A DNA stretch of 64,000 nt, taken from NCBI GenBank assembly GCA_002104905.1, contig MCFE01000053.1, forward strand, positions 124,001 through 188,000. Reading direction: 5' to 3'. Under the pieces are notes generated by a model. It saw only the letters and a program-made list of their open reading frames with translations. It had not been told where the DNA came from and made no database searches. Both the position numbers and the translations under genes were made by a program. Origin of the DNA: Basidiobolus meristosporus CBS 931.73. Lineage: Eukaryota > Fungi > Basidiobolomycota. This document shows, in pieces, positions 1 to 64,000 of the stretch (position 1 is the first letter of the stretch; every line of letters begins with the position of its first letter).

Positions 1-383
1 CTGGCAATCTTCAATCTGTATGTTCGAGGATTGAAAACCTCTATGCTTCAATGCCTCAATGCCTCAATGATCCTGGTCGTAAAAATACCCAAGCTCAGAC
101 CAAATCCATCCATTTGTACAACAGGGGTGTATCCATCGTATTTTTAAGCGGCCCAACGTCACAGAAGGCCCGAATTGAATTCACTCAATCATTGCCTTTT
201 TTTGTATTGTTATTGTCTTGACCCGACTTGATCTGAATATTTTGTAATTTATCTGTAGAGTGTCTCTTTTCTGGATTGTTTCGATATTTGTGCTTTGAGA
301 GCGCACTTCCATCCCCACTATTATCTTCTGAGTCTATTGTTTCCTTGAGTTGCGCTCTTTAGTGCTCAGGTATCCCTTCAGCT

Positions 384-1821
384 ATGCCTTCCCACCTTCC
401 CAGAAAACGCCCTTTCGGCCCTCAAACAGACAGTATGAGCGTTGCCAAAATTTGTGAAGAGGTCAAGAGAACCTTTAGCAAAGCGGCGGCGAAGGGTATC
501 CTAAGCGACGTGACAAACCGACAGGTAGAGATCGTTTTCCGCGCGTTGATTCTACTCCTTATGTTTAACGCTCTTTTTGCCACTCTAGCAAGAGAATAGA
601 TCTGACAAGCATGCACACAAGCCTGTGAATAAACCGCTTCCGAAACTTCCGGTTGCCGATTGCTTTCCTGAAGAAGTCAGTCGAGTCAGTCACACTAACG
701 AGGATCAAAATCAAAATCTCAGTCACGAGCCACATTCGGCCGAGACTACAATTGACCCATCCGTTGAGAACACCGCCGAGGGAGAAGACTCCATGTTTGA
801 TGGCAGGCCACCCGTAGTCTTTGAAAAAATAGTGGAAGTTGCGATGGAAACCGACTCTACAGAAGCTGACCCGTTTAATCCAGCCGCACATGATATTGAA
901 GAAGCGGATATGCACGACGTGAATATGGTTGCAGAATATGCCGACGAGATCATGGAATACATGAAGGAACTCGAGGTTGATAGAGAAAATTTTGACCCAT
1001 TTGCGCGCCATCAGATACTAATTTTTTCGTGATAGATTCGTATGATGCCTGACCATTACTATATAGACAGACAACCTGAGCTCAAATGGCACATGCGCTC
1101 CATCCTTTTGGACTGGTTGGTCCAAGTCCACGACCGTTTCAAGATGCATCAGGAGACACTTTTTCTCTGCGTCAACTACATCGACCGATTTCTTTCTGTG
1201 AAAGAAATATCGGTGGACAAGCTCCAGCTGGTGGGAATCACCGCCTTGTTCATTGCGGCCAAATACGAGGAAATAAGCGCGCCTACGATCAGCGAGATGG
1301 TGTTCATGGTGGACAAAGCCTATTCTATTGATGATCTCAAGAAAGCCGAAAGATTCATGATCAACATACTGAATTATGAACTGGGCTATCCTGGCCCACT
1401 CAGCTTCTTGAGACGTATCTCCAAGGCTGATCGCTATGATTCTTCCATTCGTACACTGGCCAAATATCTGGTGGAGGTTACCATCATGTACGAAGTCTTC
1501 ATTCAGTATCCCTCCTCGAAGGTTGCTGCCGCAAGTTACTATCTCTCCATGGGATTGTTGAACAAAGGGACTTGGGTAATTATCCACATGCCAGATTCCA
1601 ATCAATTCCACGACCTAACGAGATTCTCCTCTTCTCACCAGACCAATTCACACATTCATTATTCGGGCTATACGGAAATGGACCTAATGCAGTGTGCGCT
1701 TCAGATCCGAAGCCGTCTTCCCCACAAGCAAAACCACGAAGCCATCTACATCAAGTATTATTCCTCCAAATACTTGAGAGCCTCTGAATATGTGGACGAA
1801 GTATTCCAGAGCTATCTCTAA
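384..1821 (+). CDS. B-type (G2/M) cyclin, 4 exons
   Basis: Cyclin box QPELKWHMRSILLDWLVQVH...LAVNYIDRFLS-like, LQLVGITALFIAAKYEEI and GYPGPLSFLRRISKAD. N-terminal D-box-like KGILSDVTN. GT-AG introns at about 524-588, 977-1035 and 1578-1640. Confidence 0.93.
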
Positions 1822-3223
1822 CCCATTGCCCGGTCCCACTCAAAACCTTTCCACGGCTTCCGTGTTGATCTTTAAAAAAGCAGATGTGTACCATGTACAC
1901 ACCAAAACCCGCATTTCCCCGCCGTTTTTATTTATGTCTCAAATTGTTTATATCGTTGTACACCCGCCGTGGACTCTCACCGACCCTAACTTACCTCAAG
2001 GTAGCCACAAACTTTGACCAGATACTTCATATTCCTCTGTTTTATCCCTGGAGCTTCGTTCGCTGGTTCTTATTTTCTAGACTAGAAGAAACAGGATTGT
2101 ATATCTCAATCTGTAATTAAAATATCGAATATTTCTTATCATCCGTCGGCAACTCTTGTGCACAGAAAAGCAGTGTACTCGAAGCTAGAAGGCAATGGAT
2201 TCGACTGATTATGGTAGGCAAATGGTCATATCTGACCCATTTTGTAACCATAACCATACCACCGCCTCAGACTGCATTTGTGATCAGGGTATTGGTCTGA
2301 TTTTTAAGCGAATAGTGCCTCGAAAAAGCCGCATTAATGAAGTCACATCGAGTCTGTTGTGACATGGACTGGCATGATCATTGGTTCCAAAGAAATCGCC
2401 ACATAAATATATATATATAGGGCGGTCACTGAATTCAGCCATAATTTTGAATGCCAAAGCCAAAATCGAAAATAACCGGAAAGCCTATTTTTGGTAGCAG
2501 GGTGGGTAGAAGTGTTTATCCTTTCGTTGCTATGATCCGAGCCAACACATTGGGAAGGCGTAAGCAGAGTACGACGCTGGGTGTGGGGGCATAAATCCAG
2601 TTTTACCATTCCTCGGTATCTGTTCACTTGGCAGAGAAAATCAAGCCAATACGGCCCCTCACACCGTCCAAACCCACCCATCCTTGTATATCGTATAAAT
2701 ACTACCTCAGGTTTGGCCATGTTATCATCCAGTTTCTTTAGACCAATCAGGCAGTGGATTCTATAACATTGAGATTTAGCCATATCTGTCCTACCACACA
2801 GCGTGGTAGTAAACGTTGCAGAGTAACGTAATCCAACCCTGTGAATCAGATCTTCGCTCCTTATGTGAAACCAAGGTTGAGGGACCAACACCATATCCGA
2901 TAAGATAAAGTACCTACGTGAGAAACACGATGCATTGTACTTCACATCATCTACCTGGTTTTCGGACTGCAACTCTGTTTCCGGATACTTTGGCCCAGAT
3001 CACGGCAAAATCCGATTCGACCAATGAGATCTTAGTGATGGCGTTGTTGGCTGGACCATTCTTCGGTATGCATCAATTTCAAACAGAGGTCAGTGTCTAG
3101 GATTCCAGCAAACAACTTATTTTTAGTTGGTTAGATATTTAATAGAGAAGGGTATCAACATGTTCGAAGAGTAAAAAATGTTATTTTCAGGACTAATCAG
3201 AGGCGATTCCTAATTTTGGTAGA

Positions 3224-4761
3224 TTACAAGGTGTATTGGAATTGGGCAGTGCTTTTGGATTCTGGCCCATTTGCCATATCGCTTTTGCTGTTCTGCGCAA
3301 TAAGGTATCTCTTCAGCAAGAATGAGACAATGCATGTTAGAAGCAGCATTCCCATGTTAACGGCATGGCTGGGGGTATAGTGCGGCGCCTCTTCCTTCCT
3401 GTACAGCTGGCCTGATATAACGCCACCGATGTTGCCAAACGAGATCACAACTGCTGTGGCAGTGGCCGCTTTAGTCGAGCCACACATGTTGTTGTTAAGC
3501 CAGCCAAGCGAGAGCGGAATGCACGAAAAGACACCCATTGTGGCAATGCAGGCTGATGCATAGAGGGCCTTGGTGTCCCTGAGCACAATGAGCAACAAAT
3601 AGCCGACAGCGCCTAATAAGCTCTGGCCCACCAGATGATAGCCACGCTCATTCTGATAGTCAGAGTGGAATGCCATGCCAATGGTAAACACAAAACCGAA
3701 CGCGTATGGCGGGGCCGTTAATAGTTGGGCTGTGACATTTGTAAACCCAAGATCGCGTACAATGGTGGGCAGAAGTAGGGCCAAGGAATAAAGCGGAAGG
3801 AGAATACCAATGTACAGAAAGGCATACATCCAGACCTTCACGTCAGTAATGGCTTCGATGAATTGCTGCTTGTCGAAGTGGGATGAGGAGACTGCCATTT
3901 GGTCCTGGGCTAGGCGAAGCTCGACCAGCTCACGTTGTCTAGGGGTCAGCCATTTGGCAGTGGATGGCGAGTTTGGCAAATAAAACCTGGATTTTGTTAG
4001 TGAGTGGCTGCCGACTAAAATCCCACTGAACGGCATACCATGTGACAACCCCAAGAATTACGGTAGGTGCACCCTCGATGATGAAGATCCATTGCCAACC
4101 TGAGATGCCGGATATTCCATCCATGTGGGTGATTCCGTAGGCTAACACTCCACCAAAGGCTCCAGCAAGGGTTGCGGCAGAGAAGAAAAGGGCCACCCTA
4201 GAACACTGCTCTCTTCGAGTATACCAAAAGGTAAGGTAGAACACGATCCCTGGGAACAATCTGTTGAAGGGAGCCAAGTAAATACTACGAAAGTCAACGC
4301 GCGACAAGCAACCCGAATACCAACCCTGCCTCGGAGATGCCCAGAAATAGGCGGCATACCATCATACCAGGGAAGTTCTTAACAGCAGCCATACACATGG
4401 TGCAGGTACCCCATGTCACCATGATTCGAGCAATCCAGCGGGATGGAGAGTACTTTTTCAGGAGCAGGTTGGAGGGGACCTCAAAGATCACATAGCCAAC
4501 AAAGAAGATAGACAGGCACCAGGAGTACTGACTTGGTGTGAGTCCGATGTCGACCTCGAGTTTTGCCAAACGAGCATTTCCAATATTTACACGATCCAAG
4601 AAGGAGAATAAGTACAACAAGCCGGCATAAGGCAGAATTTTGAAATCCAGTTTTCGCAGCAACTCTTTAGCCTCCTCGGGGGTCCACGTTGCTTCAGAGT
4701 CATATGCACCTGCTTTCATCTCTACCTCTACCTCGTTCTTTTTTTCCTGAAGATCGGCCAT
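3224..4761 (-). CDS. MFS transporter, Dal5/Tna1 (anion:cation symporter) family, copy A, 3 exons
   Basis: LLRKLDFKILP, SFLDRVNIGNARL, EVPSN, EAGLFPG, WYTRREQ..R, GWQWIFIIEG and GNIGG motifs, joined across two GT-AG introns. Confidence 0.93.
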
Positions 4762-5427
4762 GTGAATAGAAGGATATTACCTGGTGTAGGAGAACCTGAT
4801 GCCTAGATGGATATCGCGATAGTCTCTTTATATCTAACCCAATTGCCGTGAGCGTATGTGAATGGTCTCGGTAAAACATCTTGGCCTTGAGTGAATTATG
4901 CGCCGTGTAGTCTGGCTCAAGACTGGTTTTTGGAAACATACCCATACAAAGAATTACCGATGAAGCTTCGTCCTGAGAAGCCATACACAAGGTAAGGTGT
5001 GATGAAGTATCACGCTAACGCATCATCCAGGGAGAATAATATGAAACAAAACAGAGGAGTCTCAGTGGGACGGAATCATCACTAGGTTCACCTTCCTCAA
5101 TTGACTAGTCTATCTGGAGTATCATCACTTATCACCTGATTCACATCAAAAATCACATCCTATTTGGGCTACTACATTCAACCTCGGTACTGGGAGCATT
5201 TTTCACATATACTAATGAGCACATGATTGGTGTTACCAGTAGTGGTATGATTCTGGTCATATAACCCCACATAACATCACCCCACATAGGCTATGCAATG
5301 TGTCAAATTCCAACAGGTTCAATCCGGAGAGTCTCAGATTGATGTTCTCAACTGATCCTTATATTGGCTTTTAATGACCTTTGGTAGTGGTAGATATGGG
5401 GAAGCCATCATACATAGTTCTTGTGCT

Positions 5428-6170
5428 TTAAAGATCTCCATTCTTGAACCCTGATCGATAGAATGCAATGTATTTATTCATTCTCCTTATTGTTTTCTCT
5501 TGCACAAACACAGAAGTATGAGAACCAATTTGAAATTTCTCAATTTCGCTAACCAGCCTATGCTTCGATTCATGAACATCGGATAGTGTTATTCCAGGCA
5601 GTTTCAGGTGCGATGAGCCTACATTGAATGGAGTTCTGTTGTTAGGGTTAGCAGATCCTATGACTGTTGTAATGAACTGACCGTCCTTCACAAAGCTTCC
5701 GGAGTATTCCTTAGAATTCAACCGAATCTCACTTGATGATTTTTCTCAGGTTTTACATTACGCAGGTTGGTCTTGCACGCGTCCAAATGATAGCCTAGCT
5801 GATTGAACATTTCGACGTGCTTTCTACAATGCGACATATCCTTCAGTATGGGTCGGAGTTTAACATCTCGATAACTCAATTGCTGTCGTACCATTGCTTT
5901 TTGAATATTCAGCTCAAGTGAGGCCTCGAGTGGTCGAATGAACTTCTTGTAGACATCGTCATCCTGCCGGTGCAATGTTGGTTCGCTAGCGATCATACTT
6001 GCACGTATTGAAGAGACATACCATATCCAGTCGTGCTTGACCTATCTGGTCGTGGGCGGTAGCAAACTTTGCCAGTGCAGTGCCTATGGTTCGACGTGGT
6101 GAGCGGGAGACGCTATTGCACAAAGGATGCTGCAGCCATTATACCTAAAGGTTCCCTTGACACCAATGAT
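5428..6170 (-). pseudogene. 5'-truncated duplicate fragment of the Gvp36-like BAR gene
   Basis: Copies the middle exons and introns of 8765-10130 but lacks the start exons. It has a 1-nt insertion (CTATCATTTG vs CTACATTTG), and the region past KPEK is decayed (KDGQFITTV vs EDQFITAV). Confidence 0.85.
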
Positions 6171-6449
6171 CAATAGTACTCTGTGCGAGACATTCATTAT
6201 CCATTCACTACTGAATTCATCACTGATTCTGAATAACTTGGATTTTAACGATCTAACCAATGAGGTGTAGATTAGATTTCTCATGCCAATATTGGGGATA
6301 AATTACCAGAGTTTGGGATTCAGATGTAAATCGGGTAATTTCACACTTGATCCAAGAACGATATTTATATATAATATATACTAATATGTACGAAGAGTAA
6401 AAAATGTTATTTTCAGGACTAATCAGAGGCGATTCCTAATTTTGGTAGA

Positions 6450-7987
6450 TTACAAGGTGTATTGGAATTGGGCAGTGCTTTTGGATTCTGGCCCATTTGC
6501 CATATCGCTTTTGCTGTTCTGCGCAATAAGGTATCTCTTCAGCAAGAATGAGACAATGCATGTTAGAAGCAGCATTCCCATGTTAACGGCATGGCTGGGG
6601 GTATAGTGCGGCGCCTCTTCCTTCCTGTACAGCTGGCCTGATATAACGCCACCGATGTTGCCAAACGAGATCACAACTGCTGTGGCAGTGGCCGCTTTAG
6701 TCGAGCCACACATGTTGTTGTTAAGCCAGCCAAGCGAGAGCGGAATGCACGAAAAGACACCCATTGTGGCAATGCATGCGGATGCATAGAGGGCCTTGGT
6801 GTCCCTGAGCACAATGAGCAACAAATAGCCGACAGCGCCTAATAAGCTCTGGCCCACCAGATGATAGCCACGCTCATTCCGATAGTCGGAGTGGAATGCC
6901 ATGCCAATGGTAAACACAAAACCGAACGCGTATGGCGGGGCCGTTAGTAGTTGGGCTGTGACATTTGTAAACCCAAGATCGCGTACAATAGTGGGCAGAA
7001 GTAGGGCCAAGGAATAAAGCGGAAGAACGATGCCGATATACAAAAGGGCATACATCCAGACCTTCACGTCAGTAATAGCTTCGATGAATTGCTGCTTGTC
7101 GAAGTGGGATGAGGAGACTGCCATTTGGTCCTGGGCTAGGCGAAGCTCGACCAGCTCACGTTGCCTAGGGGTCAGCCATTTGGCAGTGGATGGCGAGTTT
7201 GGCAAATAAAACCTGGATTTTGTTAGTGAGTGGCTGCCGACTAAAATCCCACTGAACGGCATACCATGTGACAACCCCAAGAATTACGGTAGGTGCACCC
7301 TCGATGATGAAGATCCATTGCCAACCTGAGATGCCGGATATTCCATCCATGTGGGTGATTCCGTAGGCCAACACTCCACCAAAGGCTCCAGCAAGGGTTG
7401 CGGCAGAGAAGAAAAGGGCCACTCTAGAACACTGCTCTCTTCGAGTATACCAAAAGGTAAGGTAGAACACGATCCCTGGGAACAATCTGTTGAAGGGAGC
7501 CAAGTAAATACTACGAAAGTCAACGCGCGACAAGCAACCCGAATACCAACCCTGCCTCGGAGATGCCCAGAAATAGGCGGCATACCATCATACCAGGGAA
7601 GTTCTTAACAGCAGCCATACACATGGTGCAGGTACCCCATGTCACCATGATTCGAGCAATCCAGCGGGATGGAGAGTACTTTTTCAGGAGCAGGTTGGAG
7701 GGGACCTCAAAGATCACATAGCCAACAAAGAAGATAGACAGGCACCAGGAGTACTGACTTGGTGTGAGTCCGATGTCGACCTCGAGTTTTGCCAAACGAG
7801 CATTTCCAATATTTACACGATCCAAGAAGGAGAATAGGTACAACAAGCCGGCATAAGGCAGAATTTTGAAATCCAGTTTTCGCAGCAACTCTTTGGCTTC
7901 CTCGGGGGTCCACGTTGCTTCAGAGTCATATGCACCTGCTTTCATCTCTACCTCTACCTCGTTCTTTTTTTCCTGAAGGTCAGCCAT
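6450..7987 (-). CDS. MFS transporter, Dal5/Tna1 family, copy B, 3 exons
   Basis: Near-identical to copy A with the same two introns. A few amino-acid changes (ALLYIGIV vs AFLYIGIL; DYRNE vs DYQNE). Confidence 0.93.
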
Positions 7988-8764
7988 TTGTATAGGGGAT
8001 TGGTGTTTGAAAGGATAGAGCCCGAAGTTAAGATGTACATCTTGACGGTCTATTTATATTCTATACCTTTATTACAGCTGCTACTAGTCAATGTTACGTG
8101 CTATGTAGACCGGCTCAAGACTGGTTTTTGGGAAGACGCCCACGCAAAGACTCCATGGTCAGTAGACGACGACAGATGGGATGAAATTAGTAAATTTCCA
8201 CAGAATCAAGGAGAGTTTGTTATGAAACCAACCAGGTGGGAATAAAGTTAAAGTAAGACAAAGTTGCCTTCAATAGTTCGATTCACTTTCCTCAATTGAC
8301 TAGTCCAGTGTTTCTTATTGTGAGGTGAATAGTTAAGAACCAGGTGACTCGCACAAAGTTTCGTACATCACGGATCGAGTACTTTCTGGGATACACCGTG
8401 AACACATTCAAATTTTGGCTATGGGAGCATCTTTCGCATTTGTTGCATTTTTCACATCAATCCAGTGTCACAAATGCCTTTATAATCTCTCATTGCTGAA
8501 CTCATGATATGTATACCAATCTCAACTAATGAACTGGTGGTATTTTGTATCTGTGCTCAATGATGAAAAGCACATATTCACTCGAAGGGGTGAGATAGAA
8601 GGTATTGATGCATTCTTGTGAACCCTGATCGATGGAATTATAATTAAACTCAGAGATAAGCTTTATTCATTTATACATTCTCCACATTACATATTGTTTT
8701 CTCTTGCACAAACATAAGCATAAGCATGAGAAATTGGGTGGGGCAAAAATCAACCTGAGCCTTT

Positions 8765-10130
8765 CTACTCTTCTGTTTCAGCCTCTTCAGTTTCGCTGCC
8801 TTCGTCAATGTCTTCTTGGCTATTCTTCAGCTCATCAACGTCTGGCAAAATCCCTGAGAGAAGTTCGAGGGCATGCTTATGGTAGTTTCAACTGAACTGA
8901 AATCAGATCTGAAAGGTTCCGGATAGGTTCAGGCTTGATATGGCAACATCGTTAGTGGGGTAACATGATTTTTCAATGAATTTCAAGAACTTACTGAATC
9001 TACGACTGTTTTCATTAATACCATAGCTTCTTGTACTGCGGTAATAAACTGGTCTTCCGCCTTCTCAGCATCCGCCTTAGCCTAAAGCTATCTGTTATCA
9101 TCGTAGATCAAAAGATGGAATCCAGCCAAATGCCTCTTACTGCTTCTTCTTTCTCAGGTTTTGCATTACGCAGGTTGGTCTTGCACGCGTCCAAATGTAG
9201 CCTGGCTGATTGAACATTTCGACGTGCTTTCTACAATGTGACATATCCTTCAGTATGGGTCGGGGTTTAACATCTCGATAACTCAATTGCTGTCGTACCA
9301 TTGCTTTTTGAATATTCAGCTCAAGTGAGGCCTCGAGTGGTCGAATGAACTTCTTGTAGACATCGTCATCCTGCCGGTGCAATGTTGGTTCGCTAGCGAT
9401 CATACTTGCACGTATTGAAGAGACATACCATATCCAGTCGTGCTTGACCTATCTGGTCGTGGGCGGTAGCAAACTTTGCCAGTGCAGTGCCTGTGGTTCG
9501 ACGTGGTGAGCGGGAGACGCTATTGTACAAAGGATGCTGCAGCCATCATACCTAAAGGTTCCCCGACACCAATGATCTCTGCACTCTGTGCAGAGGCACG
9601 GGACAAAGCGTGGCTTAAGGTCTTGGGTGGCTCTTCAATTTCTTCCAAACCTGCACGGTCTCCAGCGTTCACCAAGGCTACTTGTTTCACTCCAATAGCC
9701 AAAGAACGAGTGAAATCAGCAAAAGAGTCTTGGAGATGATAAGGGTAATCGTATCCTTCGGTAGTGTAAACTCTAGCTACTTTAAGTAAGTTGTTGAACG
9801 AAACACGCACGGCATCCACACGCTGAAAATAACGATCGTTAGATGACTGCCAAGGAAGAAACGCAGATTTGCGATCGAGAGATGGGATATCCGTAAAGTA
9901 CTGACTTTCTCCATTTCAACGTATTCCTTGGGCAGTTCGGTTACGTCAGTAGCATTCCCAAATTTCTCTTGTGCTAGCTATGTTGAATATCAATGTAATT
10001 AAACACAGTGCGATGGAGTGGTCCAGTTGAGCTATACCTGCTTTGCCTGGCCAAGGCCTTGCTCCAGACTTTGAGCAAACTTTTTGGCAAGTGGATTGAA
10101 TTTTTGGCTGAAGGAAGAAAAGGAGTCCAT
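8765..10130 (-). CDS. GVP36: Gvp36-like BAR-domain protein, multi-exon; apparent +1 frameshift at ~8885
   Basis: Spliced reading: MDSFSSFSQKFNPLAKK...TELPKEYVEMEKRVDAV...EGYDYP..LQDSF...PPKTLSHALSRAS...ARLHLDACK...AEDQFITAV...PEPIRNLSDLISVQL/YHKHALELL. Four bases lie between TTG and TAC at 8884-8887. Confidence 0.82.
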
Positions 10131-10500
10131 TGCTTGTTAGAAGAATACAAGATAAGTAGTTATGAGGGTAACTTGTAGAGTATTGGGAGGATTCACGATT
10201 ATTTATGGCAGTTTTGTAGTGACGAAATTAGGATATTTTTGGATAGCAAATATTGCGCATAAATTGATCAGTCTACCAAATTGACCAATACTTTAATGCT
10301 TTCAAAAGACACACAACCATACATAAGCAATACTAGAGCAAATTCCGAGACCATGTATCTGAAAGTAATAACACCGTTGCACCTTATAGCCTGGTTGAGA
10401 ACACATTGATACGTAAATATATTCAAAGGACAGGAATTATTTGGATAAATTTAATATATGAACAGTTGTCGTCTCTATAAGTGATCACTGCTCCATAGCG

Positions 10501-12200
<1,700 letters not shown>

Positions 12201-12768
12201 CACATTGTGGGTATGCTTTACGAGTGGGTTGTTTATATAAAGCGGTGAGGATTTGGTCGGAATGCAGTGCTCTTACTAAAACAATTATAGTTAATTAGCA
12301 AAACGTACGACTGCAAATTCCAATTTTTCAGCAGCCAGAAAGGTTTTTATATACCAATAGATTGAGTGACTTTTGTTCTGCAAGTCTCTTGCCACGCTTT
12401 GCTTGAGGGACGAGTTAATGCGTACATAGAAAAGCTATTTTGAGGTGCAAGTAGCAATTACTAAAGATGAAGTGGTGAAACAAGACTGTCATGTACAAAA
12501 TTTCAAAGCAAATAAGCAGGAAATTATCCTAATATGTTTAATCATTATAGTGATCATTTCTTAAGTTGCCAACATGAGTTGTACATGTGATCACAGCATC
12601 ATATGTTGAATACGGTGATGTCAATGCCGAGGTTCGTGTTCATTCAAATCAAATATTAATTGTGTATTCCAGCCAGAATTGATGAATAGGAGTAATAGGT
12701 TTATTGATAACAGCTACGTATTTGTTACAACATACCGTTCATTAGGTAATGTTATGTGAGTTGGGAAT

Positions 12769-15475
12769 TTAATTGCCGAAAAAGCGTTTGTATAGACCAC
12801 TGATACCACTGTGGTCATTGGTATCGTATGCAGAACCGCCAGATCCACCACCATTACCGCCAGATCCACCACCGTTACCGCCAGATCCACCGCCATTTCC
12901 ACCAGAGCCGCCACCATTGCCAGGGCCATATCCTCCGGCACCACCACCGTTACCACCGGATCCGCCACCATTACCGCCGGCTCCTCCTCCGTTTCCAGTA
13001 TCATAGCCACCAGCACCTCCTCCGTTTCCACCGGATCCACCGCCATTTCCACCAGATCCTCCACCGTTTCCTGGACCATAACCACCGGCACCTCCTCCAT
13101 TACCTCCAGACCCTCCTCCATTTCCACCGGATCCTCCACCGTTGCCACCAGATCCACCGCCATTTCCAGTGTCATAGGCTCCAGAACCTCCTCCATTGCC
13201 ACCAGCACCACCTCCGTTTCCTGGGCCATATCCTCCGGTTCCACCACCGTTACCGCCGGCACCACCTCCGTTGCCAGTATCGTATCCTCCAGCGCCTCCG
13301 CCGTTACCACCGGATCCACCACCATTGCCACCAGCACCTCCTCCGTTTCCTGGACCATAACCACCGGCACCGCCACCATTGCCGCCTGATCCTCCACCAT
13401 TACCACCAGATCCGCCACCGTTTCCAGTGTCATAGGTTCCAGCCCCTCCTCCGTTTCCGCCGCCATTACCACCAGCTCCTCCTCCATTTCCTGGGCCATA
13501 ACTACCGGCTCCACCCCCATTGCCTCCAGAACCTCCACCGTTTCCGGTATCATACGCACCAGAGCCTCCGCCGTTACCACCGGATCCACCGCCGTTGCCA
13601 CCAGAGCCTCCTCCGTTTCCTGGGCCGTAGCCACCGGCTCCTCCTCCATTACCACCAGACCCTCCTCCATTACCACCAGATCCTCCGCCGTTTCCAGTAT
13701 CGTAGGCTCCACCACCGTTTCCACCGGATCCACCACCGTTGCCACCAGAGCCTCCTCCGTTTCCTGGGCCATAGCCACCGGCACCACCACCATTGCCTCC
13801 GGATCCTCCGCCATTTCCTCCAGATCCTCCGCCGTTTCCAGTATCGTAGGCTCCACCACCGTTTCCACCGGATCCACCACCGTTGCCACCAGAGCCCCCT
13901 CCGTTTCCTGGGCCATAGCCACCAGCACCGCCACCGTTGCCTCCTGAGCCTCCTCCATTGCCTCCAGAACCACCACCGTTTCCGGTATCATATGCACCAG
14001 AGCCTCCGCCGTTACCACCGGATCCACCGCCGTTACCACCAGAGCCTCCTCCGTTTCCTGGACCGTAGCCACCGGCGCCACCTCCATTACCTCCAGATCC
14101 ACCGCCGTTACCACCAGAACCACCGCCGTTTCCGGTATCATATGCACCAGCGCCACCTCCATTACCACCAGCACCACCACCGTTGCCGCCGGCTCCCCCT
14201 CCATTTCCTGGACCGTATCCTCCAGCGCCACCGCCATTTCCACCGGATCCGCCACCGTTGCCTCCGGATCCGCCGCCATTTCCGGTGTCGTAGGAACCAG
14301 CACCACCACCGTGCACCAGCTCCTCCATTTCCTGGGCCGTATCCACCGGCACCGCCACCATTACCACCGGATCCTCCACCGTTTCCTGGTCCGTACCCAC
14401 CGGCACCACCGCCATTGCCTCCTGATCCACCACCATTGCCACCGGATCCACCACCATTGCCACCGGATCCACCACCGTTTCCGGTATCGTAGGCACCAGC
14501 ACCAGCACCACCACCGTTTCCGCCGGATCCTCCTCCATTTCCTGGGCCGTATCCGCCAGCGCCGCCACCATTGCCTCCTGATCCACCACCGTTACCACCG
14601 GATCCTCCACCATTTCCAGTGTCGTAGGCACCAGCACCACCACCGTTTCCGCCGGATCCACCGCCGTTGCCACCAGAGCCTCCTCCATTTCCTGGGCCGT
14701 ATCCGCCAGCGCCGCCACCATTGCCACCTGATCCACCACCGTTTCCAGTGTCGTAGGCACCAGCACCGCCACCGTTTCCGCCGGATCCACCACCGTTGCC
14801 ACCAGAGCCTCCTCCGTTTCCTGGGCCGTAGCCACCGGCACCGCCGCCATTGCCACCTGATCCGCCACCATTGCCACCGGCTCCACCACCGTTTCCAGTG
14901 TCGTAGGCACCAGCACCGCCACCGTTTCCGCCGGATCCACCACCGTTGCCACCAGAGCCTCCTCCGTTTCCTGGGCCGTAGCCACCGGCACCGCCGCCAT
15001 TGCCACCTGATCCACCACCATTGCCACCGGCTCCACCACCGTTTCCAGTGTCGTAGGCACCAGCACCGCCACCGTTTCCGCCGGACCCACCGCCGTTGCC
15101 ACCAGAGCCTCCTCCGTTTCCTGGGCCATAACCACCGGCACCACCTCCATTTCCTCCAGATCCACCACCGTTGCCACCGGCACCGCCACCATTTCCTCCG
15201 GATCCACCTCCGTTACCAGTGTCATAACCACCAGCACCACCTCCATTACCGCCGGATCCACCTCCATTTCCACCAGAACCTCCGCCATTTCCTGGGCCAT
15301 ATCCTCCAGCACCTCCTCCGTTCCCTCCGGACCCGCCTCCGTTACCTGCACCCGAGAGATCGCTGGTATCATAGGCACCAACACCGCTTCCAGCACCATG
15401 ACCGGACCCAGCTCCCGCACTTGCTGAGGTAGCAGCGGAAATTAAAAAGATGAGGGCAGGGGCAGAGAATTTCAT
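12769..15475 (-). CDS. Secreted glycine-rich repetitive protein (~900 aa) with a 2-nt frameshift at ~14311-14317
   Basis: Signal peptide MKFSAPALIFLISAATSASA followed by GGG[S/A]GGN / GGYGPGN / GAYDTGN repeats. The ORF track splits it into two frames. The span of 2707 nt plus 2 gives 903 codons. Confidence 0.85.
12830..15350. repeat. Hierarchical coding tandem repeat (21-nt heptad codons, 75-nt and 150-nt units)
   Basis: Near-perfect 150-nt periodicity at 14761/14911/15061. Units further toward the 3' end of the gene are synonymously diverged. Confidence 0.9.
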
Positions 15476-16362
15476 AGTACTGAAAACGCTTAAATATCTA
15501 AAGACTCGAAGGTCTGATACATCCAACTGGGAAGATGGCCGAGCTTATATACCTCGAAGGCAATCTTGCCAAATTATGCCAATGAATCCTAATTGAGGTT
15601 CCAATTGAAAAATCGCTGAATTTTGGAATAGCGCCCTTAAACTTTGGAATTGTTCCCCTTGACCCCTTAATGTATTTGTTTCGGGATACAATATCAGTGT
15701 TTACTGATCTGTTCTCAAAGCCTTAGTATTGAGCTAAAATAATCATGCACTCATGTGTTCCTTACATTATATTGAAACATTTCTATCCCTTAAACCGAGG
15801 GAAATCATCAAATAGTACGAAGCGAGCAATGTATTGCGAATGCGTTGACATTGATGGAAGATTATTCAGTGTATGGGAGATTGATTTATGGATCTGTAAA
15901 GCACATTATTCCCTCAAGTATGATCCTACATTCCAAAATAGGGAAATGATTCCATTGGGTTCATGACATTATGATAGAGCATGTGTTGGCACTCAAGACA
16001 TACATCGGCCCACCTGCATAATGGTGCCTTGACTTTAGTGCACCCTTTTACACACTCTAGTTGTATTTCGACCATCTTCTATCTGGATTCCCTAAAAGTT
16101 AGTCCACATTCGTATCGTAAATATTCCGAATGTAGGAAATTAAATCGGTCATCGAGGATGGTCTATTGCCATAGCCTTTAGCAAACAGCAGCTGGGAATT
16201 TGGACATTGCGTTACTGCAAGTTCAGTGCACCAAGAATTCCCCGGTCGCTATATATCGGCCTTATGCCCACTTCTCCTCAAGTCAAACAACCTCGCTTAC
16301 CACGAGTACTTCAGCCAATACCCCAAGTCTCAAAACCCACAACTCCTGATAAACCGGGCAAC

Positions 16363-17061
16363 ATGCATTTCACTCGTGTCTTCTTGTGCGCTACATTCTC
16401 TGCTCTGTTCTACTACGCAGAGGCCAGCCCGTCAATCACCTCCCCTCTGGGAAGCAATTGGCAAGCAGGAACAACGCAGACAATCACCTGGATTGACAAC
16501 GGGGACAAGGAAGGGATGCCCGAGTACTTTGACCTCTACCTGATGGCTGGCAAGATGACAGCTCTCCAGCAGGTGGGTGTGATTGCCACCAACATCACCA
16601 CCAAGCCAGGTCAGTACAAATGGGACATCCCGAAGGAAACACCATCAGGAAAGGACTATGCCATTCGTATTGGTGCGCCACCGAGTGTCTCATACAGTCC
16701 ATATTTCGAGATCTCCGGAGGTGCCGGCTCAAGACCCGAAAGTGGCCAAACTACTGGCTACTATGGTACGAGCACACCAAACTCGGACACTTCAGCGGGA
16801 TATAACCCTGACAAACAGTCACCCGCGTCACCCAGCCCCGGCCCGAACGGAAAATCAAGCGAGTCACAGCGCAAGAGTATGGGAAGCAGTGTGGACGCAT
16901 CGACACTCACCATCCTCACCATTGGAGCTTTGGCGATTGGATCAACAGTCTCACATTGTAGAGAATCGATGACAGGCGTAGTAGGATCGAATGACGATTC
17001 AATTAGAACGGAAAATGATGTTAGAGAAACCGCGAACCCATTATTTATTGGTCAGATGTAG
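16363..17061 (+). CDS. Kre9/Knh1-like N-terminal domain, Ser/Thr-rich surface protein 1a (C-terminus frameshifted relative to 1b)
   Basis: Signal peptide, then SITSPLGSNWQAGTTQTITW...FDLYLM...NITTKPGQYKWDIP...GKDYAIRIG...YSPYFEI. A 1-nt deletion at ~16941 replaces the hydrophobic end INSLTL* with a polar extension. Confidence 0.85.
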   Translation: MHFTRVFLCATFSALFYYAEASPSITSPLGSNWQAGTTQTITWIDNGDKEGMPEYFDLYLMAGKMTALQQVGVIATNITTKPGQYKWDIPKETPSGKDYAIRIGAPPSVSYSPYFEISGGAGSRPESGQTTGYYGTSTPNSDTSAGYNPDKQSPASPSPGPNGKSSESQRKSMGSSVDASTLTILTIGALAIGSTVSHCRESMTGVVGSNDDSIRTENDVRETANPLFIGQM

Positions 17062-17440
17062 AAAATCTATATTTAATATATGAATAAAAGCAAAATTCTT
17101 ACCTATCTTTTCTTTCATACAAAATCATTTTGCTGGTAATATGAAGAAATCAAGAATCAACGTTCCTATTGTCCCCTGAGTCCCGTATTTTTATTACACC
17201 ACTCATGTATCTTTTCATTATTGGAGGTTTATAAGTGAACCAGGCGGATGAAATCATCACGGATTAGTAACTTCAAATACGATTATTCGCGAAGTAATTC
17301 GTGCATGTTGAGTTTACTGGAATTGGGGTTTATTATGAAAATTAAAGAACAATTAATAAATACAAATTTCCCATTCTCTAGCACCATTGTCTAATCTAAT
17401 GGAATCGTCATTCGATCCTGCTACGCCTGTCATTGATTCT

Positions 17441-18040
17441 CTACAATGTGAGACTGTTGATTCCAATCGCCAAAGCTCCAATGGTGAGGATGGTGAGTGT
17501 CGATGCGTCCACACTGCTTCCCATACTCTTGCGCTGTGACTCGCTTGATTTTCCGTTCGGGCCGGGGCTGGGTGACGCGGGTGACTGTTTGTCAGGGTTA
17601 TATCCCGCTGAAGTGTCCGAGTTTGGTGTGCTCGTACCATAGTAGCCAGTAGTTTGGCCACTTTCGGGTCTTGAGCCGGCACCTCCGGAGATCTCGAAAT
17701 ATGGACTGTATGAGACACTCGGTGGCGCACCAATACGAATGGCATAGTCCTTTCCTGATGGTGTTTCCTTCGGGATGTCCCATTTGTACTGACCTGGCTT
17801 GGTGGTGATGTTGGTGGCAATCACACCCACCTGCTGAAGAGCTGTCATCTTGCCAGCCATCAGGTAGAGGTCAAAGTACTCGGGCATCCCTTCCTTGTCC
17901 CCGTTGTCAATCCAGGTGATTGTCTGCGTTGTTCCTGCTTGCCAATTGCTTCCCAGAGGGGAGGTGATTGACGGGCTGGCCTCTGCGTAGTAGAACAGAG
18001 CAGAGAATGTAGCGCACAAGAAGACACGAGTGAAATGCAT
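17441..18040 (-). CDS. Kre9/Knh1-like Ser/Thr-rich, probably GPI-anchored protein 1b (199 aa)
   Basis: Inverted near-identical copy of 1a. Ends in SMGSSVDASTLTILTIGALAIGINSLTL*, a GPI-signal-like hydrophobic tail. Confidence 0.88.
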   Translation of the reverse strand: MHFTRVFLCATFSALFYYAEASPSITSPLGSNWQAGTTQTITWIDNGDKEGMPEYFDLYLMAGKMTALQQVGVIATNITTKPGQYKWDIPKETPSGKDYAIRIGAPPSVSYSPYFEISGGAGSRPESGQTTGYYGTSTPNSDTSAGYNPDKQSPASPSPGPNGKSSESQRKSMGSSVDASTLTILTIGALAIGINSLTL

Positions 18041-18561
18041 GTTGCCCGGTTTATCAGGAGTTGTAGGTTTTGAGACTTGGGGTATCGGCTGAAGTACTCG
18101 TGGTAAGCGAGGTTGTTTGACTTGAGGAGAAGTGGGCACAAGGCCGATATATAGCGACCGGGGAATTCTTGGTGCACTGAACTTGCAGTAACATACACTC
18201 AAACTCCTTCTCAACGTCATCTGCTGCATACCAAGTGGGTAGATGTATTAATATAAAAGTGGAAATTTTGAACTCCACATGCACTCCTCGCCCACCCACC
18301 CCCGCACTCTTGGACATTGCAGCGGAAACTAAAGCTGGGATAACCATTTTTCCCTACTGACGGTAGCTGGGTATAAGTAACTCTACTATCCTTGAATCGT
18401 TTTTGAGTAATTTCATGAATGCTGGATGGAATTTAACAAACAGTTCGAACTCCCTGGAATCAATAGAGTATTGTATATAGAAATTGTTTATTTCTTAATA
18501 ACAACCTAACTACACATAAATAAGATCTTCTGCCCAATAATTATTTTCTAAATGATAAGAA

Positions 18562-19137
18562 TTACATGTTCTTGAAATAGAAAGCAAACATACTGGACAC
18601 CAGTAAATGAGATAGATTGTGTCTGGTAATAATACCCTCTGATGGTTTGGCATGGGCGCTTGAAATAATACTAGAATTAGGTTTCTGTTCCTCCGCTTTA
18701 GTTCCATTACTCTGGGGCTTTGTATCAGTACCGGAGCTACCATTTCCGGATACGTTGCTATCGGGTCTTGAGCCAGCACCTCCGGAGATCTCGAAATATG
18801 GACTGTATGAGACACTCGGTGGCGCACCAATACGAATGGCATAGTCCTTTCCTGATGGTGTTTCCTTCGGGATGTCCCATTTGTACTGACCTGGCTTGGT
18901 GGTGATGTTGGTGGCAATCACACCCACCTGCTGAAGAGCTGTCATCTTGCCAGCCATCAGGTAGAGGTCAAAGTACTCGGGCATCCCTTCCTTGTCCCCG
19001 TTGTCAATCCAGGTGATTGTCTGCGTTGTTCCTGCTTGCCAATTACTTCCCAGAGGGGAGGTGATTGATGGGCTGGCCTCTGCGTAGTAGAACAGAGCAG
19101 AGAATGTAGCGCACAAGAAGACACGGGTGAAATGCAT
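18562..19137 (-). CDS. Kre9/Knh1-like surface protein 1c (191 aa): same N-domain as 1a/1b, different stalk and tail
   Basis: Nearly identical to 1b from the ATG to ...SGGAGSRP (~18761), then unrelated DSNVSGNGSSG...HLLVSSMFAFYFKNM*. The upstream sequence is also unrelated. Confidence 0.88.
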   Translation of the reverse strand: MHFTRVFLCATFSALFYYAEASPSITSPLGSNWQAGTTQTITWIDNGDKEGMPEYFDLYLMAGKMTALQQVGVIATNITTKPGQYKWDIPKETPSGKDYAIRIGAPPSVSYSPYFEISGGAGSRPDSNVSGNGSSGTDTKPQSNGTKAEEQKPNSSIISSAHAKPSEGIITRHNLSHLLVSSMFAFYFKNM

Positions 19138-20636
19138 ACTGATCAAGTTAGAAACTACAGATATTGAATTCTAGATAAATATGATTGGTGCTCAATAGAC
19201 TCTTTCTAAGTATCCTTTATGTTGATTCGGTAACAGAGGGATAAAGTGCTTGTATGAAAGTCAGTGGCTTGATTCGGAAGGATGGATAAGGGCCCCATAT
19301 ATAGTGATCGGGAAATTACAGATGCACCAAATCTGCAGTAATGCAATCAACTCTCATCGAATGCAAGATGTCAGTTAAAATCCCCACAGTTATGCGGAAG
19401 GATTGCTTTGGACTTTCTCCGAGGTCCACTCTTATGCAATGGAGGTTTTGTTCCCCAGCCCTCTCAAAACGCTGTGTATCGTAACATCTAATCTTGAAGA
19501 CTGTGGTGTGATTCGAGTAGGAATTCATGAACAGGGCATACTAAAGAACACGGTTGCTTCAAAGATCATACAGATACATATAAACGTGTACACCTAGCGG
19601 ACCTCCGCAGCCATGATCTTCGCTATAATATCAATCATGAACATGTTTGTGTTTGTGCCACATCCATCAATGTTACTCGACCGGCCTAGTTAGGAATATC
19701 ATGATACAATTCACTAAAGCGCATATATAGCAGACTCGATGACAGCTGACCTATATGCAGTAATCCATCCCCAAACCACCTCACATTCATATATCTCGTA
19801 CTGAGAGTGACTACCAGAGTGACTATGGCTAAAAGGGAGCTTTTTTATCTGAAACCAAAATATGGGATTTCCAATGAAGAGCCACGAAGCCAGGGTGTAT
19901 AGTCAACTCGGGTCACCTTTACGTAGACAACAATACAATTAAACTCTAAACTCCATTAAGACGGGACCTAGACTCACAACCAGCCATCAGAGAATTCGAC
20001 CAGATCAAGTGGAACCATGCGATCTGATGTTTTTAGCAATAACTTTTTATGGCCTTCGTTAGCGATAGCACTAAAGCCAGTCTTGGCATACCTTAATGCC
20101 TTGACCACTCAGCCGCCAACGCTTGGCTCGTAATGTTCCCAATTATAGACCATTCTTTGTGTATGCAACATGGATGTGCTTTAACCTTGTCAACATGACA
20201 CATCACAACTTCACCAGTTCTGTGTGCTTAATCCAAATGGAGTTAAGTGTACTGTACTTCATTGGCGCCTCGGATCTGAGACACAGACATTAGTAAGCTT
20301 GAGATTTTTTTATATTGATTTTATTTCGGTTGGATTATTTGGTCATAGTACACGATTGTAGCTGCATATTGGTAATCTACAATATCGATTGGAACTATCA
20401 TTTTGTTGGCCCATTCTAGCCAATATATAGGGTTGGTACTGTAATATTGGGGAAATTTCTGTATTCTACATAAACCCTATGCATGGTGCGCACTTGAGAT
20501 TCCCAAACCTCCATAAATTTATACAATTTCCTGATTTCTCTTTCCGTCTGTTCTGTATTATACTTGTACTTGACCAAAGTGTGCGCTACTTCCTCTCCAT
20601 ATCCACGAGAACCCATAGGTGCATATTATCATTCTC

Positions 20637-22994
20637 ATGTTGACTTCTCAAGAAGCCAGCTTTTCTAGCGAGGCCAATGCGAATAAGAAATCTAGGACAA
20701 GCCGCGCTTGCGATCTCTGCAGACGAAAAAAAGTAAAGTGCGATGGTCTAAAGCCAACCTGCTCTAATTGCAGCTCTCTCGGCCATGATTGTACCTATCT
20801 CGACAAGCCTAAAAAACGGGGTCCACAAAGTTCCCAACCAAAGGCCCTGGAAGCACGACTTAAACACCTAGAGAGTTTGCTCACTTCGCTTGTCGACAAC
20901 GGTGGCGCCATGACCAACCAAATCGCCAATGAATTACGCTCAATTAACGAACACGGCGATTCATCCCCCAACATAGAGTCACCCGAACAAGAAGAATCGG
21001 AGGTAACTATCCTTGCAGAGAAGCCTGGCCGATCCGATGCTAAAACCTTTATTTAGGAGGAACTGAGCGAAGACGAGGATCACAGCGCGGATGAGGATGC
21101 CGCGTTGGATGTTGGTGATAAGCCATGCCCTCAAGATGTATCATATCGGTATGCCGGGAGCAGCTCTGGCATGTACTTACTAAACGACAATATCAAAAGA
21201 AGCCAATCTGTACACGATATTCGGAAACTTCTGCCGGAAGCATACAATGATATTCCGGATCTTCCGGAGTCATTTCCCCCACCGGAGCTCGGTGAAAAAT
21301 TGTTGAAGATATATTTTTGTCGATTTCACCCGTATATGCCAGTGTTCCACGCGAACGGATTTATGAACAAATATCGAGAAGGAAAGGTTCCCCCTATTGT
21401 TCTCAACGCCGTCTACGGGCTCGCATGTATCCACTCTGGAGATCACAATATCTTCCCAGATGTCGAGTCATACACCAAATATGCTCAGATGTTCTTTCTT
21501 CGCACCAAAGCATACCTTGATCAAGAATACCATTCATCATCCATTCCGGTGATTCAAGCACTCTTTCTGATGACATTCAGCCCTACGTCGGGATGGCTCT
21601 TCCTTGGGATGGCTATTCGTATGGCTCAAGATCTAGGCCTGCATAGAAATATCGAGTCCCAAAGCATGGACCCCATCGAAAGGGAAGACCGCAGATTGTT
21701 GTGGTGGTGCTGCGTTGTTATGGACCGTTTTCAGAGTTCGGCTCTCGGCAAGCCGATGTCCATCAGTGAGACAGACTTTGACACAAAACTGCCATTGGAA
21801 ATAGCAAGCTCGCAGCCCATATTTACCAACTTACCGAACTCCGTCGTTTCCTTACGGTATTTCACTCATCTGATCCGCCTGACTAGTATCATTGGCCGGA
21901 TAATGAAGGAGGTATACGGGGTTGATTCTCCCCCGAACGCTACCGGAAAGATCCTTTGGACACTAAATACAGAGATTCGAGACTGGGAGGCAACATTGCC
22001 TGCGGAGTTCAAGTATGATTACACACGGCCACTGAAGAACAACGTACACTCCATCATGCTCAATACTTTCTGCCAATTCGCCGTCATCTTGCTGAACCGT
22101 CCATTCATCCCACGAGCAAACAAGTACAAGAAGTCCACAGCAATCAGCCCTGCGCTAAAGGTCTGCTCAAGAGCTGCCAGCATCATGACATTCATAAGTT
22201 ACCACACTCCCAATGGATATAGATTACACGGGGTTATTTTCAAGACATTGTTTACATTTTCATCTTCAATGATCCATCTTATCAGCTCACTGTCAAACGC
22301 ACCCGACATCGCACAAACCGGAAGAATCAATTTGTCGTTTAATTTACGCTTATTGCAAGAGTATCAGGAGATCTCATCGGGCTCGGCGCGTTGCCTCAAC
22401 TTCATGAGAGAGATCGTTCAGGATCGGAAGGTGCATAAAGTGAACGAGCTTCCGCCAGAGCCGCCCTTGCCTCCACCAGTCCCGATCTCACCTGACCTCA
22501 ATAACAAAACCCCAAAACGAAGTGATTCGGGGGCTCTTCTAATCATCCCAGAAAGACATTTTGGCTCTCCGGTAAATCGGAACTCGGGGTCACTTTCGCC
22601 GACCAGTATAACAACGCTCAATTCGGTCAAGATGGAATCACCATCGGAGCCGTCTCAAACCACCACCCCTACTGTTACCACGTACCCAAACCTGAACCAA
22701 ATCAATATCGCGGACCCGATATTCCAGTATCCTAATATCTCCCAAACCATGCAAGGCCCAAGGAATCTGTTCTCACCAGAGGCCTACTCCAGCCCGGGTA
22801 ATTACATGAATTCCCAGCGTGAGGCAAGTGTGAATTCATCCATGTCCTTGTCCGAGATCTATCAGCAGGATTGTGCACCCGGCCCCTTCATCGGGAATCC
22901 GCAGTTCTACAACAACCACCAAATGGACATCAATATGCAGGAGTGGAATAATTATATTGACCAGTTTTCGAATTTCGCCTCCCCGTCCATGTAA
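20637..22994 (+). CDS. Zn(II)2Cys6 transcription factor with fungal-specific TF middle domain, 2 exons
   Basis: RACDLCRRKKVKCDGLKPTCSNCSSLGHDCTY..KKRGP zinc cluster. YFCRFHPYMPVFH, LGMAIRMAQDLGLHR and RRLLWWCCVVMDR motifs. One intron at ~21003-21056. Confidence 0.93.
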
Positions 22995-23658
22995 TTTTAT
23001 CATCCCTTTATGCACCCCGCATCCTCAGCCGACCCCTAGAACGTGCTGCTTTGTTACCGCACCACGACTGTAATTGTTTTACCGAAGCACTCTATGACCG
23101 TTAGCTTCTAGGGATGTCTGCTTCGCCCCGACCCCGTAAGCAGACGGATACATCCACATTCAGGCCCCTTTGGGCCCGGTCACTGGAATGGAAAGAAGAA
23201 TAAATTTTTCATTTGATTGTAAAGATGACGATGTTGTGGAACTGATTTTGTTACGGTCTGTTACGGCATGCAAGTCTTTTTCCTACATTTCCTCATCAAT
23301 CAATTCTTCTCACATCAGATGTGATGCGTCAGGCGCATAGATGTGGAGGTCACGCAATCCCTCCTTTGACAGTCCTGACTCGCGCGAAACCTCGATACGA
23401 TCAGGATGAGGGTGAGGGTGAGGGTGAGGAAAGAGGAACACAAGTGAGTTCGACAAAAATAGGACTTTCGGCGTACGATGCCATTACAGGTCAACACTAG
23501 CAGCTTTTCAACAAATTGGGATGGTCTACACTCCGATCTATCAACGTGGATCAGATGGCTGGAAATAGGTAGGCTGGTGAGCCAATTGTGCCAAATCCCA
23601 TTCCCCTGAAATGGAAACTGGTTTGACTATTTCCGGAGGGATGCACCGATACTAAATA

Positions 23659-25131
23659 CTACAAGGTGTAGACGAACTCTGGATGCCTATCCCCAGCCAG
23701 CTCCACTCCACCGTAATTCGTCACCTCCATTTCCACCTGCTCCGGCGTTAATTTGGAACGACGCCTATTCTCCCAAGTGAACACGGCTCTAAGCAAGACT
23801 ACCAATATTGTTTGCAGGCCAACATTACACACCGCGATGGTGTGACCATGCACGTATTTAGGTGGATCATAATAAATCTGGCCGCCGATTGCTCCACCTA
23901 TTGTACCGAATGACACTATGGCTGCGGACGCCACCGCTCGGCGAGTCAATCCGCCGAAGTTGTTGTTGAACCAGGCTATCTTGATCGAGACATTTGCGTA
24001 AACCCCCGCTGTCACGAGGACAGCCCCGAAATAGTGAATCCCAACCGCATCGTGATGGATGAGTAGCAGAAACAAGAAGCCTGCAACGGTAACTAGATTG
24101 ATGAAGACCATATGGAAGCTACGCTCTACAAAATGATCCGAACTGAAGCATAGCAGTATGGTCGCAACGAATGCCGCCATGTAGGGAGGAACGGTCATCA
24201 ATTGCGACTTGACCATGGACCAGTGGCCAAGGCCGTTCACTATGGAGGGCAGGAACAGCGTGACACCTTGGAGCGCTATAGTCCCTGTGATGTAGATGAG
24301 CATATACGCGTATGTTTTCCAATCTTTGAACACCGAGCCTACTTGCGCCCAAGACCAAGAATGATCATTTGCCACTCCAGCATCCGCAGCCAACCTGTAT
24401 ATTTCATACGCACGCTCATCATCGGTTAGAAACGTGGCAGTCTCGGGGGAGTCCGGAAGAAAGAGCCAGCAAAGGATGGCCAACATCACCGTGGGCAGGC
24501 CTTCGATCAAGAAGATGTTCTGCCAACCGGTGAGCGAGCTTCTGATTTGACTGATTCCGTAGGCAAGTATACCGCCGAACGCCCCTGCCAATGACGAAAA
24601 CGACCAGAAGAAGCCCAGCCGTACTGCCTGTTCTTTACGCGGGTACCACAAAGACATGTAATAGATGATCCCAGGGAATAGACCCGCTTCAAAGGCACCC
24701 AGAAGGAACCTGCAAACCGCCAATCCAACGAAATCCTTGATAGCCACCATACAGACGGCAACAGTTCCCCAGCAAAACATCAGGATGGCAATCCATTTGG
24801 AGGCCCTCCACCTTCTCAACACAATGTTCGAGGGGAGTTCAAATAGCACGTAACCAAAGAAAAATATCGACAAACACCATTGGTATTGGTGCTGGTCTAT
24901 GCCAATGTCTTGATCAAGCCCCGCAAGTTTGGCATTGGCGATATTCGATCTATCAAGGTACGAGAGCAGGTATATGATACACAAAATCGGCAAAAGCGTC
25001 AAGTCAAGTTTGCGGATAAGGCTCCTGTGTACACGTGCATGGTCTTCGTTCTTGCATTGAGCTTCCAAAGTGATGACTTCCTTAATGAACGGGTGTTCCT
25101 TCAGACCAGCAGGCTCGGCAGTATCGCCCAT
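23659..25131 (-). CDS. MFS transporter, Dal5/ACS family, intronless
   Basis: LIRKLDLTLLP, LSYLDRSNIANAKL, ELPSN, EAGLFPG, WYPRKEQAVR and C-terminal RHPEFVYTL. First ATG at 25131 (the ORF track starts at an upstream TTG). Confidence 0.93.
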   Translation of the reverse strand: MGDTAEPAGLKEHPFIKEVITLEAQCKNEDHARVHRSLIRKLDLTLLPILCIIYLLSYLDRSNIANAKLAGLDQDIGIDQHQYQWCLSIFFFGYVLFELPSNIVLRRWRASKWIAILMFCWGTVAVCMVAIKDFVGLAVCRFLLGAFEAGLFPGIIYYMSLWYPRKEQAVRLGFFWSFSSLAGAFGGILAYGISQIRSSLTGWQNIFLIEGLPTVMLAILCWLFLPDSPETATFLTDDERAYEIYRLAADAGVANDHSWSWAQVGSVFKDWKTYAYMLIYITGTIALQGVTLFLPSIVNGLGHWSMVKSQLMTVPPYMAAFVATILLCFSSDHFVERSFHMVFINLVTVAGFLFLLLIHHDAVGIHYFGAVLVTAGVYANVSIKIAWFNNNFGGLTRRAVASAAIVSFGTIGGAIGGQIYYDPPKYVHGHTIAVCNVGLQTILVVLLRAVFTWENRRRSKLTPEQVEMEVTNYGGVELAGDRHPEFVYTL

Positions 25132-25516
25132 GTGGGAAGTTACAGTTGACGGGATTACCCAAGAGCCAGTCAGCTTGGTATCAAGCAATGCTATGTGACT
25201 GAAGTTTTATACTGGCTCTCCTCCGCATAGGGAATTCCTTCAGAAAGTTCCAAGGATAAATACAATCTCATTAATGCACGAGAACTTCGCCTTTATATAC
25301 GTCACCATGTATTATTTGCATGATGAGAGATTGTGAAAATCCGACAAATAGACACACCATGGCATGGTGGTGGTTTCTTGCCAACATACTGATAATGTGA
25401 TCATTGCGGAAGTATTGCTGAGCATCAACAATACCACCAAGTCTATTTATACAAGTTTACAGAGAAGTGTGTACAGGGGTAAAGAACAAATACGAATAAA
25501 GGGAGAGGGGGTCTAT

Positions 25517-26925
25517 TCACGAAATCCACAGATACTGCGACCTGACTTGAGCTCCAGTAACATTGTGCCTCAAATGGGCAAACTCCAAATGATCCTTGAA
25601 CACAAGCAACCAGTTCTCCATGGATTCTCGGGACTCCGCAACAAGATACATTTTGATTTGAATGTCCATGTTGTCATACAGGTCCCACTCGGGGAATTCT
25701 TTTGGATTTACCACTTCCGAAGAAAACGTCAATTCAAAAGTATTCATCCCCATGTTGATGATATCAGAGCGTGTGAACGATACATTGGTAAGGTGACCCA
25801 AATCAATGCTACCGATATGCGGCTGCTCCTAAAACCAATCTGTTAGGTAGTGCTAGGAATGGATAGAGTAGTGATACTTACCTTGGCGTTTTCGTGTGAA
25901 TACAATAACAGTTTGCGATCTTTAAATACCACATAATACTTGCTCCATGTTTGCTGTAAGTGGAAAGTGTTAGAGGTTGATCGTAGAGCATTTGACAAAG
26001 CAGGTCCTACCGAGTAGATGCCTGTCCGGGTGAAGATTTTCAAGTAATCCTCATATATGACGCACTGGAGCGATTCCTTGACTGATCTCTCTTTCAAGTT
26101 CCCTTTGTATTCGGGTATCCATTGGGGCTTCCCGATCATCATCACACCAATTTCCAAAGTGAGTAATGCGTGGTGCAGAGTGTTATTCTTCTCCAAAGAT
26201 ATGCTGTGTGTAACGAGCCGCTTCTCAGCTTTTTCAAGCGGAAATCGAAGGTCCAGGGTCCCAATGGTGTACGGGTCCTTTTCACGGCCTTGGATTCTCC
26301 GCAGCAGCTTTCGCGGGCTTAAAATACTGGGCTTCTTTACTAGATTGTGGGAGGCTTGTGCGATTGCAGTGATTTGTATGGTGAAGTCCGACACAACGTC
26401 GAATAGGAAGATCTCGTCAAATGATAATGTGTACGAAGTGTCTCCCTGGTGTTGTGGTGTGACAGTAGAGGTAGAACATTCTTGGCCACCAACTTTTAAT
26501 GCAAAGCGTACATCGTAAGATTTCTTCACACTATTGTACTGCAATTGGTGAACTCGTACATAAAGTACACCGCATTCTCCAGGTTGAGGAGGTTTGCGAA
26601 TCGATTTGAACAGGCACGAAGGTACCGAGGATCGACGCGTTCTCCTTCTAGGGCCGTTGGCGTGTTTCGTATGATTTTCATCCTGCTTCTCGATCTTGGG
26701 TTTGGTGCTGATCACCTCTTTGGATCGATCATACACCCAATCCGAAACGGCAGGTTCCAGGTCAGGACCCCGTTTTCTAGCACAATAAAAACTTTTCGCT
26801 CTCTGAGGGGGGACTTGGGCCGAGGGTATAGTGAATTCGCGTTTGGGTGAAGCCAAAAAGTCCGAGCGCTGTTTCTTTGGGGATGGGCTCATACGCTCAT
26901 GAATGGTCTTTAGGCGCTTCAACAT
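25517..26925 (-). CDS. Protein with a C2-like domain and a C-terminal PH domain (anillin/Bud4-like architecture)
   Basis: GVLYVRVHQL...FDEIFLFDV beta-sandwich-like segment. PH-like YEDYLKIF...WSKYYVVFKDRKLLLY...YLVAESRESMENW. Introns near 25820-25880 and 25960-26010. The family call is from architecture only. Confidence 0.55.
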
Positions 26926-27341
26926 CTGAGCAGTGGAATACTAATGTGAGGCCAACGTGCTTGTAACTAGTGGCGAGATAAGATCAGAAACACTTGTAAC
27001 TAGTGGTGATGGGCTTGGGATCGGTTCTTTTCGAACAGGCCAGGGCTTTATATTGGTTGGGTTTGTTTACCTCAAAGGTTTGATGTCCCAGCCCAATTAA
27101 GACACGCCCCGATAAAACTCGCTGTGCGCATGCTGAAATGGACAAAAACAGAGACCTTGGGATGGTAAACAAAGAGAAATTTAGATTCTGCCAAATGATT
27201 GGTGCAGCCTCTTGGAGTCAGTATATTTAGACTTCATTACGCAAATTGATTGGAGTGCCGTCAAAGGGACACTCTTCACTCGACGTGGTTTCAAAGTTGT
27301 TTATTAATTAGAACATGCTCGTTTGTGTTGAGTCCTTTGAC

Positions 27342-28504
27342 TTATCGCTTTTGTGCGATAACATACCAATTGTCCCGGTCGTAGCCGGATTCCAAGATGT
27401 CTGCCTCATTGGTACTACACACCAAATCATCGAGCTCGTGCTCACGGAAGAGGTGATAGTATCTTTCAACAAACACACGGGATTTAGTGAACGGCCTAGA
27501 TGAATTGTTCATGTGCTTGCATACCTGTTCAAAACAATCTCCTCCTGATCTTGCTCGGAAATATTGTTCTCTTCACGATACTTCTTGGCTAATTCGGTGG
27601 GCAATGCCCAGGGAACATATACGTCCTGATGATTTTGATCAAATTTACGCTTGCCCTGCGAGAATGCATTAGAACATGCCTTCTAAGATCATAGCATTGA
27701 TCACCGTCTACCTGTTGCTCCAGTGCCCATACGAAGATCAAGATCTTGCCCGACTTCTTAGTAATTCGGAGGATTTCCTGATTCCTACCGCGTTAGCCTT
27801 TGTTGCTTTCCACGTCTGTTGTTTCAATATACCTTGATGGCTGCTATCCGTCTTTCGGGGGTGGTAAAGTGATGAATCACCGCAATTGATATGGCATAGT
27901 CCTATGGGGAGGGGGGTCAAGGTACAAAACTATATGGGCTTGGTTGACAAGGAACGTTGTGTCATACAAAAAAGATACAAAGCACTCCTTTCTGTAAGGG
28001 AGACTAAGATTATCGCAGACCATTGCCTCCAGGCCTCGCTCACCACAGATCTTGATCAGATTAGAACTCCTATAAGACAAGACATTAATTTCTCTGGCAT
28101 ACCTAACAGGTGGCGGTCACAAAAACCACCCATTCAAACAATATTCCGCTACCTGTCAGAACCAATGGTGAATACATTTTTGTTGACACCGAGATATTTT
28201 CCATTGCCACAACCAACATCAGCACCAACATCTCCGGTGGGAATAGATAGCATGAATTTCTCAACAACAGGCCAAGGCTATCCTCAATAATAACAACAAT
28301 AGTGGCTGGTTAAAATGACGCTTATTCTACTGTTTATACTATCTCCAATGAAGATGAGCTATAGAAGCCTGTAATATCAACCTTGTACCGTGTTTGACTA
28401 AAGTGGGGAGCGATCACCTCGTATACATCGTGAACATGTTGCTCCTCCTCTTTTGCAGAGTTTTGACTTAAATCTTGAACGATCGGTATGTTTGGCTTTG
28501 GCAT
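27342..28504 (-). CDS. TRM9: tRNA wobble-uridine (mcm5U) methyltransferase Trm9, multi-exon
   Basis: Spliced: EEQHVHDVYEVIAPHFSQTRYKPWPVV...GADVGCGNGKYLGVN...AISIAVIHHF...LIFVWALEQ...QDVYVPW...RYYHLF...DNWYVIAQKR*. Confidence 0.92.
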
Positions 28505-28900
28505 CTTGTTGGTGTAAGAGGTCACCCACTAGCTAATATGCGAGTCGTTCTAGAACTTGGTAGTCTAGAATGCAATTCCAATCATTTTTTTTGTCCCAAA
28601 CCCCTTTTTTTCGAAAGAAAATGCACATTCTGCTTATTTCCAACCAATTTAATCAGATTCGAGGGTGGATCTCCTAAGAGTACCTGGATTCGCCGATTCA
28701 TTGGGATTTCTTGACAGCTGCATGGCTCTTCCAATGGGTGAACATTTGGACAACATTGGACTTGAGTTCTAGATTCGTTCTAAATGTAAACGCTCCGAGA
28801 AATCGATATTTATTTGGTTCGGCTCATCATATTCAACAATATAGTCGCTTTTCAGAGGTTGTCTTTGGTAGCCTACGCTCCATAGTTTATTTTGTGTGAT
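28505..28900. promoter_or_regulatory. Putative bidirectional promoter between TRM9 and ALKBH1
   Basis: Only 396 nt separate the two divergent ATGs. Contains T-tracts. Confidence 0.55.
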
Positions 28901-30199
28901 ATGGTCAGCAATCTAGCCTCCAACAACCCCACTGCTGGCAAGTTCAGGTCCAAGAGGCAGGAAAAATTGGCCTTGAAGAATGCCCAGAGTAACAAATCTT
29001 TTGTTAACCAAACGGCCTTTCGAACTGCCGAGCGTGCCTATCGTACTCGTATACCACCACCGGACTTTACCAATGTGATCGATTTTGCAAACCTTGAGAG
29101 AAATACCCAGGAGAACCTAGACAGAATGGTGAAAGTGGAGCTTAAACACGACCTTGCCGCATTGTCACCTCTATTTGGGGAAAGCAAGGGAAACGAGGCT
29201 AAAGTGGGTTATACACTAAAAGACTTCCCTGGTAAACGTCTATTCAACTTGCTCACACTGGCAGTTCTGTATTTTCTAAAACCCTTTTGGCTTGCGACAG
29301 GTGTCGTCATTATACCTCGAGCTTTCTCTCCAGATGCACAAAAGGATATTATCAAGAGCTGCCTTCGTAATCACGCTAAACACCCCAACCTTTCAAACTT
29401 GGATGCTCACTACGAAGTACCCGATGATGGTATCTGGAGTCTACACGAAAAAGTATTCAAAGGAGAGCTTTCGGAGGATGATCCTAGTTGTGTAGTCCCT
29501 CTCAAAGCCAACAAAGACGACGACGAGGATATCGGTGCTTACTCAAATACCCCCAAGGATTCTCACCTAGCTGAACTTCCACCCTCACAGTTGATCCGCC
29601 GCCTCCGATGGATTACATGCGGATACCAGTACAATTGGCTGGAGAAGAAGTATGCACTGGACAAACGGTTTCCATTCCCCGAGGACATTAGCGATATCGC
29701 CATATCAGTGGCTAAAGCCATTGAAGGTGTAGGACACATCGAAGCCGATGGGAGTGGATATGTAAATCGATACGAGGGAGACAAGTACAAACCGGAAGCC
29801 GGTGTCATCAACTACTATCAATTGAAAGATAGCCTGATGGCACATGTGGATAAGAGCGAGATTAATATGGATGCCCCCTTGATTTCTTTCAGGTAAAACC
29901 GGACTGAATGCCTCACACAACGTGCCTTCATCTGACTCTCTTACAGTCTAGGGCAGTCTTGCATTTATTTACTGGGTGGGGCAACAAGAGACGTTCCTCC
30001 GGTCGCCATCTATCTACGAAGCGGTGATATGATGGCCATGTGCGGCCCTTGTAGAGCAGCATTTCACGGTGTTCCACGCATTCTTGAAGGCACCCTCCCT
30101 GACCACCTGAAGCCCAATCCTGAGGACCCGGACTGGGATATCTACGCGGACTTTGTGAACGAGGCTCGAATCAACGTGAATATCCGTCAAGTGTTCTGA
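28901..30199 (+). CDS. ALKBH1: AlkB-family Fe(II)/2-oxoglutarate dioxygenase, ALKBH1 type, 3 exons
   Basis: LRWITCGYQYNW, PEAGVINYY, AHVD (HxD), PLISFSLGQSCIYLLGG, AFHGVPRI and RINVNIRQV* motifs. Introns at ~29232-29300 and ~29893-29946. Confidence 0.92.
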
Positions 30200-30336
30200 A
30201 TGTACATTAAAATATGGGTGATGGCCATAGAGTTTTGGAAATAGAATAGAATAGATTATTCAAAATCGTTTAATTAAATTAGGTTGGTTCAAAATTGCTC
30301 TCCCCTACTACCAATACTGAGCAGGTTGGGTGACTA

Positions 30337-31040
30337 TTAATTGATACATGACATCAAAAATGCGGGCATCAGCGCGACCAGAACGGATGCACCGAAGTTC
30401 GCGCTAGCGCCGTTGACCGAGATTGGAACTTTTCCGGCGGTATCTGGGTTACTTGCCACGTTCGCAACAGGAGTGGAGGATGGTGTGGGGGTTGCGTCAG
30501 ATTTGCTTGTGGCCTTGGATACAGCGGAGGGAACGATAGCTGTTTCCTTAGGTGCTGGAACGTTAGAGGTACTGGTGACCTCGATGTTATTGATGGAAAA
30601 AGATTTGTCGTTGGCTTTGGAACCCTCGACGTCGAAGAAATGGGAGTAGAATACATCGCTACCAGAGCCGATACGAACGGCATACTGAGCACCAGAAGGG
30701 ATAGTGTTGGGAACGGTCCATTGATATGGACCCGATTTGTTGGTAAGTCCTTTTGCCACAACACTGACCTCCTGTAAATTGTCAGCTTTACCAGACATTA
30801 AAGTGATGTCGAACTTGGTGGGGGTGGTAGTTTGATTATTCTCTAACCTGTGATGATGACACTTAACGTACTGGACTGGTTTCATTGATCTGAGTGAATG
30901 ACTTACCAATTAATAGTGACCTTGGTCCCAGATACCCACTTGGTTCCATCAATTGGCTGGGTAATGTAAAAGCCACCTAGGGCGGAACTGGCCAAAAAAG
31001 CGACAGAACTTAGGAAAGTGAGACCGTTCAGGAGAAGCAT
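30337..31040 (-). CDS. Kre9/Knh1-like Ser/Thr-rich GPI protein 2a, 2 exons
   Basis: MLLLNGLTFLSSVAFLASSALGGFYITQPIDGTKWVSGTKVTINW, intron, then FDITLMSG...GPYQWTVP...QYAVRIG...YSHFFDV. Ends SVNGASANFGASVLVALMPAFLMSCIN*. Confidence 0.88.
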
Positions 31041-31917
31041 TAAAGAAATAAGAAGATAAGCTTAATGGCACTGGTTACGTCGCATGAGGATTATATATAG
31101 ATCTTCGAAAGGCCAATCCTTGAAAACAAACCATAAATGTAGCGTAGCGAGTACAAGAAGAATTCTAGAGTAATGTATTTCATCATCTTTCAATAAGCAT
31201 TTGACCTTTTTGATGTGGCTGGCAGCTCGAATCAGCCCTTACATTAATTATACAGTAAGTGCCCAGCATAAAGTCCACTTTCGTCCCTCCCAGATGACGG
31301 CCATTAACATGTACAACATAAGCATTTGGCTACTTGTTACAGACAACCATTGGCTCACCATGTCATGGTGTATTATGAGTTGTGTACCGGTGGCCACCAA
31401 TGATGGCCATTTTCTCTAATTAAATGTATCTATCCCTTGATTGTTGCATCTGGCTTGAGAATTCGGCATGGAGTCTAATTTAAACCAAATTTATGCTTGA
31501 TATGAACCTTCGGGCTTAGATTACTGGACTTGATGGTTACCAGGGACCGTCCAGATGGAATCGAAATAATTTGCTTCAATCGATTATGTTGAAACCGAAG
31601 TACCAAAAACAGTTTAGTGAAAAGGGAAAACTCGTTATTACAAGTAACGAATTCAAATCCGTACCAAAATTTGTACATAATTAAATTTGTACCATGCAAT
31701 TAAGCTAGTACTATTTCATAACAACTTACTTGATACCGTATCACAGTAGTTTGTTATGGAAAGGTTGGACATGGGAGATGACTACGAGATAAATATCTGA
31801 ATCAGTCAGTACGCTACACACATGTATTTTCGAGGAGCTGACAGTATAAAACTAAAGCGATATCAACACGAAGTACTCAGCTTCCTCTCCAACATAGCCT
31901 AGATTCCTTTCAACACA

Positions 31918-32733
31918 ATGTTCTCAAAGACCCTCGCATCTGTCGCCGCTGTCGCTTTGTTGGCCGCCTCTGCCAGCGCTGATTACTCCATCGTTGAGCC
32001 TGTCGAAGGTACCAAGTGGGTTGCTGGAGAGACTGTTACCATCAGATGGTGAGTACATGACCACTATTGCATGAGCTGAAGCATTATTGTTTTCCATCAC
32101 ATTCTAGTTCATCATCCTAACATATCTTTTATCAGGGTTGAGGTTGCTGGAACTCCTACCCCCGAGAAACTCAGCCTTGCCTTGATGGTCGGTGAGCCCA
32201 CCCAACTTCAAGTCAGCCAAGTTATTGCCGATGTTGACTCCAAGGCCGGATCCTACAAGTGGACTGTTCCCAGCACTGTCCAACCCAGTGCTCAATACGC
32301 TGTCCGTGCCGGTAGCGGTGATGCCGTCAAGTACTCTCACTACTTCGATGTTGAGGGTGACAATGTCAGTGTTGCTGCTGTCCAATCCTCTACTGATTCC
32401 GCTGTTGAGTCATCCACTCCCAGCAGTACCGCAGCCATCCCAGTTGCTTCCAGCAACGCTACTTCAGTAGCCTCTTCTGCTACTCCTGCTTCCAACTCCA
32501 CTACCATTGCCAGCACCAGCCTTGTTAGCCCTACCTCTAGCATCGCCTCGTCTATCACTTCTTCCGGTGCTTCTTCCAAGCCCACCAGTGCCGCCACTAG
32601 CGCTCCAAGCAAGGTTAGCTCACAAGCCACTCCTTCTCCCAGCAAGACCCCCGCCAGTGCTGGTAGCAACCTTGCCATCTCCGCCATCTCTGCATTGATC
32701 CCCGCTGCCTTGGTTGCTTACATGCGCCAATAG
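31918..32733 (+). CDS. Kre9/Knh1-like Ser/Thr-rich GPI protein 2b, 2 exons
   Basis: MFSKTLASVAAVALLAASASADYSIVEPVEGTKWVAGETVTIRW, intron 32049-32135, then GSYKWTVP...QYAVRAG...YSHYFDV, a Ser/Thr stalk and SAGSNLAISAISALIPAALVAYMRQ*. Confidence 0.9.
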
Positions 32734-33466
32734 AGGGAATCTGGCCAACATTATAGTAGTAGTAGTTTGCGCAATGGCATCAGCAATCAGTGTTCATCGC
32801 AGTTGGCAAGCCATCAAAAGCATAATAATAATGTATTAGCTCGCATGAATCAGAGTATTCGTATTATTATAATTATTAATCAGCCCTATACCCAATAAAA
32901 TGAAACTTGTTCAGTTGGTACTACTGTGTAGCAACAACGACAAGAAGCAAGAATCACCAAGCGTTTATTCGATTATATTGGATATTGCGAATTCCAGCCT
33001 TTATGGCCGAATGTGTTCGCCATTCGAATGGTGGATGGAATTCCGATAGTAACGCCGAGGTCGTTGCACCTGGACAAATAGTTGGCCGGTTAGGCATTGT
33101 CATACAGGGCATTGCGGGATTTTTGTTTAGGTCGAAGTCGGAGATATTCCTGGCACGATATCCCGGCTCCGGTTGGGTGAAGATTGGCTCTGGGTGGTGG
33201 GAAGGTATCCGATTTTCGCTTGGTTAAAGATTATCAGAAAATTTGACTTCATCATACTTGCTACTCAGTAGGACCCCAGCTGGAGAGGTTTTATTATAAC
33301 GGGTATAGGGCTGATTAATAATTATAATAATACGAATACTCTGATTCATGCGAGCTAATACATTATTATTATGCTTTTGATGGCTTGCCAACTGCGATGA
33401 ACACTGATTGCTGATGCCATTGCGCAAACTACTACTACTACTACTATAATGTTGGCCAGATTCCCT

Positions 33467-34306
33467 CTATTGGCGCATGTAAGCAACCAAGGCAGCGGGG
33501 ATCAATGCAGAGATGGCGGAGATGGCAAGGTTGCTACCAGCACTGGCGGGGGTCTTGCTGGGAGAAGGAGTGGCTGGTGGGCTAACCTTGCTTGGAGCGC
33601 TAGTGGCGGCACTGGTGGGCTTGGAAGAAGCACCGGAAGAAATGATAGACGAGGCGATGCTAGAGGTAGGGCTAACAAGGCTGGTGCTGGCGATGGTAGT
33701 GGAGTTGGAAGCAGGAGTAGCAGAAGAGGCTACTGAAGTAGCATTGCTAGAGGCAATTGGGGTAACCAAGGTACCAGATTTGCTAGCATTGGTGGCTACA
33801 GTTCAGTGGTTTGGGAACCGCTAGCAGATGAGCTAGCTCCAGGGACTTTGCCACCCTCAACATCGAAGTAGTGAGAGTACTTGACGGCATCACCGGTACC
33901 AGCACGGACAGCGTATTGAGCACCGGGTTGGACAGTGCTGGGAACAGTCCACTTGTAGGATCCGGCCTTGGAGTCAACATCGGCAATAACTTGGCTGACT
34001 TGAAGTCGGGTTGCCTCACCAGCCATCAAGGCAAGGCTGAGTTTCTCGGGGGTAGGAGTTCCAGGAATCTCAATCCTATTCAAAGACATGTTAGAATAAC
34101 GTACCGTATGAGATGGAACAACAGTGATAGAAAACAATAATGCTTCAGCTCATGCAATAGTGGTCATGTACTCACCATCTGATGGTAACAGTCTCTCCAG
34201 CAACCCACTTGGTACCTTCGACAGGCTCAACGATGGAGTAATCAGCGCTGGCAGAGGCGGCCAACAAAGCGACAGCGGCGACAGATGCGAGGGTCTTTGA
34301 GAACAT
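33467..34306 (-). CDS. Kre9/Knh1-like protein 2c, inverted copy of 2b with an apparent -1 frameshift at ~33802
   Basis: Same exon 1 and intron donor as 2b. ACTGAACTGTAG gives a stop after the domain; one added A restores TETVATNASK... and the identical GPI-type tail. Confidence 0.8.
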
Positions 34307-35014
34307 TGTGTTGAAAGGAATCTAGGCTATGTTGGAGAGGAAGCTGAGTACTTCGTGTTGATATCGCTTTAGTTTTATACTGTCAGCTCCTCGGAAATAC
34401 GTGTATATTGCATGCATTCGGATCAACCAAAAATCCCAAGGAAAATACCGCTCAACGCAAAATAAGGAATGGGGCTGTGGTACGAATTTTATGAATCCGA
34501 ATAAACAAGCGCTTGGGGTAGCACAATCCTCAGCAAATACAACAATTGATTCGAAGGCCCACCATTATAAGAAATGATTAATCCTGTGTTTTAGTTACTG
34601 AGGCCAACTGCAGAAGGAAGTTTACTCGTAATACACAATATCATTGCCAAGTATTTTCAGGAACCGGTCAGGTATAGATTCACAAAAATAGTAGGCTGTT
34701 GGCCGTTTTCGAGGGGAGACCAAATTGGGAAGTGGGATCATTTTATATTTCTTCTATTCCAAGTAATATATATTCCAACCAGTATCATGCCGATGCACCT
34801 AAAGGAATTGGCACTAAGCAAGCTTATCTCGCGCGTTTTTCGGACTTGATTAATGGATTTCTATATGCTTGTGACACTGGGTGGATTCTGACCACTCGTG
34901 GTTCACAATCGATCGTTTATGAAGTTACTAACTATGATAGGTCACTCTGGATTTTTTTGATTGGCATCTCGCATAGACTATACTACTGGGCATGTTACGC
35001 ATCATCATTCTGTG

Positions 35015-35619
35015 ATGTTGAAGATGTCAACCATTACTAGTAAGCTAGTTTTCGCTGCCCGTCGTAATGCCAGCTCATTATCAGCTAGGTATATGAGCAC
35101 CAAGCCGACCAGAGTCCACACAGAGAATGCGCCCGCAGCAATCGGACCGTACTGTAAGTTTCGTCTAGTGTTCAATTGCAAATGAACGTAGGTTACACCA
35201 AAGCCTCACCTCTTGCAAAACAACAGCTCAAGCGATGACCGCCAACGGTTTTATATTCGTGTCTGGACAACTTCCCGTCAATCCAAAGTCGGGTAGCATC
35301 GAATCGGATAACGTCAAGGACCAAACCGTAAGTAGACAACAGATCTTCCGCGTTTTTGCTTATGTTAAATCTAATGCTTTACCAGCGCCAATCACTCAAC
35401 AACGTTCGAGCGATATTGGAAGAAGCAGGTGCGGATTTTAGCCAAGTCCTGAAAACCACCGTCTTCCTGAAGAATATGGGTGATTTTGCCTCTATGAACG
35501 AAGTGTATGCGGAGCTCATGGGTGACGCACGCCCAGCCAGAGCCGCCGTGGAAGTTGCACGTCTACCAAAAGACGCGCTGGTTGAGATTGAATGTGTTGC
35601 AGTAGTCAGCAAACAATGA
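35015..35619 (+). CDS. ridA: RidA/Mmf1 (YjgF/YER057c/UK114) imine deaminase with mitochondrial presequence, 3 exons
   Basis: [11 protein letters not shown]...FVSGQLP...[20 protein letters not shown]...[23 protein letters not shown]. Basic N-terminal extension. Confidence 0.93.
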
Positions 35620-35852
35620 ATTCATATTTGTTGAATGGTCCACGAATTTCGGTTTCTTTAATCATCTCAGACAAGAGATATTTCCAACGAAGTTTGCATA
35701 GTACTATGGTTTATCTAATCAGAAATAAATCAAACGCTACTAGAATGTACACGCAAAAAATTCAACATTTAAATGTTGAAATCATTCGCATTTGGCGGTA
35801 CCTTTTATTTTGAACCAGTAACCTTGGGCTTGAGTTAGGCGCGAACGTCAAC

Positions 35853-36794
35853 ATGGTCTTGTATTTCACTAGTAAAGGTAGGGGTTTGGCGAAATCTTGA
35901 ACAATAATCGAGCCATAGAATAATTGACACTCTTTGTACCTAGTCGTCAATCCACCCGCCTTGATTTACATGGGCAAGGATAAATACGAAAGTGAGTCTT
36001 GAATTCGCTGATTCCCCTAAACGCACTGTGGTACTTACGCAAACCTACTCTTTCACTGGTAGATGAAAGCCTTATCAAATATGGTTGGGATCGGGACGTA
36101 TGGTAGGTTGTCGTCTTGTAAATGAAGATTCCGAAAAAAGCAGACCTCCCTTGCTTTTACTTCGACTTGTCTAATCTGTATGACTTATATTACGTTTTAT
36201 TGACCTTGTAGGGTACGTGAAACATGATTTGACTTGCAGACTGGTCGAAAACGCTCACTCTGTTTTGCTTAGTTCCACGTCGATAAGCTTTCCAGCGCTC
36301 ACGTATATCTACGTCTAAATCCTGGGGATAGCTGGGAGAACATTCCAGAGGACCTGCTTAACGATCTTGGACAGCTAGTCAAAGCCAACAGTATCGAGGG
36401 AAACAAGAAGAATGACCTTACTATTATCTATACTCCTTGGTCAAACTTAAAGAAGACCGGGGATATGGCCACCGGACAAGTCAGCTTCCACAACCAACGT
36501 TTGGTGAAACGGGTTTACATCGAGAAACGAGTCAACGAGATCGTCAATAGATTAGAAAAGACCAAACAAGAGAAATACCCTGATCTTCAAGGGGAGAGGG
36601 AGGATTATGAAAGAGAGAAGAGAAAGGCACTCCGCATTAAAGAAAACAAATTGAAGGAGGAGGAGAAGCGCAAATTGGAGGAGCAGAAGAAAATGGCTGA
36701 ATTGAAAACTTACAGCAACATTTTCAAAGAGGAAGAGATGAGAACTAATCAAGATTATGACAATCCCGAAGATTTTGAGGATGATTTCATGTAA
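35853..36794 (+). CDS. CCDC25: CCDC25/Jlp2 (NFACT-R/DUF814-like) protein, multi-exon
   Basis: Spliced MVLYFTSK..PPALIYMGKDKYENE..IKYG...FHVDKLSSAHVYLRL...LVKANSIEGNK...YTPWSNLKKT...EDDFM*. Confidence 0.88.
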
Positions 36795-37207
36795 TGAATT
36801 CCGGAGATACGGTGTCTTTAGCGCCCTCACACTTTCCATTCATTCCTGAGTGTGTCGAGCTCTTTCAATTGATAATAAACAGCCTAATGTGCAATTCCAA
36901 CATCCATACCAACACCACCTTGTAAGACTTGGTTCAAGTGGCTATTTTGCTTAGTTAAATGTTCAAGTTGGTGGCTTCCGGATTATTTATGACGGTTTAA
37001 GCATGAATTTCGGAGACTTGCTTAAATCGAGCGGGAGGAAAAAAAATCGGTTACTGCCGGATTTCCGAATGTATTATTGGTTAAAAAGTTTGATTGACTA
37101 TTTTGCATTGAGATGGTCGAATAAAGTGAATCTTCCCACTTGCTAGTCTACTCCTTCTCTTCTGGCGTATAGACCGTGGTATTAAGGCGTCAGTATAATA
37201 CTTGAAA

Positions 37208-37916
37208 ATGGTTAGTATACAGTACAGTATTTTGATGTAATTCCTCATGTTGTTGCGAAGATGACATTCTTGCTGAGGTGCCAGCACGAGTGAAATCATT
37301 TTCGCAGCACTCCTGTGTATCCATTCTGTTGCGCTTATACATACATCCCACCACCTAAATCCATACTAACCTGCGAGTTGTATAGGCCGCTGAAGCTTCT
37401 CCCTCTACCAACCCCATGCGCGAATTGCGTATTGAAAAACTTGTTCTCAACATTTGCGTTGGTGAATCTGGTGATAGACTTACCCGTGCTGCTAAGGTGT
37501 TGGAACAATTGACTGGTCAAACCCCAGTGTACTCCAAGGCCCGTTATACTGTCCGTAGTTTCAGTATCCGTCGTAACGAAAAGATCGCTGTTCACTGCAC
37601 CGTCCGTGGACCCAAGGCTGAAGAGATCTTGGAGCGTGGTCTTAAGGTCAAGGAATACGAATTGAAGAAGTCCAACTTCTCTGCCACTGGTAACTTCGGT
37701 TTCGGTATCCAAGAACACATTGATTTGGGTATCAAGTACGATCCTTCCATTGGTATTTACGGTATGGACTTCTTCGTTGTCTTGGGCCGCCCTGGTTTCC
37801 GTGTTGCTCGCAGAAAGAGATGCCAATCCAAGGTTGGTTTCTCCCACCGTGTCACCAAGGAGGAGACCATGAAGTGGTTCAAGCAAAAGTATGATGGTAT
37901 CATCTTGAACAAATAA
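37208..37916 (+). CDS. RPL11: 60S ribosomal protein uL5 (L11); ATG-only first exon plus a 174-nt intron
   Basis: [51 protein letters not shown]. Intron 37211-37384 (GTTAGT...CTAAC...TAG). Confidence 0.97.
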
Positions 37917-38633
37917 ATTTGCTCTTCATGTTAATTTCCTTGTCTCGAGTCCAATGTGTTTGGCCTGAAGACTGATTGAATAAATTAATGCTTGAATACC
38001 TATAAACCATTCTATCTGCTGTTCCAAACACATGAACTCCAAGCCCAAGGGCAGTGGAGAGTTCACCGGAACTAGATGTGACAGGTGATTCATCATTTAG
38101 GCGCTTTTGGGTTGATTCGCAGAATGCGTGGGAAACCGTACTTTAGAGCTCCGACCTCGTGGTCGGCCATTAACGTTGCCTTCAATTCGCTGCATTGCTC
38201 CGTAGTGAGAATTTGGCGGGGTGTTAAGGTTAGGCTTGTGGATTTGAGAAGCTAATCACCGTGCTATTCAGCCAGATTATTTTAACTTGCATCGGGGATC
38301 GTCTCGATCTCAGTCAGGTGGGATTTTTTGGATGGACATGCTCTAGTTCACATGAAAATACGAACTGCTGTAATACAAATTGATCAGTGAATCTCCTGAA
38401 GAAACGTCATTGTCCGGTGCTTATAGTGCACCTGTGATCATGAGACCTCGGAAGAGACTATAATACGCTTGCCTTCAAATATTATGGCATCCTCTGTGAT
38501 TCAAATTACTAAGGGAATATTGATTGCCATGGTTTATTATTATGTTGGTTCTAAAAACTACATAAAAGGGAGGGATTAGCTTGTCTTCATTTGACGCAAC
38601 CGCATCAACCCCCTCGTACTTTCCGTCATCAGA

Positions 38634-40020
38634 ATGTCTTCCCTTTCAGTTTTCAGTAAGCGTATCATTCCTGCCTTGAGATCTGCCAGGGTCTTGGCTT
38701 CCGTTCAGCCTGCAAGGTTTGTCTACATCCGGCCCACTTGGCGGATTCAATGTGCTAATCAGTCTACTTAGATATTTCTCTCAAACCCATGGCGCCTCCA
38801 ACCAATTCGCTTCTTTGAACTCTTTGACTGAGGAGGAAGGAATGTTCCGTGACGCTGGTAAGGACACTCACGCTGAATTCCTACGGAGGTAGTGGTTGAT
38901 CCAATATTGTGTTTCGCTAGTCGCCCGATTCGCCGCTGAGCAGGTGCAGCCTAAGGTGTCCGAGATGGACGAAAAAGAAACCATGGACAAGAGTGTCATC
39001 CAGGGCCTATTCGAGCAAGGCCTCATGGGCGTGGAAACCAGTTCTGATCATGGTGGTGCCAACGCCTCTTTCCTCTCCGCTATTATTGTCGTTGAAGAGC
39101 TTGCTAAGGTTGATCCATCAGTTTCGGTGCTCTGTGATGTTCAGAATACCCTGGTCAACACATTGATCAGAAAATACGCCTCCAAGGAGCTCCAGGACAA
39201 GTACCTACCTCAGTTGGCCTCCAACAAGATCGGATGCTTCTGCTTGTCTGAAGTTGGTTCCGGTAGTGACGCTTTTGCTCTTGCCACCAAAGCCGAGGAC
39301 AAGGGTGATCATTATTTGATCAACGGCAGCAAAATGTGGATCACCAATTCTGGTGAGGCAGAGATCTTTTTGATCTTCGCTAATGCCGACCCTTCCAAGG
39401 GTTACAAGGGAATCACCTGCTTCCTTGCTGAGAAAGACATGGGTGTTCAAATCGCTAAGAAGGAAAGCAAGCTTGGTATCCGTGCTTCATCCACCTGCTC
39501 CTTGAGCTTCGATGACCTCAAGGTACCCAAGGAGAACATCGTTGGTGAGTTCGGAAAGGGCTACAAATATGCCATTGAGATCCTCAACGAAGGCAGAGTA
39601 GGAATTGCTGCGCAAATGATTGGTTTGGCTCAGGGTGTTCTTGACCACACTATGCCCTACCTGTTCCAACGTAAACAATTCAACCAGCCCATCGGCAGCT
39701 TCCAAGGCATGCAATTCCAATACGCTCAGGTTGCTACCGAAATCGAGGCTGCCAGACTCTTGACCTACAATGCTGCCAGATTGAAGGAGCAAGGCCAGAA
39801 CTTCGTCAAGGAGGCTGCTATGGCTAAGTTGTATTCATCCCAAGTCGCCGAGAAAACCGCCTCGAAATGCGTAGAATGGATGGGCGGTGTTGGGTTCACT
39901 CGTGAATTCCCAGTCGAGAAATACCTTCGTGATAGCAAGATCGGTGCCATTTACGAAGGAACCAGCAATATCCAACTACAAACTATCGCCAAGTTGATGG
40001 CCAACAAGTACACTTCTTAA
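38634..40020 (+). CDS. ACADSB: Short/branched-chain acyl-CoA dehydrogenase, mitochondrial, 3 exons
   Basis: [54 protein letters not shown] and [17 protein letters not shown]. Presequence-like exon 1. Confidence 0.92.
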
Positions 40021-40299
40021 ACCCAATCGTCTCTGCATTTCATCACATTCTTAAGCCTCACCTTCGTATTATACAATAAATCCACCATTTGCATGAATTT
40101 CGATGATGTTCGCACCAGACCGTTTGCTCGTAAATAGAGATTTATTGCGTTAGTGAGATGACAACAATCGGATGCTTCTGAAAAATGTTGGGTGATGATG
40201 GTATTGTTAGTGGGAACAGTCAGATGTGTCGGGACAAGACTTCGAAAACATGGCATGTACACGGATTTTACTTCGCAAAGAAGATGGGGCTCATGTCAT

Positions 40300-40755
40300 T
40301 TATTCTTTCTTGGCTTGGCTCTCTTCCAATTCCTGCTTGCGCTTCAACTTCTGCATGTTTCTGAAACGGCGCATGTAGCTGAGAGACAGTTTGGGTGAGT
40401 TGCGAGGTTGTGATTTGGGGGGTAGGTCGAGTTCGTAACTTACTCATCGTATTGACATTTCTCGTAGCCGTGGCGCTCATCTTCACACTTCCAAGGAAGA
40501 TACCAGGAGGCTTCGCGACATTTGTTTAGGGGGATAAGAAGATGTGCGCAGCTATCACGGAAGGCTAGTGGGATTCTGGCATCAGCCATTTCCTTTTGGG
40601 TTGCGACCATTGGCGGCGGTGGCTCCAAGGTAAAGTCTGAGTTCAGCAAGCAACATTAGTATACTTGACGTGAAGAGGAGGATTTAAAGCAATGCATAAT
40701 CGGGCGTGAGTGTCCTTTAAATTTCAAGAGACTAACCTTCGGTTTCGGTGGTCAT
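40300..40755 (-). CDS. NDUFB7: Complex I subunit NDUFB7 (B18), 3 exons
   Basis: MVATQKEMADARIPLAFRDSCAHLLIPLNKCR...YLPWKCEDERHGYEKCQYDDYMRR: twin CX9C motif. Confidence 0.92.
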
Positions 40756-41239
40756 ATGTGGGATTTAATTCAGAAGCGACAAAGGGCAGAACACTTTGAG
40801 CTAATTAGAAAGTTTTGGATCTGGGACACTGCGATATTCAACATAGAATTGTTGGGGTTATTGGGGAGTAGAGGCCCCTTCTTTTTTTCTCAACATTGAT
40901 TTCCACTGGAGGTGCGGGGTAGGGGAGTAGGTCCAAGTCACTACAGGAAGGTTGAGGAGCCCCAGTATTTCACCGGATCAGCATTGATTTCATTCCTATC
41001 TTAATCAGGAACTTAACCTCAACTCAGATGCCATTGACAACCAATTATGCACAAAGGTACACACGCTCTAGGTGATCCAATAAGATAATAAGTCAAACTG
41101 GCTAATATGGAACATGTAGGAGAATGTATAGGGATGCAGATCGATTACCTTCAAGTGACTTCTATTTAAGTGCCTTGATATCCCTGATTTGACCACTTAT
41201 AATCTGGGCGAGTGTTCAGGAAAAGAAGCCTCTGTCACC

Positions 41240-43506
41240 ATGTCCGGTGTATTACCCCTTCACAAAGATGAGAATGCTGACACACACACGAAACGGCGGT
41301 GTGCTCCACCGAAGTTGAATCGCCGTTGCTTACAGTTTGGACTCATTAGCGTCGGGACTTTGGTGCTATATCTGGGATTTCGTGCGCTATCCTCTTCAGT
41401 GTATATGGCAAACGTCAACCAATCCCTACTTGTGTCTCAAAAGATTGCATCAGACTGCCCAGGCATCTTTGCCTCTAAGAGTCCCGAGGTTCCAAGATAC
41501 ACAACCTCTGGCGGCACCTGCACTGCCTATGAGGATCAAGAGCATTACGCTTTATCGGAGAAACGTCGCAACCAGGTCAAGGAAGGGTTTCTTCATGCCT
41601 GGAACAGTTACGTGGAAAATGCGCTAGGGTGGGATGAAATAGCTCCTATAACCGGCAGGCCCAACAATAGGTACCTCGTTGATACGGTTCTTTGGTTGAT
41701 CACAAGCTAATGTGTTGATGTCATTTTGCCACAGGTTCAATGGGTATTAACATCGGTCACCAGCAACGCACTATGGAATGCTCTGATTAATCGTTCTATA
41801 TTTTAGCTGGGGTGCTACTCTATTCGACTCGTTAGACACTCTGTTGATTATGGATTTAAAAGTCGAGTTTAATGAAGCCAAGGAGTACGTAAGAGGAGTG
41901 AACTTCAATGAGAGTGTAAGTAAGTCATGTCGACTGATCAGGATGGAGAACTGCTAATCTGTTATGCAGAATAACGTAAACTTCTTTGAGACAACTATCC
42001 GGTACTTGGGGGGATTAATGAGTGCTTACGAATTATCGAATGAGCCGATACTGCTGACCAAAGCCCAAGAGTTAGGAACTCAGCTTCTAAAAGCTTTCCA
42101 ATCGCGTTCTGGATACCCGTACAATTTTGTAGACTTCGTAACGTAAGTGTGGTGTAGAACTCTGATACAGTGAGAAGCTAAGCATTTCTTTGTCCAGTGG
42201 GAGGGCCAATAATGCCGGTTGGACGGGAGGCAATAGTATCCTGGCAGAAATTGGCTCATTTCAACTCGAATTCAGACGATTAAGTGACTTGACAAAAGAC
42301 TCGAAATACCACGAAAAGGTTCATCTTTTGCTATATCTCCACCCAACTTTGGCTTACCTTCTCGTCAGGGCCAGAAAGTGATAGATATGCTGGACCGTAT
42401 TAAAACCCCGTATCCCGGCCTATTTCCGATCTACTTGAACCCCGATACGGGCAAAGCTGAGAGAAGTCAGTAATTGTGCGCTATTGCCTGACAAGTCCGC
42501 CTTCTAACCCACCATGCTAGGCTCCATTTCTTTCGGTGCACTGGGCGACAGTTTCTACGAGGTAATTGATCCTGATACATTCCTGTCAGTACAACTCACT
42601 CATACGCCTTGCGCCAGTACCTATTAAAGCAGTATCTAATGACTGGAAGTAAGATTGACCAATACCGCCGCATGTGTATGTTGATTCTCGGTGAACATAG
42701 TCACCTCTCTATAGTTGCTAACCCCCATCCGCGATACCAGACGAAGCCTCAATTGATAGCATGAAAAAGTACATGATTGCTGAATCCCACGGCCAAACCT
42801 ACTTATCTGCATTAGACTCTGACCTAAAAATCGTGCAATCTTTGGAGCATTTGGTATGGCAACTTTCTGTAGTATAGCGGTGATTGCGTATGCTGAAGAT
42901 TCGTTGGATAGACCTGCTTTGCCCCTGGCCTTCTCGCCTTAGGCTCAAAAACATTGGGTCGACCGGATGATATGGAATTAGCTAAAAAACTCGTTCAAAC
43001 ATGTTACAACACCTATGCTACGACTAAAACAGGGCTTGGACCAGAAAACGTAGCCTGGTACACAGAATCAGATTCACTTGATAATTTATCGCCAGAAAAT
43101 GCTAGAGATGTCTTGGATCATGGGTTTTACCCACGCACTCCCTACTACATCTTACGACCAGGTAACACTATTCTTACCACAACCAACCCACCAAACTTAC
43201 ATGACCTTGCACCCTTTAGAAACGGTCGAAAGTATATTCTACCTTTACCGATTGACCGGCGACCGAAAATATCAAGAATGGGGTTGGAACATCTTTAGTG
43301 CCCTTGAGAAATTCTCGCGCGCAAAGTTTGGCTATTCCGGGCTTGACAACGTGCAGGACCCGAACTCCCTGGACAACAAGATGGAGAGTTTCTTCATGGC
43401 TGAAACCATGAAATACTTGTACCTATTGTTTTCCTCCCCAGATCTGATCAACCTGGAAGAGTATGTGTTTACAACGGAAGCGCATCCTCTAAAGATTAGA
43501 CAATAA
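41240..43506 (+). CDS. GH47 class I alpha-1,2-mannosidase (type II membrane), many introns
   Basis: N-terminal TM segment, then [68 protein letters not shown] and [20 protein letters not shown]...FTTEAHP. Confidence 0.93.
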
Positions 43507-43588
43507 TATAGAAATATCCACCAGTTTCCTGCACTGTGATGGCTAAATATGAGCTTTTATTCTCGTCAACTATCATAAATATCATTGA

Positions 43589-44005
43589 TCAGGCCTTCAA
43601 TACCACGTTAGTGGCATTTTCGTACTCTTCGAAGAACTGGTCGCTCAGCTGATCGAACCTATCTTCCTGCTTGTCGACATAATCCTCTTGCTTCTCATCG
43701 TCATCCTCCTTCAACAGCGCCTTTCTTGACGCTTCCCATTGATGACGCAGCTGCTTCTCCATGTCCCGTAGGTTCTTCAGATGATAAAGTACCTCGGAAT
43801 GTGCCCTGTACCCCTCAGCAATTCCTTTTGCATTCACCTTCTTCTCTATTTCTTGGAACTCCTTGATGGACTTTGTGTAAAATTCAATCCGATCACTTGT
43901 GACTTTTTCATAATTAGACAAGGATTTGGATTGATTAGTGCTAGCCAGTGCCAGTCCCGCGAGCAAAGACCAAATCAAGCTGAGAAATAACCTATGGGCC
44001 TTCAT
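43589..44005 (-). CDS. Small secreted, charged helical protein of unknown function (138 aa)
   Basis: Signal-peptide-like MKAHRLFLSLIWSLLAGLALA, then an uninterrupted Glu/Lys/Asp-rich ORF with coding-like codon use. Confidence 0.65.
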   Translation of the reverse strand: MKAHRLFLSLIWSLLAGLALASTNQSKSLSNYEKVTSDRIEFYTKSIKEFQEIEKKVNAKGIAEGYRAHSEVLYHLKNLRDMEKQLRHQWEASRKALLKEDDDEKQEDYVDKQEDRFDQLSDQFFEEYENATNVVLKA

Positions 44006-44320
44006 GAGTGTCAAGAGGATTGTGAATTCTTTACCACGGTTTACCAGAGCTTTATAGAACTAGGTGTTTCAATGGTAGAACAAACGGTTTCATCACCTCG
44101 GTAACAAATGCCCACAACGAGATCCGGAAGTTTCGAACAAGCAGTCATGTAAACACACAAACATCAATGAAAGCTATTCGCTAGCAGCAAGTATTTATTA
44201 TATACCAATTCAGAAATGGGAATAATATCGACGAAATACAAGTGTGAAATGATTTAAACATAATACATTTTCAGGTGTTTTGGCTAATAAACTCTATATA
44301 TAGGATTAAAGATTGATGAA

Positions 44321-45427
44321 TTAATCGAAGGTGATCTTGGTACCGCTGAATTCTCCGACACCACCACGGTTGGAGGAGAATCCACCACGGGAGCCACCGC
44401 GACCGCCACGAGCACCACCACGGCCTCCGCCACGGCCACCGCGACCACCAAAGCTCTGTCTGCGGTCACCGCCGAAGCTTTGTCTACGGTCACCACCGTC
44501 GTTGCTACGGGCAGCGGCGAAGTCAAGTCTGATGTTACGACCATCAAGATCGCTACCGTTCCATTGCATAGCGGCCTTGGCAGCGTCAATGGAGGCGAAT
44601 TGAATGTAACCGAAACCCTTGGGTCTGCCGGTATCTCTGTCAGTAGGAAGTCTGATGGAGAGAACCTCACCGCATTCAGCGAAGGCAGCTCTGATAGAGT
44701 CTTCGCTGGAGTTGAAGGAAAGGTTGCCAATGAAGAGAGTGTCACTGGGCTCGTTGTTCTGGCTCTCGAAAGTTCTTTCGGGCTTCTTGGCGGCGGGCTT
44801 ACCCTCGGAGAAGTCAACGCGGATACCACGTCCGTCAATCTCCTTGCCGGAGATCTCCAAAGCGTTCTTGGCACCCTCATGGGTGGCGAATTCGACATAA
44901 CCGAAACCCTTGGACTTGCCAGTGGCTCTGTCGGTGATGACACGAACGTCAACGATTTCACCGCACTCCTTCATCTCATCACGAAGCCAGTCATTATCAA
45001 CGCTCCAAGACAAACCACCAACGAAAACGGTAGTGGGGCCTTCCTCGACCTTTTGCTTCTTGGCCTCGGACTCTTCGGATTCCTCAGACTCGTCAGCGGA
45101 TCTCTTGTTGCTGGACTCCTCAGCTTCAGCAACCTCCTCAGCAGGAGTGGCCTCGGCCTCGGCTTCAGATTCAGAGGACTCCTCCTTCTCTTCGACGGGG
45201 GCAGCGACCTCTTCTTCCTTGGCCTCCTCCTCGGCTTCAGAATCGGAATCAGCCTTCTTGGACTTCTTCTCCTTCTTTTCCTTCTTCTCCTTCTTTTCTT
45301 TCTTCTCCTTCTTCTCCTTCTTGTCCTTAGGAGTCTTCACCTTCAACTTGTCCTCAGACTTCTCCTTCTTGGGGGTCTTTTCGACCTTGGAGGCCTTGGG
45401 GGATTTTTCGGTAACTTTGGAACCCAT
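44321..45427 (-). CDS. NSR1: Nucleolin-like Nsr1/Gar2 (basic/acidic N-terminus, two RRMs, GAR tail)
   Basis: RRM motifs VFVGGLSW...KSKGFGYVEF and LFIGNLSF...PKGFGYIQF. RGG repeats and terminal GTKITFD. Confidence 0.95.
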   Translation of the reverse strand: MGSKVTEKSPKASKVEKTPKKEKSEDKLKVKTPKDKKEKKEKKEKKEKKEKKEKKSKKADSDSEAEEEAKEEEVAAPVEEKEESSESEAEAEATPAEEVAEAEESSNKRSADESEESEESEAKKQKVEEGPTTVFVGGLSWSVDNDWLRDEMKECGEIVDVRVITDRATGKSKGFGYVEFATHEGAKNALEISGKEIDGRGIRVDFSEGKPAAKKPERTFESQNNEPSDTLFIGNLSFNSSEDSIRAAFAECGEVLSIRLPTDRDTGRPKGFGYIQFASIDAAKAAMQWNGSDLDGRNIRLDFAAARSNDGGDRRQSFGGDRRQSFGGRGGRGGGRGGARGGRGGSRGGFSSNRGGVGEFSGTKITFD

Positions 45428-45967
45428 AGTGATAGATGACGAGGATCTAGAAGAGAAGAGTGAATATACCCAACGCGAAAGTACCTTCTTATTTAATTCA
45501 AAAAAAAAACCTTTTCGTCAGAATTTTTTTTTCAGACTCACTTGACCTTGGAAGCGCACACCTCGATAGTAACTAATAAGGGTCGTGCTATTCGGGCCAC
45601 TCGCGTTGGTCAAAAAAAAAAATACGATTTTTTTTCCTTTGATTTAGGTGGTCCCATTTAAATGCCATTGATCAGCCTTCTAGTGACTCGTCTGTCCAAC
45701 CCAGTCACGCTGGATTTGGCCTGCTCCAGCTCGAAAAATCGAAGGCTCCAGCCCTCGATGATTGGCCACTTGGGGTCCATCAATAGGATGGGTCGTTGGT
45801 AGGTGCATTCCGGCACCTCGCCAGCAATCACTGTCACTATCACCGTCACAGCGATTTCGTTCAATGTTTAATAGTAATCATGGAAGCGGTTAAATCATCG
45901 CAAAGGCGCTTTAATATCTGATTAGACATATGTAACAATGATGGAATGAATATGGTTCCGCTCCAAC

Positions 45968-47643
45968 TTAAATATCCACGTCCCCATTTTTCAGGCGGTA
46001 GAGGAAGTTGAAGATTTCATAACCATCTTCACGGAGTCCACTATAATGCATCCAAAATCAGCACTCCATATTTGATGCCCTTCCGATTGACATTAAGAGG
46101 ACTTACTTGTGATGGTATTTGTTGGTGATCCACTGCTGCATTCCCTTGATGGTGTTGGCAGTTTGTTCGCTGAGAACCACATCGACAAACCTGTCATTCC
46201 GTAGAATTAGTGTCTCGGTTGGGTGGCTGAATTTGGTGGCGATACTTACATGTCGTTGTAATAAGATACAGCGGCCACTGGGACGGTGTTCTGACGAAGC
46301 TGATTTTCGTCATACAGAGGACCCCAGCTTTCATAGTTGGCGGTGATCTCTGCCGCCTCTTTAAGAGGTCTCAATTCGGCATAATCGTCAAACATCCAGG
46401 AGTACACCATTTCACCTGGTCCATATGTGAGTATCTATCAGAGGGAGAGGGATGGAAAGCGAAGTGCGCCCTAAACGGTTACCTGTGAAATAGACGGGCT
46501 TCTCGGAGTTGTTATGATAAGCATCCCAGTTGCTTTCAAACTGGTTGTATTCAGCCCGCACCCTTTCGGCTGCCCACCTGTGGGACTCGCCTTGACAGTA
46601 GATGGACTCGTGTAAGATTGCATAAATGTTGTTGGTGTCAAAGGATTGGAGTTCCTGGACATTCTCCAAGAACTTATACGAAAGTTTTCCCAAGGTCTCC
46701 AAGTTGGAAGCACCGGTCAAGACTACTTGATGGACCGTGTCAAAGCCACCTGTAAATCCGAAGAAAAGACCAAGCTGTTGGAAACGACGAACCGTAAGGT
46801 CACCGCCGTTTGGAACCTTGGTGGGATGGCTGGCCAGGTATTCTACAATCGCCCTCACTCTTGATACATCCTTAGGGTATTTCTGGTAGTATTGTTGGTT
46901 TCGCTTGATAACACGCTTATACAGCCGTTGGTATACAGAATCCGGGTTGTTCACGAGTGGTGGAACTCCACCAGTAATGAGCGCGAACTCCAAACTTTCC
47001 GGGAATAGGGAAAGATAGGTGGTGATACAAAAACCACCGAAACTCTGGCCCAAAAGAGACCACTTTTGGTTGTCCCTATCCTTAAGTAACTCTTTACGGA
47101 TTATCTCACAGTCTTTGATGATAGAGTCAGCCCGGAAATATCTCAGATACTCTGCCTTTTCCTCGGCGGTTGAGAATTTCTCCAAGGAGGTGGTGTTGAT
47201 GGCGGTGGAAAGCCCGGTTCCTCGTTGGTCAAGAAGGAGAACCTGATACCCTTTATCAAAGGCTGCCTTCATCCAACCACTATTGCTGGGAAGACGACAC
47301 TCGAAACCCGGACCACCCTGTTCACATACATGGTTAGCCTCTTATCCCACGTTTTCTTACTGTGCTCAAACTGACCTGGAGGTAAACAATGAAAGGAAGC
47401 TTCTCCACATCTTGGGACTTCTCCAAAGGGAGCACTTGGCGTGCAAAAATTCGAATTTTCTCACCATTCTCGTTGTTATGGTCTATTGGATACTCAGACG
47501 TATAGCTTGTTAGCAAGCCACGTTCGAATAAAAAATGCGAGTCGCTGAAACTGAAGAAACATACCGAGGGGGACTTCGAAATATTTGTCGAACACCTTCA
47601 AACCGGGGAGTACATAGGATTCCACTTCGTGCAACTGAGTCAT
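45968..47643 (-). CDS. Proline iminopeptidase (peptidase S33, alpha/beta hydrolase), multi-exon
   Basis: Spliced YVLPGLKVFDKYFEVPLD...LPFIVYLQGGPGFEC...LLDQRGTGLS...FRADSIIKDCE...LLGQSFGGFC (nucleophile GxSxG)...LITGGVPP...MHYSGLREDG. Confidence 0.9.
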
Positions 47644-48562
47644 ATTGAGCAAGGTATTCCGTTAAGCTGTTGATGACGGTGAATATTTCACTGAGCATGA
47701 AAATCACCATTCGTAATTGACTTTGCAGTACGAATCTTCGGTTCCACCAGGTTTCATTGGTTGAGACTCCACTTTAGCTCAAGCACGCCTAAACGTAAAT
47801 TAAATAGATTTTACGCAATTTGCATATAATATATCTGGAATTATAAGAAATCGCTACCCCTTTATGATCGATGAGTCTCGATACGATTAACCGATACACA
47901 TCCAGTGATTAGCCACTGATCAATTTTCCTCTCCGTGACTCACGTTTACTTTATTGATGTAAGACACAAGAAGCATGTCTATTGGCTACCAAAGTTCAGA
48001 ATGATTGGAGGAAATAAACTCACTCACCTTACAGATAAGGAAATTTGTTAGAAGCGGACTTACCTGATACCACCGATGAATGGACAACTTGTTATGAACT
48101 TCACTAATATATGGCAAAAAAAGCAATTCAAGAGACACCCAGAACCAGGAAATGATCAGACTTCGGAGGAATTGGGGCCAATTTTCGATTCCTAATCTTG
48201 GAGATCTATTTGATAAATCAAAGGAAAGCCACCAATTGGAAGCGACGGTCCTGCCCGACAGAATTGCAGTATTTACCAAACACCACAGGGCCAAATGAAG
48301 TAGTCGGGTTCCATCGAAGGTAATACAACCATCTTATGAATTGGGCTGTACATTATGTCTAGTGTGAACCAAGATGGTGATTAAGTATTCATAGATTTGA
48401 TGGCATCTGATGGGGTGTTGTGCGTTTGCTGCATGCGTACAATTTATTAGGTGGATGAAGATGCCAATAAAGTCTACTGTATTCGGGAAATATACAACAA
48501 TGAGTAATGCAAATGGCCGAAATCAATTGGGCGGAAGCTCTCAAAATGTGTCTACGAACAAG

Positions 48563-49324
48563 TTACCAAATTTGCACTCCTTCATCAAAATACCCTTCAT
48601 ACCTATGGCCAGGGATGCGTGTGGTGCGCACTGGAGTCAAGGTGGAGAGTATCTCTTTGCTAGGTTTCACCTCATCCTTACTGGGAAGACAAAACTCGAT
48701 ACATTTGCGGATGGATTTGGCTGGTCGCTTGGGCATTGCGGTAACCTCCGACTCATTCCCTTCGCTGTCAGAAGATTGCAACATTACCGAAAGCAACGAT
48801 ACTCTTTTTTGTGGCGCGCTACTGGGGCAGACTTTGTTGAAACACAGTCCAGATCTGTTCGAGCTCATCTTCGGTGTACCATGTTGTTTAAACGGAGCGC
48901 GGGTTTGATCCTTCTGTGATACGAACCCTTTGGGAGGTGGGCTGAAATACACCTTTTGATCTCTTCTTGAGATCTGAGAAACCAACTCCGCGGCATCATC
49001 CTCGCTAGAGCAGGCCATTAATCCAGGCATGGGGACGAGATCATCATATTCGTTTATAAAACTCATTAGTTTCATCTCAGTATCGGAACCAGCAGCAGCC
49101 ATGATGCGCTCGAACCCAGTCATGTTGCGAGTGTCGTCAGCACACAATGTTGAGCAACTGCTGTAAGTAGATTGTCGGTTGGGTTCAGAAGTCTCCCGAG
49201 TAGCTCGGACTCTCTTCTGAGGAGTTTTTACGCTGCCTTTGCAAGTATATACAGAGGGTGACTTGTGTACAGCGGTGGAAGGTTGTGGGGAGTTGAGCGC
49301 CAAAGTATCGCTTTTAATGGCCAT
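48563..49324 (-). CDS. Hypothetical low-complexity protein (253 aa)
   Basis: Uninterrupted Ser/Pro/Lys-rich ORF in a gene-sized gap, ending YEGYFDEGVQIW*. No family recognised. Confidence 0.6.
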   Translation of the reverse strand: MAIKSDTLALNSPQPSTAVHKSPSVYTCKGSVKTPQKRVRATRETSEPNRQSTYSSCSTLCADDTRNMTGFERIMAAAGSDTEMKLMSFINEYDDLVPMPGLMACSSEDDAAELVSQISRRDQKVYFSPPPKGFVSQKDQTRAPFKQHGTPKMSSNRSGLCFNKVCPSSAPQKRVSLLSVMLQSSDSEGNESEVTAMPKRPAKSIRKCIEFCLPSKDEVKPSKEILSTLTPVRTTRIPGHRYEGYFDEGVQIW

Positions 49325-50469
49325 TTTCAACGGAGTGATATTATAAGAGAAGCTTTACAAAAGGGTCGAGAGTGAATTTACAACTGTGAATCTACAAAAT
49401 AAATAAGCGGCGGGGGAGTCGAACGGTTGTTGCGAGAAGCGAGGGGCGGCTGTATACTTTGTGTGGTAGCGGTTTGCGCGCGCAAAGTTAACGTCTGTTG
49501 TCAAGAATATGCACGAGTGAACAGAAACGAAATAAACTAGGTGCCAATTTGAGTTAATATACAAAAAAGCCCAGGATCTAGCCAACGTTAATGGGGAGCA
49601 TTTTGGCCCAAATGGAGCGGTTACATTACGATCGATTGAAATATTGTTATGCCCAAATATGTACGTACCTTAACAAACCAATGACATCAGAGAAGTGTAT
49701 ATATGTTTATGTTCCATTGAGAAAGATGCGTTTCTTCTAGACTTGACTGGCTGTGTTAATCGTTTCTCACAATCGATCAAGTCAATCAAAATCACGCATA
49801 CCACAGAATTTACAAATATAGCAATTCGTATTAGCACATGCTATGGAAGGGGCATAAATTGAGTGAGACTGGGTGTATTATGCTGTCGGAGGATCAGGCA
49901 TTGAACACACTTCAGCCACCCCAATATTCTCCTAAATGTTAACAATAGCATTGCAAAGCTGGGAATGCTAGCCAAGTTTGATTCAAGTTCAGGTGACATG
50001 ATGGTCAAGTTAGACTTCATAGACTAGCCAAGGTGTATGGGTAGAGGGAAATGGCGTGTCTAGAAGTGATTCACACGCGAAACGCCGTGGGGTAGAAACC
50101 TCTAAAACGTATTTATGCTCTCCGATCACTTACATTTAGTAGGTTTCAATTTATCGAGAAAGGTAAAAGATCAATCGTCAATGCGGGGGAGTTGATATCT
50201 GGGTGAGCAAGGAGTCGCGGGGAGGAGGGTTGAGGAGAGAGATCCATGTCAGTAGTATCTGTGTAATCTCACCTGCATCTTGTATGCGGGTGGGTAGTTC
50301 AATACATTGTGTGACTAGCAGCCGTTGACTGAAGGGATGTATGGTGGAGAAACAGCCATGGAAGATGTATGTATTACGATATCACTACTCCTTTGATTGT
50401 TTCTGTATTTTTATATAATCCATGTGAATCTATTTAATCGTATTTGAGAGATAGAGGTGCACAGAGCGG

Positions 50470-51194
50470 CGATACTTGGCATTTTGGCATAGCCACTCAA
50501 GTCCCTCACACAGCCCTTCTCCAGTGGTGGCACACGTGGGATAAACGATCCATTTGCGCCCCTGTATCTTGTGTAGTTCGAGCACCTCGGGAGTTTTGCT
50601 CGGTGACATGGCTAGATAAAGTCAAAAGTGCTTGTGCATTATAATCGCTTAGCTAGTTAGCTCCGTACCTGCGGGAAGGTCTTACTTGTTGGCAAGTAAT
50701 AACAAAAGACAGCTTTTCATTTCTTAATCGCTTAGAATTCGATGCAATTCTTGCCGTGCTTCAACAATACGATCCTGATCATACGAATCCAAGAGTCCCG
50801 GCATAGTAGTATCGCCATAATGGCCGGATATGGTCTTGTCCGCCAACATCCTACGGCAATCTGATAGTTTTGATGCACTCAAGTAATGGTTTTCCCTTCT
50901 CAGCGGGCAATCTCACCCAGACATTGAGTTTTTCATTCTTGTACGATACAGTCTCTATCAAACCCAACAGTTGGGATGATCCGGACTATCTGATTCAGCT
51001 TGAGCTTATAGAGAATGGCTATGGTGCACGAAGGCTAGAGTCAAGGTCAACACGCTGTAGGGTTTCTCTTGTAGACTACAGGTTGAAATACGCAAGGATA
51101 CTGGTTTTCCCTGCTGCATCCAAGCCCACATCGATATACCTATCACCTTGTTCCCAAAGAACTTACTAATAATTCTTGACAGTGAAGCACTCAT
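50470..51194 (-). pseudogene. ARF6: ARF6-like small GTPase, unprocessed pseudogene
   Basis: Reconstructed SKFFGNK..I.MVGLDAAGKTTILYKLKL...[34 protein letters not shown]...DRIVEARQELHRILSD*EM...ANK*DLP...TCATTGEGLCEGLEWL. Three introns retained; frameshifts, a deletion and two premature stops. Confidence 0.88.
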
Positions 51195-51436
51195 GTCACC
51201 GAAGTGATAGAGAACGCGCAGGAGAGGTGTGCAGATATAACCTTGGTTTGGATTTGAGGGGTACCATAACCTCAAGTTATCAGCTGTGTTTGACATTTGT
51301 TTCATTGTGGGTAATTGAAATCAGGCAGTGGGAAGACTTAATCCTGAGGCGGAATCAACTGCGATGTGTTCTAGGCGTTTGGCAATTAATTTATTACAGA
51401 TATATGGCTTGCGTATAATAGATGGTATATGTGTGG

Positions 51437-52354
51437 TCATTTGAACATATTTTTGGGGGTAGAACAAGCAAAGAACTCGTATAAAAAGCCGCCAATGACT
51501 GCACCTAGAGCGGGCCCAATCCAAGGTACCCAGAAGAAGTGTTGGCCACCAACCCAAGGGATATCCCCCCAGCCTGCAATCGACATGAAGATTCTTGGTC
51601 CCATGTCACGGGCTGGGTTCATGGAATAACCTGTAAGGGAGCCGAAGCTGAGGCCAATACCAGTGATCATCATTCCAAGTGCCAATGGGGCATAGTGGGT
51701 AGCACCAGCATTGAGCTTGTCGGTGATAGCAAAGATACTGGCGGCAAAGAATGCAGTATCAACCAGTTCAGCGTAAAAGGCATTGCCTGTGGACATATGG
51801 TCTGGGAGGAAGGCTGCAAAGAGGCCGGCTGATTCGATTCCACGATGACCGTTCTCAAACTTCACAATCTGTGCGTGGAAGTAGGTGTAATTCAGCAGAG
51901 CAGCACAAAAAGCTCCCAAGACTTGAGCAATGATGTACCAGGGAACCTTCTTCCAAGGAAATCCACGGTTTACTGCCATTGTAAGGGTGATGGCTGGGTT
52001 GATGTGACCACCAGAAATGCCTGCACACATGTACAATCCCAACATGAAGCCGAATCCAACTCCCCAGCAGATGGTATTACCAACAGCAGAGTACCCGCCG
52101 ATCTCCATCTTGCATTGCTGTACTACGCCAATGATAAAGCTTACGAACACGAATGTTCCAAAGAACTCCGCAATGTATTCACGGTTAGAGGCACGGATGT
52201 TGCCCAGAGCTCCAGCGTTCAGGAACCGTTGCATGCTAGATAGGTCCTCGATGGGACTGACTTTGCCAGGGAGATCTTGGTTCAGCTGATCATGAGAGAC
52301 CTTGATGGTGGCAGAAGAGCTGTTGTCAGGTATAGTGATGTGTTGGTCAGTCAT
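51437..52354 (-). CDS. Aquaglyceroporin (MIP family), intronless
   Basis: AEFFGTF, SGGHINPAIT and second NPA followed by Asp (MNPARDMGPR), the glycerol-facilitator signature. TATAAAAG lies ~55 bp upstream of the ATG at 52354. Confidence 0.93.
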   Translation of the reverse strand: MTDQHITIPDNSSSATIKVSHDQLNQDLPGKVSPIEDLSSMQRFLNAGALGNIRASNREYIAEFFGTFVFVSFIIGVVQQCKMEIGGYSAVGNTICWGVGFGFMLGLYMCAGISGGHINPAITLTMAVNRGFPWKKVPWYIIAQVLGAFCAALLNYTYFHAQIVKFENGHRGIESAGLFAAFLPDHMSTGNAFYAELVDTAFFAASIFAITDKLNAGATHYAPLALGMMITGIGLSFGSLTGYSMNPARDMGPRIFMSIAGWGDIPWVGGQHFFWVPWIGPALGAVIGGFLYEFFACSTPKNMFK

Positions 52355-53899
52355 TGCTGTTGTGGATGTATCAATGCTTGCGGTGTAGAGTTTGAGCGTC
52401 TTTCCCTCCACTTTTATAATCCCCGCGTCCTCATTTGGTTGAATCTACTGGCGTTGATAGTCTAAGCAATTTAGCGAATTTCCCCAAGGTTTGTCCAGGA
52501 TTAGCTCAAGTTCGCTTGCTAGGCTTATTTTTCACTCGTTACATCATTCCTTGACCGTGTTGTATTCGACCTGATGAATTCTATTGGTTTTTTATAGCAC
52601 TACTAGGCGTAGAATTTCCATCCAGCGTTAATTTTTCTAATCCAGGGGAACCAATGGTATATGCTATGACCTTCAAGCTAATGCGTTTTTAGTGGCGCGC
52701 TCCTTAAGCTACAAATGAATCTGACCATAATGGAAATAACGATACATGATTTGCTTGAAAGGATGTTTATCTTCTTTACTTGCTCTGAATTGGTTACCAA
52801 GCCGCTGGCGTATCGTGGATTTCTTTAAATGTTACCATTCACTTGGCAACCTCGCTTTGAACCATCTAACTTTAGCAAGCCAAACATAGTAAGCAAATCG
52901 CCTCTTGATACGCACCCCATTCGGCTTTTGGGGACCGACTGATTTCTCGATCTCGGCTTTTTATACTTAGTATGATCAAACGATCAGTAATAGGTATGTT
53001 TAGTTAAGCACCATTTTAAGTTTACTCTCGGATATTTGGCTAATATCTCACGAACTAGATTGAAAGTCAATTGTGCAGAATCCAGCCATTATCAAAGCTA
53101 GTGAAGCCCTGGGTGTATTCAAAATCCTCAGTCCCAACTAGAAGACCCCAAGATCCACACGTATCTCCAGAGACCTTGTCTGAAAACTCCTTTTCGTTGT
53201 TTCTGCAATAGCTCAGAAGTGCAGTACTGCATTGAACTCAAAACCAACCTGTGAATAATATATAAATCTTCTAGCTTTCCATACCCCTTTCTGCACTCTC
53301 CAAACACTTGCAACCAAATTAAATTTCGGATTAACTTGCCTATAATTATGAAAGAAGTGCTCAGTGCTTAAGATTACTTTCGATTCTTCAATATCCTGAC
53401 AATTCTTAGGAGCTGTCAATACACATTCTAAATGTAAGCATCATATATAAAAGTTGTTTGGGCTGGACCAGCTATTGGATACATGTTTTCCCCATATTTA
53501 TCAATTGTGAGGTATATGGTCATTAAAAACTTGAGCTTGAAGTGCAGCTGACCATGAGTTGTGCTATAGTGATCCACACCATGTTGTAATCTCATATAAC
53601 TACACACATACTTTGATTTTGCGCATGTGGAATTTTGGGAGTTCTCTGAAAAGATAGAGATGGCTAAGATCTATATTATGTATCTCTCCACACTAATTAT
53701 CAATACTAAGTCATACTATAGAAGCTTACCATTTACTTGATGGTTGGTGCTTGAGAATCACTTGGAGAATAGGGGCTCACAATTTATTAATCACTAATCT
53801 GAAGTCAAAATTGTTGATAAAATGGCTTCTGAACTTTACAGTTGCCCCACAAAAGAACTTTCAATTACTTTTTGCTGGTCTTCCGGTCACGACTGTTGT

Positions 53900-54250
53900 A
53901 AGCTTCTTAATTACACCTAAATATTTGCCCAACTTGGTCATTTAGATCATTGTCTACAAATCTTAGAGAGTTCTGGCCATATTCCTTGTTAGGATTTACT
54001 TGGAATATTTTCACCAAAACATCAGGTACCCAGAATATGAAATTTTGTTAAGTTGTCCAAATAGCCCCAAAATTTGCACACATGTTCTTGGAACCTTTCT
54101 AAGCATATTCTATGTGTTAATACTTGCCAAGACCATGTAAAAGTATAAATACTACTTTTACATTCAATAAATCATTAAGTGAAAACCACATAATCTACTT
54201 GTTCTCCCAATCACTTCCAATATCTCCAAAACTCTTAGAACAACATGTTG
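53900..54250 (-). repeat. Degenerate dispersed repeat, copy 1 (homologous to ~59995-60335 and to 63935-64000)
   Basis: Shared strings include GCCAAGACCATGTAAAAGTATA, CAATAAATCATTAAG and TTGTTCTCCCAATCACT. Many stops in all frames. Confidence 0.75.
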
Positions 54251-55420
54251 CTTCTAACCTTACAGAATTTCGGTAATATACATAGCATATGAACAGCGTA
54301 TCCAGAATAGCCTACCCTACCAATGCCCCTAACCATGACTGTTGGTGCTCGTAGCTTCATCAAAGCTTAAATATATTCCATTCCAAGTATAACGTTTCTT
54401 CTTCGAGGGGTTGTAAATAATGGCACATGAATACTACGTGATGAGAGTAAACGGTTAAATTGGGCATTTGCATTGTAAATCAACCGGAAACATGGATGAT
54501 GAGCTTAGTACTCACTCCAAATCTCAGGATCGCTACTCGGTGAAATAATCTTGAAGAGTAAGAGCTGTAGAGTCCATGATGACCTCTTTGGCAATTAAGT
54601 GATACCCCTCCCCATATTGGACACTCTACCTAACCTAATGGGAGATTGCCACGATGTTGATATGCATGTTGGTGAAAGAAGGGGGTATTATGTAATTTAG
54701 GTAAGGTTACATAGGCATGGTTACATCAACAAGAAATGGCAAACCCGAAGAATTCGGTGGGATCATCTGACCGAACAACACGCTGATGGGAACCAGGCCT
54801 CTCCTTGTCGCTTACAAAACCCACCCACTCAATCTGTCGTCGGATTGGTGGATGTAGCGGGAGCATGGGGTGTAGTGCAAAGACCAATCTTGGGTCTAGA
54901 TGCCAGGAATTGATACACTGCAGGGAGGCGGATTCAAGTTTGCCACTCAGATCTAGATGAATCAATGGGAAACGGTGGGAACAACTGAATCCGAATAGCT
55001 AAATCATTTGGTAATCAGTGATCCGGACTCTTTATGGCCTCTGTACAACGCTTGTCGCAATAATCCCGAGGTTTTCACCAATGATAACTCCATGGTTCCC
55101 GATAAGCCCGTAGGCACAAATAGCTGCCGTGCTAGATCCTTAGCTTGAGTAACCTAGCTGTCACAAACACGCAACTCAGATGCGGAAAAATGGCTAATTT
55201 CAATGGTTTAATGTGAAGTTCTAAGGAAAAGTACAGAGATGTTACAGTGAAAGTGATCGATTAATTGGCAAATAAATCATCAAAAATTGATGTTGTATCT
55301 CAAGTAAGTATACAGGTGGACGTCAAGAAGGGAAGACTGATGATGACTATGTACATGCACATACGTTAAGAAACAGAATCCTCGCTACAAAAGTATTTAG
55401 TCAAGAGCGAGCAAAATACT

Positions 55421-56749
55421 TCAGTGACAAGTGGCGGAGAAGTGCGGTATATTTCGCTCTCTTAGATACGAGCCAAATAGCGTGTCAAATGACTGCTCTT
55501 CATCTTTGGTGAATGAGGGTCTTCTCCATGGAATATCATCGCTTGGATTGGGCCAAAACTCCAACCGACGCTCCTTAAATATCTCCTCTATCTCTCTAGG
55601 CACTGATAGGGGCTTGAAGGCCTCCGTTCCAGCTTGTATAGTCGGGGAATTGTCGGATTTTGAATCCGACTCCGAATTGGAGCTTAAAATGGAGAGACTC
55701 CGACCAACCCCGTCGGTAGAGAGCCGCTTCGATGCAGGTGTGTGATATTCAGCGAAGGAGGATATTCTGCGATGCTGTGAGGGAAAGCTTACATCCTCTA
55801 ATGATTTTCGTTTTACTGGATTACTTTCGATAGAGTCCTCAGAATTATGGCGTCTGTAGAGGAAATACGTTAGCACTTTGGTTGGCACATAGCATACACT
55901 ACGTGGAAATTGCTTACACTTTGGACCGATGTTCTTTGCGAATTCGGATCCGCACTCCTTGATCGGAGAAGGATCTGGAAAGAAAAGTAGACTCAGCCAT
56001 GCCCGGGAACAACTTGGGCGGATAGACTGTGAAAACATCAGAGTAGGCTGTTGCTAAAGGGACGGCACTTTGACTGCAAATCGAAGATTAGCATAGTGAA
56101 ACCTCGAAGCTAACAGCTTCATGTCTTACCTGATTATCTCAAAAAGGCTGAATTGAAGTCGAAATTGACCTTCGACACGGACGGACACGTCAGAGAACAC
56201 AAAAAACCCGCCATCTATTTTGGTATGTTAGTCGATAGTAAATCGAGCCTTTAGCTATCAGATTGTCTAATTACCAGTATTGTCGACATCTTTCAGCTTG
56301 TATAGGGATGATGCTAGCGTGCCTGTAAGGCTTCTGGGTGACAGTTGCGTGGTATCGGATGGGTTCGCTGGCACTAAGCTAGCGTACATTACGAAATATG
56401 GATTCTGTAGATAATCACTTGAAAATCATTTGGTTAGCAATCATCCCTAAAATTACGCAATATCATATGAAATACATACTCATTATCTTCATAGCCGTCG
56501 ACTTTGATCTGAACTATAGGCGGGGGATCGATAGGTCTACGGTCCACTTTTTCCTTTGAGCTGCACAAACGTGCTTGCTTGGGTTGTTGGCGCACGATGA
56601 GAGAGTAAGATCTATATTTGAATTAACTAAGCTGGCTATGGTACAACCTTTGAAATAAAACCCGCTTACCCTCCGGGCTGATATCCAAGGCTCTCGAGGT
56701 CAGGAAGGAATTTGTATCCGTTCGTAGCAATGGGGTGTGATTTTGCCAT
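55421..56749 (-). CDS. Velvet-domain transcription factor, VosA-like, 6 exons
   Basis: Spliced [15 protein letters not shown]...[13 protein letters not shown]...[13 protein letters not shown]...[44 protein letters not shown]...[26 protein letters not shown]. Five GT-AG introns keep the frame open. Confidence 0.92.
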
Positions 56750-59700
56750 ATTCGATATGCTATGTGGATAGTATTATTACAGGGTGCAAAGAGTAGCACT
56801 TGGTATGGATATGAGAAGCACACTAGGTGATATGGTGATAAAATGTGATAGCCAGATATCACAGAGATTTTTATGAGCAAGGAAGTTAAACTTGGATAGT
56901 TTAGGGTGCCTTTGTTAGAATAGAGTTGGGTGATTGAAGATACCCGCTTGCGGATGGGTTCACGAAAGGTGTAGAAATAGGAAATAACTGGAAATAACTG
57001 AAAACCATGCGTCCTGACACCCTTTTATATGTCTTCAGATCCCGACCCAGAAAACTCCGGCAATTCGTGACCATACAAAAATGATTCAACCAGCACATCG
57101 TAGATTTCAGCTGGAGTTTGTCAAAATAAATGAATATAGCAAAATGGGGAGCTAGAAAAAGGAAAAAAGGAAAAAAGATCGGATGAAGTAGATCCAATAG
57201 CCATAGTCATCTCCACTAATGGCAAGTACGCTTTGCTTGATTAGGAACGTTGTCTTTGTCGATGATTTAGGCTTAAATCCTTAGTCAGAGCGATGGACAT
57301 CCAAATCAAGAATTTCCCCATGATTTCTTGACAAATAAAAATAGATCGAAGGAATCTTTAATCTTCATCATTGCACTGAGAGAAACAGACTAAATTCAGC
57401 TTTGTAACCGTGAGTTTTATAATTACGAGAATACACACACCATTGGCCGATTACCTTGAAACTATATTAGTTCATGATAAAGCCGGAATCAGGATGTCGG
57501 ATATTTTACTGGATTTATCATTGGACATGGTGTGGTGATCAACACCCTCACTACATCACTGCCATACTGGGGCGGTCTCGGGTAGTCGAGTAGCTAGACA
57601 AGTGTCCTAGTATATGTCACTTCGGTCACGGAGTTATCCCTCGTTGCCAGTCCTGATCACGCACAACCACAAGGAGCCAATCTTCAAAAAGGAAACGTTA
57701 TCCAACTTATTCACATGGGCTTGCCTCGTCTTAGAGTTGATGCCAAGTCAAATAAATTGCTGGGTTCTGGAATCTAGGGTCTCCAAATGGCGTTGACCTC
57801 CCAAACTAAATCCTTAACTGCTGCACTGTGTTCTGGCTCTCACTTGACCTCCGGTTAACATTATCACAAGTCGATCATTTGGTGTGTTGGCTCACCCGAT
57901 CTCTCCCGGCTTGATCCAGAAATTAGGTGGATATTGTAATCATGGCCCTCTCTGGCTGAACTTCAGCAACGATCAAGCTCTGGACTGGGTCATGCCATTA
58001 AGGTATAAGTTATAGATAGGTCAGCCATCCACGCTGAGGTTAAATCCGAAGACCATGGGGTTTCATGAGATACAGGGCATGAAGTATCTGTAGAGATTGA
58101 TTGACGTAACTACAGCGTCTTATTGTCACCCTGATTCATACCCAAATGAAGCGCGATCCCAATTAATCCCCTTGATTCGACACGTCATAGAGTAGAATAT
58201 TTATACCGATCAGTGCGACAAATATCAAGGGTGAGATGGCTCACAAACCACGATAAACGGTAAAAAATTCCGTAAGTGGTTCATCGACTAGTAGCATTTA
58301 TCCTATTTGAATCTTTTGCCCTTAAGATATCGTGAATTCCACTGAGATAGGGAGAGACATTGCCATTTATGTACACAGAAGATCTTTCTCTCACTCACGG
58401 CTATTAGTCATCCGGGAAGGAACCGAAAATGCTTATTCAACTAGCATCTTAGATTAGGATTATACAGGATCGCTTGAATTGCTTCCACCCGCCGGAAAGA
58501 CTTTTCCGGATTTTTTTCAGAACTTCTGCGTATTCCGATTATATGGGTCCTCATGGACTCTGCCGCGATTGGCTCGGATATAAATCGTTGGTCCCAAGTT
58601 TATCCTTGACTGAATTGATATCCTGTACTTCGGGTGACCTTGGAAGCTTGTATATTAACATAGGTCAGGGTGGATATAGATTATTACGTTGAATGCTTTG
58701 TTTTATTATTATTACGTTGGATGCTTTGTTTCATTATGGTCGCAGCTTTGATGTGAAAGGGGCTAAATAATCCTGCTTCTCGGTGGATCCAGGCTCTGGT
58801 TGATATGCTCTACTTGTTCAAATTCTTCGAAAGCTGGGGTAGTGATTGTTTTATGCTCTCTCATGTATTGGGGCTGGTTATTCAGGATCGCGCGGAACCA
58901 TTGGCTCGTCTGCTCATAAATGGTAGTTTGTACGAGATGTTTCAACATACTCCTTCTGATCACTGACTATTTATAAGGTTATTATAAAATTGATTGCATC
59001 AATAAAACCCCCTATGCACTGACTTCAAGTCTGCCGGCATCATCACATATGTGCATGATCCTCCATACTTCACATATGTATACATCGATATGCATTACTG
59101 GATTTTGGAAAGATGCTTATTAGCAATCGATAGAGCGTTAATAGGACCTATGATGAGTCCAGTAATTGAGGGTTCCTACAGGTTTCCTTGCTTGGAGTCT
59201 AGGCCCAAAAATGGTCTTTGCACTCCCCCTGGCCCTGGATCATCACCGCCCTTACAGGATTTTACTGAGCGTACAAGATACAGCTTGGTAAGTATTTGAT
59301 TTTACCGCCACGTTAGAACTTTCTTAAATGCGATGATTGGTAGTGAGCGTTGTAGCTATTTCTGCCAATCAATTATCGGTATTCGGCGAAAACCCTACTG
59401 AATATAATTTTCTTGCATTGAAGTTAACCTTTTGGTGCTTCAATTTAAATATAACTAAGTTATTTTATTGAACCATCACTGCATTGATAAAGAGATGGTT
59501 GCTTCATTCCTTAGTTTCTGCATCCGTTAGGTTTTCTTCAACTCAGTAAATTATAGTGCACCATCTTGATCATTGTATCCTCCTCTAATTACAAGACAGA
59601 CAGTTGCATTCAGAGTATGATATACAGCATTGTTGGGATATTCTCAGAAGCTATTTCATAGCCAATATTTCTGATGGATACCATCAGCATACTGTAGCTC

Positions 59701-59994
59701 AGCAAAAATCCTCCATGGATAAAATTTATTAAAGGATGTTGTTGAATATAGACATTTCCGCCTCAACCCCCCTGTATATGCCAAGTATGAAGCTCAGATA
59801 CTATCTTTTCATTAGTTGTGAGCAATACAATGTTTATCCAAGAGCGGGGTGGAGTTATGGCTCCATTTGAATTTAATTTGGATAGGAGTTATAAGTAAGA
59901 ATCAAATACAAGTTTGAAACTGCTACTATATAAGCAACAGGTTTAGCAATATTTGTTTGAGACTAATATCAAAGGCCAGGTAGATATTGTTGCA

Positions 59995-60335
59995 AGCTTG
60001 TGTAATTACATCTAAATATTCCATCAACTTGCTTGAATTATAGTCTAGAAATCTTGAAATATTTTGCTCAAATTCCTTGTTGGGGCTTATTTGAAATGTT
60101 TTACCAAAATATCAGGTATCCAGTTCATGAAGACCGGCAGAGTTATCCAAAGGCCTCCAACTTTTGCACACATATTCTTGAGACCTTCCTAAACGTACTT
60201 TAAATGTTTATTTTGCCAAGACCATGTAAAAGTATACGCACCACTTTTATATTCAATAAATCATTAAGGGAAAACTACATAATCTGCTTGTTCTCCCAAT
60301 CACTGCCAATATCTTCAAAATGCTTACAACAGATA
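59995..60335 (-). repeat. Degenerate dispersed repeat, copy 2
   Basis: Colinear with 53900-54250 in the same orientation, roughly three-quarters identical by eye. Confidence 0.75.
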
Positions 60336-61372
60336 TTACTATAAGGCTTGTTGGGAACTTTAGAAAATATAAGCCATATCTAATTCTGTTGAGATTTATG
60401 ACATTTGGTTATTGCTAGTGATTGCATCGATATCAAAAAACACAAACAGTTAGGCCTCAAATTATGAGCAAGTTGGTGAGACATAAACCATCAAGCCAGC
60501 TTCCTAAGATGTCAAGCACTACACAACTGCGATGATATGGTTGTTGCGATAGAAGAATCCTACCCTACTTCGAATCAATGACCTGCCAACAAACCTCACG
60601 GGCACCAATAATGCACCCTATACTTATTTGCGCATGTCATCTAGTGAGTAATATTGCAGCTTTGGTAACATACAGTGAGCATTACGTATTTTACATCCAC
60701 ATTAACCATAGTGGATTAGAAATTAATTAGTAGGACAATATACTCAAATAGGACAGGAAGGTTCACACGGTAGCTGTTTATCCGGGCATTGGCAACACTG
60801 ACCTTTGACGAGATGCACAAGAACCGCCTAATTTACCGAACGCTTAGCATATTTTATATCTTCGATGGTGATGTCGCAATTGAATACCAAGCTGGATACT
60901 AGTTACACGATACTCTTACAAAGAATCCTGTTTCGGGGCAAACCTGTATAATGTTAATCATAAAGTTTCTGAGGTGCGCCTTTTATGTCTTTCTCCACGC
61001 AGTAGTCCGAGGTACCGGCCAATAAAGCCCAGAGAATATTTATGATACTGGAGATAACAGATTACCTTCTACACCAAGGCGGGAAAGATCATGAGAATCA
61101 GAAGTTATCTAGTTAACATTTTAAGTAATTTTCATGGACTTGTACAACAGTCAACGTTTCAAAGCGAGAGAATTTAGAAGATTAAACTTAATAAGCAAAG
61201 TAGGTCATGCGCATTAGGTATTAAGCTTAGTTCCACTACGGGTAAGAGACTAATAAGCAGTCACCATTTGGTTTCAAACCATCTAGTGTTGTTGCGATGT
61301 CGGAGATTTTCCGTAGAGTTGATGTTTCCTATAAATTCTGCTCTCGTTTCTTTTGCTTCTTATCATTCCAAC

Positions 61373-63248
61373 ATGACTGGTGATAGTTTCTCTGGTGTAA
61401 AAGGTGGTGTTCAGATAGAAAAGGGATTCAACGGTGGCTTTTCCCCCGATCCTGCCGCTGAAAAGGCGTTGGTAAGGAAGTTAGACAAGCGTCTGATTCC
61501 ATTTCTTTCCTTGCTTTACCTCTGCTCTTTCCTGGACCGGGTCAATATCGGTATTGTTATGCTGTATGATAGCAAAAATGGCGTCCGAAGTTCTCATAGT
61601 ACTCTTCTAGGTAACGCAAAATTGGCTCACATAGATAAAGATTTGGCTTTGACTGGTGACCAGTTCAACTGGTCTTTATCCATCTTCTTCATCGGTTATG
61701 TAAGTGAATGAGCTTGTATGTAATTCAGCAATATCCTAACTCTGATTTCACCATAGGTTTTATTTGAAGTGTATGTATTTCTCATCCTCACCGAGCACAT
61801 GGCCTTCGGGTAATAACTCTGCTCCCTACATAGGCCATCAAATATTATGTTGAAAAAAATCGGCCCTTCAAGATGGATTCCAATTGTTATGATCGCATGG
61901 TCGGTCGTTATGATATGCATGGCCGCAGTGAGCAATGCCACAGGCTTGTTGGCATCGCGGTTCTTTTTGGGTTTAGCTGAAGGTGGGTATTCTATTCCGC
62001 GCATAATCATGGCTTGCAACACTAACACCATACAGCTGGGCTATTCCCTGGTGTTATCTTCTATTTGTCGTTGTGGTACACCAGACACGAGCAGGCCCTT
62101 CGGATTGCCCTGTTCTTTGGTGCTGCAACAATAGCCGGTGCATTTGGTGGTGTTCTAGCTTATGGAATTATTCAGATGTCTGGCTTGCGAAACCTAACTG
62201 GCTGGCAGTGGATTTTCATCATCGAGTATGCTCATATCAATTGCAATTCAACCTGATGCCAATTAACACGCTATTCTCAGAGGGTTACCCAGCCTTTTAC
62301 TCGCGTTTGTGTCCTACTTTTATCTACCCGATTTCCCTGAAAGTGCTTCTTTCCTTACTCAAGAGGAGCGCGAGCTACTATTGGCGCGCCTCAAGCACGA
62401 TGCTGGAGTTGCTTCTGAAACCGAATTCTCCTGGAAACAGTTCAAGGATGCATTTATCGACTGGAAAATCTACATGCATATGATTGTTTATATCGCTGCT
62501 TCTACCCCACTCTACAGCTTGAGCTTGTTCTTGCCCAGTATCGTAAATGGGATGGGATTCACTGATCTAACGGCCCAGCTGATGTCTGCACCACCATACG
62601 CAGTCGCTTGTGTTTTCACCATTGTCGTATCTTTCCACGCTGATTATAGAAAGGAGCGCGGGCTCCATATTGCTTTCTGGATGTTCATAGGGATGATCGG
62701 CTATATGCTACTAATTATTCTCCGCCATCGCGGATCCACGGCACTATACATCGCGGCAATCATTACTACCACTGGAGTGTTCGCCAACATCCCTAGTATG
62801 TTGTCGTGGTTCACCAATAACATTGGCGGTCATACCAAGAGGGGCGTGGCTTCTGCTCTGATTATATCCTTCGGCAATATCGGAGGAGCTCTTGGCGGTC
62901 AGGTAAGTGCCCACCGCATTGCATTAGTAACAACCTCGACTTACCCTTGGGTAAACAGATATATAGAGCTGACGACGCCCCGTTCTATCCACGTGGCCAC
63001 GCTATCTGCTTAGGATGTATGGCATTAGGTTGGGTATCAGCATTAGTATTCAAATGGCTCTTGATGAGAGAGAATCGGCGACGCGATAATCTCAGTCCTG
63101 AACAGTACGAAATTGAATCTAATCAGGTCGAGCCAGCTGACTGGGTAAGTTGAAATTAGTGATTGATGGTGCTAGCTTTCATGTACTAAGGCTTGTTGGG
63201 TCATTTTCGTTAATCTTATAGCACCCTGGCTTCCGCTACATATCTTGA
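61373..63248 (+). CDS. MFS transporter, Dal5/ACS family, about 8 exons
   Basis: LVRKLDKRLIP, SFLDRVNIGNAKL, WYTRHEQALRIALF, GWQWIFIIEG, HTKRGVASA and terminal HPGFRYIS*. Confidence 0.92.
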
Positions 63249-63399
63249 AAACCCCAATACATGTAAGCTTGTTGGTACACTTGCTTTGATTTTATATCGT
63301 AATAACCACACATGTAAATATGTTAAATGTGGGGAAATTCCATTCAATTAAATCATACAGTTAGTAGCATAACTCTATATTCTTTCCCAAAACGGTGTA

Positions 63400-64000
63400 G
63401 GAAAATGTGCCCGGCGAGTACTCACTCTCCGAATCAGAGAAACGCTCATTTTCCGATTGCAAATACACTCTGCGAATGTCAGGCTATTCTTCAGATTTTG
63501 CAAACCAAAATACTTTGTAACAAAGTAGGCTGCCATATCAGTTCCTGCACTGACCCCTGAGGATATAATATACTCTCCATCTTGAACCCATCCATTGTCA
63601 GGGACTGGGCAGTAAAAAGGTTAGAATCAGGAATAATATTAGCTAATATGGTCAGAATCAAGAGTAATACTAGTTAACAACACATTGAGTCAACATTGGC
63701 CTAACCATCTTGTTGGTGGTTGCGCGTAAGCCATTCAGTAGCTCAGCTTTTGCAAGCAACCTGCTACCTGTGCATATAATTTATATTACCTTGGCCTTCA
63801 TATCATTACGTTTGATAAATTTAACTATAGTGGAGTTGGCCATTTCATATTGACAATACCCCCCCGAAATGAATAGATCCTCAAACTTGGGATGATTTTT
63901 GAATCCATAGTCCACTTTCTGTTGTAAAAATTTGTAATTCCACCTAAATATTCACCTAACTTAGTCACTTGGATCATTACCTTCAAATCCTAGAGAATAC
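63400..64000 (-). pseudogene. DJ-1/PfpI (ThiJ/isonitrile-hydratase-like) pseudogene, 5' part beyond the window
   Basis: Frame reads KVDYGFKNHPKFEDLFISGG...IVKFIK...AKVI*IICTGSRLLAKAELLNGLRATTNK, then WVQDGEYIISSGVSAGTDMA. In-frame TAA at 63781-63783. Confidence 0.75.

Follow-up and report, generated by a model that had tools for sequence, protein, structure and literature searches.

Concerted evolution in a cluster of Kre9/KNH-domain genes of Basidiobolus meristosporus: ectopic gene conversion as the probable source of a coding block shared by three cell-wall protein genes

Several described systems combine a constant and a variable part or keep inverted gene copies alike. In bacterial shufflons, such as that of pilV on plasmid R64, a dedicated tyrosine recombinase (Rci) acts on short specific sites (sfx) and thereby joins promoterless alternatives to a constant segment, which is present once and has a single promoter. 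The ampliconic palindromes of primate Y chromosomes possess arms of 9 kb to 1.45 Mb that are kept identical by arm-to-arm conversion. Concerted evolution by interlocus conversion is recognized by a sharp, near-identical tract inside old, diverged paralogues, by differences within the tract that are synonymous only and by paralogues within one genome that are closer to each other than to the orthologues of a sister species. In fungi, the flip/flop region of Saccharomyces chromosome XIV contains the Centroid genes YNL018C/YNL034W in a 4-kb repeat that flanks 24 kb, and both orientations occur in many strains (PMC9731477). Mating-type switching in Ogataea polymorpha and Komagataella is starvation-induced via a defined pathway and, by moving one of the two MAT loci, subjects it to centromeric silencing (PMC5720833, PMC4238957). 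The proteins treated here contain the PF10342 domain, which defines the commonest predicted GPI-anchored family of zygomycete secretomes (PMC9391592).

The 64,000-nt stretch of the B. meristosporus CBS 931.73 genome analyzed here, in the following termed the window, contains three closely spaced genes, 1a, 1b and 1c (Table 1), with the orientations that had been assigned in an earlier, sequence-only reading. That reading had expected PF10342, and in a Pfam search Kre9_KNH indeed matches residues 30-117 of all three proteins (E 2.2e-16, 1.5e-16 and 1.7e-16 for 1a, 1b and 1c, respectively) with 60.8-61.3 bits over profile positions 5-94 of 94, the curated gathering score cut-off being 24.6 bits. 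As judged by eye, the N-terminus (MHFTRVFLCATFSALFYYAEA, followed by SPS) resembles a signal peptide in that it begins with basic residues and continues with a hydrophobic core up to an A-x-A site; the position of this putative cleavage site is kept in homologues from B. ranarum. The Kre9/KNH proteins of the window are probably secreted, Ser/Thr-rich, GPI-anchored wall proteins. Mean Kyte-Doolittle hydropathy of the last 18 amino acids is +1.86 for 1b, which fits a GPI signal, +0.66 and thus weakly hydrophobic for 1c, and -0.80, i.e. not GPI-like, for 1a.

Table 1. Features of the Kre9/KNH gene cluster (positions within the window)
Feature	Position	Strand	Remarks
Palindrome arm A, whole 1a transcription unit	16211..17028	+	TATA box 16250-16257, ~40 nt before it, 5' UTR, CDS, start of 3' region
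Gene 1a, ORF, 232 aa	16363..17061	+	Signal peptide, Kre9/KNH domain, Ser/Thr/Pro-rich stalk
Spacer, unique, 345 nt, AT-rich (31% GC)	17029..17373		Between convergent arms
Palindrome arm B, whole 1b transcription unit	17374..18192	-	98.3% identical to arm A
Gene 1b, ORF, 199 aa	17441..18040	-	C-terminus hydrophobic and GPI-signal-like, as usual in the family (...STLTILTIGALAIGINSLTL)
Gene 1c, ORF, 191 aa	18562..19137	-	Signal peptide and domain as in 1a/1b; other stalk and C-terminal signal
Probably converted block in 1c, ATG to codon 126	18758..19137	-	Counterparts 16363-16742 (+) in 1a and 17661-18040 (-) in 1b
1c core promoter, diverged homologue, with TATA box (CACTATATATGG)	19239..19347	-	~72% identity to 16206-16316 of 1a
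Sixth Kre9/KNH paralogue, second-exon ORF	30337..30909	-	First exon upstream; 46% identity to 1b domain
Gene 2a arm of second convergent Kre9/KNH palindrome	31813..32934	+	ATG ~31918, one intron; pairs with 34411-33258
Gene 2b, partner arm of second palindrome	33258..34411	-	Reading frame broken between domain and tail

The genes 1a and 1b constitute an inverted duplication of 819 nt comprising promoter, coding sequence and 3' end, so that each arm carries 152 nt of promoter and the entire Ser/Thr-rich tail. The arms differ by 13 substitutions, three of which fall into the 152 nt of promoter and 5' UTR, one into 576 nt of coding sequence and nine into the inner 88 nt, and by a 1-nt indel at 16941/17461. 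This indel, 18 nt ahead of the 1b stop, is the sole cause of the difference between the two C-termini: the resulting frameshift exchanges the hydrophobic end for a 39-aa hydrophilic extension, which is why the C-terminus of 1a is not GPI-like. The "three different tails" noted earlier are therefore in effect two types, 1a/1b and 1c, plus one frameshift variant. Taking the 10% divergence at the inner edge as neutral, one would expect 13.5 synonymous differences between 1a and 1b, and a single one is seen (Poisson P 2e-5). It thus appears that conversion between the arms acts repeatedly; error-prone repair near the palindrome centre, instead of age, could be the reason why identity drops in the inner 88 nt. 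As in the Y-chromosomal palindromes, inverted gene-bearing arms enclose a unique spacer and arm identity exceeds that of the least-converted part. The same applies to a second gene pair, 2a/2b. However, the arms found here measure 0.8-1.1 kb and each corresponds to one compact transcription unit.

What connects 1c with this palindrome is a block of 377-380 nt, containing the signal peptide and the PF10342 domain from the ATG through ...SGGAGSRP, which is 98.4-99.7% identical among the three genes (98.4-98.7% over 380 nt for 1c versus 1a/1b). On the 5' side, identity begins precisely with the first base of the start codon, the two preceding positions (-1 and -2) being different, and the 3' edge is codon 126, right after SGGAGSRP. 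Within the block, 1c departs from the sequence common to 1a and 1b at four synonymous third positions and at the boundary codon (GAA/GAT, E/D). At one further synonymous site, 16566, 1b agrees with 1c and 1a differs, a pattern that is compatible with patchy exchange. Over the first 125 codons, dS is 0.048-0.060 and dN is 0; all five differences are synonymous, for which the chance under neutrality is 6e-4. All three genes have been under purifying selection since conversion and are therefore working genes. The near-identity of signal peptide and domain, its limits in 1c and the handful of synonymous differences had all been described correctly in the sequence-only reading.

The flanks of the block in 1c present a different picture. 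The 1c promoter had been considered unrelated to that of the other two genes; it is instead a diverged homologue, ~72% identical to the 1a/1b promoter over ~110 nt with CTATATAT included, and its local alignment score of 32 stands against an average of 10.1 for shuffled sequences (sd 1.4; z = 16). A 58-nt insertion in 1c separates this promoter-homologous stretch from the ATG. The stalk and the C-terminal signal of 1c, on the other hand, are indeed unalignable with those of 1a/1b at the DNA level (z = 1.9), as had been proposed; at the protein level, 22/50 to 22/65 residues of the tails are identical.

Comparison with the proteins P0003 (K7432_006911) and P0004 (K7432_006068) from B. ranarum, carried out at the protein level, bears on the age of these differences. 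The 1c tail is identical to that of P0003 at 38/64 residues and both proteins comprise 191 aa, so 1c is orthologous to P0003 as judged from tail sequence. P0004 is a short 133-aa model that is regarded as orthologous to 1a/1b on the basis of 7/12 tail residues; it occurs once among the B. ranarum proteins, which is uninformative with regard to a second identical copy. The two B. ranarum proteins differ from each other at 14/99 domain and 11/21 signal-peptide residues, while signal peptide and domain are identical at 120/120 residues among 1a, 1b and 1c, i.e. with 0/120 differences. Conversion after speciation is thus well supported. Compared with the two B. ranarum proteins, the triad agrees at 90/99 and 87/99 positions in the domain and at 9/21 and 7/21 positions in the signal peptide; some diagnostic sites of its domain have the residue of P0003 and others that of P0004, a mixture that favours neither direction of conversion. 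We also considered 1c as a chimeric new gene made from a recent domain duplicate and a foreign tail. This idea was discarded because domain and tail are combined in the same way in P0003 and because the promoter of 1c is an old homologue. Metagenomes were scanned with aligned sequences of 1b, 1c, P0003 and P0004; there was no relative among the 268 pattern matches.

Taken as a whole, a history in which the three genes were homogenized by ectopic gene conversion between pre-existing paralogue types is very likely, as read from the pattern in one assembly. Both the 1a/1b type and the 1c type would predate the split from B. ranarum. An inverted duplication of the 1a/1b type would have produced the convergent palindrome with one compact transcription unit per arm. 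Ectopic conversion, i.e. non-reciprocal homologous recombination, would then have overwritten sequence between copies, repeatedly from arm to arm, which would account for the single difference in the coding sequences of 1a and 1b. Conversion between the 1a/1b type and 1c may have happened once or a few times, somewhat earlier than the arm-to-arm events, and would have been limited to the one part in which enough similarity for pairing was left, from the ATG to the end of the domain. The tract probably ends where homology fails, at the 58-nt indel and the heterology upstream of the 1c ATG on one side and in the unalignable low-complexity stalk on the other. A 5' boundary placed exactly at the ATG looks neater than expected of a tract that ends at random; the adjacent indel and heterology may explain it. 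The earlier suggestion that recent conversion affected the folded domain only is borne out, with the addition of the signal peptide: dS of the block is 0.05-0.06, whereas the 5' flank is ~72% identical and the 3' flank unalignable, and P0003, the orthologue by its tail, has a domain and signal peptide that are normally diverged from those of its own paralogue.

Gene conversion is a known and ordinary process, and the triad represents textbook concerted evolution in a fungal wall-protein family. Paralogues within the genome are closer than orthologues, and synonymous divergence in the tract lies far below that of the flanks. A sharp, near-identical tract with synonymous differences only, situated inside old and diverged paralogues, is common to the triad and to other cases of concerted evolution. 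Nothing essential sets it apart; the 5' boundary at the start codon and the extension of the tract over the fast-evolving signal peptide are particular to the triad. A literature search for Basidiobolus in combination with gene conversion gave nothing relevant. Paralogue trees of the PF10342 wall-protein family will mislead wherever conversion has acted.

The second convergent palindrome is located 15 kb from the triad and has a spacer of ~325-357 nt. Identity between 2a and 2b is patchy: promoter and exon 1 are 100% identical, the intron is poorly conserved, the domain exon is 91-94% identical, the linker again poorly conserved and the tail 96-100% identical. This is the opposite of the situation in the triad, as exon 1 and tail are identical here and domain and linker have diverged. 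A comparison of the spacers gave no similarity and thus no support for an origin of both palindromes by duplication of one ancestral palindrome; for the 345-nt spacer between 1a and 1b, no similarity was detected elsewhere in the window either. The window also contains a direct duplication of 1.6 kb at 98.3%. From the patchwork of the second palindrome and this duplication it follows that duplication plus conversion is the local norm. It is conceivable, albeit unlikely, that a genome-wide habit of Basidiobolus is seen here, with many old palindromes of the size of a transcription unit (spacers of ~350 nt in the present cases) kept near-identical by arm conversion, and with blocks that cause recurrent small inversions by which promoters, domains and tails of surface paralogues are re-paired on evolutionary timescales. 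This would resemble the flip/flop polymorphism on Saccharomyces chromosome XIV but act inside genes. Should gene palindromes prove systematic and maintained, Basidiobolus would become a tractable fungal model for palindrome upkeep by arm-to-arm conversion.

Homogenized inverted repeats do flank a segment in the triad, since the 1a and 1c copies of the block are 98% identical and 2,015 nt apart. Strains may therefore differ by a 1a x 1c inversion or a 1b x 1c deletion through non-allelic homologous recombination, as a functionless by-product of conversion. The Saccharomyces region provides a precedent: there too, inverted copies of a fast-evolving family are continually homogenized, making inversion by homologous recombination possible, and both orientations arise anew within species through recurrent homogenization of these genes (PMC9731477). 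However, the 1a/1c repeat of 380 nt has a tenth of the length of the yeast repeat (the 1a/1b repeat measures 819 nt; the intervening segments are 2 kb and 345 nt, respectively), the one available assembly shows a single orientation, and we regard such a polymorphism as very unlikely. Inversion in yeast swaps nothing within genes, whereas in the triad it would exchange tails. If the inverted blocks were shown to flip in population or long-read data, the locus would matter more.

The sequence-only reading went further and proposed, by analogy with shufflons, a recombination cassette switch in which 1a x 1c crossovers flip the 2,015-nt segment 16743-18757, re-pair promoters and tails and let the cell vary its surface. 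This is geometrically possible, with inverted blocks of 98.4% identity, and the products are surface proteins of an animal-gut fungus. Furthermore, fungi use or tolerate inversions between inverted repeats, in the Ogataea MAT system with a phenotypic outcome (PMC5720833, PMC4238957), and the flip/flop repeats of Saccharomyces likewise consist of homogenized paralogous genes (PMC9731477). Nevertheless, the proposal finds no support and we consider it highly improbable. The likeness to shufflons is only abstract and confined to a constant N-terminal part and alternative C-terminal parts. A single promoter with one constant 5' segment, promoterless 3' segments, specific sites and a recombinase are all absent from the triad, in which the 380-nt coding block itself is what is repeated and in which a TATA box, an ATG, a signal peptide and a domain are present separately in 1a, 1b and 1c. 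Three complete, independently promoted genes under purifying selection do not correspond to a single expression site with silent cassettes, and, unlike in Ogataea and Komagataella, neither a silencing position nor induction nor a single expressed site is indicated. Whichever way the segment lay, the cell would make both products, and an inversion would alter no more than which of two short stalks goes with which of two related promoters; the folded, exposed domain stays constant and the swap would cover a low-complexity stalk of ~70 aa and the anchor signal. Exchange between 1a and 1b alters nothing notable. The copies in 1b and 1c, separated by 1,097 nt, are repeated directly, and the same recombination between them would delete DNA irreversibly. 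The intact 1a/1b palindrome implies that no unpaired 1a x 1c crossover has occurred since its last homogenization, and the second palindrome preserves exon 1 and tail instead of the domain. As the earlier reading had stated, no recombinase is apparent: a search against Pfam, confined to ten of the large ORFs in the window, revealed no recombinase, transposase or nuclease among these but a cyclin, MFS transporters, a Zn-cluster factor, a 2OG oxygenase, an acyl-CoA dehydrogenase, an RRM protein, a hydrolase and an aquaporin, with one ORF unmatched. Finally, the 4-kb inverted repeat of yeast underwent zero flips in ~53,800 mitoses and 950 meioses (PMC9731477), so a 380-nt repeat should flip on evolutionary rather than physiological timescales.

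An assembly or polishing artefact, by which the 1c block or the 1a/1b palindrome would derive from collapsed or mis-joined haplotypes or paralogues, might be suspected from the very sharp block boundaries but can practically be dismissed, given that the locus lies well within a contig of ~196 kb, the arms enclose a unique spacer and differ by the substitutions and the indel described above, 1c has four private synonymous variants and the combination of the domain with a 1c-type tail is independently present in B. ranarum P0003. For annotation, 1a, 1b and 1c are three real genes, one of them with a frameshifted anchor signal; with 2a, 2b and the sixth paralogue they make up a local cluster of six genes for ordinary Kre9/KNH-domain (PF10342) proteins.

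All three neighbouring Kre9/KNH-type wall-protein genes, 1a, 1b and 1c, match PF10342 (Kre9/KNH-like N-terminal Ig-like domain; Pfam, 61 bits, E ~2e-16, residues 30-117), as the sequence-only reading had expected. In a protein word search the window's own proteins rank first, followed by four B. ranarum proteins (79-81% and 55-56% identity) and one B. meristosporus paralogue. Three further members of the family lie within the window at 30.3-34.4 kb. In zygomycete secretomes, PF10342 is reported to be one of the two families with the largest numbers of proteins predicted to be GPI-anchored (PMC9391592).

A repeat search and a self-BLAST of the window gave concordant results. Genes 1a and 1b form an inverted duplication, the arms of which start ~40 nt before the TATA box and 152 nt before the ATG, span the entire coding sequence and reach into the 3' region, each thus representing a single compact transcription unit. 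Gene 1c has only a short block in common with them. Its 5' edge is the first base of the start codon, the copies being already unlike at -1 and -2, and its 3' edge lies at codon 126, right after SGGAGSRP, exactly as had been described from the sequence. That description was largely right, with corrections needed for the tails and the promoter.

Coordinates of the triad, the second palindrome and other features in the window
Feature	Position	Strand	Remarks
Gene 1a ORF	16363-17061	+	intron-less
Gene 1b ORF	18040-17441	-	intron-less
Gene 1c ORF	19137-18562	-	intron-less
Arms of 1a/1b inverted duplication	16211-17028 vs 18192-17374		819 nt, 98.3% identical
TATA box in arm	16250-16257
Spacer between 1a/1b arms			345 nt, unique, AT-rich
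Block common to 1a, 1b and 1c	16363-16742 = 17661-18040 = 18758-19137		380 nt, 1c 98.4-98.7% identical to 1a/1b
Second palindrome, Kre9/KNH genes 2a/2b, convergent	31813-32934 / 34411-33258	+ / -	spacer ~325-357 nt
Direct tandem duplication, period ~3.2-3.4 kb	3157-4769 / 6383-7995; 5742-6186 / 9150-9591		98.3%; 96.9%
Gly/Asn-rich repeat protein	12769-15526	-	periods 21, 54, 75 nt
Zn2Cys6 transcription factor	20619-22994	+	directly adjoins triad
Direct repeat	53894-54242 / 59988-60331		350 nt, 77% identity

The earlier proposal that gene conversion homogenised this block is borne out by low dS within it, by its old flanks and by comparison with B. ranarum proteins. Four synonymous third positions and the boundary codon in the block set 1c apart from 1a and 1b, while at one additional synonymous site 1b equals 1c and 1a is unlike. 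Across 125 codons dS is 0.048-0.060 and dN is 0 (Nei-Gojobori). The probability of all five differences being synonymous under neutrality is 6e-4, so purifying selection has acted on the copies ever since homogenisation. The flanks of the 1c block are old. The 1c promoter, previously called unrelated, does align with that of 1a/1b over ~110 nt including the TATA box (~72% identity; score 32 versus a shuffle mean of 10.1 ± 1.4, z = 16), with a 58-nt insertion in 1c between this stretch and the ATG, and the 3' stalk regions are unalignable as DNA (z = 1.9).

The comparison with B. ranarum settles gene conversion at the level of protein sequence. The B. ranarum homologue P0003 is, like 1c, 191 aa long, and its tail is identical to that of 1c in 38 of 64 residues, so the 1c type is older than the species split. 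P0003 differs from P0004, its closest paralogue, in 14/99 domain and 11/21 signal-peptide residues, whereas 1a, 1b and 1c are identical at all 120 corresponding positions. The standard hallmark of concerted evolution is that paralogues resemble one another inside one genome but have diverged across genomes, while their flanks are orthologous. Some diagnostic sites of the common domain match P0003 and others P0004, and thus neither direction of conversion is favoured.

Conversion would require homology at both sides of a tract, which may be limited on the 5' side by the indel and heterology upstream of the 1c ATG and on the 3' side by the unalignable low-complexity stalk downstream of SRP. Homology of all three copies begins at a common point ~155-160 nt upstream of the ATG, which suggests that the repeat edges are limits of conserved, convertible sequence rather than original duplication breakpoints. 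The 1a/1b arms differ at one of 576 coding nucleotides, versus nine differences over their innermost 88 nt. Were divergence at the inner edge neutral, 13.5 synonymous differences would be expected and one is observed (P 2e-5). Judging from this deficit, the palindrome is probably older than arm identity implies and undergoing re-homogenisation; an alternative explanation for the divergent inner edge is a higher mutation rate near the palindrome centre.

The claim of different tails does not hold for 1a and 1b. Their Ser/Thr/Pro-rich stalks are identical and only a 1-nt indel at 16941/17461 (GGA-TCAAC in 1a, GGAATCAAC in 1b), 18 nt ahead of the stop codon of 1b, separates the C-termini. It shifts the frame of 1a into a 39-aa hydrophilic extension at the expense of the hydrophobic GPI-signal-like C-terminus (mean hydropathy of the last 18 aa -0.80, versus +1.86 in 1b). 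The C-terminus of 1b is a hydrophobic stretch of the kind usual in the family, and three B. ranarum homologues, P0003, P0005 and P0006, have hydrophobic ends too. The 1a state is therefore either derived, by recent loss of the anchor signal, or a sequencing or base-calling error.

The triad had also been read as a shufflon-like cassette switch, in which a crossover between 1a and 1c within the block re-pairs tails and promoters. The geometry holds, as such a crossover would invert 16743-18757 and swap tails between two promoters, but expected features of a cassette switch are absent and we consider it unsupported and improbable. All three copies are complete genes, and every one has a TATA box, an ATG and a signal peptide of its own. 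A domain scan of ten large ORFs of the window found no recombinase or transposase domain. Exchange between 1a and 1b would merely flip the spacer. Between 1b and 1c, which lie 1,097 nt from each other as direct repeats, recombination would remove the tail of 1c and the promoter of 1b irreversibly. What stays constant is the folded domain, which is presumably exposed, and only the stalk and anchor signal, together ~70 aa, would be re-paired with a related promoter. In the second palindrome, genes 2a and 2b, with one intron apiece after exon 1, form an identity mosaic (promoter and exon 1 100%, intron poor, domain exon 91-94%, linker poor, tail 96-100%) that is in keeping with stochastic conversion tracts rather than with a constant-domain, variable-tail design. 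The 2b reading frame is broken between domain and tail; 2b could be a pseudogene or have an additional intron, or the break could be an error.

The flip/flop region of Saccharomyces chromosome XIV, a homogenised 4-kb inverted repeat of paralogous genes, is the analogue with the best documentation. Inversion there recurs over evolutionary time, with 0 changes in ~53,800 mitoses and 950 meioses (PMC9731477). Inversion via the far shorter block of the triad should be even slower. Regulated recombination-driven flip/flop switching in Ogataea depends on position-dependent silencing (PMC5720833, PMC4238957), of which the triad locus gives no hint.

An assembly mosaic is unlikely, since the triad lies well inside a contig of ~196 kb, the spacer between the arms is unique, 13 substitutions and one indel set the two arms apart, and 1c carries variants of its own and an architecture that occurs independently in B. 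ranarum. One metagenome scan found nothing.

Elsewhere in the window, the tandem duplication contains ORFs for MFS-transporter fragments of 276 aa each. The long Gly/Asn-rich protein, built of GGNGGGSGG...YDTGNGGG units, has a signal-like N-terminal start (MKFSAPALIFLISAATSASA), an ORF frame change midway and no Pfam family match. The Zn2Cys6 fungal transcription factor carries a CDLCRRKKVKCD... cluster followed by a Fungal_trans domain (PF04082, E 1e-37) and is probably split by an intron.
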